Assembly: GCF_963921235.1 (NCBI RefSeq) | Contig: NC_086104.1 | Coordinates: 149,420,001-149,484,000 of the forward strand | Reading direction: 5' to 3' | Source: Mobula hypostoma | Lineage: Eukaryota | DNA: 64,000 bases | Part shown: piece by piece, positions 1 to 64,000 of the stretch | Layout: every line of letters begins with the position of its first letter | How positions within the stretch are numbered: position 1 is the stretch's first letter | Position numbers and translations under genes: made by a program | Notes under the pieces: generated by a model | Told to the model about the DNA's origin: nothing | The model's input: only the letters and a program-made list of their open reading frames with translations | The model's database searches: none

Positions 1-931
1 TCAACGGTAGCAACGAGAAGGCGGCATGTCCTCGGCGGTGGGGAACCTTAATGATGAATGCCGCCTTAGTCTTGGGTACTACGGAGGCTAGTAGCCATGA
101 TGGGCCATCATTCCCCTCTCCCTGCCCACCTCCCACTCTCAGTGTATCATCGAGACCCGTATCAGAATCAGGTTCATCATCACTCACATATGTCATGAAA
201 TTTGTTTTGTGGCAGCAGTACAGTGCAATACATAAAATTACAACAGTACTGTGCAAAAGTCTTAGCACCTGATGTGCCTAAGACTTTTGTACAGTACTCA
301 ATGTCAGTGATAATAAACCTGATTCGGATTCTGAGGTGGGAACAGCAATGGTAACTAAGGATGGAATTATAGCAACACTGAGATGGGATATTGGCTTAGA
401 AAATCAAAATGGAGTACTGGTCTGAGAGGAGTTAAATAGCACCAAAGGATATTGGCACCAGAGCTTTTTGCAGATTTGGGGAACTTCTTCCAGTTCATCC
501 GTGAAACAGTTTAAATCTCCTGTCCTCATGTCTCTTTTTCAAGGTGGCTGGGGACCTGTTGGAGTCCATGATCTATAGCTGTGCTCAAACTCTGTTTTTA
601 ATGGGCAGTGGGGTTCTCGCTCTTTGGAACTCTCCGAGCGGCCTGCTTTTTGGTATCTCCAGGAGCGGCTTGGAAGACGTTTGCCTTCTGGGTGCGGCCC
701 TGTGGATGACACGATTCCTCACCGATGATGCTCAACTGAAGCGCAGCGGGAGATCGAAGCATCAAGACAGCGGTTGGAGGCCTCTGCGCTCGAGCAATCT
801 CTCTCTCTCTCTCGACGATGAGAGAGTGTCTGCTGGTTCTCAAGTTGGGGGAACTCGAATAAGCAACGTGGCAGATTGTAAAATCGAAACGACGAGCTGT
901 TGGCCCTCCGCCTCTTGCTGTGGCAGGGGTG

Positions 932-1076
932 NNNNNNNNNNNNNNNNNNNNNNNNNNNNNNNNNNNNNNNNNNNNNNNNNNNNNNNNNNNNNNNNNNNNN
1001 NNNNNNNNNNNNNNNNNNNNNNNNNNNNNNNNNNNNNNNNNNNNNNNNNNNNNNNNNNNNNNNNNNNNNNNNNNNN
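932..1076. other. Assembly gap (run of N)
   Basis: Contiguous N bases; ORFs 544..1098, 598..1092 and 719..1144 are artefacts of reading through it. Confidence 0.99.
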
Positions 1077-2607
1077 TAGGATAGATAGTCATTTTTGATG
1101 GATTCTAGATCACGGTTTCTTTGGGGATTTCCTATTGCTTGCATGGTAGGTAGAGGGGTGGTGGGGTTGATATTTTTGCTGCTACTTGTATGTGGGAAGG
1201 GGAGGGGGGTTTTGGGGTTCTAGCATTTTTCTGTCATTCATTCTTTGGGCTTTTATTTCTCTCTGTTTCATAGATGTCTGTGAAGAGTAAGAACTTCAGA
1301 TTGTATACTGTAAACATTCTCGGATTTTGAATTGAACCATTGAATTATCAATAAGGTATAGCATAAAACAGGAAATTAGAAATACATTTAACTGCAATAA
1401 CCATGTGTTACTTCATTCTCTATTTAGACTAATCAAACCTAATTAGCATTAATAAGGTAGGGAGTGAATTTTTGGATTGAGCATGAGATTTTTTTCTACC
1501 AGTACATTAAGGAATCAATGCAGGAACAAGCCATTGTAAACTGCATACTGTGCAATAAGGGATAATTTAATAATCTTGTTATGCTAGATGAAGAGCAATT
1601 ATTATCAGATAGAACTCGTCATTAAGATGGGAAGTGAGGTACAGTAAATTCTCATTCATCCAGTATTTATACATCCAGAATCCCCAGTCAACCAGCAAAA
1701 AACATTAAGGATTTTATTTCAAGCATTATGCAAAATAATTCATTTCAGTTCGTTTATGCTTATAGGCTAATTAACAGTGACATCCGTTCTGAAGATTTGG
1801 CACCTCATGTCATGGTGAGTGGTTGCTAATTTATTTTATTTTAATATTGCTTGGCCAAAACACGAAAAAACTGCAGTGTGAAATATTGTTATTTGAAAGG
1901 GTAAGGGGGCAGATGTAGTTCAGCAATTTATTTGAAGATTTATGCACAGAATCCTAGTGTGCGATGTTTTGTTTTGAATAATGCTCATGCAAACTGAACT
2001 CCCCATTCATTATGGATACTGTACTGCAGAGAGCATATTGAAATTCATCCCAAAACCTGGGTCCTACATCTGAACAGAAGAAGCTGTGAAAATATGAGGA
2101 GTATGTTGGCCATGGTGGATTTCACTGAAAGGCATAGCAGCAATAGTGAGTAACACTTGTGGAACAGGGAGTCCACCGGGAAGGTTGAAGCCCGGTGTCT
2201 GCAGGCTCTGAGTCCGTGTCTGCCTTTGGCTGGAGGCCTGCCCTGTGTATGTGCATGGGTAGGAGGAAGGAATGGAGTTCGCTTTGCTCTTGCTTCCGCA
2301 GTCTGTATTCTTCAGACAAGCATTAAGGGCGTACCATATTCGCAATGGAGTGCGTGGCGACACTTGTGGGTTGGCCCCAGCACATCCTTGGCTGTTTTGG
2401 CATGACTCATCTCAACATATGTTTTGATATACACAGCACAAATACACTTGAATTCCGAATCCTGAGAAAATTTGGGAACAACAATATACTCAATCATCGG
2501 GCATGAAAAGGGAATGGGGAGGGGGAGCCTACTTACCATCTACCGAGCAGACCCTCAACTTTCTGTAGGCGCAACTACTTACATCAATATTCTATGAATC
2601 TACATCC

Positions 2608-3060
2608 ATATCTTTCATATGTTGAAACGTTGGAGCGACTGGGCTTGTATACACTGGAATTTAGAAGGATGAGAGGGGATCTGATTGAAACATGTAAGAT
2701 TATTAAGGGATTGGACAGGCTAGGGACAGGAAACATGTTCCTGATGTTGGGGGAGTCCAGAACCAGAGGCCACAGTTTAAGAACAAGGGGTAGACAATTT
2801 AGAACGGAGTTGAGGAAAAACTTTTTCACACAGAGGGTTGTGGTTCTGTGGAATGCTCTGCCTCAGAAGGCAGTGGAGGCCAATTCTCTGGATTCTTTCA
2901 AAAAAGAATTAGATAGAGCTCTTAAAGGTAGCGGAGTGAAGGGATATGGGGAGAAGGCAGCAACAGGGTACTGATTGTGGATGATCAGCCATGATCACAG
3001 TGAATGGTGGTGCTGGCTCGAAGGGCTGAATGGCCTACTCCTGCACCTATTGTCTATTGT
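2608..3060 (+). mobile_element. CR1-clade LINE 3' fragment (HER1-like)
   Basis: ORF2 C-terminus LERLGLYTLEFRRMRGDLIETCKII...TRGHSL...FFTQRVV..WNALP, then 3' UTR and (CTATTGT)n tail; a close sibling lies at 61236-61683. Confidence 0.92.
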
Positions 3061-3439
3061 TCCCATAAGGCTTTAATTCACTCTAAGCCTTAACAAAATA
3101 TACAGGAGTCAATACTAATGCCAGCATGTATCGCTCATCCCTATCTGGCCTTGAGCTTCCATTTAAACAGCAGTTGTTCCGACATGGGAAATGGTCCAGT
3201 AAAATTGTACTTCCTGCCCTTACACCTCCAGGGTGCATTTATTTTTGCCATTTACAACTTACAGTATATTCATGACTCAGACAAAGGATTAGTGTGTAAC
3301 ATAACACCAACACTGCAGTCTGAAAGAGGAGGTCGCACAGAGGGTACAAGTAAATGGAGACTAATTTCTTTGACAGGAAATTATCAGGAGGATTAAACTG
3401 TGGTGAAGATTTTAACTATCTTAACAATCCGAAAGAAAG

Positions 3440-4470
3440 CTTTTGGCACATTGGCCTTCATAACTCAAAGTACTGAGTACAGGAGATGAATGTTATGCTG
3501 AAGTTGTGTAAGACATTGGTGAGGCCTAATTTGGAGTATCGTGTGCAGTTTTGGTCACCTACCTACAGGAAAGATGTAAATAAGTTTGAAAGAGTACAGA
3601 TAACATTTACAAGGATGTCGCCAGTCTGGAGGACCTGAGTTAGAGGAAAGATTGAATAGGTTAGGACTTTATTCCTTAGAATGTAGAAGGTTAAGAGGAG
3701 ATTTTATGGAGGTATACAAAATTATGGAGGGTATAGATAGGGTAAATGCAAGCAGGCTTTTCCACTGAGGTTGGGTGGGACCACAACCAGAGGTCATGGT
3801 TTAAGGATGAAAGGTGAAAAGTTTTAAGGGGAACATGAGGGGAAGCTTCTTCACTCAAAGGGTGGTGAGAGTGTGGAACAAGCTGCTGGCACAAGTGGTG
3901 CATGCAAGTTTGATTTCATAGTCATACTTTATCAATCCCGGGCAAAATTGGTTTTCGTTACAGTTGCTCCAAAAATAATAAATAGTAATAGAACCATAAA
4001 TAGTTAAGTAGTAATATGTAAATTATGCCAGTAAATTATGAAATAAGTCCAGGACCAGCCTATTGGCTCAGGGTGTCTGACCCTCCAAGGGAGGAGTTGT
4101 AAAGTTTGATGGCCACAGGCAGGAATGACTTCCTATGACGCTCTGTGCTGCATCTCAGTGGAAAGAGTCTCTGGCTGAATGAACTCCTGTGCCCACCCAG
4201 TACATTATGTAGTGGATGGGAGACATTGACCAAGATGGCATGCAACTTGGACAAGCATCCTCTTTTCAGACACCACCATGAGAGAGTCCAGTTCCATCCC
4301 CACAACATCACTGGCCTTATGACATTTTCAGTGTCTAAGAGAAGTTTGGATAGGTACATGGATGGTAGGGATCTGAGGGCTGTGGTCCCTGTGCAGGTCA
4401 ATGGGAGTAGGCAAAACTGGTTTGGCATGGACTAGATGGGCTGAAGAGCCTTCTTCTGTGCTGTATTTTT
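3440..4470 (+). mobile_element. Degenerate CR1 LINE 3' part, interrupted by a minus-strand Rex1/Babar 3' end (about 3918-4320)
   Basis: CR1 ORF2 LVRPxLEYxVQFWSP-coding sequence on +; the insert is the reverse complement of 7530-7918 (RHRKSFLPVAIKLYNSS). Confidence 0.85.
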
Positions 4471-4777
4471 CTGTTAATCTATCTAGACACAAGAAATCTC
4501 AGATGCTGCAATCTAGGGCAAAACCCCACTAGAAAAACTCAGCAGGCCGAGCAACATCTTTGGAAGAAAAGGGATGGCCAAGATTTTGTTTACTACATCG
4601 GTTCTGGAATCATGCAGCTCAAATCAGAGCTTTCGGCCCACTATGTCCACACTGTCCATCAGGAGTTCACCTTTATTAACCCTATTCACCAGACTTGGTC
4701 TATAGCCTGCCGGACTTTGGTGATTTAAGTGCTCCACTATATATTTTGTGAATGTTCTGAAAGTCTCCATTGCCCAT

Positions 4778-4885
4778 AGTAGCATTAGTAGTACTAGTAG
4801 AGGTAGCACTAATACTAATAGCAGCAGTACTAATAGTTGTGCTAGTACTAATATTAGTACCAGTAGTGGCAACAGCAGCATTAGA
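4778..4885. repeat. Degenerate trinucleotide microsatellite (TAG/TAC/CAG)n
   Basis: tagtagcattagtagtactagtag...; it produces the poly-Leu/Val and poly-Ser ORFs. Confidence 0.85.
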
Positions 4886-5559
4886 GGCAATCCAAAGGAG
4901 CTTTCTCTGACTAAGTCCTTGGATGACAGAGTTGCCTTATCAAGAGAGGCTAACAGTTTGTAATCTAGGAAAATGAGGGACTACTTTACTGAATGATACC
5001 AGATCTTGAGGAGGTGTGACAGGGTAGATGCTGAGATGGTTAGAGCCGATGGGACATTGTACAGCATAACCAGTGGTCATACGAGGTACACAGAGATCTT
5101 TCTTCGCACTGAAGGCAGCAAACTTTTTGGAATTCTCCACCCCAGATGGTTATGGAATCTAGATCATTGGGGTAGAGATTATTAAAGAGGCAGATACATT
5201 TTTGAAAGGTTTGGAAATTAAGGATTGTGGGGTACCCTCACGATATATGACCTGATAATAAAACCTGATTCGGGAACTCACACAGAAGAAGAGATGAGGC
5301 CTGGAGATAGACAGGCTGGGTAGAATTGAAGGGCCGAGCGGCCTACTCCTGCTCCTATTTTCTCGTCTTCTTGACTGCATAATCTAGCCTGACCCAACCA
5401 ACACAGCTCCCCTCCACATCCTAGGCAAACAAGAGGCTGTTCTAAATAGACAGCGCCAGATAACGGAGGAAACGCTGGAGAACTCAACAGGTCAGGCAAC
5501 ATCCACGGAGAGAAATGAACAACCGGCATTTCGAGGGATTGAGGGTGGGATGGAAGGCG

Positions 5560-6010
5560 GAGACGGGGGTGAAATCCACGGAAGATATATTTCTGCAGAC
5601 CTGGTTCCGGGCCGTGGTCGCAACTCACCTGCTTTGATCTCCATGCTGCCGCTGGACCGGCTGCAGGACAGGCAGCTGTCGGCCCCCCGTACCGTGTACT
5701 CGGTCCGCGACTGGAACAGCTCCATCCGACCCAGCAATGAACCAACCCACCCCCGGCCCCGTTCCCCCTCTGCCGGACCCTCCAGGTCCCCGCGACCGTT
5801 GGAGCCAGTGCCAGTGGCCGAGTTTCCAATGAAAACATGTTCCAGCATCAAGGCGCATTCCACGTTCGGGAACTCGCAGCCCTCCGTTCCCGAACGCTGT
5901 ACCACACACGCACCGCTTTCCCCACAACAAAATCAAAATTTCAGCCTCAATGTCTCATACAGCACAGAAACAGACCCTTCTTCCCAACTCGCCTCCGCCG
6001 GATTCATCTG
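5560..6010 (-). promoter_or_regulatory. CpG-island-like promoter/5' UTR of the INPP5F-like gene
   Basis: Locally high GC and CpG density around the ATG exon in an otherwise CpG-poor background. Confidence 0.6.
5629..5725 (-). CDS. INPP5F: First coding exon of an INPP5F/SAC2-like phosphoinositide phosphatase (divergent, probably a paralog); remaining exons not found in the window
   Basis: ATG at 5725 gives MELFQSRTEYTVRGADSCLSCSRSSGSMEIKA plus 1 nt, followed by a CAG|GTGAGT donor (phase 1), in CpG-rich context. It aligns without gaps to the recalled human INPP5F N-terminus MELFQAKDHYILQQGERALWCSRRDGGLQLRP (11/32 identical). BAG3 then INPP5F is the human gene order. Confidence 0.78.
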
Positions 6011-6179
6011 CTTCCAGTGTCACAAGGCAGAGAAACTGACCCTTCGGCCCAACTCATCCGTGCCAGCCACCTAAGCTGGACCCGTTTGCCTGTGTTCGGC
6101 CATATCTCTCGCAACTTCCCTGTCCACGTCTTCTAATAGTTATACCCTCCACTACCACAACCTCTGGAAACTGTTCATT

Positions 6180-6470
6180 TACTTATTTATAGACATACAG
6201 TGCGGAATTTGCCCTTCCCGCCTTTAGAGCTGCACCGCCCAGCAACCCCCGATTTAACCCCAGCCTAATCACGGGACAATTTACAATGGCCAATTAACTT
6301 GCTGACCGCTGTGTTTTTGGACTGTTGGAGAAAACCAGAGCACCTGGAGAAAACTCACACAGTCATGGGGAGAAGGTCCGTACTCCTTGCAGACAGCGGC
6401 GGGAAACTAACCTGGGCTGCTGGTACCGTAAAGCGTGGTTGTAACCACTACGTCACCGTGCTGCCCCAAA
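6180..6470 (-). mobile_element. tRNA-derived V-SINE-type SINE
   Basis: Reverse complement of the 30138-30397 family (tRNA-like head, 'tttcctcccacagtccaaa' core). Further copies at about 10290-10530, 15575-15822, 18940-19110, 35215-35455, 38440-38720, 40550-40790, 47400-47615 and 51412-51600. Confidence 0.8.
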
Positions 6471-6574
6471 GTTGCCCACAGTTACCACTCTCAAGGTGAA
6501 ATTTCCCCTCGGATCACACAGTTAAATACTTCACCTCTCACCTTATTAACTATGACCCTCAGTCTTGGGCACCC

Positions 6575-7918
6575 CTGAGCGGCCTCAATGACTACAGACT
6601 GATGGCATTGACCTCCCACATCATGAAGACCCTGGAGAGACTTGTTCTGGAGATGCTCCAGCCTATGGTTAGGCCACACTTAGATCCCCTCCAGTTCGCC
6701 TACCAGCCCCAACTAGGAGTTGAGGATGCCATCATCTACCTGCTGAACCATGTCTACGTCCACCTGGACGAGCCAGCGAGCACTGTGAGGGTCATGTTTT
6801 TTGACTTCTCCAGTGCGCTCAACACCATCCGCCCTGCTCTGCTGGGGGAGAAGCTGACAGCGATGCAGGTGGATGCCTTCCTGGTGTCGTGGATTCTTAA
6901 TTACCTGACTGGCAGACCACAGTACGTGTGCTTGCAACACTGTGTGTCCGACAGTGATCAGCAGCACTGGAGCTCCACAGGGGACTGTCTTGTCTCCCTT
7001 TCTCTTCACCATTTACACCTCGGACTTCAACTACTGCACAGAGTCTTGTCATCTTCAGAAGTTTTCTGATGACTCTGCCATAGTTGGATGTATCAGCAAG
7101 GGAGATGAGGCTGAGTACAGGGCTACAGTAAGAAACTTTGTCACATGGTGTGAGCAGAATTATCTGCAGCTTAATGTGAAAAAGACTAAGGAGCTGGTGG
7201 TAGACCTGAGGAGAGCTAAGGCACTGGTGACCCCTGTTTCCATCCAGGGGGTCAATGTGGACATGATGGAGGATTACAAATACCTGAGGATACGAACTGA
7301 CAATAAACTGGACTGGTCAAAGAACACTGAGGCTATCTACAAGAAGGGTCAGAGCCGTCTCTATTTCCTGAGGAGACTGAGGTCCTTTAACATCTGTCGT
7401 TACGATGCTGAGGATGTTCTACGAGTCTGTGGTGGCCAGTGCAATCATGTTTGCTGTTGTGTGCTGGGGCAGCAGGCTGAGGGTAGCAGACACCAACAGA
7501 ATCAACAAACTCATTCGTAAGGCCAGTGATGTTGTGGGGATGGAACTGGACTCTCTGATGGTGGTGTCTGAAAAGAAGATGCTGTCCAAGTTGCTTGCCA
7601 TCTTGGACAATGTCTTCCATCCACTACATAATGGACTGGTTGGGCACAGGAGTACATTCAGCCAGAGACTTATTCCACCGAGATGCAACACTGAGCGTCA
7701 TAGGAAGTCATTCCTGCCTGTGGCCATCAAACTTTACAACTCCTCCCTTGGAGGGTCAGACACCCTGAGCCAATAGGCTGGTCCTGGACTTATTTCCTGG
7801 CATAATTTACATATTACTATTTAATTATTTATGGTTTTATTACTATTTAATTATTTAAGGTGCAACTGTAACGAAAACCAATTTCCCTCGGGATCAATAA
7901 AGTATGACTATGACTATG
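6575..7918 (+). mobile_element. Rex1/Babar-clade LINE, 5'-truncated, frameshifted reverse transcriptase
   Basis: ORFs 6602-7069, 6942-7520 and 7405-7776 together give DPLQFAY, VRVMFFDFSSA, STGAPQGTVLSPFLF and FSDD; AATAAA and (TATGAC)n tail at 7896-7918. Confidence 0.93.
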
Positions 7919-8836
7919 AATGGATTGTTACCATCCTTAATCGATGGGCTGAATGGCCTAATTCTACTCCTATGTCTTATGATCTTATCTATACTACCCT
8001 AATTTAAAACTCCTCAAAAAGGTCACCACTCATTCTCCTACGTTCCAAGAAATAAAACCACATCTTTTGTAAATAACTCGAGTGCCACTAAATGTACTAA
8101 AATGTACTTTAGTACATTTTTCCCACTACTTCTGCTGACACAACATTCTTTCCCCCATTCTGCTGTTTTGCACTGGGCATTGTATTTATTATTTATCGTG
8201 TATACTGTTCACCGTGTGAGCTTCATTGCACCCTGGCGCACATGACAATAAACTCATCTATCCTTCTCTGCTGCTGGCTCTGGGCTAACAGGTCTGCAGT
8301 TCTCTGCTGTTCTCCCCTCATTTCTTCTCTAAACACGCCAAGCAGTGGAGAGCTTAGTGATCACCTCATTAGTTCAATGGTCCCTTGAACCCACACCGCT
8401 CTATTCTTTCATCTCAGAGCTATCGACAAACAATTAGACAGAAACTGCCCATCACAGACATGTGTTCATCAAAGGAGCCTTCATACTGTTCCACATTTAA
8501 TGACATGGTAGATAACTCATTTTTTCATGACCCCAAACCCCCCAGAAAGCCCTTGGTTAATAAAAATATGTCCCCCAGGTTTCATTTCCCTTCCTTTCAC
8601 ACATGATAGAATAATTCAGACATCATGCAAACAGACAGGGAACGGAGGGTTATAGATGACATGCAGGCAGATGTAGTTTAAATTAGCATTATTGTTGGCA
8701 CAGACATTGATCCTAAAGGTCTTGTTACTCTCCTGTATTGTTCGATATTCTGAATACTCAGCAGGGATATTGACTTGTTTATTCACTGTGTCTATATCGT
8801 TCCTATCTATACTAATCTAATATTACTCATACTAAT

Positions 8837-9856
8837 GCAAACACGAGGAAATCTGCAGATGCTGGAATTTCAAGCAACACACATAAAAGTTGCTGGTGAA
8901 CGCAGCAGGCCAGGCAGCATCTCTAGGAAGAGGTGCAGTCGACGTTTCAGGCCGAGACCCTTCATCAGGACTAATTGAAAGAAAAGCTAGTAAGAGATTT
9001 GAAAGTGGGAGGGGGAGGGGGAGATCCAAAATGATGGGAGAAGACAGGAGGGGGAGGGATGGAGCCAAGAGCTGGACAGGAGATTGGCAAAAGGAATATG
9101 AGAGGATCATGGGACAGGAGGCCTAGCGAGAAAGAAAGGGGGAGGGGGAAGCCCAGAGGATGGGCAAGTGGTATTGTGAGAGGGACAGAGGGAGATAAAA
9201 GTGAGAGAGAGAGAAAAAGAATGTGTGTATATAAATAAATAAATAACAGATGGGGTACAAGGGCGAGGTGGGGCATTAGCGGAAGTTTGAGAAGTCAATA
9301 TTCATGCCATCAGGTTGGAGGCTACCCAGATGGAATATAAGATGTTGTTCCTCCAACCTGAGTGTAGCTTCATCTTTACAGTAGAGGAGGCCGTGGATAG
9401 ACATATCAGAATGGGAATGGGATGTGGAATTAAAATGTGTGGCCACTGGGAGATCCTGCTCTTTCTGGCAGACAGAACATAGGTGTTCAGCAAAACGATC
9501 TCCCAGTCTGCGTTGCCTCCAATATATAGAAGGCCGCATCGATTCCGTCTGGGTAGCCTCCAACCTGATGGCATGAACATTGACTTCTCAAACTTCCGCT
9601 AATGCACCACCTCCCCCTCGTACCCCATCCGTTATTTATATACACAAACATTCTTTTTCTCCTTTTCTCCCTCTGTCCCTCTCACTATACCCCTTGCCCA
9701 TCCTCTGGGCTTCCCCCTCCCTCCCTCTCTCCCCCTCCCACTTTCAAATCTCTTACTAGCTCTTCTTTCAAAGGGTCTTGGCCCAAAAGGTCGACTGTAC
9801 CTCTTCCTAGAGATGCTGCCTGGCCCGCTGCATTCACCAGTAACTTTTATGTGTGT
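8837..9856. mobile_element. Penelope-like element fragment, inverted (fold-back) arrangement
   Basis: Minus arm 8837-9540 encodes the GIY-YIG C-terminus (RLGDRFAEHL...LEEQHLIFHLGSLQPDGMNIDF); the plus arm 9543-9856 repeats the 3' end; flanked by a direct repeat TTACTCATACTAAT (8823-8836 and 9856-9869). Confidence 0.9.
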
Positions 9857-9929
9857 TACTCATACTAATACTAATTTTCTAGCTTCTAACTGGCCTCGAG
9901 GGTAGACATTGTTTGTGGATAACATAACC

Positions 9930-11020
9930 TATTCTCAACATGGACAGCGAGGAAGGCTATCAAAGCTGGCAGTGGGCTCTGGACCTGCTGAAAAAAAGAG
10001 CGCTGAAAGTTAATGCAGACAAGTGTGAGGCTGGGAGGACTAATCAGATATGACTTACAAAGTGAGCAGTAGGGCAGTATGGTAGGCCTAAGGTATCTGG
10101 GAATACAGATCTATATTTCCTTGAAAGTGCCGTCACAGGTAGATAGGATCATAAAGAGCTTCTGGCATGTTGGTCTTCATTCATCAAAATATTGACAACT
10201 CAGTATTTGAGACGTTATGTTGAAGTTGGTGAGGCCGTATTTTGAATATTATGTGTGGTTCTGGTCACCTACCCACAGAGAAGGTATTTACGATTTTTTT
10301 TACTGGCATGCAGCACAGAGTAGGCCATTCAAGTCATGCCGTCCAAGAATCCCCCAGTTTAATCCCAGCCTAATCACAGGACAATTTACAATGACCAATT
10401 ACTTACCAACCAGTAAGTCTTTGGAATGTGGGAGGAAACCCACGCAGTCATGGGGAGAACGTACAGACTCTTTCCAGGCAGTGGCGGATAGCCAATACAG
10501 AAAAGTGTTGTGCTAACCACTAAGCTACTATGCTTAGTTTATCAATAAGATTGAAAGAGTACAGAGAAAATTTACAAGGATGTTGCCAAAACCTGAGGAC
10601 CTGAATTACAGGGAAAGGTTGACTGGGTTATGATTTTATTCCCTGAATTGGAAGAGAATAAGGGGAGATTTGATAGAGATATACCAAATTATCAGAGATT
10701 TAGCTAAATAAATGCAAGCAGGCTTCTTCCAGTGAGGTTGGGTGAGGCTGTAACTGGAAACTACAAAGGGTGAAAGGTGAAATATTTAAGGAGACCTTAG
10801 CCCACTCCAGCTCAGAGTGGTTAAAAAGTAGAATGAGCTGCCAGCAGGAGTGGTGAATCCAAGTTTGATTGCAGTATTTAAGGGGTGTTTAGATAAGTAC
10901 ACAGATGGGAGGGATATGGAAGGGTGAAGTCCAGGTGCACATTGATGTAACTAGGCAGAATAACTGTTCAGTAAGGGCTAAATGGGCTGAAGGGCTCATG
11001 TCTGTGCTGTAGTTCTTTGG
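9930..11020 (+). mobile_element. Old CR1 LINE fragment interrupted by a SINE
   Basis: LVRPYFEYYVWFWSP motif and a degraded CR1 3' end; the SINE lies at about 10290-10530. Confidence 0.8.
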
Positions 11021-11349
11021 GACTCAACAGTTTGCAGCAACTTGTATCCTTCTTTACAGCAGGTCCTACAGTTCAAGGATATTTCATTAACTGTGAGGCA
11101 TTTTTTGATATTTTCACTCCTCATACAGTTCCAACCTCATATTCCCCTTCTTGGCTCCAACAAGCATCTATCATTTAGCCCTGTACCATGAAATTCCTCT
11201 CCCCCTCCAGCTCCCTTCAAACATCCCTGACAAATCTTTTGATGCCCTTACCCCCATCATAAATCATCTTCTTTCTGGCTCCAGTGTTAATCGACATTGC
11301 TCTCGCTGCAGATGGCTCTCAGTGAAAAGAAGTGGGCTGACAAAGCAGA

Positions 11350-14300
11350 ATTAAACACAAGCAGATGTTTATTGCACAAATCAGAGCAAGCTAAGGAATG
11401 GAAGACAACCACAGTTCAATACTTATACATCAGAGTACGCTGCAACAGTCAGATGAAGGAAGGCAACACACAAAAATTGCCATTAACAAATAGCCTGGCC
11501 AACATCACAGAAGCACTACATTTTTAGATAAAAGATATATATTTTTTTCTCATCAAAAATTAATTTTTAGAAACTTTTTCTCACCTTTTGAAACAAGTGA
11601 GTCCCCACTACCTATTTTTAATTCTGCAATTCGTGACTACAGTGGAAAATACCTGAGATTGCTACACAGTAAAATCATAAGAAATTAAAGGTGATGAAAG
11701 GACCCTTGCAGATACGACTGTACTTCCAGAACAGATACTTAAACTCAAAATCCAGTAATGAGTCCAAGTTTAGGTGGGTGTGTCTGTGTGCATACATACA
11801 TATCATTAAATTCCATGCTTCTGTATTCCAATCAAACCTGTGTTAATAAAATATAAAGTGTTCTATCATGCATATAGAATATAGATATTTATATATAAAA
11901 CTGCATATAGCCTGGTGCACTAGGACAACATATTTCACACGACCCCACAACTAGTAATAACAATCACCCATTCCTAAAGAACTCAACACAGATATTATCA
12001 CAAGCATATGTTCACGGGTCCTGCAACTTTAAACATTATGAATTATAATCGAAAGGAAGGTTTGCGACACAGGTTTATACAAGGAGAAAGGAGCAAGGGA
12101 TAATGGATGAACATACTAAGAGATAGCCACTAAAGTTAAATATACTCTGGACAAAACACCTGTGCTGAAGGCCACTATATTACGGCAGAGGGCAGTTAAA
12201 GCAGTCATCTGGTGTACAGAAAGCATGCATGCAAACACTGACCAGCCTCCTGATTTCCCATTCCGCAAATTTTATGGGGGGGGGGCAGCTGGGTGGAATG
12301 GAATGGAGTGGAAATGTTGGAGAGGGGAGCCTGGTTCTGGAACATTCCATGGCAGTCTCCGCACACACCACGGGGGTGGATAGAACGAGGAGGCTTTGCA
12401 ACTGGTCGTTGCTCCAGCATTCCCTCCCTCCTGCCCAACCCATACTCAACAGTGAGCTCGGTCTCCCAACCCAGAGACAGCGCAGCACTGGCCGTTGCGC
12501 AGTTCAGCATCCAACACTGAGATCTCAAGCACATTCCTCCCAAAAAAAAGCACAAACTGACTGCTTGGGTATCCATATCAGCTGCTCCCAATCTGAATGA
12601 GGAGGACACAGACCTGCTGCACCACAGGGCAGGGACGGTATGGGCAGTCTCCTCAGTGGATCGACCCCCACAGCATTTATCCCCAGACAGAAAAATCAGC
12701 ATTTTTAATGTCTCTGCAGTCCTACGTGGTGCAAGCAGAACGGAAAGAGTCTTGAGTAGGCTGAGAATCTGCTCGAAACAAAAATAATGTGTGTGGGGGG
12801 GGAGGGGGAATGAGTGCGAAAAGATGGAGAAAACCAGATTTTTCCCTCTGTTATCAGTTTGCCACACTGTGGGACTGATGGAACCCCGATGAGATAAAAT
12901 AAAATTACTGCTGTTCTATAGTTGCCTTCATTTTCTTGCCCACCCAACTCTCCACATTTTCCATGTGGTACGAAGGCTTTGCAATTGCAAAAAAAAAGGG
13001 GGGGGGGTGAAAAATCACAGAACACTGAACAGGCAGTTGATTAATCCAGTCACCCACTACCAACGTGTCACCGTGCACCACGTTCCATTTCTGCCCAGCA
13101 ACATTCTGTTCACATCAGGATGCAACCACACAGTCAGCATGGTGGACAATGTCCAATCTGCCTTGTCCAGGCTGTGCATTCGTCTTCTTACTCGACAAAT
13201 CCATGCATCAACTTGGAACGAGTCCAGAAACCAGGAGGGCAGGAGGATAGCATTAAAGGCTGGTGTTCCAGATTGTTCTACAATTGAGAAAACAATTTGC
13301 CGTCCAGTGTCTTGGAAACATTCCCCAATAATAAAAGTTTAGAGCCGTGGAGCCACTGGTTGGTAGAGTGAACAAGGCTACGCCAGGGTAGTTTGCAGTC
13401 AGATGTTGATGTACTTATGAGAATATGACATCCATTGTATCCAATTATCGATGAAGGATGGAAAGTTAACAGTGAACTCCAGCCAGTCTCATTCATTTTG
13501 TGTTCATCTCCTGGGTATGGGTCTCCCTCCTAAATCACAGCAATTAGAGTGTAACTCAGCAACACTTAGTAGAAGGTATCTATACCAAAACAAAGTATCG
13601 TTGCTGCATCGATTACTGTACAAGCGGCTAAGAACAAGCAGATTATTGATTCAGGTTCCAGCACAGCAGGTGTGTCTAAAGCAACATCGTAGTTCCATCT
13701 GACAGCGTGCATGCATCATCCAGCTCCTGAATTCTCATTCTTGTAGCCAATCCTTTCAGCTGTCCTGCATTTGCAGCACTGATTTACCAAGCAATCTTCA
13801 GCTTCAGTTGCTGAAGTCTTCAAATTCAGTCCTTTCAATCTCATTTAGCATACAAATTCATTTAGACCTCATTGCACTTTTTAAAAAAAATCTGCAGAGT
13901 ATGGCTCATGTTCAGAAATATCAGCGCAAATGCCATCATAAAGGGGCAAGTTACTGACATGCCAGTTTAAAAACCCATTGGACCTCCAAGTGCAGGGAAC
14001 AATCACCCAAGAAAACAATATGCTTATTCTTTTTTTTTTTGGAGTCACTCACCTTGCATGTTGCCTACCCAGTTTTCAGCAAAGCATGGTGGAATAATGA
14101 CAAATGCAATGAAGCCTTTAATCAGTCTACTATTGATACAAGGGTGTTCAGATTGGTCTTAAAAGGGAATTCATGAAATTGGTCACAATTTCTTACAATG
14201 CTCACCACTAAGATGAAATTCTTTATTTGGACAGTTCACTCTTGTTGAGCACACTAGGTTTGTTTCCAATGTACCTGTAAACCAAACAACCTAGTCTATA

Positions 14301-14455
14301 CAAGAACGATTCATACACAGTGAGGTCAGGTTAATAGTTTACTAGCAACAAGGGATCTCATTGTCCAGCTCTCCTGGTGAATCAGTGTGGTAAAATTATT
14401 TGAAATTATACTCCTGACAGTGATTGGTGGACTTCTCTTTTGGTGTCCTCAACTT
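11350..14455 (-). other. BAG4: Probable 3' UTR of the BAG4-like gene (about 3.1 kb)
   Basis: Stretch with no recognisable repeats after the stop codon; minus-strand AATAAA at 14222-14227 (proximal) and 11368-11373 (distal, followed by GU/U-rich sequence). Confidence 0.6.
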
Positions 14456-14953
14456 CTACCTTGCAATCTTCTCCAGTTTCTCCAGCACGCCCTGAATCTT
14501 GTGGACAGCCTCTTTACGAATCTGCCGTATGTGCTCTTGACCATTAGTTTCCACCGAATCCACTTCCAGAAGCTGCTTTGTCAGGAGTTCCTCCAGTAAG
14601 CGGTAAGTCTTGTCTCCTCTCTTCCCATCAAACTGATTCACCTCTGCCTCTAGCTGCTGTACGTTGCTCATGACTTGTTCTACTTTAGCTTGGCCTGGGT
14701 GCATGACAATGTCAGCCTGCTCCGTCCCATTGTTTGTGGCGCCAGCGGGCTTCTCTGCAGCACCCTTGTTTTCTGTGCGGGACTTGTACACAGTAGGGGG
14801 AGCACTGTATTCCATCCGTGGGCCTTGGGAAGTGTTTGGCAGCTGGTCTGGGGTTCGGGTTGGGAGGTAGCCCGTGGGCTGCTGGTCATTCCCTGGGAAG
14901 TTGTTGTTCAGGCGAGGCAGGGGGTCTTGGTGGTTTAGTGAATATGGAACATC
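14456..14953 (-). CDS. BAG4: BAG4-like exon 5 (last coding exon, BAG domain)
   Basis: Acceptor TTTTTAG|GAT; DVPYSLNHQD...MEYSAPPTVY...HPGQAKVEQV...RLLEELLTKQLLEVDSVETNGQEHIRQIRKEAVHKIQGVLEKLEKIAR*. The DSVETxGQ..RKEAV motif and the stop directly after the domain match BAG4 rather than BAG3. Confidence 0.95.
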   Translation of the reverse strand, partial: DVPYSLNHQDPLPRLNNNFPGNDQQPTGYLPTRTPDQLPNTSQGPRMEYSAPPTVYKSRTENKGAAEKPAGATNNGTEQADIVMHPGQAKVEQVMSNVQQLEAEVNQFDGKRGDKTYRLLEELLTKQLLEVDSVETNGQEHIRQIRKEAVHKIQGVLEKLEKIAR

Positions 14954-15174
14954 CTAAAAATAAAGTAACAGTCAGAACCACTTTAACACACCTAACACCT
15001 GAATAAATACAATTTAGCTCTTAAGAAATGGATTTCAAAGTTCAAAGTAAGTTTACCATTGAAGTATGTATATGTCACTAAATACAACCCTGAGATTCAT
15101 TTTCTTGCAGGTATTCATAGTAGAACAAAGAAATACAATTGATTCAATGAAAAACTACACAGAGTGACAAACAA

Positions 15175-15475
15175 AAAGGCAGCATCCATCATTAAGGACA
15201 TGCCCTCTTCTCATTGCTACAAGAGCTTGAAGGCACACATTCAATGATTCAGGAACAGCTTCTTCCCCTCTGCCATCTGATTTCTGAATGGACATTGAAC
15301 CCATGAACACTACCTACTCTTTTTAATTTCTATTTTTGCACTACCTATTTAATTCAACTATTTAATATATATAACTGTAATTCACATTTTTTCTATTATA
15401 TACTGCATTGAACTGCTGCTGCAAAGACAACAAGTTTCACAACACATGCCAGTGATATTAAACCTGATTCTGATA
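15175..15475 (+). mobile_element. Rex/L2-type LINE 3' end (family ending gccagtgatattaaacctgattctga)
   Basis: FRNSFFPSAI-coding 3' end with a shared tail. Other copies at about 24635-24975(-), 26200-27095(+), 38825-39415(+), 39675-40445(+) and 43505-44790(-). Confidence 0.75.
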
Positions 15476-16659
15476 CAACCAATGTGCAAAAGATATCCTG
15501 CGCAAATATAAAAAAAATTATAAGTAACAGTTGTGTCCTTGAAAGTGAATCCATAAGTTATGGAATCAGTTTACTTATTCTATTTGGAGATGCAGCACGG
15601 CAACAGGTTCTTCTGGTCCAGTGAGCCTGTGCTGCCCAATTAATCCCACGTGGCCAATTATCCTACTGACCTGTACGTTATTGGACTGTGGGAGGAAACC
15701 GGAACACATGGGAAAAACCCATGCGGTCAAAGGGAGAATGTACAAACAGCGGCGGGAATTGAACCTGGGTCACTGGCGATGTAATAGCGTTATGTTAACC
15801 ATTACACTCCCGTGCTGCCCTTAAATGACATTTTATGTCCATGGTTTATCAGTCCTGAAGAAGGGTCTTGGCCCGAAACATTGACCCTTTAGTCGGAATC
15901 AGAATCAGGTTTAATATCACTGGCATATGTCATGAAATTTGTTGCTCTGCTACTGCAGTACATTGCAATACATAATAAAAAACTGTAAATGATAGTAAGT
16001 AAATATAGTTTAGTTCATTAGTTTGAGATACAGCTCCTTTACAGGTCTTTCCAGCCTAACAAGCCCATGCCACCCAATTATACCCACGTGACCAATTAAC
16101 CTACTAAATCCTACGTCTTTGGAATTTCAGGATTGTTATTGGTGCTTTGTGAATTTTATTTTGCTATTAGGTTTATCTAGAAGGCTTCCAGTGGCTGAAG
16201 AAATCTGAAGCTGATGTTAAATGGGCTGGATTAGGGCAATTGTGTCTGTATTTCAGGGGTAGAACTTCCATTGCGAAAGATGTCAGCACATATTACACTG
16301 GAATCTCATCCAAAAACCACCTCATGACAAACCTCTTGTGCAGACTTGTCTTTGAATTTTCAGAGCACATGGATTAAGAGCAGTAGTCACTCTGCCCTTG
16401 AATTTGTTCTGCCATTTCATAATCCCATGGAAACAGAACTCGGAGGGTAACACAAGATGAAGGTTTGACCTGAAACATTTACCGCCCACTTCCTTCCCCA
16501 GATGCTGCTTAACCTGTGGAGTTCCTGCAGCAGCTTGTTCCTCTGAAGAGGGCTTGATAGTGTAGGTGTAGAATTGATGACTGTTATGATTGGGATGTCC
16601 AGAAACAAGGACTTAAAATATGGATTAGCCATTCTAACCAGAGATAAGTAGTTATTCAT

Positions 16660-16841
16660 AAGCACAAGAAAGTCTGCATATGCTGGAAATCTAAAGCAAC
16701 ACATGAACTCAGCAGGTCAGGCAAAATCTATGAAAATGAAAAAAATAGTCGACGTTTCAGGCCGAGACTGTTCGACTGCTTATTCATTTCCATAGATGCT
16801 GCCTGGCCTGCTGAGCTCCTCCAGCATTTTGTGTGTGTTTC
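16660..16841. mobile_element. Palindromic Penelope-derived mini-element
   Basis: Two inverted copies of the PLE 3' terminal unit; flanked by ATAAGTAG(T/A)TATTCAT at 16644-16659 and 16842-16857. Confidence 0.8.
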
Positions 16842-17371
16842 ATAAGTAGATATTCATTAGGACAGGAATAAATGTGTGAAACTCTCTACCAAAGAGAGCT
16901 GTAGAGCTATATATTCAAGACAAAGCACAATGTGTAATTGGGTTTAAAAGATTTGGATCCAAAGGTTCCTGCGGGAAAGAAGGGTTGATATAAAATATCA
17001 GCTATAGCCTTACTGAAGGGAAGACAGACACAAACAAGTGAATAGCCTATTCCTGCTTCTACTTCTTAGGTTCTTAAAAACAGTACTGGAAGAAAATGAG
17101 AGAAGGAACTCAGAGGACAACAGCTTTCAATGATTAAGGAACAGATACTGGGATGGACACTTGCTTTTTGTTCTCAGATTCTTCAAGCCTTGAAGCAAAT
17201 TTCTCCCACATCTGATGGGAAGATGCAGAGATCGTTATCATTTCACCAAAATTTGTGTGTCATTTCTATGGTGAATCATTTTCCTTGAGAACATAGAACA
17301 TGATAGTACAGTTCAGGCAATTTGGCTCACGAGGTTGGCCGACCTTTTAACCTACTCCGATATCAATCTAT

Positions 17372-17452
17372 CCAAGGTTTCCCAACCATTTTTTATGTCA
17401 TGGACCCCTACCATTATCCGAGGGGTCCATGGACCCCAGGTTGGGCATACCT
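17372..17452. mobile_element. About 80-bp MITE, probably hAT-type
   Basis: Terminal inverted repeats resembling CAGGGGTTCCCAACC; a second copy lies at about 42183-42253. Confidence 0.65.
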
Positions 17453-18286
17453 GACCTAACCCTTCCCTCACGTAGCCTTCGATTTTTCTATCATATATTG
17501 CATATCGAAGAGCCTCTTGAATGTCCTTAATGCATCTGCCTCTCCCATCACCCAACAGAGCATCCCACACATTTAACACAGTGTAACAAAAACCTATGTC
17601 TGACATCCCCCCTATACTTTCCTCTAATCGCTTTAAAATTCTATCCACTTGTATTAGCCAAGTGTATTAAAGCTTATTTATCACATGTACATCAAAACAC
17701 GCAGTGAAATGCATTTTTTGTGTTGACAATCAACACAGTTGAACATGTGCTGGGGGCAGGTTGCAAGTGTTGCCACACATTCCAGTGCCAGGAAAGCTAC
17801 AATGCCCACAATGTTCAGCAGAACAACACAGAACAAAACGAGCAACAAAACAGTATTTGCAAAACAAGCGCCATACCTCCCTCCCACCCACATACCTACA
17901 TACACTGTCTGTTAACTTCTGACTTCTTCAACTAGTGGTCCCCAAAGGACTTGGACTCAGGTTTGCAGAAGCCATCTATTCCCTGGGAAAGTCTCTAGCT
18001 ATCTACTTGATCTATACCTTTTATCATCTTATACACCTCTCATTCTCCTTCGCTCCAAAAAGCCCTGGCTCACTCAACCTATCCTCACAAGGCATGGTCT
18101 CCAATCCAGGCAACATCCTGGTAAATCTCCTGCGTACTCTCTAAGACCTCCGCATTCTTCCTATAATGAGCCTTTACCAATTCTATCAGAAAAAAAGCAA
18201 AACCCACAAGCTCTCCCTGTACACAACTCATTTAAAGCCACATCTCCACCAACCTGTTTTTGTGCAAGGGCCCTGTATTTACTTAC

Positions 18287-18622
18287 CTTTTGTTCATAAA
18301 CAGATGGTGATGGACTGAGTCTTGGCCAGCTGGGTGTTGGTCCGGAAACAACGTTACCCCCGAAAGCCGACATCGGATGACTGAACTGCTCTGCAGATGA
18401 CTGCAGTCCCGGAACTCGGACTTGGGCCCAGGGGTCATGGGACGGTACTCCTGCTGTGGGAAGAGCGGACGCCTGCATCGAAGGTTGCCAGGGCTGGGAC
18501 TGTGGGCCGGGCGCAGGCTGATGTGGAGAAGGATATAGGGGCTGTTGAGGGGCAGAACCTGGGTTTCCAAAGTGATACTGAGATGACGTTACTGGGTATG
18601 GAGACTGTTGATCATACAGTTC
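18287..18622 (-). CDS. BAG4: BAG4-like exon 4 (Pro/Ser/Gln-rich, 112 codons)
   Basis: Acceptor TTTCTCACTAAATAG|GAA, donor AAG|GTAAGT, open phase 0-0: ELYDQQSPYP...HDPWAQ...PSWPRLSPSPSVYEQK. Confidence 0.9.
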
Positions 18623-19669
18623 CTATTTAGTGAGAAACAAAATGCAGGTGGTTTATTACCAAAAGTTAAGCTTACAGCCAAAGCTTAACAGCATAAATAA
18701 CATTCAAATTATTCGTTAGCAATCAACCCATGCAAACCATGCAAGTAAGTCATTCAAACCAGTTGCCAGAACAGTATTTAGGTACTTTACCTACTGTATA
18801 GATTAAGGATTAATTTTATTTGTCACATGTATATCAAAACAGTGAAATATGTCATTTACATCAGATCAACATGTGTTGCGCTGGGCAGCCCACGTGCCAA
18901 GTGTCACCATGCTTCTGGAGCCAACAGAGTATGGCCATAACTCACCAACCCTAACTGTGTGTCTTTGGAACGTGGGAGGAAACTAACATCTGGAGGGAAC
19001 CCACATGGTTATGGGGAGAACATGCAAACTCCTTACAGGCAACAGTGGAATTGAACCCGGGTCACCTGCGTGTAATATTGCTATGTTAGCCACTACACTA
19101 TCATGCCGCCCCCCCCAGGCTACTGTGGATTAAAGAGGCAGCATAACATAGAACACTTCAAAGAGACAAAAAGAGTTAAAGTGATAGGAAACAAAAATAC
19201 GATGAACACAGATCGATACTTGTGACTTGTAGTGACCTTCCGTCAAAAGAAGCGGCAAGCAAAAAGCTGCAGTTGCTGAGAATCTGAAATAAAACAAATG
19301 CCAGTCATCTGTGGAAAGAAAACGTGAACATTTCAGGTTTGAAGGACCATTCAGAAAGGGTTAGATTTGATTCTTATATTATCTGAAGCAAGGAAAGGAA
19401 ATCAGCATGAACCATGTTGCGGCTATTCCATGGTAACTATGTAGAAACTGGGCAAGCCTTTCCAGAGAGTAAAAGTGCACCACTTTTCCTCTTACCAAGC
19501 AGCCATCACAATGACCTGCTCTCATGAGGCTTCCCAGTTACAGATTTCTAAACTTTTGTGCAAACAAGCACACAGGCAGCAGAAAGTTGTCTCTTTGAAG
19601 TATTTCATGTTATCTGCACAAGAATGAGTTAAGCAAATTTGAGGTAAAAACAGAAAATACTCAAAACAC

Positions 19670-20220
19670 TGATTTGGAATATTGTGTGCAGTTTTGGTCA
19701 CCTACCTACAGGAAAGTTGTAAATAAGGTTGAAAGAATAGAGAGAAAATTTACAAGGACATTGCCATGTCTGAAGGATTCAAGTAATAAGAAAAGGCCAG
19801 ATACCTTAGGACTGTATTCCTTAGAACATCGGCAATTGAGAGGAGATTTCATAAAGGTATACAAAACTATGAGGGGTATAGATGGAGTAAATGCGAGGGG
19901 GATTTTTCCACTGAGGTTGGGTGAGACTACAACCAGATGTCATGTCTTAAGGGTGAAAGGTGAAAAGTTTAGCAGAACACAAGGGAAACTTCTTCACTTA
20001 GTGGGTCGTGAGAGTGTGGAATTTGTTGCCAGTGCAAGCTGTCTGTGTGAGCTCAATTTCAACACTTAAGAGAAATTTTGATGGGTACATGGATAGTAGG
20101 GATATGGAGGGCTATGATCCCGGTTCAGGTCATTGGAGTAGGCAGTTTAAATGGTTTTCAGCATGGACTCGATGGGCCAAAGGGTCTGTTTATATGATGT
20201 CCTTCTCCATGACTATGACT
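19670..20220 (+). mobile_element. CR1 LINE 3' fragment
   Basis: EYCVQFWSP...LGLYSLE..LRGD motifs; (ATGACT)n tail. Confidence 0.88.
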
Positions 20221-20771
20221 TTCAGCGGGTCAGATAGAATCTGCTTCAAGTAAAGATCCGTCTTTCCCAGTGAGAATGAAGGGTCGCAGCACTTAACATC
20301 AGCACTTCCCAAACACTATGTTAAGGATCAAGGATTGACTTTACATGCTACATACATGTATTAGGAATATGCTGTGCAGTGTGGGCATGGCATGCATCAA
20401 AAATCAATTCAACAAAGAATAAAGAACTATATGAAAAGTAAATTTAGAGGTTAAAGTACAGATATGGAATAAAATATGCATGAATATCAGCATTATTTAC
20501 AATGTAAACAGCATTTTATAAGGAATGGTTTCAAGTGTTTATTCTGCAGTGACTGAGATAATAATGGGGGGGGGGGGGAACTAGCTAGGGGGGGAATGGC
20601 TGTCTGACCTTAAGTGTTTCCAGTATTTTCTGTTTCAGATTTCCAGCATCTACAGTCTTCTGAGATGCATAAAAAGATTCAAGTCTCACACACTGCACTA
20701 TGCTGTCACCCGTTTCCATTACTCTGTGGCCACATGCCATATTTTAAACATCATCCATTCTTAACACCCAC

Positions 20772-21095
20772 CCGCTGTCCTTGGGCTGGTGGATAAGACT
20801 GATGAGCAGGCGCCTGTGACCTCGCCAGCAGCCCCTGGCTGGGTGGGCCGGTTTGTGAGTGAGCCCACTGTGCAGAGGAAGCATTCCCATTGGACGGAGG
20901 CCTCGGCAGCCCTGCTTGCTGGGTAGGGTGCTGCTGGTGCGGAGGGTGCTGGCGGTAGGTCTGCTGTTGGTGACTTTCGCTCGGTATCGGATCACCCCGC
21001 ATGTTCTCACTTGGCCCTGGAGGATACCAAGAGTTCCCCTGGACGGGTCGCGGAGATGATGCTCGTCCAGAGGAAAACACACCATTGACTAAGCC
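20772..21095 (-). CDS. BAG4: BAG4-like exon 3 (108 codons)
   Basis: Acceptor CCTTATTTCAG|GGC, donor CGG|GTGGGT, open phase 0-0: GLVNGVFSSG...WYPPGP...HQSYPPAQGQR. Confidence 0.87.
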
Positions 21096-21677
21096 CTGAA
21101 ATAAGGTAGTATTTATAGATTATATATATTCATATATTCAGAATCACATATTCAGAATTATATATTCAGGAGCGCATTCACTCCTATCATTGAAAATGGC
21201 ATCAATGCAGAGGAATACATTTAATAAAGAAAAGTAACAATCTGCAGTTACTACACTTTACACATTAGAACCTATGCCATGACCTCGCTGAGTTCCAGCC
21301 TATTGAGATCTCCACATGGTATCCTGCAATTGTAAAGCATTGCCCTTTGTGAGCTCACGAGCCACAGCCTGTTATCAGTCAACAGGCATCACACCTCACT
21401 GGCAGAGCTGGAGACCGCTGGGAAAGCTGGAGGCCCACTGCAAGTCCATTGGAGGATTGTCCCATCATTGGAGAACTGCCTATGTAGGTGGGAGGAAGGG
21501 AGATAGGATACGAGCAGGATTATGCCATATGAGCCCTTCAAGTCTGCTTTGCCATTCCATCATGGCTGAATTATTATCCCTCTCAAATCCATTCTCCTGC
21601 CTTCTCCCTTGTAACCTTTGACACCCTTACTAATCAAGAACCTATCAATCTCTGCTTTGAATATATCCGATTCCACA

Positions 21678-22285
21678 TGTAGGGTTTTCAGTAATATTAA
21701 CTGTAATGTTAACTGTTAAATGCTAATAATAAAATGGCTTCTCTGTAGTGTTATAATGAAATGGCTTCTCTGTAATGTTAACTGATGAGGTAATGTTCTT
21801 TGTAGCTGAAATGTTTGGGTTATAATTATAGATAACAGGGAACTAACAAATGTTATTCTACCTGTATGTGTGGGAACCTGAGGGAGTGCGGGGGAGAGGA
21901 GAGGCGAAGAGGAAGGACATGCGGGAAGCGATCTGGTAGACCACCGTGGTTGGTCCCAGTCCGAGGGTCGAGGAGTTCAGAGGAGATCGAATGGTGGAGA
22001 GAAGACCTCTGTTTCTTGAGCTCCAAGAATTGTGCACGAACTGATTAACTCTGATAAGTGTGGCGCCTTTTTCTTTTATATCTGTTTCCCTACTAACCAC
22101 ATAGTCACAGTAGGATTTACAAAGTGTAATCATTTAATCGTACATTGTGTACTGTCTGATGTTTTATGTTGTGGGGTTTGTCCCGGGGTGCATTACACAG
22201 CATCTATGCAAATGTGAGACTCAGTTTGGCGGGCAGACAGCGATTTCCCCTAGATGAACAGGAGTTCATAAAGCTGTGTGTTACA
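21678..22285. mobile_element. Solo LTR inserted into a minus-strand CR1 3' end (about 21500-22490)
   Basis: TGTAG...TTACA termini with a 4-bp duplication CACA (21674-21677 and 22286-22289); the CR1 sequence resumes seamlessly after it. Confidence 0.75.
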
Positions 22286-23909
22286 CACAGATTCACCACT
22301 CTCATGTGAATTCCTCCTCATCTCTATTCTAAAGGGGCATCCTACTATTCTGAGGCTGTGCCCTCTGGTTCTAGTCTTCCCCCAAACATCCTTCCACATC
22401 CACTGTGCCTAGACCTTTTAATATTCAGCAGGTCTCAATGAGATCTCCTCTCATTCTTTTAAAATGCAATGAGTATAGGCTCAGAGCTTAAAAATAAACA
22501 TTTATCCTTAGTTTGTGCTGATTGTTAACCCAATCAATGTTTTTCACTCTATGTTTCAGTGTACATTTGATAAATAAATGATTCTGAATCTAAAAGGTGG
22601 GAAACAGATAACGTGTGGACTTGGCCTGGATTCTGAGAACATGGACGAAGATAGAAAAGTAGAGTGAACAAGGCGGAGGGAAGAATGTGAAAGGTGCTTT
22701 GAAAACCAAGGTGTTAAGAGATATTAGGAATAGCTGGATTTGTAGGATTAGTCACCTTTCTGGGGGTGGGGGGGCAGGGTAAACGTCCCTTCTGCGTGGA
22801 CACTGCACGATCATCATTCTAAGAAACAGCTTAATGCAGGAGACGGAAAAGGATTTGAACGGTACTTTGGGTGAGCTGAAGTGAAGACTCACAGGCTTGT
22901 GTGAGGGAGAGGATGACAGGGTCGGGAGTCTGGATCAGCGTTGAGATCAGAAACCATCCATTTCTGCTCAAAACAACAGGCGAGAGAAATGGGATCATTG
23001 ACAAGGCTGATGTGGAAAGTGGCAGCAACTCTGATTCTAGTTGTTGGGAAGTAACCCTTTCACACATTCCCTTGTTCCAGTGTTTCAGATGTGCACTGCA
23101 GATCCCAAACAACATGTTCGGGTGTCCTCCTCAGTCATCAACCTCTTTCATGTCCACCCCCCCACCATCTCTGCCTCCATCCATCTGTCACTGTCTCCCT
23201 GCACCCCTTCCCTACCTGGCACAATCTTATTCTCAAATCTACCATTCACCTTGTACTCCTTTCTCACCACTCCCCTTGTCTTTATACTGGCCATCTTCAC
23301 CTCTCCACTCTCAGTCCTGAGGCAATGTTTCCACCCGAAGTGTCAACAGTTCCTTTCCTCCCACACAGATTCAGCTTGACCCGCTGGAGGTTGTTTCTCT
23401 GGATTCCAGCATCTGCAGCCCCTCTTGTCTCCAGGGTGTTCAGCCCAGCCAACTCAGCCAATTACAGATTGAGTGGCATTTACCAAGCGACTACTACCAC
23501 TGCTCTCATCACCGGCACATTCAGCTTCCAAACAAAGGATTAGAGAACAGTCCCAGCTTTACAATTTGATTGAATTGTTCCTGAGGGTGCAACCACCATG
23601 TGGACTGATCATCATCTGTTCATCTCGAGAACGAATCATCGAAGTGCAGCAGAACAAAGGTCACACTAGTCACTTCCTTTACTTGGCTCAGCCCTTTTGA
23701 TGCAAAGTTTCCACCCAATAAACTGCTTCACAGTCCTGACTCTCCAAAGAGCACATCAGCACTGCCCGGAGACTGTGGCTCTGGGCTGTCCTGTGATGAT
23801 TTTCCAAGCAAACAGACAAAAATAGTCAGCAACACCAAGCCACAAGATACTCGTGTACAAACAGTAAAGCTGTTGGGACAGGAAAATCTTGACACACTAT
23901 TCAAAATTA

Positions 23910-24385
23910 CAAAATTTTATAAATTCTTAGTTAGGCCACATCTGGAGTGTTGCATACAGTTCTGGCCACCCCAGTACAGGAAGGATATTGAGGCTTTGGA
24001 AAGGGTGCTGAAGAGGTTTATCAGGATGCTGCCTGGTTTAGAGGGCACGTGCTATCATGAGAGGCTGAACAAACTTAAGTTGTCTTCTCTGGAACGGCAG
24101 AGGCTGAGGGGAGATCTGATAGAGGTTTATAATATTATGAGAGGCAGAGATAGAGTAGGTAGGGAATATCCGTTTCCCAGGTTTGAAATGTCTAATACCA
24201 GAGGGCTTGCATTGAAGGTGAGAGGGGTTAGGTTCAAAGGGATGTGAGGGCTAAGTTTTACTTTTACTCACTCAAGAATGGAGGATTCCTGGATTGCACT
24301 GCCTGGTACAGTAGTACAGGCAAATACATTAGACTTTAAAGAGATGAATGTGAGGAACGGCTTCCTCCTGCGCTGTACTGTTCTA
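23910..24385 (+). mobile_element. CR1 LINE 3' fragment
   Basis: LVRPHLECCIQFWPPQYRKDIEALERV...RLRGDLIEVY. Confidence 0.88.
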
Positions 24386-25104
24386 ATTCCAGATTTTGTA
24401 ACGTGCCCAAAAAGCAGGCCATGTTCAAAAACACACTTGTGGTACAGGAATAAAGCGGCCCCCTTCTTCTCCAGGGAACTCAACTCAACCAGTAAATGAG
24501 GGAGAAGAGTAACAAATTAGCAACCAGATTATTCTAATTCTGTCCTCAGTCTCCAGTGTCTGTCCAACCATGGTGACAACTCACCAACCAACATTGGTGA
24601 CTGTCGGCCCAGAGCACTGACCGAAAGAACGTTTATCAGAATCATAATCAGGTTTAATATCACTGGTATATGTCATGAAATTTGTTGTTATGCAGCAGCA
24701 GTACAATGCAATATATGAAAAATAAAAACTGTAAAATACAGGAAATATATATTTTAAAAAGTTAAATAAGTTTTGCGAAGAGAAAAAAAGTAGTGAGGTA
24801 ATGTTCATGGGTTCAATGTCCATTCAGAAATCGCATGGCAGAGGAGAAGAAGCTGTTCGTGAATCGTTGAGTGTGTTTCTTCAGGCTCCTGTGTCTCCTC
24901 CCTGATGGTAGCAATGAGAACAAAGTCTGACCTGGGTGATGGGGGTCCTCAATGAATGGACGCTGCCTTTTTGAGCAGTTCACTGTTTTGCATCAAGTTA
25001 ACAGGTTTCAAAGGTTAAAGATTAGTTTCATTTGTCACACCTACAACAAAACAAACAGTGTAGTATGCCATTTGCATCAAATCAAATCAACAAGGATTTT
25101 TTTT

Positions 25105-25790
25105 AGATTATGAGGCCACGCAGTCCTCTTTTATTGTCATTTAGTAATGCCTTTGCATTAAGAAATGATACAATGTTCCTCCAGTGTGATATCACAGAAA
25201 CACAAGACAGACCAAGACTGAAAAACTGACAAAAACCACATAATTATAACATATAGTTACAACAGTGAAAGCAATACCGTAATTTGATAGAGAACAGACC
25301 ATAGGCACGGTAAAAAAAAGTCTCAAAGTCTCTCGAAAGTCCCATTATCTCACGCAGACGGTAGAAGGAAGAAAATTCTCCCTGCCATGAGCTTCCAGCG
25401 CCACAAACTTGCCGATGCAGCATCCTGGAAGCACCTGACCACAGTCCGACTCTGAGTCTGTCCGAAAACTTTGAGCCTCCGACCAGCCCTCTGACACCGA
25501 GCACCGAGCACCATCTCTGCCGAGCGCTTCGACCCCGGCCCCGGCCGCCAGTAACAGGTGAAGCTGAGGATTTGGGGCCTTCCCTTCGGAGATTCTCGAT
25601 CGCATGGTAGCAGCAGCAGCAAACCGGGCACTTCAGAAGTTACTCCAGATGTTCCTCTGTGCTTCTCACATCTGCCTCCATCAAATCAGAATTGTGCACG
25701 GCCCCTACTTACAAATACCAATATCATTCACTGGAGAAGCCGTGCGCGCTGCGTCACGCTGCCATCTTCTCCTCCCTTGGATTGCGCTTG
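25105..25790 (-). mobile_element. Unclassified non-coding retroposon with (TAATC)n tail
   Basis: Closely similar copy on + at about 44270-44660 ending AATAAAAGAGGACTG...(TAATC)n. Confidence 0.65.
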
Positions 25791-26960
25791 GGACAGCGCA
25801 CAAGTGTCGCCACTTTTCCAGTGGTGACAAAGCACGTCTGCAACTTGCTAAATCTAAACATATGAAGTGGAATGTGGGAGGAAAAACTTAAACCCTGCAA
25901 TAACAAAATCATGATAAGAATTTTCAATTCTTCTCCATTAGGGAGATGATTTCCCTTACACTCAAAGTGTGCCTTGTTTAGTGGCTTTGAGTGATAGAAA
26001 GACATGTAACAAGGGATTCAGTTGCTTTACAGGCTGAATATTGAGAAGAGAGCTGGTTAAGGATCCCATCATTTATCAAGGTCCTAGTTATACAGTTGCC
26101 CTCCCCACTCATGTTTTGCACTAAATATACACACATATACATGTATACAAATATACACATACATGTAGACTATATCTTATTGAAATTTAAATACGTCAGT
26201 GATAATAAACCTGAGGAGATTTGATATGTCACCAAAGCTACTTGCAAACTTCTACACATGTACCGTGGAGAGCATTCTAACTGGCTGCATCACTGTCTCG
26301 TACAGGGTAGGAGGACTGCTACACAGGATCAAAGAAGCTGCAGAGAAGTGTAAACTGTGTCATTTCCATCAAGGCACTAGCCTCCGAGTATCCAGGAATG
26401 CCTCGAGGAGTTGGCGTCCATTATCAAGGACCCCCATCACCCAGGTCAGACCTTGTTCTCATTGCTATCATCAGGGAGGGGGTACAGAAGCCTGAAGGCG
26501 GACACTCAATCATTCAGGGACAGCTTCTTCCCTTCTGCCATCAGATTTCTGAATGGGCAGTAAACCCATGAACACTAACTCAATATTTTTTTTCCCATTT
26601 TTGCACTACTTATTTTGTGTGTGTGTGTGTGTGTATGTATGTGTATATATATATATATATATATAGTGGTATCCGTTAGTCACGTGAGACCATGGATTTG
26701 CGCCTTGGAAGGTTTCCAGGGTGTAGGCCTGGGTATGGAAGACCAGCAGTTGCCCATGCTGCAAGTCTCCCCTCTCCACGCCACTGATGTTGTCCAAGGG
26801 AAGGGCACTAGGGCCGATACAGCTTGGCACCAGTGTCGTCGCAGAGCAATGTGTGGTTAAGTGCCTTGCTCAAGGACACAACACGCTGCCTCAGCTGAGA
26901 CTCGAACTAGCGACCTTCAGATCACTAGACTTGACACCTTAACCACTTGGCCACGTGCCA

Positions 26961-26992
<32 letters not shown>

Positions 26993-28568
26993 CAATTCTG
27001 TTTTCCCCCATATTTATCATGTATTGCATGGTCCTGCTGCTGCAAAGACAACAAATTTCACAACATATGCCAGTGATATTAAATCTGATTCTAACTATCA
27101 GACAATTAACTCTCTGATATTTTAGAATTCCTGACTATTTGGTATCTGGCTCACGCACTCCAGGCATCACCATTACACTTAATAGGGCTCCATCTCTGGA
27201 ACCCCTTGATTCACTGAAAAGTTCAATACTCTTACATACAACAAAAAGTGAATTAAAAGCCCATTGGTGTATTCACAGGAACAAATCCTAATAATAACAA
27301 GGTTGTTATAGTCGGGAGTGATAATGGGAAAAAGCTCCTACTACCTATTAATTGCTCCCAAAAGCGTACACCTCAAATACCCTCTGACAACCAAGTCCAG
27401 CTCGCAGCTTTCACATGTAGCTTAGCTACTAAACCCGGTGGAACAGTTTCTACTGACAGGAGAAGGGGCAAGGGCGGGTTACTGGTGCCTTAAAACCAGT
27501 CACTTTGGGTAGATGGGGCTCGACAGCCGTGGTTGGCAGTTCATCCAGAAGGAAAACTCTGACCTCAAAGCTCCGCTGCCTTGTGGCTATACCTACCCAC
27601 AGGGAAGGCTTCTGGAGTAAACCCAGAGGGAAAATGTGGAGCTGGAGTCCCTATGTCAGTCCTAAGTTGAGTTCAACGCTGACTGGCAACTTTTGCAAAC
27701 CTGCTGGTACCAAACTGTATTGGTCTCTGCTGTTCCTTTGGTTTCATCAGATGCGTGGAGAAGGCTACATGGGCAACAGTTTGCTCTCCATATCGTACTG
27801 CCCAGGCTTGCGTATCTGGACAGCTAGGACTCAACGTCCGTGGTTGACTCTGACTGATGAATGCCTCACTCACTCAATACCTAACAGTCCAGAAAAGCTG
27901 CCAGTGTTCAAAGTCCCAAATGCACCAGGCTATTGACATTCTGCTGAGCAAGACAAAACATTTCAGATGAAGGGCGAGTAAAAGTCTAATAAAACACAAA
28001 ACAGAAACCTCCACTCTAGAGAAAAATCTCCATCAATGCTTTACAAATTCCCAATGAACTGTAGGGATTTGCAGCTTAGGTACGAGCCTTCAAAACTTTT
28101 CAACCTATAAATCACAAAATATCAACCTGAAAGATTACATTTCAGGTTGATGATCTGAAATCTCCCACTGATGCTGCCCTCCAGTGTTCGCTCCCTGGAA
28201 GGCAAGCTGGATTGCCTCCGTCTGCGGCTGGCCCAGCGTGATGAGGAACTGTTGCGTGCTTATTCTTAAATATGGCTCCTGGACAAGATCCCACACACCA
28301 ACAGTCTTCAGACCATGCCATCCAGGAACTTGTGCTAATATTCTTTTGGGCTATTATAACTATAGGTACTGTGTGTGTGATTACATGTACTGTTTTCACC
28401 TTGGCCCCAGAGGACGTTTTATTTAGCTGTATACATGATTATGGTTGAATGACAATTAAACTTGAACTTCTGTCAGGACTGTTCTCTTCCAGATGTTGAT
28501 ACGTATTCTTCTGTCTGAAGCTATTAACTAGATTACAACAGTTTTGAAGAGTGAAAAATGGCACTTAC

Positions 28569-28679
28569 TTGATGAGGCATTTGATGGTCCATCATTTGAG
28601 AATAGTTATTCGGATATGGACTAGGTTGATGCCCGGTGGGATACCAGTAATTGGAGGCAAACCCTGGGTATGGCATTTC
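28569..28679 (-). CDS. BAG4: BAG4-like exon 2 (37 codons; absent from the ORF track)
   Basis: Acceptor CTTGCCTTCTAG|GAA, donor CAA|GTAAGT; EMPYPGFASNYWYPTGHQPSPYPNNYSQMMDHQMPHQ resembles the recalled human BAG4 segment EQPPYPSYNSNYWNSTARSRAPYPSTYP. Confidence 0.9.
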
Positions 28680-28959
28680 CTAGAAGGCAAGAGCAAAATC
28701 AGACATAGGGCCTGGTGAATTCACACGGTCTACAGATCTGGTAACCCAACAAAGGGAGTTGAAAATAGTTACAGAAGAGGGCGTGCTGTGAAGTACACCC
28801 AAAACTAGGGATAATGTATTTATTGACTGAGGTACAATGAATCAAATTAGGGCTGAACTTGAATTTAGAAAGATCTCAATAAAGCAAACACAATTTTTAC
28901 ATGCCCCAACAGGTTGATGCAGCATCTAAAACCCAGGTTCACCCTTTCACTATGGACCC

Positions 28960-29268
28960 TATATAGGCATCCGTTCGTCTTGTGAGACTATGGATTTGCA
29001 CCTTGGAAGGTTTCCAGGGCGCAGACCTGGGCAAGGTTGTATGGAAGACCAGCAGTTGCCCATGCTGCAAGTCTCCCCTCTCCACGCCACCGATGTTGTC
29101 CAAGGGAAGGGCATTAGGACCCATACAGCTTGGCACCGGTGTCGTCGCAGACCAATGTGTGGTTAAGTGCCTTGCTCAAGGACACAACACGCCACCTCAG
29201 CCAAGGCTCGAACTAGCGACCTTCAGATCACTAGACGAACGCCTTAACCACTTGGCCACGCGCCACAG
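28960..29268 (-). mobile_element. tRNA-derived CORE-like SINE with TSD
   Basis: Minus-strand A box TGGCCAAGTGG, B box GTTCGAGCC, core GTGTCCTTGAGCAAGGCACTTAAC; TSD CTATGGACCC (28950-28959 and 29269-29278); second copy at about 26665-26960. Confidence 0.85.
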
Positions 29269-29397
29269 CTATGGACCCATGAGAATGTATTTTGCCCTCC
29301 AGAGCAGGCGTAGTGAATGAGACCAAGATGGTTAACATTACAACAATACAGGCCCTTCAGCCCTGATGTTGTTCTGATCTGTTATAACGGTTGTTAT

Positions 29398-29867
29398 ATA
29401 CACTCAGTGACCACTTTATTAGCTGCCTCCTGCATTCAGAGGTGCTCTTCTGTATACCACTGCTGTAAGTTACTGTCAGCTCCTGACAGCTTGATTGAGT
29501 CTAGACATTCTCCTTTGATGGCTTTCATTAACAAGGCATTCTCACCCACAGAACTGCTACTCTCTGAATTTTTTTTTGTTTTTTTGCACCATTCTTCATA
29601 AACTCTAGAGACCGTTGTGAAAATCACAGGAGAGCAGCAGTTCTGAGATACTCAAACCACCTCATCTGGCACCAACAATCATTTCAGGGTCAAAAATCAC
29701 TTGGATTCCATTTCTTCCCCATTCTGATGTTTGATCAAACAACAACCGAATCTCTTGATCGTGCCTGCATGCTTTGATGCATTGAGTTGCTGCCACATGA
29801 TTGACTGATTGAATATTTGCATTAATGGGTAGGTGTACAGCTGTACGTAACAAAGTCATTGAGTGTA
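29398..29867 (-). mobile_element. Tc1/mariner deletion derivative
   Basis: TIR-like CACTCAGTG(A/G)CCACTTTATTAG after a TA; remnant TTVSRVY..WC transposase HTH; homologous to 53619-54155. Confidence 0.75.
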
Positions 29868-30137
29868 AATTTAAGAAAGATCTCTTGATCAGTCAAGGCA
29901 TGAAGTAATAATGCAGGACCATTCTTGGGTCGACCTGTCATGAATTTACTAAATGGCAAGACAGTTTCAAGGGCCATTCAACTGGCCTACTCCTTCTATG
30001 TCCTGATGTTACAAATAACCTGCGTTAACGGAAATGTGCAACCCCCCGCCACCAACTACCCGAACCAAAAAAAAACTGCTTGTACCTCAATGCAGTGAAT
30101 GTACCTCACCACTTTACAAGATGTCAGTACAGAAATT

Positions 30138-30397
30138 GGGGCAGCACAGTAGCATAGTGGTTAGCACAACGCTTTACAGTACAGGCGACCGGGGTTCAAT
30201 TTTCACCACTGCTGTTCCCCCTGGACTTCCGCTGGGTGCTTCAGTTTCCTCCCACAGTCCAAAGACCCACCGGTTGGTAGGTGAATTGGTCACTGTAAAT
30301 TGTCCTGTGATGAGGCTTGGATTAAATCGGGGAATTGCTGAGTGGCATAGCTTGAACAGCCAGAAGGGTCTATTTCACACTGTATCTCAATAAATAA
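30138..30397 (+). mobile_element. tRNA-derived V-SINE-type SINE
   Basis: A box TAGCATAGTGG, B box GGTTCAATT, V-type core, (TAAA)n tail. Confidence 0.85.
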
Positions 30398-31659
30398 AAA
30401 CAAATAAGCAATATCTTAAACTGACTGGAGCTCTGTAATTAGTGGTGTTCCATAGGGATCTGTGCTGGGGCCTCTGCTGTTTGTGATATACACAAATCAC
30501 CTGGATGAAAAGGTAGATGGGTGCATTAAATTTGCAGAAGATAGCAAGATTGGTGGAGTTGTGGACAGTATAGAAGGCAGGCAAAGAATACAGTGTGATA
30601 AAGATCAGTTGCAGATACGGGCAGAGAAATGGTAGGTCTGATACGCATCAGTTTCTCCATTTTTAATTGTTAGAATTAACCTAGGAGCAATAAGTAGCCA
30701 ATTACTTCATAGGCAGCTATTCTGGTAAGAATCAGTCTGTCCATAATGGCAAATTGGGCCTGGTACAGTAACTTCAAGAGGAGAATGGGGGCCACATGGA
30801 TCACACTAAAGCAAACTGTCTGAGCAAAATTTAAACCGCACAGAATACTTACCCTCGTCTCAAACTGTCTGAGCAAAATTTAAACTGCACAAAATACTTA
30901 CCCGCGTTTCAAGGTATGAAACGCTACAGGTTTCTCTCCCTCACCTCTAAATATATTTACTCCTGCCCCTTCAGCATCAAATATCAAAATACACATCTCC
31001 AAGTAGGAGTTTATCATAGTTAAAAAGAACGTATCGCCTCTTCATGTTGCTTTTGAAATTGCTTCAGAAGGATAGAGTATATTGACTTCGTCCTGACCTT
31101 CACAGGAAACACAATGAGCTCCCTGGCCCTATGATCTGAGGTGATCTGCCCCAAGATCTGAACCTGGCATTCAGACTGATTAAACCAATGTGTTTGTGAA
31201 CACCACTTCCACTTTTCCTGATATCTTTCCCCAATAAACAAGCTGACATTCATGCAAGGAAATATTATCATTAACATGAAAGCAAATATTAAGTTATTTT
31301 CTTCAGTTAAAGCTATGTGGGTTGCCCAAAGTTGCACCTCCACTGTGCAGCCCCCTCCAAAACCTCTTCCATTTCACTCACAATTCTCTCAACTTCCACT
31401 GCCTCCATCCACCCATTCCTCCCTTCCTCCACAGCTGCACTCCCACACTTCCTCATATCACACCTCCAACCTGCTCATTGCTTTCTTTACTCCGTGACTC
31501 CCACTACAGCCTCAACTTCCCCAAATTCCCCCACTCTTCAAACCGACTCGTGTCTACACTCACTTCCTAGACACCCCACTGCCCCCACCTCTCTCATCAC
31601 ATATTTCTTTATATTTTGTCTATACAGTCCCTCCATCTTCAATCTCTCCTCCCACTCTC

Positions 31660-31990
31660 CTCCCTCCCACCTCGGCCCCTCTCCCCATCTCCTCCTTACA
31701 CCCTCTCCCCCCCCTCCTTTTACCCCATCTCCCCTCCCCCTTGTCCCCTCTCCCCAGTCTCCCTTGCCCCTCCCCGTCTCCCCTTGCCCCCCTCCCCACT
31801 CCTCGTCTCCCCTTTGACCCCCCTCTCCCCAGTCTCCCCTTGACCCCCCTTTCCCCACTCCACCTTGATCCCCCTTTCCCCACTCCACCTTGACCCCCCT
31901 TTCCCCTCTCCCCCTTGACCCCCTCTCCCCAGTCTCCCCCTTGACCCCCCGTCCCTCCTTTTATCCCTTTCTCCCCACCCCCTTCCCTCA
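31660..31990 (-). repeat. G-rich (sense strand) low-complexity tandem tract at the 5' end of BAG4 intron 1
   Basis: Repeated CCCCTTGACCCCC and CTCTCCCCAGTCTCCC units on +. Confidence 0.9.
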
Positions 31991-31991
31991 C

Positions 31992-32108
31992 CTTCCGGAC
32001 CCGCGGGTCGTTCCATGTAGTAGTGCCGGTGTTGTGGTCGATGTAGTAGGGCCAGCCGCTGTCAGGATCTCGCTTCATCTCCCAGCCGCGGGGAAGAGTG
32101 GCAGCCAT
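31992..32108 (-). CDS. BAG4: BAG4-like exon 1 encoding a WW domain (39 codons)
   Basis: Kozak GCCATGG; [39 protein letters not shown]; donor AAG|GTGAGG, phase 0, in frame with exon 2. Both Trp residues, the aromatic doublet, Asn and Pro of the WW fold are intact. Confidence 0.9.
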
Positions 32109-32270
32109 GGCCTCACTCACAGGACTCAGCCACTCCGGCCCCTGCCCGCTGACCGGCGGCCGCACCAGCCAATCGGCCCCAATGCTTCCTCAATTCTTCC
32201 GGCACGCTGGCCAATCACGGTGGGGCATCGGAGGCGGAACGCCGCGCCCACTTCCTCTAACATCCGCTGA
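32109..32270 (-). promoter_or_regulatory. BAG4-like promoter/5' UTR with CCAAT boxes and ETS-like site
   Basis: CpG-rich; three CCAAT motifs (about 32169, 32179 and 32211) and CACTTCC (about 32249); no TATA box seen. Confidence 0.6.
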
Positions 32271-32289
32271 CAGACAGGCAGTGACAGGG

Positions 32290-33500
32290 TCACACCCACT
32301 GACTCACACTCAGGGGCTGAAACCCACACCCATTGACACACTCACACTCAGTGACCGACACACCCACTGACACATTCATTCATGCTTCCTGATACACATG
32401 TACCCACAGGCACACTCACTTACTCCCACAGATACTCTCCCATCCAGAGATTGACACACTCACACCCACTGACAGACTTACTCACACCCATTGACACACT
32501 CACCCACCACCCACTGACATACTCGATCACATTCAGACACTGACACACTCACCCACCACCCATTGACACGCTCACACTCAGACACTGACACACTCACCCA
32601 CCACCCATTGACACACCCACACTCAGTGACCGACACACCCAATGACACATTCATTCATGCTTCCTGATACACAGGTACCCACAGACACACTCACTTACTC
32701 CCACAGATACTCTCCCATCCAGAGATTGACACACTCACCCACCACCCACTGACACGCTCGCTCACACTCAGACACTGACACACTCACCCACCACCCATTG
32801 ACACACTCACACTCAGTGACCGACACACCCAATGACACATTCATTCATACTTCCTGATACACATGTACCTACAGACACAATCACTTACTCTCACAGATAC
32901 TCTCCCATCCAGAGATTGACACACTCACTGATACACTCACACCCATTGATACACTCACCCACCACCCACTGACACACTCAATCACACTCAGACACTGATA
33001 CACTCACCCACCACCCATTGACACACTCACACTCAGTGACCGACACACCCAATGATACATTCATTCATGCTTCCTGATACACATGTACCCACAGACACAC
33101 TCACTTACTCCCACAGATACTCTCCCATCCAGAGATTGACACACTCACACCCACTGACAGACTTACTCACACCCATTGATACACTCACCCACCACCCACT
33201 GACACACTCGCTCACACTCAGACACTGACACACTCACACCCACTGATACTTACATCTAGTGACACACATATACACCTAGTGATTCACCCACTGACACACA
33301 CAGCGACTCGCTCATTCACATCCACTGGCATACTCACTCACACTCGGAGACTGACACGCTCACTCACACCCCAGTGATGCACTCGCTCACATTCAGTGAC
33401 ACCCACAGGCACACTCATTCAGACCCACTGACACACTTGTGCTCGGAGACTGACACACACACACACAACCAGAGATTACACGCATTCACACGTAGACACT
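32290..33500. repeat. CA-rich higher-order minisatellite
   Basis: A roughly 120-bp module (ACTCAGTGACCGACACACCC...CCATCCAGAGATTGACACACTC) recurs at about 32341, 32617, 32807 and 33026, with variable ACACACTCACCCACCACCC sub-repeats between. Confidence 0.92.
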
Positions 33501-35829
33501 CATTCACATCCAAAAAAAGTAACATACTCACTCGTTTCTGGAGACAGGAGGGATGAGGGAGAGGGGAGAAAGGAGTAAATGGGGGGAAGGGGCGGCAGGA
33601 AGAGGGGAGTCAAGGAGGCGGAGCAGATTAATGATGGCACTAAACGGCGACTCCTTTTCTTGCATCTCCAGAAACAACTCTATTTCCAACTTTACCATCT
33701 TTATTTTTCCCTTTCAGGGTTCCTTTGAAGACCCTGACATGGAGTTACATGCTGACTTTGGTTCTTTGCAGGAATGGGGCCCGCTCTCAGGGTTTCATAA
33801 CCGGTCATTGTTGTTGTTCGGCAAGCCAAGGCCTCGGCCTAAGAGTCCGGCCCGGATTTGGAAGTCTAGGATCTCGGGGCTCTGGAGATAGGCGGTAAAT
33901 AAGCCCTTTGACCTGTACTTGTTGAGGCAGTGTTTATGTTGCTGGTCCAGAAACCCTCCCATTCCCCCTGCTTGTGGGTGGTGGAGAAGTTACCCCTCGT
34001 AATGCTGCTGAATGTCAACAGGAAATGATAAGGCTCCTTCTTTTCCAACCTCTTTTGTGTTGTGGATCTTACTTACCATTCATCGGCCCTCACCTAAGAG
34101 ATCATTACACAATTATAACAATATCAATGTTTTTGCCGCCCACAGTAGTTTATGTCGAAAACTGCTTGGCCTAATAAAAAAATTATCCACGTGAATGGTC
34201 AGTAAAATAGCAGTTCTTTGAAAATGCTTGTTAAAATGTTCTGATTGAAATGAGTTTCCTTAACATAAGAATTATTGTCTCTGGTCAAATGTACTTTGCA
34301 GGTTCAATCAACTGTTATTTTGTATTAAACCTGACTAGCCCTCAGGATAGAGATTCAGCACGGCTCTACCAAAGGAGGTGTAAGGTGCTCCTTCCCTCCA
34401 CTAGCCTGCAGGTCACCCTTGGGCAAGGTATAGCACCGGATTAGCCCCCCGATCAGTATCACATGAAGCCATGGGAGAAGTGGTGGATGGTCGTACAAGC
34501 AGCTGGTGCACGTCACAAGTCCTGGTTATGCGACCACTGATGACAGGCAGACAATCTCTGACGAGTATTGTTAATGGCTGAGGTCACCCACCTTGTAAAG
34601 ACACTGCCCAGGAGGAGACAATGGTAAACCGCTTCTGTAAAAATATCTGCCAAGAATAATCATGGTCATGGAAAGACCATGATCCCCCACGTCATAAGAC
34701 CAGAAGACATAGGAGCAGAATTAGGCCATTCAGCCCATTGAGTCTGCTCTGCCATTCAGTCATGGCTGATCCTGGATTCCACTGAACCCCGTACACCTGC
34801 CTTTTCGCCATAATTTTTGATGCCGTGACCGGTCAGGAAATGATCAACTTCTGCCTTTAATATACCCATGGACCTGGCCTCCACTGCAGTCTGTGGCAGA
34901 GCATTCCACAGATTTACTACTCTCTGGCTAAAAAAATCCCTCCCTACCTCTATTCTAAAGGGTCACCCCTCAATTCTGAGGCTGTGCCCTCTAGTTCTGG
35001 ATACCCCCACCATAGGAAGCATTCTCTCCACATCCACCCTATCTAGTCCTTTCAGCAATCGGTAGGTTTCAATGAGATCCCCACGCATTCTAAATTCCAG
35101 TGAATGCAACCCATAACAAGGTCATACAACATGGCACGCAACGACTTGAAGATCAGTAACGGATATCTGTGAGGAAGACTTTGCCTGGACAGCAGAGAAA
35201 CAACAGATGAACGGTTAGCGTGGCACTATTAGAGCTCAGGGTGTCAGAATTCAGAGTTCAGTTCTGGCGATGTCCTTAAGGAGTTTGCACGTTCTCCCCA
35301 TGACCACCTGGATTTCCTACATTCCAAAAACGTACTGGTTAGTAGGTTAATTGTAAATGATCCTGTGATTAGGCTGGGATGAAATAGGTGGGCTGCTGGG
35401 TGGTGCAGCCTCTCGTGCTGGAATGACCTGTTCCATGCTGCGTCTCTCAATAAAAACATTGAAAATTTAAGATTGAGGGGCTCAGGCCATGATCAGGACT
35501 GCAGGCCATAGGTAATCACAGCCACAGCCACTTTTAAATTGGTAAGTTGGTTTATTATTGTCACATGTACCAAGGTACAGTGAAAACCTTTGTTTTGCAC
35601 ATCATCCTTATGGATCATTTCAGAACAACAGAGCATTGGGGTGGTACAATACAAAACAATAACGGAATCCAAATCAAGGTGTGAAGAGTTACAGAGAAAG
35701 TGCGGTGCAGACAGAAAATAGGATGCATATCAATACGAGGTAGACTAAGGGATCAAGAGTCCAACTTTGGGATTGTTCATAAACAAGAGAAAATCTGCAG
35801 GTGCTGGAAATCCGAGCAACACACACAAG

Positions 35830-37800
35830 ACATTTTCAAAGGGAAGAAGGACACTACCGTGGCTGACAAGTGAAGTCAGAGCCAAAGCAGAAGCAAAAGC
35901 AAAAGAGAGGGCATACAAGGCAGCCAAAGCTAGTGGGAAGATAGAGGATTAGGGAGCTTTTAAAAACTTGCAGAAGGAAACTAAGAAGGTCATTCGGAAG
36001 GAAAAGATGAATTATGAGAGGAAGCTGGCGACTAATATCAAAGAAGATACTGAAAGCTTTTTTAAGTATGTAAAGAGTAAAGGAGAGTCGAAGGTAGATA
36101 TAGGACCAATACAAAATGACGCTGGAGATATTGTAATGAGAGGCACAGAGATGGCAGAGGAACTGAATGCATATTTTGCATCAGTCTTTACAGTGGAAGA
36201 CGTCTACAGTATACCGGACATTCAAGAGTGTCAGGGAAGAGAAGTTTGTGCAGTGAAAATGACGACTGAGAAGGTGCTCAGGAAGCTTAATGGTCTGAGG
36301 GTGGATAAATCTCTTGGACCTGATGGAATGCACCGTCGGGTTCTGAAAGAAGTAGCTGGAGAGATTGCGGAGGCATTAACAATGATCTTTCAAGAATCGA
36401 TAGATTCTGGCATTGTACTGGATGACTGGAAAATTGCAAATGTTACTCCGCTATTTAAGAAGGGTTGGAGGCAGCAGAAAGGAAACTATAGATCTGTTAG
36501 CCCGACATCAGTGGTTGGGAAGTGTTGGAATTGATTTTTAGGGATGAGATTACAGAGTACCTGGAGGCACATGACAAGGTATGCCAAAGCCAGCATGGTT
36601 TCCTGAAAGGAAAATCCTGCCTGACAAACCTACTGCAGTTTTTTTGAGGAAATTACAAGTAGGGTAGACAAAGGAGATGCAGTAGACATGATGTACTTGG
36701 ATTTTCAGAAGGCCTTTGATAAGGTGCCACATATGAGGCTGCTTAGCAAGATAAGAGCCCATGGAATTACAGATAAGTTACTAGCATGGGTGGAGCATTG
36801 GCTGGTCGGCAGAAAACAGAGAGTGGGAATAAAGGGATCCTATTCTGGCTGGCTGCCGGTTACCGGTGGAGTTCCATAGGGGTCAGTGTAGGGACCGCTG
36901 CTTTTTACGATGTATGTCAATGATTTGGACTATGATATTAATGGATTTGTGGCTAAATTTGCTGATGATACAAGATAGGTGGAGGAGCGGGTAGTGTTGA
37001 GGAAACAAAGAGCCTGCAGAGAGACTTAGATAGTTTAGGGGAATGGGCAAAGAAGTGGCAAATGAAATACAATGTTGGAAAGTGTATGGTCATGCACTTT
37101 GGTGGAAGAAATAAACGGGCAGACTCTAACCTCCAGGTTGAGTCAGTGGTGAAGAAGGTGAATGCAATGTTGGCATTCATTTGGAGAGGTATAGAATATA
37201 AAATTAGGGCTGTGATGTTGAGGCTCTATATGGCACTCGTGAGACCACACTTGGAGTATTGTGTGCAGTTTTGGGGTCCTGATTTTAGAAAGGATATACT
37301 GACTTTGGTGAGGGTTCAGAGAAGATTCATGAGAATGATTCCAGGAATGAAAGGGTTATCATATGAGGAATGTCTGGCAGCTCTTGGGCTGTATTCCCTG
37401 GAGTTCAGGAGAATGTAGAGGGGCATCTCATAAAAACATTCTGAATGTTAAAAGGCCTGAACAGATTAGATATGGCAAAGTTATTTCCCATGGTAGGGGA
37501 TTCTAGGACAAAAGGGCATGACTTCAGGATTAAAGGACGTCCTTTTAGAACGGAGATGCGGAGAAATTACTTTAGTCAAAGGGTGGTAAATCCGTGGAAT
37601 TTGTTGCCACGAGTGGCTTTGGAGGCCAAGTCATTTAAGGCAGAGATAGATAGGTTCTTGATTAGCATCAAAGGGTATGGGGAGAAGGCAGGGGAGTGAA
37701 GATGTCTGGAAGAATTGGATCAGCCCATGATTGAATGGTGGAGCAGACTCAATGGGCCGAATGTCCTACTTCTGCTCCTATATCTTATGGTCTTATGGTT
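35830..37800 (+). mobile_element. CR1 LINE, about 2 kb, disrupted ORF2 reverse transcriptase
   Basis: GPDGMH, DWKIANVTPLFKKG, YLDFQKAFDKVPH, FADD and LVRPHLEYCVQFW motifs broken by stops and frameshifts; (TCTTATGG)n tail. Inserted inside a palindromic PLE mini-element (35780-37942, TSD TTTGGGATTGTTCA). Confidence 0.95.
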
Positions 37801-37994
37801 TTATAAAATGTTGGAGGAACTCAGCAGGCCAGACAGCATCTATGGAAAGAAGTACAGTCGATGTTTCAGCCCGAAACTTTGACTGTACTTTTTTCCATAG
37901 ATGCTGCCTGGCCTGCTGAGTTCCTCCAGCAGTTTGTGTGTATTTGGGATTGTTCAATCATCTTATAACAGCAGGGTGGAGCAGAATCTGGTCA

Positions 37995-38032
37995 CAGTCC
38001 TGACGAAGGGTCTCGGCCTGAAACGTCGACTG
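37995..38032 (+). ncRNA. Minimal type-I hammerhead ribozyme motif in a Penelope terminal repeat
   Basis: CAGTC-CTGACGA-A-GGGT(CTCG)GCCT-GAAAC-GTC-GACTG: stem I CAGUC/GACUG, core CUGANGA and GAAA, loopless palindromic ACGU stem III, GUC cleavage triplet. Confidence 0.8.
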
Positions 38033-41000
38033 CGCCTCTTCCTATAGATGCTGCCTGGTCTGCTGCGTTCACCAGCAACTTTGATGTGTGTTGCTTGAAT
38101 TTCCAGCATCTGCAGAATTCCTGTTGTTACAGGAAGAGAGAGGTGGCTGGAACTGAGGTCATGAGGAAGCAGTGATTGTTGATCTGTAAAAGTTGACTGC
38201 AACTGTGAGACTAAGATGGGATTTAAACAAGGGGTGGAGAATATCTATTTTCTGTTGTGTAGAATTTTCTGTGGCTAGCTTAAGGAATGCTTGACATTAA
38301 TCCCTGCTTCTGACTGGACTCTGAACGCTCTGATGGAACCACAGGTCAGTAGGTTCTGGGCCGAGGCAGGACTGAGTTGTCCGTTACATAGCACAGGACT
38401 GCACAGAAACAGGCCCTTCGGCCCACAGCTTCTGTGCTGAACACAGTAGTGTAGCGGCTCACGCCATGCTGTTACAGCCCAGTAGGGTCGGAGTTGGGAG
38501 TTCAGTTCTGGCATCCCCTGTAAGGAGTCCCTGTACGTCCTCCCCCGTGGAGTGCATGGGTTTACCCCCCCTCCGGTTTCCTCCCACAGTCCAAAGGGTT
38601 AACGGGTAGGTTAAATAGTCATTGTAATTTGTCTGTAATTAGGTTAGGTTTAAATCGTGGCTTGTCAGGGGTTGCCAGGTGGGGTAGGAAGTGCCTACTC
38701 CGTGCTCTATCTCTAAAAAATAAATCAAACACAAGGCCAATTAAACAATATTCCTTCTGGCTAAAAAGTGCCCAAACTCCTCCATTCCCTGCACATTTGC
38801 ATGCCTCTGAGGATCTGTCCTGGGCCTAACACATCAATCCAGTTACAAAGAAGGCTTGACAGAGTCTATATTTCATTTGGATTTTGAGGAGATTTGGTAT
38901 GTCGCCACAGACCCTCACAAATTTCTAGACGTACCATGGAGAGCATTCTATACTGGCTGTATAGGTGGGGGGCGGGCACTGCACAGGATTGAACTAAGTT
39001 GCAGAAAGTTGTAAACTCAGTCATCTTCATCGTGGGCACTAGTGTCTGTAGTATCCAGGACATCTCTAAGGAGCGATGTCTCAAAAAGGCAGCATCCATT
39101 GTTGAGGATATCTATCACCCAGGACATGCCCTGTTCTCGTTGCTACCATCAGGAAGGAGGTACAGAAGCCTGAAGGCACACACTCAACAATTCAGGAACA
39201 GCTTTTTCCTCTCTGCCATCAGATTTTGGAATGGACAACGAACCCATGAACACTACTTCTTTTTTCTTTTGTTTGCACTATCTATTTACATATTTTTAAA
39301 TATAAATATATTTCTTACTGTAATTTACAGTTTCTATTATTATATATTGCATTGTACTGCTACCCCAAAACAACAAATTTCACAGCACATGCCAGTGGTA
39401 TTAAACTTGATTCTGAACATTCTATCCAACAGCCTCCCAAACACATCCAGCATATCTGCTTCCGGCAGCATATTCCAGGCATCCACCACCCTCTTGTGCC
39501 GCACATCTCCCCTATACTATCCCTCTCTACCCTTAGAATTAAAATCAGATTTATTGAGTTGAACTTTTCCAATAGCCAACAGCGGTCGGTGGACAGTTAA
39601 GGGTATAGTTGCCATACACCAACCTCTGTGGTCATAGAAGGATTCAGAAAGGCGGTGGGAATTCCAGCGTTCAGGAGCGAGATGTGTCGGCTAGCTGAGT
39701 GGTGTTGCAGCAATACTCAATGTCAGTACGACCAAAGAGCTGGTTGTCGTCTCCAGAAAGGGTAAGATGAGAGAACACACTCCAGTCCTCATAGAGGGGT
39801 CAGAAGTGGAAAGAGCAAGCAATTTAATATCTCTAAGGGTCAATCCTGGCCCAACGTATCGATGCAGCTACAAAGAAGGCATGACAGTAGCTATATTTCA
39901 TTAGGTGCTTGGGGAGATTTGATATGGCACCAAAGACACTCGCAAATTTCTGCAGATGTACCTTGGAGAGCATTTTAACTGGCTGCTTCACTGACTTGTA
40001 CAGGTTGGGGGGTTGGTGGCTTCTGCACAGGTTCGAAGAAAGCTGCAGAGAGTTGTAAACTCAGTCATCTCCATCATGGGCACTAGCCTCCTCAGTATCC
40101 AGGACATCTTCAAGGAGTGATGCCTCAAAAAGGCGACATCCATCCGTCATTAATGACATTCATCATTAAGGACCCCCATCACCCAGGTCATGCCCTCTTC
40201 TCATTGCTACCATCAGGAAGGAGGTACAGGACTCTGAAGGCACACACTCAGCGATACAGGAATCCCTCTGCCATCCAGTTTCTGAACTGAACCCATGAAC
40301 ACTACCTCACTACTTTTTTATTTGATTTAACTGTTTAATATATACCTTCTCATTGTCATTCGCATTCTTTCTCTATTATTATGTACTGCTGCAGCAAAGA
40401 CGACAAATTTCACGACATCTGCCAGTGATATTAAACCTGACTCTGAATACTATTGAATTGCTGCTGTTCCCACTGCATCTACGCTGTGCTGGTGATGGAG
40501 GGAATGAGGATTTAGGGTGAATGGAGTGGCTGTCATGGACTGTATTGTGGGTGGCATGGTAGTGTAGTGGTTTGCACAACATCATTACAGTGGCAGAGAC
40601 CCAGGTTCACTTTTGCTGTTGTCTGTAAGGAGTCTGTATGTTCTCCCCGTGACCACATGGGTTTCCTCCGCGTGATCCAGTTTCCTTCCATGTTCCAAAG
40701 ACGTACGTGTTAATCGGGTAATTGGTCACATGGGTGTAATTGTGGGGCATGGTCTCGTTAAGCCTGGTACCATGCTGTATCTCTAAATAAAATTGCTCTG
40801 ATGCTGTCTAACACCTTGAATGTTGTCGGGGTTGTTTTCATCCAGGCAAGTTATTCCTGGAGATTATTCCATATCGCAAGGTAATGCTGCAGCTCTACAT
40901 GACTCTTGTTGGACCACACTTGAAGTATTGTGTTCTTTTCTGGCCAGCTCATTATAGGAAAGGTGTGGAAGCTTTAGAGGAAGTGCAGGGGAGATTTACC

Positions 41001-42273
41001 AGGATGCTGCCTGGATTAGAGACCATGCCTTACGAGAAAGGATTAAGTGAGCGAGGGAGTTTCTCTTTGGACGAAACGGCGATAAATGGCAGCTTTATAG
41101 AGGTGTATAAGATGATATGAGGCATTGGATAGCCAGTGCCTTTTTCCCAGGGCTGTAATGGCTAATAGAAGAGAATACTTTTAATCTGATTGGTGGAAAG
41201 TATAGGCTCAATTTTAGAGGTAGGTTTATTAAACAGAGAGTGGATCATGGAATGCTAGGGGTGGCAGATATATTGGTATAATTTAAGAGACTTAGATAGA
41301 CACAAGGGATGGTGGTAGAGGCAGATACATTAATACATCTAGGCATCTGCAAGAAAGACAAATGGAGCATTAACATGTGAGGAGCATTTGATGGCTCGGA
41401 GTATTATAGGCTATTCATCCCCCCCCTCCTGTCTTCTCCTATCATTTTGGATCTCCCCCTCCCCCTCCCACTTTCAAATCTCTTACTCACTCTTCCTTCA
41501 GTTAGTCCTGATGAAAGGTTTCGGCCTGAAACGTCGACGGTACCTCTTCCTAGAGCTGCTGCCTGGCCTGCTGCGTTCACCAGCAACTTTGATGTGTGTT
41601 GCTATCTAGCAGGGATGGGTTAGATTGATCTTGGAGTGCGTTAAAAGGTCGGCGCAATATTGTGGGCAGAATGGCCTGTAACGTGCTATACTGTTCTATC
41701 TTTTCTGTTCTAAGGCTCCTGACTTGTGCCTCATCTATACTAGAAAGGCTTCGAAGTTTCATGGCATTCGTTACTCACTATACATAAATAGGCTCTTGTA
41801 GCCACAGTTTGAGTTTGGCCCAGCTAGTTCTGGTCAGTAATGATGGTGATGGTGATGATATTGAATATTGTGATTTGATGGGGAGATGGATGTCGGTGGT
41901 TGGACTCCCTTTGTTTAGAAATGTTTCACTACCTGGAATCTGAATGAAACCTGCCACTCATCAACCCAGGCACAAGCGGTACAGAGTCAGAACAAGTCAG
42001 AAGCTGGGCATCCTGTGGTGAGTGAGTCACATTTTGGCATGTTTAATGTATGAGGAGTGCCTGATGGCTCTGGGCCTGTACTCGCTGGAGTTTAGAAGAA
42101 TGGGGGGGGGGGGCTCATAGATACTTACCGAAGATTGAAGATCCTGGGTAGAGTGGACGTGGAGACGATGTTTCCAATAGAGCAGTGGTTCCCAACCTAG
42201 AGTCCACGGTTAATGGTAGGGGGCCATGGCATTAAAAAGGTTGGGAACCCCTGTGATAGTGGGAGAGTCTAGG

Positions 42274-45192
42274 TGTTATGTTGGTGGTAAGGGGAAGTTA
42301 GGTGGCCTTCAATAACACACACGGGGACGGATAGAGGTGAGGTCCAAAACATGCGCTGTTTATTTTGTGTGTAAGTCATCTACCCAGAATTCCCTCTCAC
42401 ATTAGATCATTATGTTCAGTATGTAATATACAGAGGGAAGCTCGACAGCAACCAGTAAAGGTCAAAATATACATGAATATATAACTTATCCCTCCCCTTT
42501 ACTTTAAATATCTCCCCCTTCCCATACACAGACCAGCTGCTGAATTATTAATATTCAATGGAATATTCATCAACCAACAGCAAAAATCATTTTTTTTCTC
42601 TAAACTGGATAAAGAGGGTAGACTGCCTCTATTCCCAGACGTAACCCTAGAGATTATTGTAGCCGGTGTACTGAGGATTAGTCACTAAATTTAGCGATTC
42701 AATCTGACTGGAGGCTGCCTGTTCCTGTGATGGTACCAATGTGATGGGGATTATGCCAGAGTTATTGTATCTCATGGTGCTGAATATATAGATCTTGGCT
42801 TGAGTACTGTGTTGTCAGAAGGGCGCTCCCTGAGGGGGACGAATGGCCTTGCTGATTAAGTAACATTGATTGCCAACAGATGTTTTATTCTTAAAGTCAG
42901 TAGAAACTTTACAAACTTCGGAAGATGCTCTTAATGGTTGTGTTTCTTTAGCTGTCATCTCCATAGATGTACTAATCTCAATTGCCTTCTGTAATGTTAG
43001 CCTGTCTTCTGTGAGCAAACGTTTCTGAATTGCCTCACTACGCAGACTACATATGTAAAGTGTCATTCAGTGACTGCCCAAAACCAGTGTTCAGACAATT
43101 GCTTCACCACCAACACAAACTGAGCGACAGACTCACCTTTCTTTTAATTCCTTTTGTGAAATCTAAACCTCTCAGTAATAATCAAAAGTTTAGGTGCATC
43201 GTGGTCCTTTAAGACTTTATCTATGTCCTCTTAGGGCTTATTGTCAAGCTTATCAGGGTTGCAATAGACCGTGTAACAACTTAAACATTTTGCATCCATC
43301 ACAGTCAGAAAAGTTGGAACATGAATATCATCTGCAATTAGATTTACCAGTGCAAATCATTCAAATCTTTTAGTATATATGAACTCCATAGCTCTGTTGT
43401 TTTGTCATACAGCTCCATATTTCCAAACATCGTTCACACTCAATCACGTTCCTGGAAAGTTAACCGGTCTTATCCGTCTCCCTCTCTCCCTCTCCTATTT
43501 GTTTTATTCAGAATGAGAATCAGAATCAGGTTTAATATCACTGGCAGATGTCGTGAAATTTGTTAATTTTGCAGCAGCAGTACCATGAAATACATGATAA
43601 ATATAGAAAAAAATTGAATTACAGGAAGTATATATATGCATATTAAACGCTGCAGTTAAGTCAAGCAGTGAGGTAGTGTTCATGGGTTCAATGAAATCGG
43701 ATGGCAGAAGGGAAGAAGCTGTTCCTGAATCACTGAGTGCATGCCTTCGGGCATCTGAACCTTGTTCCTGAGGGTAACAATGAGAAGAGGGCATGTCCTG
43801 ACTAGTGAGGGCTCTGAGGCACTGTTCCTTGAAGATATCCTGGGTATTACAGAGGCTAGTACCCATGATGGAACCGATTAATTTTACAACTTTCTGCAGT
43901 TCACTTCAATCCTGTGCAGCAGCCCCTCCCCTATACCAGACAGTGACACAACAGTCACAATGTACATATGTAGAGGTTTTCGAGTGTTCAGGTGACAAAC
44001 CAAATGTCCTCAAACTCCTAATGAAATATTGTCACTGTCTTGCCTTCTTTACAGCTGCATTAATATGTTGGGACCAGATTAGGTCCTCAGAGATCTTGAC
44101 AGTCAGGAACTTGAAATTGCTCACTCTCTCCACTTCTGATCCCTCTGTGAGGATCGGTTTGTTATCCCTCACCCTACCCTTCCTGAAGTCCACAATCAGT
44201 TCTTTGATCTACTGACATAAAGTGCAAGGTTGTTGCTATGATGCCATTCAGCTAGCTGGTATATCTCGTTTGGCAGAGACGGTGCTCGGTGCTCGGTGTC
44301 GGAGAGCTGGTCGGAGGCTCGGAGTTTTCGGACGGACTCGGAGTCGGACTGTGGTCGGATGCTTCCAGGATGCTGCATCGGCAAGCTTGCGGTGCTGGAG
44401 GTTCACCGTCTGCGTGAGATGATGGGACTTTTGAGAGACTTTGAGACTTCTACCGTGCCCAAGATCTGTTCTTATCGAATTACAGTATTGCTTTGCACTG
44501 TTGTAACTATATGTTATAATTATGTAGTTTTTGTCAGTTTTTAAGTCGGTTTGTCATGTGTTTCTGTGATATCCTTCTGGAAAAATATTGTATCATTTTT
44601 TAATGCATGCATTACTAAATGACAATAAAAGAGGACTGTGTGTCCTCATAATCTAATCTAATCCAATCCTGTACACCCTCACATTGCCATCTGAGATTTT
44701 ACCAACAATGGTTGTATCATCAGCAAATTTATAAATGGCATTTAAGCTATGTCTAGCCACACAGTCATGGCTGTAGAGAGGGTAGAGCAGTGGGCAATGC
44801 ACACAGTTTTATTTAACTGTTCGGTGTTCACTCCCCTCGGATTCTTCACTTACCACGCTCTTGCTCCTTTAAATCTCTTTTAGCTTCTTTTTGCTCAACC
44901 ACATCACACAACATCAGTGTTGTACATAGACCTTTTTACTTTCCAAAGGGGTAAAAACAGTAAAAACCGGATGAGGACTTGTCGCCTCATCGCCAGATAT
45001 TATGTCAGTTATGTCAGTGGTTATGGGGAAGCGAGGAACAAAGTGTGTGCTGTGCATTTATTTGTAAGTCACCTAACCCAGAATGTCCTCTCACATTATG
45101 TCATTACGGTCAGTACGTAACACACACACACACACACACACGCACGCTTTACAGGAACCCATGTAGGTACAAATACACATGAATAGATAACA
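42274..45192 (-). mobile_element. Internally deleted Gypsy-type LTR retrotransposon with nested insertions
   Basis: Two diverged LTRs (about 42274-42486 and 44998-45192), polypurine tract (about 42488-42500), PBS-like TGGCGATGAGG (about 44985-44995), and a gag remnant LRSEAIQKRLLTEDRLTLQKAIEI (42815-43066); it splits a CR1 3' end. Confidence 0.78.
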
Positions 45193-47730
45193 TGAAGGCC
45201 AGAGGACACAGCCTTAAAATAGAAGGACATCCCTTTAGAACAGCGATGAGGAGGAATTTCCTTAACGATGGATGCCGACTTTTTGACGCATCACTCCTTG
45301 AAGATGTCTTAGATGCTGTGGAGGCTGGTGCCCATGATGGAGCTGACAGAGTTTACAACTCTCTGCAGCTTATTTTGATCCTGTGCAGCAGCTACCTCCC
45401 TCCCCCCAACCACCCCCCACACCGGATGGTGGTGCAGCCAGTTAGAATGCTCTCCACGGTACATCCGTAGAAATTTGCACAAGGACCAGAGGGCACAGCC
45501 ACAGCCTCAGAATAGAAGGACGTCCCTTTAGAACAGAGATAAGGAGGAATTTCTTTAACTAGAGGGTGGAGAATCTGTGGAATCCATTGCCACAGATGGC
45601 TCTGGAGGCCAAGTCATTGGGTACATTTGAAGCAGAGTTTGGTAGGATTCTTGATTGGTAAGGGTTGTGGGGAGAAGGCAGGGGAATGGGGTTGAGAGGG
45701 GAAAAATAAATCACACATGATCAAAGAGCAGGGAAGACTCGATAAGCCAAATGGCTTAATTCAGCTCCTATGTCTTATGAAATGAGTGGGGATCTTACAG
45801 AAACATTTAAACTGATGAAAGGAACAGAGGCAGGAAAGTTATTTCCACTGGTAGTTGGGACTAGAACTAGGGAACATTTTCTCAAGATTCAGGGGAGGGG
45901 TGGGGAATAGATTTAGGAGAAACTGCTTTTCCCAGAGAGTAGTGAATTTGTGGAATTCTCTGCCCAGGGAAGTGATAGAGATTACCTGATTAAATATATG
46001 TAAGGCACAGTTAGATTTTTGCATAGCAGGGGAATTAAGGGTTATGGGACAAACTAGGTACATGGCCAGATCAGACACGATCTTATTGAATTGCGGAGTA
46101 GGCTCGATGGGCCAGATGGCCGACTCCTGCTCCTATTTCTTAAGTTCTCAAAGCCTTTCTGCTTTCTATGAGGCACATCAGCAGGAAAATGGATAATTTT
46201 CATCTCTACTTGCTTTGGTGAAAAGAGTTCTGACAGCATTCAAGGATGCAGACACCACCAGGGCAAAGCAGCTCATGACGGCCGTCCAATCCAGCACCAT
46301 AAATCATGGCCCACCGTGGGTGCGGTGTGAACAGCTCCCATTTACAAAGGCTATTCCAGCTGCACTTTCCAAACATCCTCCCACTGAGCATAGTGTATCA
46401 GCAAGCGGCTGGAACCATCAGCTCCCTGGATTACTGTAGGCTAGTGGACATTCCTTGGAATCTCTACCATTTGTCCAGGATGTGGTGACTATGCCTTTGA
46501 TCACCTGTGTCCACGTTGACTGATCGATTGTGGACTGAGACACAGAGAGTAGTGGGTGCATGGAACACATTGCCAGGGATGGAGATACAGGCAGATACAT
46601 TAAGGACATTTAAGAGACTCTTAAATAGACACATGGCTGAAAGAAAAGTGCGACGGAAGCAACAGATTGATCTTGGAACTTGTTTGTCAGTCATTGTTTA
46701 CGTGGTTTTTTTTTGTAAATTCTACAGTATTTCTTTATTTTCCTATAAATTTTGCAACAAAATGATTCCCAAGGTAGCATGTGGTAATATATACACGTAC
46801 TTTGATAATAAATGTTACTTTGACAATAATAAACCAATTTCCAGCTCAATGTACACCTGGAGAAAGTGAGCAGGTGTTGAGCGCCGTCTATCATCCTCTT
46901 ATTCACTGCTGCGGGAGGAAGGTGTCTGCGTTTGATGGTTGCTCTCTCCCTCTTGCTCGCTGCTCCTGAGGGAAGGTCCCTGCGTGCGAACGATCTCGCG
47001 CTCCCTCGATGCTGTCGGTGCTGGAGCAAGGTTTAATCAACCCAGTTTGTGGATAGGACTCTGTAGTTCACGTTATGATGTGATCCTGGTTTCTAGTTGC
47101 TCCTTTTTTTTTTGTTGCTATTTTGGGTGATTTCAGGGCGGCCTGCAGACAACAATCACTGTGCTGGACTGAATATGTCTGGACTCTTTCGATTTTGTGT
47201 TTTATGTTCTGTGTTTTTTACTCATTTTTTTGGTGCCATTTGCACAATTTGTTTTTTTTCGCACATGGGAGGGGGTTGATTTTTTTTTAATGGGTTCCAT
47301 GGTTTTTGTTTGTTTCGTGGCTGTCCGTGGGGCAGATGAATCTCAGGGTTGTATATTGCATAAATACTTTGATAATAAATGTACTTTGAATCTTTAAATA
47401 TTTATTTATTGAGATACAGCATGGAATATGTCCTTCTGATCTTTTGAGCCGCACTGCCCAGCAACCCCCTGACTTAATCCTAGGCTAACCATGGGACAAT
47501 TTACAATGGCCAATTACTCTACCAACCGATATGTCTGGAATGTGGGAGGAAACCAGAGCACCTGGAGGAAACCCACACGGTCACGGGAGAACATACAAAC
47601 TCCTTACAGGCAGTGGCAGTCTTGGATCTTGAATCATTAAAATCTAGCCCTCGTGACCATGTTGAGGCCAAGACTGCAATTAGGACCAGAGTTTAGTGAT
47701 CCTGGCATAACCCTGACACTACATCAGTAA

Positions 47731-49300
47731 CATACATCAAAGTTGCTGGTGAACGCAGCAGACCAAGCAGCATCTATAGGAAGAGGCGCAGTCGACGTTT
47801 CAGGCCAAGACCCTTCGTCAGGACTAACTGAAGGAAGAGTGAGTAAGGGATTTGAAAGCTGGAGGGGGAGGGAGAGATGCAAAATGATAGGAGAAGACAG
47901 GAGGGGGAAGGATAGAGCCGAGAGCTGGACAGGTGATAGGCAAAAGGGGATACGAGAGGATCATGGGACAGGAGGTCCGGGAAGAAAGACAAGGAGGGGG
48001 GGTGACCCAGAGGATGGGCAAGAGGTATATTCAGAGGGACAGAGGGAGAAAAAGGAGAGTGAGAGAAAGAATGTGTGCATAAAAATGAGTAACAGATGGG
48101 GTACGAGGGGGAGGTGGGGCCTAGCGGAAGTTAGAGAAGTCGATGTTCATGCCATCAGGTTGGAGGCTACCCAGACGGAATATAAGGTATTGTTCCTCCA
48201 ACCTGAGTGTGGCTTCATCTTTACAGTAGAGGAGGCCGTGGATAGACATGTCAGAATGGGAATGGAATGTGGAATTAAAATGTGTGGCCACTGGGAGATC
48301 CTGCTTTCTCTGGCGGACAGAGCATAGATGTTCAGCAAAGCGGTCTCCCAGTCTGCGTCGGGTCTCACCAATATATAAAAGGCCACATCGGGAGCACCGG
48401 ACGCAGTATATCACCCCAGTCGACTCACAGGTGAAGTGATGCCTCACCTGGAAGGACTGTTTGGGGCCCTGAATGGTGGTAAGGGAGGAAGTGTAAGGGC
48501 ATGTGTAGCACTTGTTCCGCTTACACGGATAAGTGCCAGGAGGGAGATCAGTGGGGAGGGATGGGGGGGGACGAATGGACAAGGGAGTTGTGTAGGGAGC
48601 GATCCCTGCGGAATGCAGAGAGAGGCGGGGAGGGAAAGATGTGCTTAGTGGTGGGATCCCGTTGGAGGTGGCGGAAGTTACGGAGAATAATATGTTGGAC
48701 CCGGAGGCTGGTGGGGTGGTAGGTGAGGACCAGGGGAACCCTATTCCTAGTGGGGTGGTGGGAGGATGGAGTGAGAGCAGATGTACGTGAAATGGGGGAG
48801 ATGCGTTTAAGAGCAGAGTTGATAGTGGAGGAAGGGAAGCCCCTTTCTTTAAAAAATGAAGACATCTCCCTCGTCTTAGAATGAAAAGCCTCATCCTGAG
48901 AGCAGATGCGGCGGAGACGGAGGAATTGCGAGAAGGGGATGGCGTTTTTGCAAGAGACAGTGTGAGAAGAGGAATAGTCCAGATAGCTGTGAGAGTCAGT
49001 AGGCTTATAGTAGACATCAGTGGATAAGCTGTCTCCAGAGACAGAGACAGAAAGATCTAGAAAGGGGAGGGAGGTGTCGGAAATGGACCAGGTAACCTTG
49101 AGGGCAGGGTGAAAGTTGGAGGCAAAGTTAATAAAGTCAACGAGTTCTGCATGCGTGCAGGAAGCAGCGCCAATGCAGTCGTCGATGTAGCGAAGGAAAA
49201 GTGGGGGACAGATACCAGAATAGGCACGGAACATAGATTGTTCCACAAACCCAACAAAAAGGCAGGCATAGCTAGGACCCATACGGGTGCCCATAGCTAG
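47731..49300 (-). mobile_element. Penelope-like element, 5'-truncated (RT C-terminal half + GIY-YIG endonuclease + terminal repeat)
   Basis: MGTRMGPSYA...FLRYIDDC...LPFLDL...YYKPT (48548-49294) and GVIYCVRCSRCGLLYIGET (48121-49017 frame); one frameshift at the G8 run 48563-48570; TSD ATCAGTAA (47723-47730 and 49301-49308); hammerhead motif at 47790-47825. Confidence 0.95.
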
Positions 49301-52296
49301 ATCAGTAAGCAGGTTACTGGAAAGTAGCTGCTGCTCTTCCGGGATTAAAGTTAATTTTTAAAAAAAAATGTTAAAGATTAGCTTTATTTGTCACATATAT
49401 ATCGAAACCTACAATGAACACACACACAATGCTGGAGGAACTGAGCAAGTCAGGCTGCACCTATGGAAAGGAATAAAGAGTTGGCATTTTGGGCTAAGAC
49501 CCTTCAACAGGACACCACAGGAAAAATGCATTGTTTTGCGTCAAGGCCCAACACGGTCCGAAGATTGTACTGTGGGCAACCTGTAAGTGTCGCCATGCTT
49601 CCAGAGCCAACGTAGCAAGCTTACAGCTTACCAACCCTAACCGGACAACTTTCTGAAGCCATTACACTTTCAATAAATAACTGCTGAACCTCAATAAGTT
49701 GGCTCAAAGGTTCATTTATTAAAGTATGTATGCAATATCCAACTCTGAACTTCTTCTTCTCCAGATAGCCACGAGACAAAGGAAAACCATGGAAGTTAGT
49801 TCAAAGAGGAACAGCAAACTCACCCCCACGCACAAAAAAAGAGAACGGCAACACGATCATTAACAACCCCAAACCCCCCTCCCCCACACGAAACGCAACA
49901 AGGACATCAACCCCCAAAACCCCCCTCCCTCCACACACAATGAAAATGAGAAAGAAGCACACAGAATATAAAAAAACATAAGACTGAAAAAGTCCATAGT
50001 CCAAATCCATAAATGCAGAACCTTGGTAACCTTGTCCAACATCACGGAAATCGAGCGCACATATGTACCCTCTGGGCACAGCGATCGGCCACGCGGGCTC
50101 CTCCTGTGTAGCTGACACAGAATAAAAAGCTCCCGGAGAGTCAAGTGTTTTAAATAACTCCTTTAATTTGTTTTTGAAGTCTTCAGCTGGTGTACAGAGA
50201 AATGGCTTTTCTGTTAAACTTATTTTCTTTATACAATTCTTTGATACAGGTAAATCTAATTTAAAAGGCTTCTCTTCACAACGACGATTTAAAAAAAAAC
50301 CCAAGAGGCATTGGTAAAATTCTAAAAAGCTGTGCAAGAGAGATTTCACTGATTATCAGCATTCTACAGTTTAATATCTAAACAGCCATAGCTTTGAACC
50401 TGATGAGCAGTCAGAGTGCTAAACATTCCTGCTGATGCTTGATACAAGTTCTGTGCAAATGCTGAAGCATTTCTTACAGTGAGATGCTATAAGATTAATA
50501 CAAATCCAAATCAGCTTGTACTCCACCTACCACCCCTTCACTCTCCACTTGCTCTGACAGTGACCATGCCCTTTCTCTCCCACTCCCGCCATCGCCCCTC
50601 CGCTTGTGCATGACCCGTGCTCCCGCCACGCGGGCCTCAATGGCGACACTCTTCCTCATCGTCGATCGTCACTGAGTCTCTGCAAAACAGCCGTTTTGAA
50701 CGGGGGTATCCTGTTATTTGACAGAGCCGTCATCTGTACCCTTAGAGATCTCAGGCACTGACCCGGATTGCTGATTTTAACCCAGAGCGGAGAGGTGCTG
50801 GGCTGATGGAATGTCCAAGCCTACAAGTCTACAGCCACAAGTCCAAGGTGTGCAAAGGAGCTGGGGAGTGTTCATCGTATTATTGCTATAAGTGAACTGT
50901 AGGATCTCTTTCAACTGTATACAATTACCACAGGAGATTTCCCATTTTCCATTCGGGCCTTGCCATTGATCCTTGTACTTTAAGGTTTGTGAATTCTTCT
51001 GAACCCAAAAGAGTCCAGAGGTTTTAATGCAATTGCTTAGCCTGTGAACCCCACCTACATGGAGTCAGGTATAAATTCAGAGGAAATAAAAGCATGATAC
51101 ACAATAAAACGACAGAAAGGCTTACTGTCGATCATCCTTTCCTCGGCTTTATGAAGCAGGGATTCAGCAGGACTTTCCTCGAATGGGAAGGGTGAAAGGC
51201 TTCTCGAGTCACAGCTTTAGGAGACAAATATTCTTTCTTTGTCTCTCTGTATCTGTGCATTCTTTTCATCCAGGTCAGTAAGTGCAGCCCATGGCTAGGT
51301 GTGCTTATTAATCATGGCGAGCAAATGGCCTGACTAATGTCGAGAATCTGGTTTCAAACGGAAGGCTTTCATGCTCTCCAGATTCGGAAATAAAGGATTT
51401 CATTAGTTTGGGGGTGGCGTGGTAGCATAGTGGTTAGCACAACTCTAATATGGTGCCGGCAACTCTGGTTCAATTCCTGCCGCTGTCTTGAAGGAGTTTG
51501 TATGTTCTCCGCGTGGGTTTCCTCCCACATTCCAAGGACGTGGGGGTTAGAAGGTTAATTGGTTACGTGGGTGTAATTGGGCAATGAGGGACAGTGGGCT
51601 GGGACTCTTATTTCAGCTCTCCTTGACCAGTACCACTTATTGCAGCATTTTCTGCCCTCCACCATTAGTGAAGGACACATCACCAGCAGCTCTTTGTATC
51701 TCTAAATAAAAATTAAAAATAAAATAGAAAGCCTTCACCTCTTTGCCTCACAATCAATACTTTCTGTCAATTAGAATAGCTTTGAGCCTTGGTTTAATGC
51801 ATACATGGATTTGCAGTTCCTCCATGACATGGTACAATACTGAACCTTACGCTCTGACAGCCTGTGGCATTTTACTGCCTGCAAACGTCCAACACATTAC
51901 CAGAAGAGGAAGGTGTTCACTTGGTTCGTGCTTCCTCATCTTCTAAACATTCAAAACTTTAACTAGAGGAAATAAATACTGGGGCCTTGAGTTCCCCATT
52001 CAGGGAACAATGAAAGTAGATTAATGAGGTGTGTGTAGATAATCCCATTAGCCTGTGCTAAGTTCCAATGGAACATTTGTGGGTGTTTAGAGGTGTAAAC
52101 ATAAGAGATTCTGCAGATGACAGACATCCACCAGCAACACACACAAAGTGCTGGAGGAACTCAGCAGCATCTATGGTGAGGAATAAACAGTGGACATTTC
52201 GGGCAGAGACCCTTCATCAGGACTGGAAAGAAAGGGGGTAAGATGCGTGCATCTACCATTTCCAAATAATTCTCACTTGCTCACTCATCACCATCA

Positions 52297-52430
52297 GTCC
52301 TGATGAAGGGTCTCGGCCTGAAATGTCGACTGCACCTCTTCCTAGAGATGCTGCCTGGCCTGCTGCGTTCACCAGCAACTTTTATGTGTGTTGCTTGAAA
52401 TTCCAGCATCTGCAGAATTCCTGTTGTTTG
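52297..52430 (+). mobile_element. 134-bp hammerhead-headed Penelope-derived mini-insertion
   Basis: Perfect 11-bp TSD CATCACCATCA (52286-52296 and 52431-52441); the insert starts in hammerhead stem I. Confidence 0.88.
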
Positions 52431-53618
52431 CATCACCATCACTTCACTTTTTTCCCCACTGAAACTAGTAACTCTCCTTGATCAGTATCAATTATTGCAG
52501 TATTTTCTGCCCTCCACCATCAGTGAAGGACACCCCCATCGCCAGCAGCTCTTTGTTGTGTGGCTGCGCAGCGTCAGAAGGCAAAAGCCCTTATATCCCT
52601 GTCAGAAGGTGAAGATGGTGCCACAGCTTGTCCTGAACTAGTGTGTGCTTGTGCATATTCTTTTAGTTCAAATCTCTGAAGCCAGGACTCAATGCAGACC
52701 ATCTAAAGACTGCTTCTCTTTGTGTGGATTAATTCACACAGGCCACGAATAGGGATCTTTCAACATTGTACTGAGGGGTAAAAGCTGATTTCATCTTGGC
52801 TATGGTTGGAGGCTCTTTGAGGAGGTGGGGGAGGATTAAGAAACAACTGCGAACAGACTGCAAGGTGTTGCTCCTGGCTTTCTTACTCCTGCATTCTCCT
52901 TGTCAGTGGTTTGTTATAACTGCCTGCGGTCGTCAGTATTTAATTGAACTGCATCATGGTTTGTAAAGGAGCCAACGTACATGTCCTAGAAATAGGCCAA
53001 TAAGGTGCATTCTGGGAGTACCTTCCAGAGATGCTAGCCCCAGATTGGCTGGGACAGAGTCTTTGTGGAGGAATCAGTGCTTACACCCCGGACACTGCAT
53101 TCAATTAACCAGAGAGAAGCTGCCAGATGTAGGTCTGTGTTAATTGAATAACACAAGGTCTGTTCACTGCTCTAAGTCCAGCAACTTGGCTGCAATGCAG
53201 AAACGTCCACTGCCTTCTTGTGCTTCACAATATGGCATCAACTAAGAGACAGGAACCCACAAGACAGAAGCATCAGGGAAGGACTTAGTAGTCCAGAGAA
53301 AATAATGGGAACAGAAGTCAACTCATTGGCTGCATTGAAGTGATGAATGGATGTCCTTGGTGGAGGAACACACACAGAATGCTGGAGGAAATCAGTTCCT
53401 CCAGCGCTTTGTGTGTGTTGCTTTGGATTTCCGGGATCTGCAGACTTGCTGTATTTTTGTGTCGTCCTTGTGGCTCTGAAGTAACAGGTAAGAGCTCAGC
53501 CTACTCTAAGAGAGGCAGTTGGGCCAATGTCTGTTTCCGCCTGCTATTGGAACCTTGTTTGTTACTGGGGCTTTGCTGATCTTGGAAAATCCAATACTGT
53601 CTGACTTTTAACTGGAGA

Positions 53619-54155
53619 TACACTCAGTGGCCACTTTATTAGGTACACCTGCTCATTAATGTAAATATCTAATCAGCCAATCATGTAGCGTCACTTCAAT
53701 GCAGAAAAGCCTACAGACATGGTCAAGAGGTTCAGATGTTGTTTGGATCAAACAACAGAATGGAAAGAGTTGTGATCAAAGTGATTGCCCGTGGAATGAT
53801 TGTTGGTTGCAGATGAGGTGGTTTGAATATCCTAGAAACTGCTGATCTCCTGGGATTTTCTTGCACACCAGTCTCCAGAATTTACAGAGAATGGTGTGAA
53901 AAAACAAAAAAATGTCCAGTGAGTGGTAGTTTTTGTCTTGTTATTGACAGAGGGCAGAGGAGAATGGCCAGGCTAGTTCAAGCTGATAGGAAGGCGACAG
54001 TAACTCAGATAACCATGCGTTCCAACAGTGGTGCACAGAAGAACATCTCTGAACACACATGTGGAACAATGAAATGGATGGGCTACAGCAGCAGAAGACC
54101 ATGAACATGCTCTCAGTGGCCACTTTATTAGATACAGGAGCCACCTAATAAAGTG
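53619..54155 (+). mobile_element. Tc1/mariner deletion derivative
   Basis: TIR CACTCAGTGGCCACTTTATTAGGTACAC; transposase N-terminal remnant ETADLLGFSCTPVSRIYREWCEK...RRMARLVQADRKATVTQIT. Confidence 0.8.
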
Positions 54156-57100
54156 AAAGTATTTTTGCAATTGTGGTAGACCATAAAAAATAACAATATC
54201 TCACTCAACATTTTTTGCAATTGTGTTGGACAAGTGAAAATAAAATTTTACATTGAGAAATGCCTGTGGTTCAGGGGTCATGATGGTAACCGCCCCAGGC
54301 CCATCTGCATACACCACTGCATGTATCTCTCTGTTGTAGCTCTGAGGGTGATCTGTGATCTCCAAGCAGTCACCTTTCAGAAGAGGATCCTGGAGTCTCA
54401 CCTGCTCTTGTCGGTGAACACAAGAGATCTTACAGTTATAACTCGAGTAGCAGAGGAGTTCTCCATGTTCTGATCTAGCATCAGTCAAACTAAGCGGCCC
54501 AGAGATTTCACCATGGGGCAGAATGCTTTCATTGCCACTCCATGGCCTTTAGATGAAAATCCAGTCATGGTCATCAAAGATAAACATCAATTTTATTCGC
54601 TACATACATTTACACGATATTAGTAATTTGCTGTGGCATGCTGGTCAGGTGGAGGTCACTGGCTGTTTGAATTGACACCAAACAGAGTGCAATGGAAATA
54701 CAATGTTTGTGGGCTCATCTGCAGGGGAAGGGAACATGTTCTTGGACACTGGATCTTCCCTACCCGAGCTGCTTCATTCCTCCAGGATGTCTGGAGGCTC
54801 CTGGTGTCTTTGAAGATCAGCTCCTCTTCTATTCACCTGGCAGGATATGGCATGGGCCAGAGGTGGACATAAACCCTGCCCTTTACAAATCTGCTGCAAA
54901 TTACCAATTTACTGGTGAAAGTGGTGCTGTAAGGTCACACATTCTGCAGGAAACTGGGGCTATCAACATTGCTTATACAAGGTGCACTCCTTGAGGCCCT
55001 AAGGCACATGGTTCATGTGCATCGCAGTATCACTTGCCCACAGACTACTCCTAACCTCATGCTCATCAGCCCCAGAGTCACTTTAATCCTCACATTAAAA
55101 CCAGTCAATAAAAATAACTCTGTTATTTCACCATAAGAAATAGGAGCAGAATTAGGCCATTTGGCCCAACAAGTTTGCTCCACCATTCCATCATGCCCCT
55201 CTCAATCCTATTCTCCTGTCTTCTTCCCATAACATTTAATGCCTTACTAATCACAACCACCTCTCAACTTCTGCTTTAAATAAAATGACTTGGCCTCTGC
55301 AGTCATCTGTGGAAGTGGATTCTGCAGATTCATCACCCTCCAGCTAAAGAAATTCCCCCTCATCTTTGTTCTAAAGGGATGTCTTTGTATTCTGATGCTG
55401 TGTCCTCTGGTCTTAGACTCCTCTGTTGCACTACCTACTCACTAGTGGAGTTTCTGTTTTTGTCTGGTCTAGGAGATCTGTGGGCTCTCCATTCTCAGCA
55501 GTAAGGGATGTTTGAAGCCGTATTGTACAGGTGAGGTCAAGTGGTGCAGTGCCAACTATTTCCAGGAACATCACTCTCATCAAAGGATTGATTCCTTCTG
55601 GACTTCACATCCTTGATGAAGATATGGACTGCATCTGTGTGCCTGTGGGGCCAATGTGTGCTTGCACCTTCACAGATGTGAGCACAATGCAATTCTGTGT
55701 GTTCAGGAGAGGTTCTCCAAGACTCTGTGATAAATGGCCATCTTCAGACTGGTCAAGGAGAAGATCTTTTTTTTCTGGGCATGTAAGAAACCAGCGATGG
55801 ACTTTGCACACACATCCATTACATTGCTGGAGGAGGAATCTGAGCCTGTAGTATTGATTTGCTTGGTTAGATGTTGGAGGCAATTGGAGGCATACCACGT
55901 AGGGTGGAATGTGTGGAAGGTCACGGTGAGGGTCTCACTACTACTCACAAAGATTTTTCTCCCCTCCTCCCCCACATTCTCTGCCATACTTTACACATCA
56001 ACTGGATTACCTCCCCTTCTCAGATGTCTGATTAGATACTCCAAGGCAAATCTCCTTGTTTCAGGTACAATCCCATTATTAGCAACACACGGAAAGCTAG
56101 AGGAACTCAGCAGGCCGGACAGTATTAATGAAGGGAAATGGACAGTCAACATTTTGGGCCCAAGTCCTTCATCTGGTCTAGATCAGTAAATATCTCCCCT
56201 GCTGAGTTCCTACAGCTTTTTGTGTGTTGCTCCTGATTCAAGCATCTGCAGTCTGCATTACTAACAACGTGCGGTGTAGGAAGTCACCTTCCAGAAAGAA
56301 CAGATAATGGGTCTCGGGCAAGCATGACCATACCCGGGCAGCTAACACGGCTGCAATGAAGCCTGTTGATCAGGATTCAATCACAGCTCCCACCTGGGCA
56401 CCGTCGATGAGACAATGCTACGTGGATCAGACATCAGGCTGAGGCTCTACCTGTTCCTGCGGCAGGATCTAAAGGATTCTGTGGTGTTACTTTGAAGTAT
56501 TTCAGGAAGTTCTCCCTTGTGCCCTTGTTAATAGTTAATTCTCCATCGACATCAGTGAAAGATTCATTGATCATTATCATTTTACAGCTTGGGGTGCTTC
56601 CTGTATGTGCACGTTAAAATTGATGTGTTTCCTATTTTACAGTGGTGACACACTTCAAAGGTGCTTGATTGGGTTTGTGGAAGAGGCTACAGTCAGTGCA
56701 AGGCTCTCCTTTCGTCTTTACAGAAGATGTGGCCCACCCTGTTCTGATGGTTGCCCCAATCACTACCTCTTGCCCATTCAGCTGGAGATATCGTCACTGT
56801 GTACCAAGTTTCCCTGCCGCGTGTAGTTATCCATAAACTCTGCTCTCCCTTGATCAGAGTCACCAGTTCAAGCCAATTGGACACAGAGCTCTAATTTAGT
56901 GGAGTTATTGCTTGGGTAATGAATGCCATTTGAGGCAAACAAGTGCAAAATATCAATGTCGTCAGCACTGACAGCCTATATAACAAGCTCAACTTCACGT
57001 TCAAGTCCAGTTTTGCTTTCATCCCCATCGTAAGTGATGTTATTCAGGGGTAGGGCTAATTCTGACAATGGACCTGCCATCTAGGTGTTTGTGAAGCTTC

Positions 57101-58194
57101 CCTGATCCCCATTCCCAGCGAACTTTGCTGGTGCATCACCTATGGACGAGCCCGACCCATGTTACCACTGACCCCCCTCGCTCTGCTCTCTACTTCTCTG
57201 AGGATTGGTACCTTGTTGTGGTGGAGAGACTCTGGAGCTCCTGGGGTCCCATGAGCAATGCCCTCGGGATTTTTAGCTCCTGGTGGGGTCACCTAGGGCG
57301 GTAAGGTCAAGGGGGAGGTACCAGACGAAGAGTGATCCAAGCGAGACCTCAGTAGTGGAGCTGGCAGAAGATGATGACACATCACAAAGCCATTGAAGGC
57401 AGAAGAAGACTGCAACAGTGAAGGATTCCCCAGCTTTCTTGCATTTCACGCCTCTGGACCCTGACCCCGATCTGTCAAGGACCTAGTGGCGTTTGCCTGT
57501 GCTAGAGCCTCCCCACGTTAAATAAAATCACGCAGAGGCAGAATATGAGGATAACTCCTCGGCCTCTGCAGTCACCTGAAGACCCACCATTAGACAACCC
57601 TTTAGGAGAACATCATACTCAACTCGAGGGATCGCAGTACTACTACTTCTCTCTATTTTTTTTTCAGGGACAGCCAGCTCCTACAAAATTACCCGTGGTC
57701 ACACTAGAGGGCAGACACGACCCGTGCCAAGCCTGTTACCATTTACACCTTTTGCACTGCTCTCTAAATTAGAGACAGACAGGTTCTTCAATCCGCCTTG
57801 GCCATGCTGACCAAAGTGCTAATCTAAGCCAGTCCCATCTGCGAAAAGAAATACTGCAGTTATTAAGCTCCCAAGTTCGAAGCAGACACATACCTGCGTG
57901 TTGCTAAACAGGAAGTACTCAAACCAGAGGCCAAAGGAGGAAGGGAGAATGTGGAAACCTCCAGTTAGCTGGACAAATACAGAGGCTGTTGGACAGACAT
58001 TCCTGAGCAAAAAATTCAGCATCCATTCAGGCAAGCAATAGGGTTGATGCCAATGGTAACAGTTAGTCCATATCTATTACCATTGGCATCAGATAATGAT
58101 GCCAATGATTACTTGAAGCAGGGCTCAAGTAATGAGAATTTGCTTTAAGAAAGTTCTTAAGATCTCTTAAGTAGCACGACTGCAGGTTAGTTTC

Positions 58195-58820
58195 AAAACC
58201 ACAAGAGATTCTGCAGATGCTGGAAATCCAAAGCAAAATGCTGGAGAAACTCAGTGGGTCAGGCAGCATCTATGGGATTGAATAAACGGTCGATGTTTTG
58301 GGCCAAGACACTTCTTCAGGGCTGGTAAGGAAGGAGGAAGGAGCCACAATAAAAAGGTAGGGCAGGGAGGGGAAAGAGGATAGTGAGAAGGTGGTAGATG
58401 AAGCCAGGTAGGTGGGAAAGGTAAAGGGCTGGAGAGGAAGGAATCTGATAGGAGAGGGGAGTAGACTCTGGGAGAAAGAGAAGGAGGGGCACCAGGGGGA
58501 GGTGATAGGCAGCTGCTGAGAAGAGGTAAGAAGCCAGAGTGGGGAATAGAAGAGTGAAGAGGGGAAGGGAAAAAATTACCAGAAGGAGAAATCTATGTTC
58601 ATGTCATCAGATTGGAGGCTACCCAAACGGATTATGAGGAGTTGCTCCTCCACCTCATTGTGGCAAAAGAGCAATCCATGGACTGATATGTCAGACAAGG
58701 AATGGGAAGAAGAATTAAAATGTTTGGCCATTGGGAAATTCTGCTTTTGACACTCAACAAAGCAGTCGCCCAATTTATGATGGGTCTCATCAACGTAGAG
58801 GAGGCTGCATCGGGAGTACC
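58195..58820 (-). mobile_element. Older Penelope-like element 3' fragment
   Basis: Degenerate GIY-YIG tail CSLLYVDET..KLGDCF...EEQLLIIRLGSLQSDDMNIDF plus the terminal repeat. Confidence 0.85.
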
Positions 58821-59564
58821 ACATAGAGTAATTGCTTCAAAATTTAAATTCAATACAGTATTTAAAACTTTGGAAATGTAAAGTAGGCAGCAGTAAAAAT
58901 CACCATGAAGCTGTCAGATTATCATAAACATTCGATTGAATCATCAGTGTCCTTTTGGGAAGGAGCTCCTCGTCTTGACCTAACCTACCCAGAAATCTTG
59001 TCGCACACCAATGCAGCCAGCTCTTAACTTTTCCATGGTAATGCTCACTTGCTCAACAGGTGTGACCTGCCTTGCCCATATTTCGATAAAGAATGATAAA
59101 ATTCCTTTCAGAATGGGAGTGGCATATTAACCACCCAGTCTAAGGGACTGTGAATGGGGCTTAATCATCAAGCAGTGTTTGTAACATGCCAGACAGTCCG
59201 GAACAAGCAGTCATGTGTCGCAAGGTTGGGATTTAGAGGGCATCACAACTTGTGTTTCGAAGCCCGTGCTGCTGGTGATGAACAGTACTGGGGAACCTGA
59301 AGTAATAACTATAACAGATTTTGAGAGACAACGCCAAACTGAAAAATAGGCTCATGTTTAAAAAAAAATAAGAATTCTTGCAGTTATGAAGTATTTATGT
59401 TGAATGTCCTGCATGCTGCAAAAGTGCAGAAATGTTGCTCAGAGTAGGTTAACCGAGTGGCTGAACAGGGGAAATTAAACCTCCCGTGCTCAGTTCGTAT
59501 GAGATCAAAAACTGACACGGTCTGGTCCAGTACTGAGCAGGCTTTAGGGTAAGGGTTCACAGAG

Positions 59565-60252
59565 ACTCACACGGTGGCTCTTTACTGTTTAATACGTACA
59601 TCGAACATAGAAAGCTGCCCTCTTCTGGAGTAGGACGATATTCAAACCAAACACAAATCTCAACAGAAAAAGAAATTCTTTAAAAAAATAGAGAAACAGA
59701 ATTTAAAAGCCGCAAAGCACAATTTGTCCTCTAAGGATTAGCGGTGAGCGAGCAAATGGTGGGATGGGGAGGAGGGACAGGAAAGCATTAATGCAAACTA
59801 AAGTTGTCTTTTAGACAGCTGGTCTGGTACCTACCCTGACAGCTGTTGTGTATATTGCAGTGCATTGCTGTTTTTGCATAGTATTAAGTTAACCACAGAC
59901 AGCAAAACAACTGTATTGGAAACTCCACTCGCTAGTTAAAACCCAATTAAAAACATGAGCGGTAAAGCGACTGAATTTTGTTTTGATATTGCTGTTCGGA
60001 TGCGGCCCTGGTTGCAGGGCGTTCTTCCGGCTTATTCTGTTGGTGGCGTGCCTCCCAGCTTTGTGCCAATGGTAATCATTCAGTCCTTTAGGCGGTACAA
60101 TAGAGTACATGCTTTGGCAGTCAATCATGCTAATTGATAATAGTAACTCTCTTATAGAAATCATGCCTGTAGCCTAATGTAAAGTCTTTTTCTCTCACAG
60201 CCCCCAGTCTGTCTGCTTCCTCCTCTCAAGGCCGTGTTGTAGTTACAGTATC
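59565..60252 (-). other. Candidate terminal exon/3' UTR of an unidentified upstream gene
   Basis: Strong acceptor TCTCCCTCTTTGTTTTTCAG|G at 60252, non-repetitive UTR-like sequence, ATTAAA at 59588-59593; no recognisable peptide. Confidence 0.3.
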
Positions 60253-60299
60253 CTGAAAAACAAAGAGGGAGAATTAGCGGATGGGATTAAGCTGGGAAA

Positions 60300-60975
60300 T
60301 AAAAACTGGGCTGATTCGTTCTCTGATCTTGGCAATCTGCTTGCAAACATCTCGTCACTGTATGAGGGGGTATCATCAGTGCATCGTTGACTGTGGTGTA
60401 TCGTACGAATGCTTGGCCTTTATATATGTACAAATCCGCTGATTGGTTGTCATTACGGAAACTCAGTGGTGGCATAGGGAGGGGGTCTTGTCGCTGATTG
60501 GTCACGGGGCGAACTCTGTGCGTTGTCTGGAATTTTGGTCGCATTGGCTTATAAGTGGGATCACAGTCTGTGCGTCTGTTTATAGAATTGTTTGCGGAAG
60601 ACCACGCTTCTAGGAATTCTCTTGCGTGCCGTGTGTTTGCTTGCGCCATGACTTCCTGCAAACAATTCCATAAACAGACATGTAGACCTCGGTCTCATTT
60701 ATAATCAACGTGGCCACAATTTTAGACAATGCACAGTGTTCGCCACCCAACCAATCAGCGACAAGATCCCCTCCCTATGTCATCACTGAGTTTTCGTAAT
60801 GACGACCAATCAGCTGATTGATAAGTATATAAGGGCCAAACATTCGGAGGACACGCTGCGATCAACAGTGTACTGACATCTCCTAGTATGATGATGAAAT
60901 GTTTACAAATGGATTGCCGAGATTGGAGAACAACTCAACCCAGCCATCAACCACCCGAGCTACACATCTTCCGAG
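60300..60975. mobile_element. Second Penelope-like family, fold-back fragment
   Basis: GIY-YIG C-terminus AREFLEAWSS.NSINR..D.DP.Y on minus; inverted arms at about 60305-60595 and 60658-60945. Confidence 0.8.
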
Positions 60976-61235
60976 TTATATCCAAATAAAATCTGATTTA
61001 GTCACTCCATATGCAAGCCCATGCATGGTTTGATGAAAGTGTGTAAACTTCCACTGGTGTTAGACGTCAACACTCCTCAGTTCAAAGAAGTTTTAAACCT
61101 AATTAAATGTGTTTATTAAGAGAATTTAAACTAATGAAAGAGTTGGCAAAGGAATGGCTATGTTTATATCAGTTCCCTCCTTAATTTGTAGATGTACCTT
61201 TTCTTGAAGTTATCCACAGCTCAACATTGCTCAAC

Positions 61236-61683
61236 AGTTCGAAAGATTGGAGTGACTGGGCTTGTATACTCTGGAATTTAGAAGGCTGAGAGGGGATCTT
61301 ATTGAAACATGTAAGATTATTAAGGGATTGGACACGCTGGAGGCGGGAAGCATGTTCCCGCTGATGGGTGAGCCCAGAACCAGAGGCCACAGTTTAAGAA
61401 TAAGGGGTAGGCCATTTAGAACGGAGCTGAGGAAAAACTTTTTCACCCAGAGAGTGGTGGATATATGGAATGCTCTGCCCCAGAAGGCTGTGGAGGCCAA
61501 GTCCCTGGATGCTTTCAAGAAAGAGATGGATAGAGCTATTAACGACAGCGGAATCAAAGGTTATGGGGATAAGGCAGGAAAAGGGTACTAATTGTGGATG
61601 ATCAGCCATGATCACAGTAAATGGCGGTGCTGGCTCGAAGGACCGAATGGCCTACTCCTGCACCTATTGTCTATTGTCTATTA
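61236..61683 (+). mobile_element. CR1 LINE 3' fragment
   Basis: Same family as 2608-3060; (CTATTGT)n tail. Confidence 0.92.
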
Positions 61684-64000
61684 TTGATATCTGGATTCTA
61701 ATCTTTGCATTAAAGTTCAGACCAGAGATTGCAGTGATTTGTCCCACTAAACGATGAACTGAGACTGAGGTGATAAGCCTAGTCCGGTTGCTCCGGGATT
61801 TGGGTCTAGGGACTTAATTTCGTTCTAAGTGCTGCTGTTTGCTTTCATTGTCTGCATGATGTGTTTTCCTTCCTCCCTCTGCGCTTTGGGTGTTGGTCCT
61901 TTTTTAAATTGGGTTCTTTCAGGTTTCTAGCTTTGTGGCTGCCTGTAAGCAGACGAATCTCAAGGTTGTTAATTGATACATTCTTTGATAATAAAGGTAC
62001 CCTGAATGCTTTTGAATCCTTGAGTGACAGAGTTAATGTATGAGGAGTGTGCAGTGGCTCTCTCTTGGGTTTATACTTGCTGGAGTTTAGAAGAATGATG
62101 GAGGATCTCATTGAAATCTATTGAATATTGAAAGGCCTACATAGAGTGAAAGTGGAGAGGATGTTTCCTATATTTGGGGAGTCTAGTTCTAGAGGGCACA
62201 GCCTCAGAATAAAAAGTACAGAGATGAAGGGGAATTTATTTAGCTAAGTCATTGGGTATACTTAAAGCAGAGGTTGATAAGCAAGGACATCAAAGGTTAC
62301 TGAAAGTAGGAGAATGGGGTTGAGAGAGATAATAAATCAACCATGATGGAATGCCCAAGCAGACCCGATGGGCGAAATGGCTCTTCTACTCCTTTGTCTT
62401 TTGGTCTTAAACACTGGGAAAGAATGATGAAGCTACCCATACAGCCACATTCCAGCCTTTATCCCCATTGATTTGTTAAGGAGATCTCCTACTGAATCTT
62501 TGACTCTTCCTGCTTCGGGTTGAACCTGATCTCCACAAATCTACTTGGACGCAAATAGATCAGTAAGAAATATTACACTGAGGAGTACTTATAGGGTGAA
62601 GGAAAGTGTATTTCAATACTGTCTATCACTTAACATAACCAACCTTATGGCAATCCCAGCACTTAGTGGAGCAATACTGAGAAACATTAGAGATGGAGAG
62701 ATGGAGAGGAGACAGAAATCGAGATTAGAGAAAACATATCTAAAATATTCTTAAGAGAGTGTAATTGAAGATGACTGGAGAAATATCAGAGGTACGTTCT
62801 TTACACAGAGAGTGGTGGCTGTGTGGAACACCCTACCAGGGTAGTGGTAGAAGCAGAAACATTAGGGACATTTAAGAAACACTTAAATAGGCACATGGAT
62901 GATAGAAGAATGGAGGTCTACGTGGGAGAGAAAGGCTAGATTGATCTTGGAGCAGGTTAAAACATTGGCTCAACATCTGGGTCGAGGGACCTGGGCTGTG
63001 CTGTAATGTTCAAAGCCACTCTCTGTAAAAGGGGCTGAATAAAAATACCCTACCCATTCCATATAACACCATTTTTAAGGCTCCTCGTTATAGTTGAGCT
63101 TTCATCATAAGACTCATCTCTGTTACATACTCCAACCAGTGGGCAGGGTTCTGAATCCCAGCACCCACTTAGTTATCATACAGTCACAGAGTTATACAGC
63201 ACAGAAACAGGCCCTTCAGCCCAACTCATTCATGCAGACCAAAGTGCCTACCTGACCCAGTCTCATTCGTCTGTGTTTGGACCAGATTCCTCTTAACTTT
63301 TTCCTACCCATGTACACACCCAGATGTCCTTTGAAGGCTGTAATTGTCCACGTCTCCTCCTCTTCCTCTGCCAGCATGCTCCATTTACTCACCACCCGAT
63401 GTCTGGAAAATCTTGGCCTTCAGGTAGGGCCCTTTAAATCTCTTCCCTCTTATCTTAAATGTGTGCCATCTACTTTTATACCCTGAGAAAAAGACTGGGT
63501 CTATACACCTTATCTATGCCCCTTATGAGTTTATAAACCTCTTCATTGGTTACTTTTCACTTTTCACCCAATGGTCTGAACAAAATACTTATCTGAATTA
63601 ATAAAATAATCATTTCAGGTGCAGAATTGTATGTTTCAAATGGGCTGACATTGAGGGTTAATAATATGTCAAATTGAATTAGGTCACTGAATTAGCTCCA
63701 CTATGGACTGTCCCAAGCCCAACTGTGAAAGGAGGAGGACTGGGCATGGGGCTAACAACCCCATCTCATTGAAAACCCAGACCCACAAAAAAACACCGGT
63801 AGAAGTTCCAAAGACCTCATTCCTGGGACAGGAAGGATCTTCAACTAGAAAATGTAGAAAGCTGTGGGGTGAAAGCGGACGCCAAGGGACTGATCAACTT
63901 ATTTGGCCCAGGACAAAGGAGCTTGTAAACACAAAATACTCTGTAGACGCCGGGGTCATAGCAACACGCACAACACGCTGGAGGAAATCAGCAGGTCGGG

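Follow-up and report, generated by a model that had tools for sequence, protein, structure and literature searches.

Introduction

Does a short ATG-initiated segment in a CpG-rich patch of the genome of the devil ray Mobula hypostoma mark the first exon of a second SAC2 gene, and if it does, how old is that gene? The question was raised by an original prediction made from the letters of a 64,000-nt stretch of DNA (the window), in which a 97-nt exon was read as the start of a divergent INPP5F/SAC2-like copy, retained beside BAG4 and lost in mammals. Vertebrates are regarded as having one copy of INPP5F/SAC2, which has been studied for the control of endosomal PI4P, insulin granule docking and Parkinson's disease risk. 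In the automatic RefSeq annotation, the gene considered here is already called 'SAC2-like' in many cartilaginous fishes; no paper describing it was found in the literature (INPP5F-like, cartilaginous/ohnolog and BAG4/paralog contexts), and it appears to be an unstudied addition to a family that is itself well known; it does not represent a system of a new kind. The analysis described below leads to the view, held with a probability of about 0.88, that the exon belongs to a real, intact, protein-coding second gene of the SAC2/INPP5F type, derived from a BAG-SAC2 gene pair that would have been duplicated before the origin of the gnathostomes.

Exon 1 and its sequence context

The original prediction gave no strand; the exon was found to lie on the minus strand, where positions 5725..5629 (ATGGAGCTGTTCCAG...ATCAAAGCAG) run from ATG to CAG and comprise 97 nt, that is, 32 codons and one further base, followed by a phase-1 GTGAGT donor (Table 1). 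The CpG-rich patch was also confirmed: 5600-5900 is a CpG island with a GC content of 0.65 and a CpG observed/expected ratio of 0.86, compared with 0.45 and 0.35 for the whole window. As had been noticed, the exon is contained within a 137-aa ORF (5492..5905). The exon 1 stretch is single-copy within the window.

An open frame in a GC-rich patch might be a product of chance without being an exon, and comparison of the 32-aa peptide alone with PDB and Pfam returned only noise. However, when the same peptide was compared with 1.84 billion representative proteins, exactly five matches were obtained (E 3.7e-11 to 3.5e-4), from Hemitrygon, Hypanus, Leucoraja, Narcine and the chimaera Callorhinchus, and all five align at their own residues 1-32. 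Their source records title every one of them "phosphatidylinositide phosphatase SAC2-like", and each carries a Sac-domain model match from residue 49 on; two long proteins score far over the Pfam cut-off, and three short fragments reach 20-25 bits against a cut-off of 27. Of the first 74 residues of the Mobula RefSeq protein (P0009), 73 agree with the translation of 5848..5627, and the protein parts from the window at the donor (5628..5623). On comparing exon 1 of Mobula with that of the skate (locus L001), 89 of 97 letters were found to be identical, the differences being seven synonymous third-position changes and one replacement; in sturgeon, exon 1 is likewise 97 nt long and of phase 1, a form shared with the skate. 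Taken with contigs of relatives that end at the donor (see below), the peptide matches, the fit of the RefSeq model and the synonymous bias of a conserved exon already refute a chance origin, the probability of which is negligible. The identity of about 34% to the human INPP5F N-terminus, as given in the original prediction, is in line with the 13 of 32 residues shared with the canonical SAC2 N-terminus of the same ray.

Exon 1 is the sole exon of the SAC2-like gene that the window holds. Exon 2 was not found in 1..5628, either in the frame listing or by tblastn with P0009 and P0012; it therefore lies outside the window.

Table 1. Features of the SAC2-like locus in the window (positions of the whole stretch; all on the minus strand)
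Feature	Position	Strand	Remarks
Beginning of intron 1	1..5622	-	exon 2 past the left window edge
Splice donor of intron 1, GTGAGT	5623..5628	-	kept in skate; RefSeq protein departs from the genomic translation here
SAC2-like exon 1, coding part	5629..5725	-	MELFQSRTEYTVRGADSCLSCSRSSGSMEIKA + 1 base, phase 1; begins at conserved start codon
N-terminal extension of 41 aa in RefSeq	5726..5848	-	in-frame ATG 5848; P0009 begins MLEHVF...
Candidate core-promoter element, 23-nt block	5822..5844	-	invariant between devil ray and skate; CCAAT on + strand 5826-5830
Last coding exon of BAG4 (BAG domain)	14456..14815	-	ORF in window; coding end 8608 nt before SAC2-like model start

Several repeat-like features were observed around the exon and elsewhere in the window. 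Two inverted retroelement 3' ends, at 3916-4322 and 7515-7913, are 91-92% identical, flank the CpG island with exon 1 and share a terminal ORF tail (...HRKSFLPVAIKLYNSSLGGSDTLSQ). A run of 145 N is present at 932-1076, within intron 1 of the SAC2-like gene. The stretches 6222-6362, 5329-5375 and 5470-5516 have a very high contig depth in all four runs of relatives (up to about 4e5, in X10) and look like high-copy repeats lying upstream of the promoter or inside intron 1. Further away, at 48121-49294 on the minus strand, overlapping long ORFs of 298 and 248 aa were seen; by eye, they resemble a retroelement polymerase with a GIY-YIG-like endonuclease behind it, a Penelope-like pattern.

Probable translation start and candidate promoter

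The MELFQ ATG at 5725 is the most likely translation start, because the ME(L/V)F position is where most SAC2-like models begin, as do the Sac2 proteins of animals ranging from oyster to chicken. Among the SAC2-like models, this start is found in Hemitrygon, Narcine, Rhinoraja, Stegostoma, Cetorhinus, Callorhinchus and sturgeon. In the Mobula RefSeq model, the start is placed instead at the in-frame ATG at 5848, which gives a 41-residue N-terminal extension; no stop codon interrupts the frame between 5848 and 5725, and the RefSeq models of Mobula, Hypanus and Amblyraja each have some upstream extension. This ATG, however, is absent in skate, and an out-of-frame ATG at 5838 intervenes between 5848 and 5725. 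The conserved 23-nt block (alignment positions 117-139 of ray and skate) has no codon-like third-position wobble, and the spacer between it and the MELFQ ATG contains ray-skate indels of 1, 7 and 13 nt. The three transcript-like contigs of relatives described below, moreover, end at about 5741-5761. Use of the ATG at 5848 is thus distinctly unlikely, and the RefSeq start codon of Mobula is probably placed 41 codons too far upstream.

If translation starts at 5725, then the segment 5726..5848 is probably promoter and 5' UTR, not coding sequence. The CCAAT motif lies about 100 nt upstream of the MELFQ start codon, which makes the 23-nt block a candidate promoter element, and transcription probably begins below the CCAAT block, a few tens of bases before 5725, within the CpG island.

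Evidence from transcript-like contigs

RNA runs of the window's own species or sample (X1-X6) contained next to none of the exon's words, and the exon itself was found in none of them. Four runs of relatives, three of them presumed to be RNA, were aligned to 5000-6400. One contig (X9 record 24, 357 nt) aligns with 5629-5742 alone; the alignment stops exactly at 5629, and a further 238 letters of the contig have no fit in the window. Two others lie on 5634-5741 (X8 record 16, 574 nt) and 5623-5736 (X7 record 8, 252 nt), so that the transcript-like contigs of three runs halt at the donor or within about 6 bases of it, whereas a genomic contig of a relative (X10 record 1) continues unbroken through 5580-5933 at similar identity. 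As they stop at the donor where the genomic contig runs through, the contigs from X7, X8 and X9 resemble spliced transcripts whose 5' ends fall near 5741-5761 and which would be joined to exon 2.

The gene and its neighbourhood in Mobula and relatives

The SAC2-like protein of M. hypostoma was found by a full-length search as XP_062913399.1 (P0009), a model of 1023 aa with a coding range of about 91 kb on assembly GCA_963921235.1. A 461-aa WW+BAG gene (BAG4) ends 8608 nt upstream of the coding start of the model and a 133-aa LSM gene begins 1.2 kb downstream, all three genes being on one strand. Since 5848 + 8608 gives 14456, the end of the BAG-domain ORF, the locus on the assembly and the window are the same DNA. 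The canonical SAC2 of Mobula (P0127, XP_062927996.1, 1136 aa) is located on a different chromosome; it has a coding range of 282 kb and, next to it, an MCM_bind gene (MCMBP) on the opposite strand. The same MCM_bind arrangement, again on another chromosome, is found for the canonical SAC2 of Hypanus, and it is also the human INPP5F-MCMBP arrangement. It does not hold for SAC2-like, which is flanked by the WW+BAG and LSM genes.

Two findings had been set beforehand as counting against a second copy beside BAG4, namely a lack of downstream SAC-domain exons and the presence of a sole INPP5F copy in the genome. The opposite was observed in both cases: the 1023-aa model contains Syja_N, hSac2 and an intact CMDSLDRT, and the genome has two loci, of which the one studied here has the WW+BAG gene upstream on the same strand and falls in a clade distinct from canonical SAC2 (see below).

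The order WW+BAG, SAC2-like, LSM is also present in the skate Amblyraja. Parts of it were found in the stingray Hypanus (BAG followed by SAC2-like) and the shark Stegostoma (SAC2-like followed by LSM), and no neighbour gene was found within 10 kb of the Scyliorhinus locus. The BAG4/LSM1 neighbourhood is therefore shared by rays, skate and, in part, shark; the sturgeon gene differs in lying between V-ATPase-B-like and LETM2-like genes. In humans, LSM1, BAG4 and LETM2 all lie on 8p11, which is taken to be the counterpart of the 10q26 block with BAG3 and INPP5F. A BAG-family gene just upstream on the same strand is common to SAC2-like and INPP5F/SAC2; when the 10 kb before the canonical SAC2 of Mobula and of Hypanus were searched, BAG3 was not found there.

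Some observations on individual gene models may be added. The SAC2-like coding range extends over about 91 kb in the devil ray and reaches 174 kb in the zebra shark, but is a compact 12 kb in Acipenser oxyrinchus (L002, 10001-22080). Sturgeons have two SAC2-like copies with more than 90% identity, represented by two accessions in A. oxyrinchus and another two in Huso huso. The SAC2-like model of Hypanus sabinus (P0006) has 696 aa and lacks hSac2; it is followed on the same strand by a 293-aa gene with no Pfam hit, and the two are probably one gene split into two models. Four UniRef entries of Cyprinus carpio (P0145, P0157, P0194 and P0195), named 'BAG family molecular chaperone regulator 3-like', contain Syja_N and hSac2. 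These are probably read-through models in which adjacent BAG3 and INPP5F have been fused, and they give a weak hint that the BAG3-INPP5F adjacency may hold in teleosts too.

Domain architecture and catalytic motif

SAC2 is established as a PI4P 4-phosphatase (PMC4395482, PMC4395491). An hSac2 domain joined to the Sac domain is the signature of Sac2; the hSac2 domain contributes to dimerisation and localisation, and the enzyme is inactivated by the replacement C458S (Hsu et al., PMC4395482). The Mobula SAC2-like protein exhibits the same architecture as INPP5F/SAC2 (1132 aa in human; P0127 in the ray), with a Sac domain (Syja_N) carrying the CX5R(T/S) motif, then hSac2, and it shares the MELFQ-type start. 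Residues 90-437 match Syja_N (PF02383) over the full model with 296.7 bits (E 2.7e-88), and residues 619-719 match hSac2 (PF12456) with 33.9 bits against a cut-off of 26, the corresponding value for canonical SAC2 being 69 bits. The protein also matches the human hSac2 crystal chain 4XUU (E 4.5e-16), yeast Sac1 (PDB 3LWT, E 6e-67) and Fig4/Sac3 (PDB 7K1W, E 2.6e-25); the last two have the Sac catalytic domain in common with it but are without hSac2 and belong to different families, as distant relatives.

The catalytic motif reads CMDSLDRT in Mobula, intact as CX5R(T/S), and is kept in nine of the ten SAC2-like proteins. In an alignment of shark, ray, coelacanth and sturgeon sequences (A2), it is invariant, and 138 columns are invariant in all. 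The exception among the ten is Cetorhinus maximus (P0010) with CMDCLDRA, which could be a true change in the basking shark or an error of sequence or model.

SAC2-like and canonical SAC2 are 51% identical over about 717 residues, and the similarity stops after hSac2. No match to the SAC2 tail could be detected for the 278-aa tail of SAC2-like, which gives weak matches among sharks and rays and none to the coelacanth or sturgeon proteins, so that the tails are unalignable between lineages. SAC2-like is the shorter protein, and it evolves much faster than canonical SAC2: in matched species, the identity between ray and shark is 54-59% for SAC2-like and 84-86% for canonical SAC2.

Rapid change of this kind might be that of a gene which is present but decaying, leaving a relaxed, functionless or merely regulatory remnant with no active enzyme. 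The hSac2 score below that of SAC2 (34 vs 69 bits), the tail unalignable to that of canonical SAC2, the short or split models in several species, the altered motif of Cetorhinus and repeated gene loss in other lineages would all be in keeping with such a process. On the other hand, full-length open models are found in many species separated by hundreds of millions of years, the catalytic loop is among the 138 columns kept from shark to sturgeon, exon 1 shows one replacement against seven synonymous changes, and the Syja_N scores are as high as those of SAC2. Decay is on these grounds improbable, and a functional gene is the preferred reading. By its sequence and by analogy with SAC2, the ray protein would be an active lipid phosphatase of the Sac2 type. 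Judging from the kept catalytic loop only, it is probably a PI4P 4-phosphatase like SAC2, and it probably dimerises through its hSac2 domain. Through its unrelated, fast-changing C-terminal tail, it probably has different partners or is located elsewhere.

Age of the duplication

A first tree, unrooted and built with no outgroups, placed a SAC2-like clade (100/99) apart from canonical SAC2. A tree of this kind is unable to separate an old copy from a young duplicate of INPP5F, restricted to cartilaginous fishes, that evolves fast and is ancient in appearance only. The rate of the gene adds to this concern, as SAC2-like is several times faster than SAC2 and fast rows may be drawn rootward. With a 599-aa query piece, which excludes proteins longer than about 1050 aa, outgroups entered the search results; Sac2 proteins of hagfish, amphioxus, crinoid, mollusc, cnidarian, bryozoan and arthropod were obtained, together with "SAC2-like" proteins of coelacanth and sturgeon.

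In the outgroup-rooted tree (47 rows, LG+C20), the SAC2-like proteins of cartilaginous fishes, Latimeria and Acipenser were found to form one clade with support 100/100 and long branches within it, and hagfish grouped with canonical jawed-vertebrate SAC2 (90/69). SAC2-like falls outside the canonical gnathostome SAC2 clade and does not group as a normal orthologue of human INPP5F, as had been expected for a second copy. The same split was given by FastTree for 245 proteins, where the SAC2-like side consists of cartilaginous fishes, Latimeria and sturgeons (Acipenser, Huso) only. The coelacanth (XP_014346506.1) and sturgeon (e.g., KAK1154352.1) proteins are hence orthologues of the ray gene.

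The young duplicate accounts poorly for these results. Forcing SAC2-like and chondrichthyan SAC2 into one clade was rejected (delta lnL 74, AU p 2e-55). When either the coelacanth or the sturgeon row was dropped, the other remained in the SAC2-like clade, with support of 100 and 99, so each joins it singly as well. Both copies, furthermore, are present in cartilaginous fishes, in coelacanth (P0137/P0248 and P0187) and in sturgeons (P0151 and relatives, and P0192), and the position and orientation of SAC2-like beside BAG4 match those of INPP5F beside BAG3. A recent origin is already largely refuted and very improbable. As a duplication specific to sharks and rays is rejected, the copy predates the jawed vertebrates. 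Constraining hagfish outside both copies was not rejected (AU p 0.33), so that the duplication may have occurred either before or after the cyclostome split.

The preferred scenario of an ancient duplication would be as follows. The jawed vertebrates would have inherited two copies of an ancestral BAG-SAC2 gene pair, produced before their radiation and, in the simplest case, by the genome duplications of early vertebrates; of these, one would have given rise to BAG3-INPP5F and the other to BAG4-SAC2-like.

Distribution and proposed losses

SAC2-like is kept in cartilaginous fishes, including the chimaera, in coelacanth and in sturgeons. When a profile was built from nine SAC2-like proteins, its top ranks (1215-1593 bits) were taken by 13 SAC2-like clusters that were already known, with canonical SAC2 at 1167 bits or less, and the profile search found no lineages beyond those already known to have the gene. 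In the protein databases, as searched with a word pre-filter and length limits, no SAC2-like member was found in any tetrapod, lungfish, bichir, holostean or teleost. The predicted loss in mammals thus stands insofar as mammals have none, but the loss is far wider than had been supposed. On the present protein-database data, the simplest reading is that the gene would have been lost at least three times, in the line of lungfishes and tetrapods, in bichirs and in neopterygian fishes.

Significance for the SAC2 family

With these results, the ancient twin of SAC2 now has a gene order, a distribution and a loss pattern. It differs from INPP5F/SAC2 in its chromosome, with BAG4 and LSM1 and not MCMBP as neighbours, and in forming a separate ancient clade. 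A wider interpretation, possible though doubtful, is that SAC2-like is the genome-duplication twin of INPP5F which survives only in slow 'living fossil' lineages (sharks, rays, chimaeras, coelacanth and sturgeons), where it may have a role of its own, at another membrane or through hSac2 pairing with canonical SAC2 that would tune PI4P turnover, a role lost in tetrapods and teleosts.

The gene is a clean added case of a duplication-derived gene lost in the human lineage, such losses being common. The pairing of BAG3-INPP5F with BAG4-SAC2-like is supported as a marker of paralogous chromosome blocks. For the family itself, SAC2-like provides a naturally occurring 'second SAC2' with which function can be compared.

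Follow-up and report, generated by a model that had tools for sequence, protein, structure and literature searches.

An intact WW domain in a BAG4/SODD-type gene of the devil ray Mobula hypostoma

Which BAG gene is represented by a devil-ray locus that encodes both a WW domain and a BAG domain? BAG4, or SODD (silencer of death domains), binds the ATPase domain of Hsp70 and the death domains of TNFR1 and DR3. BAG3 uses its IPV motifs to recruit small heat-shock proteins. Of the BAG co-chaperones, BAG4/SODD is the least understood, and reviews give its N-terminal half no domain. Among the human BAG proteins, WW, IPV and PxxP are found in BAG3 alone (reviews PMC4753570 and PMC5478690). The locus lies in a window of 64,000 nucleotides of M. 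hypostoma (contig NC_086104.1, positions 149,420,001 to 149,484,000), the whole stretch of DNA that was analysed. It is likely that the gene is an orthologue of BAG4/SODD with the ancestral WW domain, which was lost by decay in bony vertebrates.

The gene occupies 32108-14456 on the minus strand and encodes a product of 461 aa. All five exons are in phase 0, every donor is GT, and every acceptor is AG. The exon set proposed in the earlier note on this DNA (117+111+324+336+498 nt) is borne out by the splice sites and the translation. The features, in coordinates of the window, are as follows.

32109..32153, minus strand: 5' untranslated stretch of exon 1 (lower bound); RNA contigs reach 32127, 32139 and 32153
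31992..32108, minus strand: coding part of exon 1, the WW exon; 117 nt, 39 aa; start codon at 32108-32106, donor GT after 31992
32004..32096, minus strand: WW domain proper, residues 5-35; Pfam PF00397
28569..28679, minus strand: coding exon 2; 111 nt, 37 aa; BAG4-type PYPGxxSNYW motif
20772..21095, minus strand: coding exon 3, Pro/Gln-rich linker; 324 nt, 108 aa; placed by the RNA joint 20771/18621 and contig coordinates
18287..18622, minus strand: coding exon 4, linker with DPWA motif; 336 nt, 112 aa; RNA joints on both sides
14456..14953, minus strand: coding part of exon 5; 498 nt including the stop, 165 aa; YSAPPTVY motif and BAG domain
14468..14683, minus strand: BAG domain, short three-helix bundle, residues 387-458; Pfam PF02179
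11354..14455, minus strand: 3' untranslated region of ~3.1 kb, putative extent from the 4508-nt RNA contig

In the 4508-nt contig, the coding end of exon 5 is near contig position 3103, which leaves ~3102 nt downstream.

Four runs yielded assembled RNA contigs of ~4.5 kb. These contain the exon 1-2 joint at 31991/28678, the exon 3-4 joint at 20771/18621 and the exon 4-5 joint at 18286/14952, all with GT..AG ends. There are no mismatches at the exon joints. The splicing of the WW exon onto exon 2, for which a check across 31992/28679 had been suggested, is thus seen in the RNA contigs of four runs. There is no extra exon between exons 2 and 3, because the room that the contig coordinates allow for exon 3 is exactly 324 nt. 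The WW-BAG4 frame as a gene-prediction artefact or a chimeric assembly, which would fit the missing WW exon in some shark records (Scyliorhinus, Mustelus (partial) and Narcine isoform X2) and the Chiloscyllium record that begins with another first exon without the WW exon, is ruled out, to near certainty, by these mismatch-free spliced contigs, and the skate genome carries the same gene structure.

At position 18352, in exon 4, the RNA has T where the genome has C, corresponding to V275I.

The protein is 100% identical to the RefSeq entry XP_062913103.1, named BAG4 of Mobula hypostoma. The gene model and the BAG4 name are therefore already public, and the gain presented here is one of interpretation, not of gene discovery. 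The earlier guess that pipelines may call this gene BAG3 holds for skate, whose copy bears the label "BAG3-like", and this warrants a warning about annotation.

The WW domain in exon 1 matches the full Pfam model (1-31/31) with 54.6 bits and an E value of 1.1e-14. The BAG domain in exon 5 scores 65.8 bits with an E value of 5.1e-18, and exons 2-4 show no Pfam domain match. The AlphaFold2 model contains a three-stranded WW domain (pLDDT 74-88) and a three-helix BAG domain (pLDDT 87-96), with a disordered, Pro/Gln/Tyr-rich linker of ~340 residues between them. Compared between ray and skate, the WW exon has a dN/dS of 0.09, the BAG domain 0.06 and the linker 0.19. The ray WW domain keeps both Trp residues (~22 residues apart), the YY pair, the His, the Thr and the final Pro, and the closest solved structures are the WW domains of the NEDD4 family, ITCH, WWP1 and YAP. 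It is identical to the WW domain of chimpanzee BAG3 at 23/33 residues, in agreement with the match of ~23/34 to human BAG3 given in the earlier note. From its conserved residues, the ray WW domain is predicted to bind PPxY peptides. Conservation of the BAG domain likewise suggests binding to Hsp70. The reported absence of IPV motifs was confirmed, as no [IVL]P[IVL] tripeptide is present in the 461 aa, and the ray BAG4 probably lacks small-HSP binding.

The four signatures that had been cited in favour of BAG4 (PYPxxxSNYW, DxWA, YSAxPxxY and DSVETxGQ) are all found in the ray protein. They are present in 45-95 of 116 bony-vertebrate BAG4 proteins and in 0/120 BAG3 proteins, and the BAG4 linker motifs are absent from every BAG3, lamprey and mollusc protein compared. 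The stop right after BAG was also described correctly; it comes 4 residues past LEKLE. The post-BAG tail is 4 residues long in both BAG4 groups (86/86 scorable bony BAG4) and 60-82 residues long in BAG3. The strict IPV motif GY[IV][PS]IP[VI] is present in 120/120 BAG3 and in 0/127 BAG4, including 0/11 from cartilaginous fishes. Per-exon profiles were run unfiltered, with shuffled sequences as controls, and the exon-2 profile gave 8-28 bits for bony BAG4 and less than 2 bits for BAG3. The linker-only phmmer search against the BAG3 and BAG4 sets gave no matches beyond cartilaginous fishes because of composition filters. The closest solved structure to the ray BAG domain is that of human BAG4/SODD with 86.7 bits, versus 80.0 bits for mouse BAG3.

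The ray and skate genes both have five phase-0 exons, and their first and last exon boundaries recur in cyprinid BAG4. In ray, skate and cyprinid, exon 1 ends just before PYPGY..NYW and the last exon begins ~85 aa ahead of BAG. In a search with coelacanth BAG4, the skate protein was matched at 89% length coverage, with only BAG4 proteins alongside. A separate canonical BAG3 was found in both Mobula species, where a search for an IPV-containing gene had been advised. It is 595 aa long, carries two or more IPV motifs (IPIPV and ISIPV) and lies on another chromosome (~67 Mb).

These data bear on the alternative that the ray gene, wrongly named BAG4, is a second BAG3 that diverged and no longer has its tail and IPV motifs. 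The combination of WW and BAG, the label of the skate copy and the INPP5F-like neighbour downstream would all fit, but the alternative is highly improbable: the ray gene is excluded from the gnathostome BAG3 clade (99/98), shows no BAG3 motifs but BAG4 motifs, and has five exons against four. The BAG-domain profile of the ray-type gene gives 98-112 bits for bony BAG4 and 85-100 bits for BAG3.

The WW domain is distributed along taxonomic lines. BAG4 proteins with both WW and BAG were found in rays, sawfish, sharks and chimaera, and no record was found for Callorhinchus BAG4. An intact WW pattern is present in 11/11 cartilaginous-fish BAG4, 0/116 bony BAG4 and 119/120 BAG3. Pfam searches detected no WW domain in 8 bony BAG4 proteins, even at E<=10, and of the 120 homologues listed for coelacanth BAG4, only the skate protein has WW. 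The first exon of bony BAG4 ends just before PYPGY..NYW, at the same position as the ray WW exon. It aligns with the WW profile across all three Trp positions (hhalign P 9.5e-5), in a short alignment of 28 columns with a probability of 59%. Because the bony BAG4 exon 1 itself appears to be a decayed WW domain, WW would have been present before the lineages split. It is probable that BAG4 started out, like BAG3, with both WW and BAG, that cartilaginous fishes keep this state, and that the N-terminus in bony vertebrates, including human, is a remnant of WW.

Another scenario is that BAG4 lost its WW domain early and the ancestor of cartilaginous fishes regained it from BAG3 by exon shuffling or gene conversion. 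In the AU test, based on 41 columns, the grouping of the BAG4 WW with the cartilaginous-fish BAG3 WW is not rejected (p 0.25). In the best WW tree, however, the BAG4 WW clade (95/91) falls outside the gnathostome BAG3 WW clade (80/84). The BAG4 WW states GWEM and GWPYY are shared with lamprey and molluscs, whereas BAG3 has GWEIKIDPQTGWPFF there. The intron after WW is at the same place and in the same phase in BAG3 and BAG4. Along with the decayed WW in bony BAG4 exon 1, these observations make such a recapture very unlikely.

The descent of the BAG domain was analysed with a BAG-only tree of 85 columns and an extended C-terminal tree of 173 columns. The ray gene is placed within the cartilaginous-fish BAG4 clade (100/98), outside the group of lamprey and BAG3 (97/90). 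The backbone collapses to a zero-length trichotomy. Enforcing a single BAG4 clade costs 0.00 lnL (p-AU 0.50), and a grouping of the ray clade with BAG3 is likewise not rejected in the AU test (p 0.27 and 0.19). Of the phylogeny suggested earlier, the position of the ray gene outside BAG3 held, while a sister position to bony BAG4 did not emerge. Because the WW exon is spliced, the gene is outside BAG3 and a separate BAG3 is present, neither of the findings that the earlier note named as contradicting its reading was made.

The neighbouring genes were also compared. LSM1 is head-to-head with BAG4 in cyprinid, 0.8 kb upstream, and also in human; INPP5F is the neighbour of human BAG3. No LSM1 exon was found in the 32 kb between the ray gene and the upstream end of the window, nor LSM1 in the 10 kb upstream of the skate gene; in a large genome, such a neighbour may lie farther out. 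Motif and tblastn searches of the window for LSM1 and DDHD2 gave no match, and look-ups at the Mobula BAG4 and BAG3 loci gave no neighbours within 10 kb. An INPP5F-like first exon is located downstream of the ray gene and is conserved in skate.

Such neighbours and the zero-length deep node would be in keeping with a third WW-BAG duplicate, kept only in cartilaginous fishes where the true BAG4 was lost, whose likeness to BAG4 came only from both having diverged from BAG3. An INPP5F-like neighbour is of a type not described for bony-vertebrate BAG4. This hidden paralogy is nevertheless unlikely. The BAG4-only motifs have no counterpart in BAG3, lamprey or mollusc proteins, the gene has an identical 4-residue tail, it shares the exon 1/2 boundary and the last-exon start with cyprinid BAG4, and bony BAG4 has its decayed WW at the corresponding place. 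Only two such genes, BAG3 and the ray-type gene, were found in any cartilaginous fish, and the coelacanth match to the skate protein is among BAG4 only. The interpretation in the earlier note, a BAG4 orthologue with an ancestral WW domain, is supported by the motifs, the tail, the exon structure and the decay in bony vertebrates.

Under the orthology of the ray gene to BAG4, a single WW-BAG gene would be ancestral to both BAG3 and BAG4. WW would have been kept in cartilaginous-fish BAG4, and the same first exon would have decayed past recognition in bony vertebrates. As WW is still present, the ray gene would show BAG4 before the loss. The WW domain of the ray and the remnant in the same exon of bony vertebrates suggest an origin for the N-terminus of BAG4 and date the loss to the bony-vertebrate stem. 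The short C-terminal three-helix BAG domain may bind the Hsp70 ATPase domain, making the protein an Hsp70/Hsc70 nucleotide-exchange co-chaperone. The class-I-type WW domain, under purifying selection, would dock this chaperone onto PPxY-type proline motifs. If the WW-BAG state is selected in cartilaginous fishes, their BAG4 may connect PPxY partners with Hsp70 and leave small heat-shock proteins out. Judged by its sequence, ray BAG4 may represent a natural split of the two N-terminal functions of BAG3, as a protein that has WW docking but not small-HSP recruitment. No paper on WW in BAG4 of any species was found in a literature search whose scope left out most subscription journals. It is a modest evolutionary finding and not a new kind of protein.

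Compared with known systems, the lamprey "BAG3-like" protein (340 aa) resembles the ray protein in its WW, linker, BAG, 4-residue tail and absence of IPV. It differs in being shorter, in having no BAG4 linker motifs, and in its placement, a long branch joined to gnathostome BAG3 (97/90). BAG3, whose fly counterpart is starvin, shares the N-terminal WW followed by the C-terminal BAG, the 23/33 identity in WW with the primate protein, and the place and phase of the post-WW intron. In contrast to BAG3, the ray protein has neither the GY[IV][PS]IP[VI] motif nor the 60-82-residue tail, lies outside the BAG3 clade, and is encoded by five exons, versus four in Callorhinchus BAG3 and human BAG3 (PMC5478690). 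With mammalian BAG4/SODD, it shares the short C-terminal three-helix BAG domain (the closest solved match, 86.7 bits), the 4-residue tail, the four linker motifs and the long disordered Pro/Tyr/Gln linker. The exon 1/2 boundary is that of cyprinid BAG4, and the RefSeq name is BAG4. It differs from BAG4/SODD in having no head-to-head LSM1 within 32 kb and in its intact WW domain, seen in 0/116 bony-vertebrate BAG4. By this WW domain, the ray gene departs from the textbook mammalian BAG4 with BAG only, but the trait is not a criterion of descent.

On the minus strand of the window, ray BAG4 (the WW- and BAG-containing gene) is composed of five open segments with AG acceptors and GT donors. All are joined in phase 0, giving a reading frame of 1386 nt (461 codons and the stop). 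Their lengths are those claimed in the earlier note: 117, 111, 324, 336, and 498 nt.

Coding exons of ray BAG4 in the window
32108-31992, minus strand: exon 1, 117 nt, WW domain (Pfam)
28679-28569, minus strand: exon 2, 111 nt
21095-20772, minus strand: exon 3, 324 nt
18622-18287, minus strand: exon 4, 336 nt
14953-14456, minus strand: exon 5, 498 nt, BAG domain at its end (Pfam)

In exon 1, Pfam matched a WW domain over the full model (positions 1-31 of 31; 54.6 bits, E 1.1e-14). The last part of exon 5 gave a BAG domain (65.8 bits, E 5.1e-18), and exons 2-4 gave no domain. The AlphaFold2 model was built from an alignment of 11 cartilaginous-fish proteins, whose first sequence, from Mobula birostris, has three positions unlike the protein of the window. 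In this model, residues 9-31 form a sheet of three strands (pLDDT 74-88), residues 383-461 form three helices (pLDDT 87-96), and residues 40-379 are disordered (pLDDT <50). The 461-aa protein is identical at every residue to RefSeq XP_062913103.1, named BAG4 of Mobula hypostoma, and the M. birostris entry with the same name differs from it at three positions. Public databases already carry this exact gene model under that name, together with precomputed domain hits.

Of the words sampled from exon 5, 96% are present in four runs of one study. These runs are assembled contigs, and the RNA label is itself a guess. When contigs were aligned to 28400-32400, every run yielded a contig lacking 28679-31991, and the gap has GT..AG ends in the orientation of the gene. 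The WW exon is joined to exon 2 with zero mismatches in all four, which answers the splicing check proposed earlier. The same contigs, aligned to 14900-20899, skip 14953-18286 and 18622-20771. Since the contigs skip introns, they are derived from spliced RNA. Two of them (4508 and 4488 nt) reach 32127-32153, and the 5' leader is thus at least 45 nt. Record positions 3937 and 4261 of the 4508-nt contig mark the starts of exons 3 and 2, respectively; the interval of exactly 324 nt is the predicted length of exon 3, and therefore there is no extra exon in the 7.5-kb intron. About 3.1 kb of this contig lies beyond the stop codon, implying a long 3' untranslated region of ~3.1 kb. At 18352 (plus strand), the assembly has C and all four runs have T, a change of V275I in exon 4 that probably reflects allelic or individual variation.

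Very high summed contig depth was observed in the intron segments 15100-15300, 16700-16900, 18100-18300, 28936-29340, 29470-29870, and 30140-30410. This depth comes from many short contigs of 95-99% identity in the RNA runs; the segments are transcribed interspersed repeats, not exons of ray BAG4. A C-rich tandem array of ~25-nt units (31676-31955) begins 36 nt past the exon 1 donor, and long CAC-rich arrays with units of 22-220 nt (32450-33250) are located 350-1150 nt upstream of the start codon. These arrays account for the strongly negative GC skew between 30 and 34 kb.

Motifs, profiles, and trees agree in indicating that the ray gene is not BAG3. The four BAG4 signatures named in the earlier note are present in 9-11 of the 11 cartilaginous-fish proteins and in 45-95 of 116 BAG4 proteins of bony vertebrates (bony BAG4), and in none of 120 BAG3. 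The tail past LEKLE is 4 residues in every BAG4, cartilaginous and bony, and 60-82 residues in BAG3. The strict small-HSP-binding (IPV) motif GY[IV][PS]IP[VI] is found in 120/120 BAG3 and 0/127 BAG4. The ray protein had been described as lacking IPV motifs, and no [IVL]P[IVL] tripeptide is present anywhere in it. Profiles were made per exon from cartilaginous-fish proteins, with shuffled controls. The exon-2 profile scored 8-28 bits at the matching place of bony BAG4 in 6 of 9 species, against a shuffled maximum of 4.9 bits and less than 2 bits for all BAG3. The BAG profile scored 98-112 bits for bony BAG4 vs. 85-100 bits for BAG3. The solved structure nearest to the ray BAG domain was human BAG4/SODD (86.7 bits), followed by mouse BAG3 (80.0) and BAG5.

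Trees were constructed both from 85 columns of the BAG domain and from 173 columns spanning the last 170 residues. They place the ray gene inside the cartilaginous-fish clade (100/98*), and outside both the gnathostome BAG3 clade (99/98*) and the cluster of lamprey and BAG3 (97/90*). Cartilaginous-fish BAG4, bony BAG4, and BAG3 join at a zero-length branch, and the trees do not show the two BAG4 groups as sisters. Forcing all BAG4 together has no cost (p-AU 0.50), and the test likewise fails to reject a union of the ray clade with BAG3 (p 0.27 and 0.19).

A search with Callorhinchus BAG3 as query recovered canonical BAG3 from 13 cartilaginous fishes, Mobula hypostoma among them; the separate, IPV-bearing BAG3 that the earlier note had suggested looking for is there. 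M. birostris BAG3 (595 aa) clusters together with that of M. hypostoma. In both Mobula species, BAG3 is on a ~67-Mb chromosome and BAG4 on a different one of 162-171 Mb. Mobula BAG3 carries both an IPIPV and an ISIPV motif, and a long tail extends past its BAG domain. In Callorhinchus, BAG3 consists of four exons; upstream of it, on the opposite strand, is a gene with three RRMs, matching the human TIAL1-BAG3 arrangement.

Proteins with WW and BAG domains (Pfam) are listed as BAG4 in Pristis, Hypanus, Hemitrygon, Heptranchias, Pristiophorus, Cetorhinus, Rhincodon, and Callorhinchus. The copy of the skate Leucoraja is named "BAG3-like", an instance of the mislabelling as BAG3 that had been predicted for automated pipelines. 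In a few shark records the WW exon is missing, because they are partial or use a different first exon or isoform. An intact WW pattern was seen in 11/11 cartilaginous-fish BAG4 and 0/116 bony BAG4. Pfam detected no WW domain, even at E<=10, in BAG4 from coelacanth, lungfish, sturgeon, eel, cyprinid, caecilian, newt, and marsupial. Among the 120 coelacanth-BAG4 homologues listed, which span bichirs, gar, teleosts, amphibians, reptiles, birds, and mammals, none except skate has a recorded WW domain.

Exon 1 of cyprinid BAG4 ends immediately ahead of the PYPGY..NYW motif, as in the ray. Bony exon-1 peptides retain a recognisable WW skeleton when compared with that of the ray, for example DPSWEMQ..NPKVNWAHY..SSWPAP in bichir. 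In hhalign, a profile of 18 bony exon-1 peptides was aligned to one of 8 cartilaginous-fish exon-1 peptides over 28 columns including all three Trp positions (P 9.5e-5, probability 59%), which is supportive, not conclusive, because the alignment is short. BAG3 and BAG4 share the position and phase of the intron past the WW domain. The states GWEM and GWPYY of BAG4 WW are shared with lamprey and mollusc proteins, and the BAG3 form differs. On 41 columns, statistics do not reject a recent capture of the WW domain from BAG3 (p 0.25). The best WW tree places the BAG4 WW clade (95/91*) outside the BAG3 WW clade (80/84). Together with the common intron and the decayed exon 1 in bony BAG4, this tree supports the claimed retention: judged from sequence, the WW domain of BAG4 is probably ancestral and decayed in bony vertebrates. 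Between devil ray and skate, dN/dS is 0.09 for the WW exon, near that of the BAG domain (0.06) and below that of the linker (0.19), indicating that the WW exon is kept by selection.

In cyprinid, LSM1 is head-to-head with BAG4, 0.8 kb apart, and the two genes are also head-to-head in human. No LSM1 exon was found in the 32 kb upstream of ray BAG4 in the window or in the 10 kb upstream of skate BAG4. One exon was recognized downstream of ray BAG4.

5629-5725, minus strand: INPP5F/SAC2-like first exon, 32 codons, GT donor

It is 8.7 kb downstream of the ray BAG4 stop on the same strand, within the window's single CpG-rich kilobase. The matching skate exon (28/32 identical; 31889-31984 of the skate DNA record L002) is 7.8 kb past skate BAG4, where a gene is annotated to begin. 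The human gene that follows BAG3 is INPP5F. A second INPP5F-type gene may lie beside BAG4, mirroring BAG3-INPP5F, and would fit the two regions being duplicates of one ancestral region. This exon is the main reason to retain hidden paralogy between the cartilaginous-fish gene and bony BAG4, which we consider unlikely.

Short BAG domains of the BAG3-5 type bind the nucleotide-binding domain of Hsp70/Hsc70 and speed ADP release (PMC4753570); by homology, the ray BAG domain would do the same. The ray WW domain has every residue required by PPxY-binding WW domains, and the solved structures matching it are the PPxY-binding WW domains of NEDD4-family ligases, ITCH, WWP1, and YAP. The BAG3 WW domain docks on SYNPO2, LATS1/2, AMOTL1/2, TSC1, and PDZGEF2 (PMC5478690). 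Because the PPxY-binding residues are complete and the BAG3 WW domain is homologous, the ray protein would carry Hsp70 to partners with proline motifs through its WW domain. As the IPV motifs are absent, it would leave HSPB8 and HSPB6 unrecruited. Hsp70 binding, PPxY docking, and no small-HSP recruitment are thus the predicted properties of ray BAG4.

Two lamprey proteins named "BAG3" or "BAG3-like" (P0044 and P0193, 340 aa) have WW and BAG domains, a 4-residue tail, and no IPV motif. Their minimal build is the same as that of ray BAG4, but in the tree they join gnathostome BAG3, at the end of a long branch. About 65 residues ahead of the BAG domain, the ray protein has TGYLPTRTP (residues ~320-328, window ~14800-14830), whose counterpart in the sevengill shark protein P0152 is TGYIPVQTP at residue 352. 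Both resemble the third motif of BAG3, YIPIQV, at an equivalent place, and this segment may be a further remnant inherited from the common ancestor.

Full-text literature searches, covering few subscription journals, returned no account of a BAG4 WW domain from any animal. What is new is the interpretation: cartilaginous-fish BAG4 has, as a rule, a WW domain that is intact and under selection. A WW remnant appears to persist in exon 1 of bony BAG4, dating the loss to the bony-vertebrate stem. In reviews, BAG3 is the one BAG protein credited with a WW domain (PMC4753570, PMC5478690). The retention and loss of this domain in BAG4 adds modestly to the evolutionary picture, and the ray protein varies a type that is already known.
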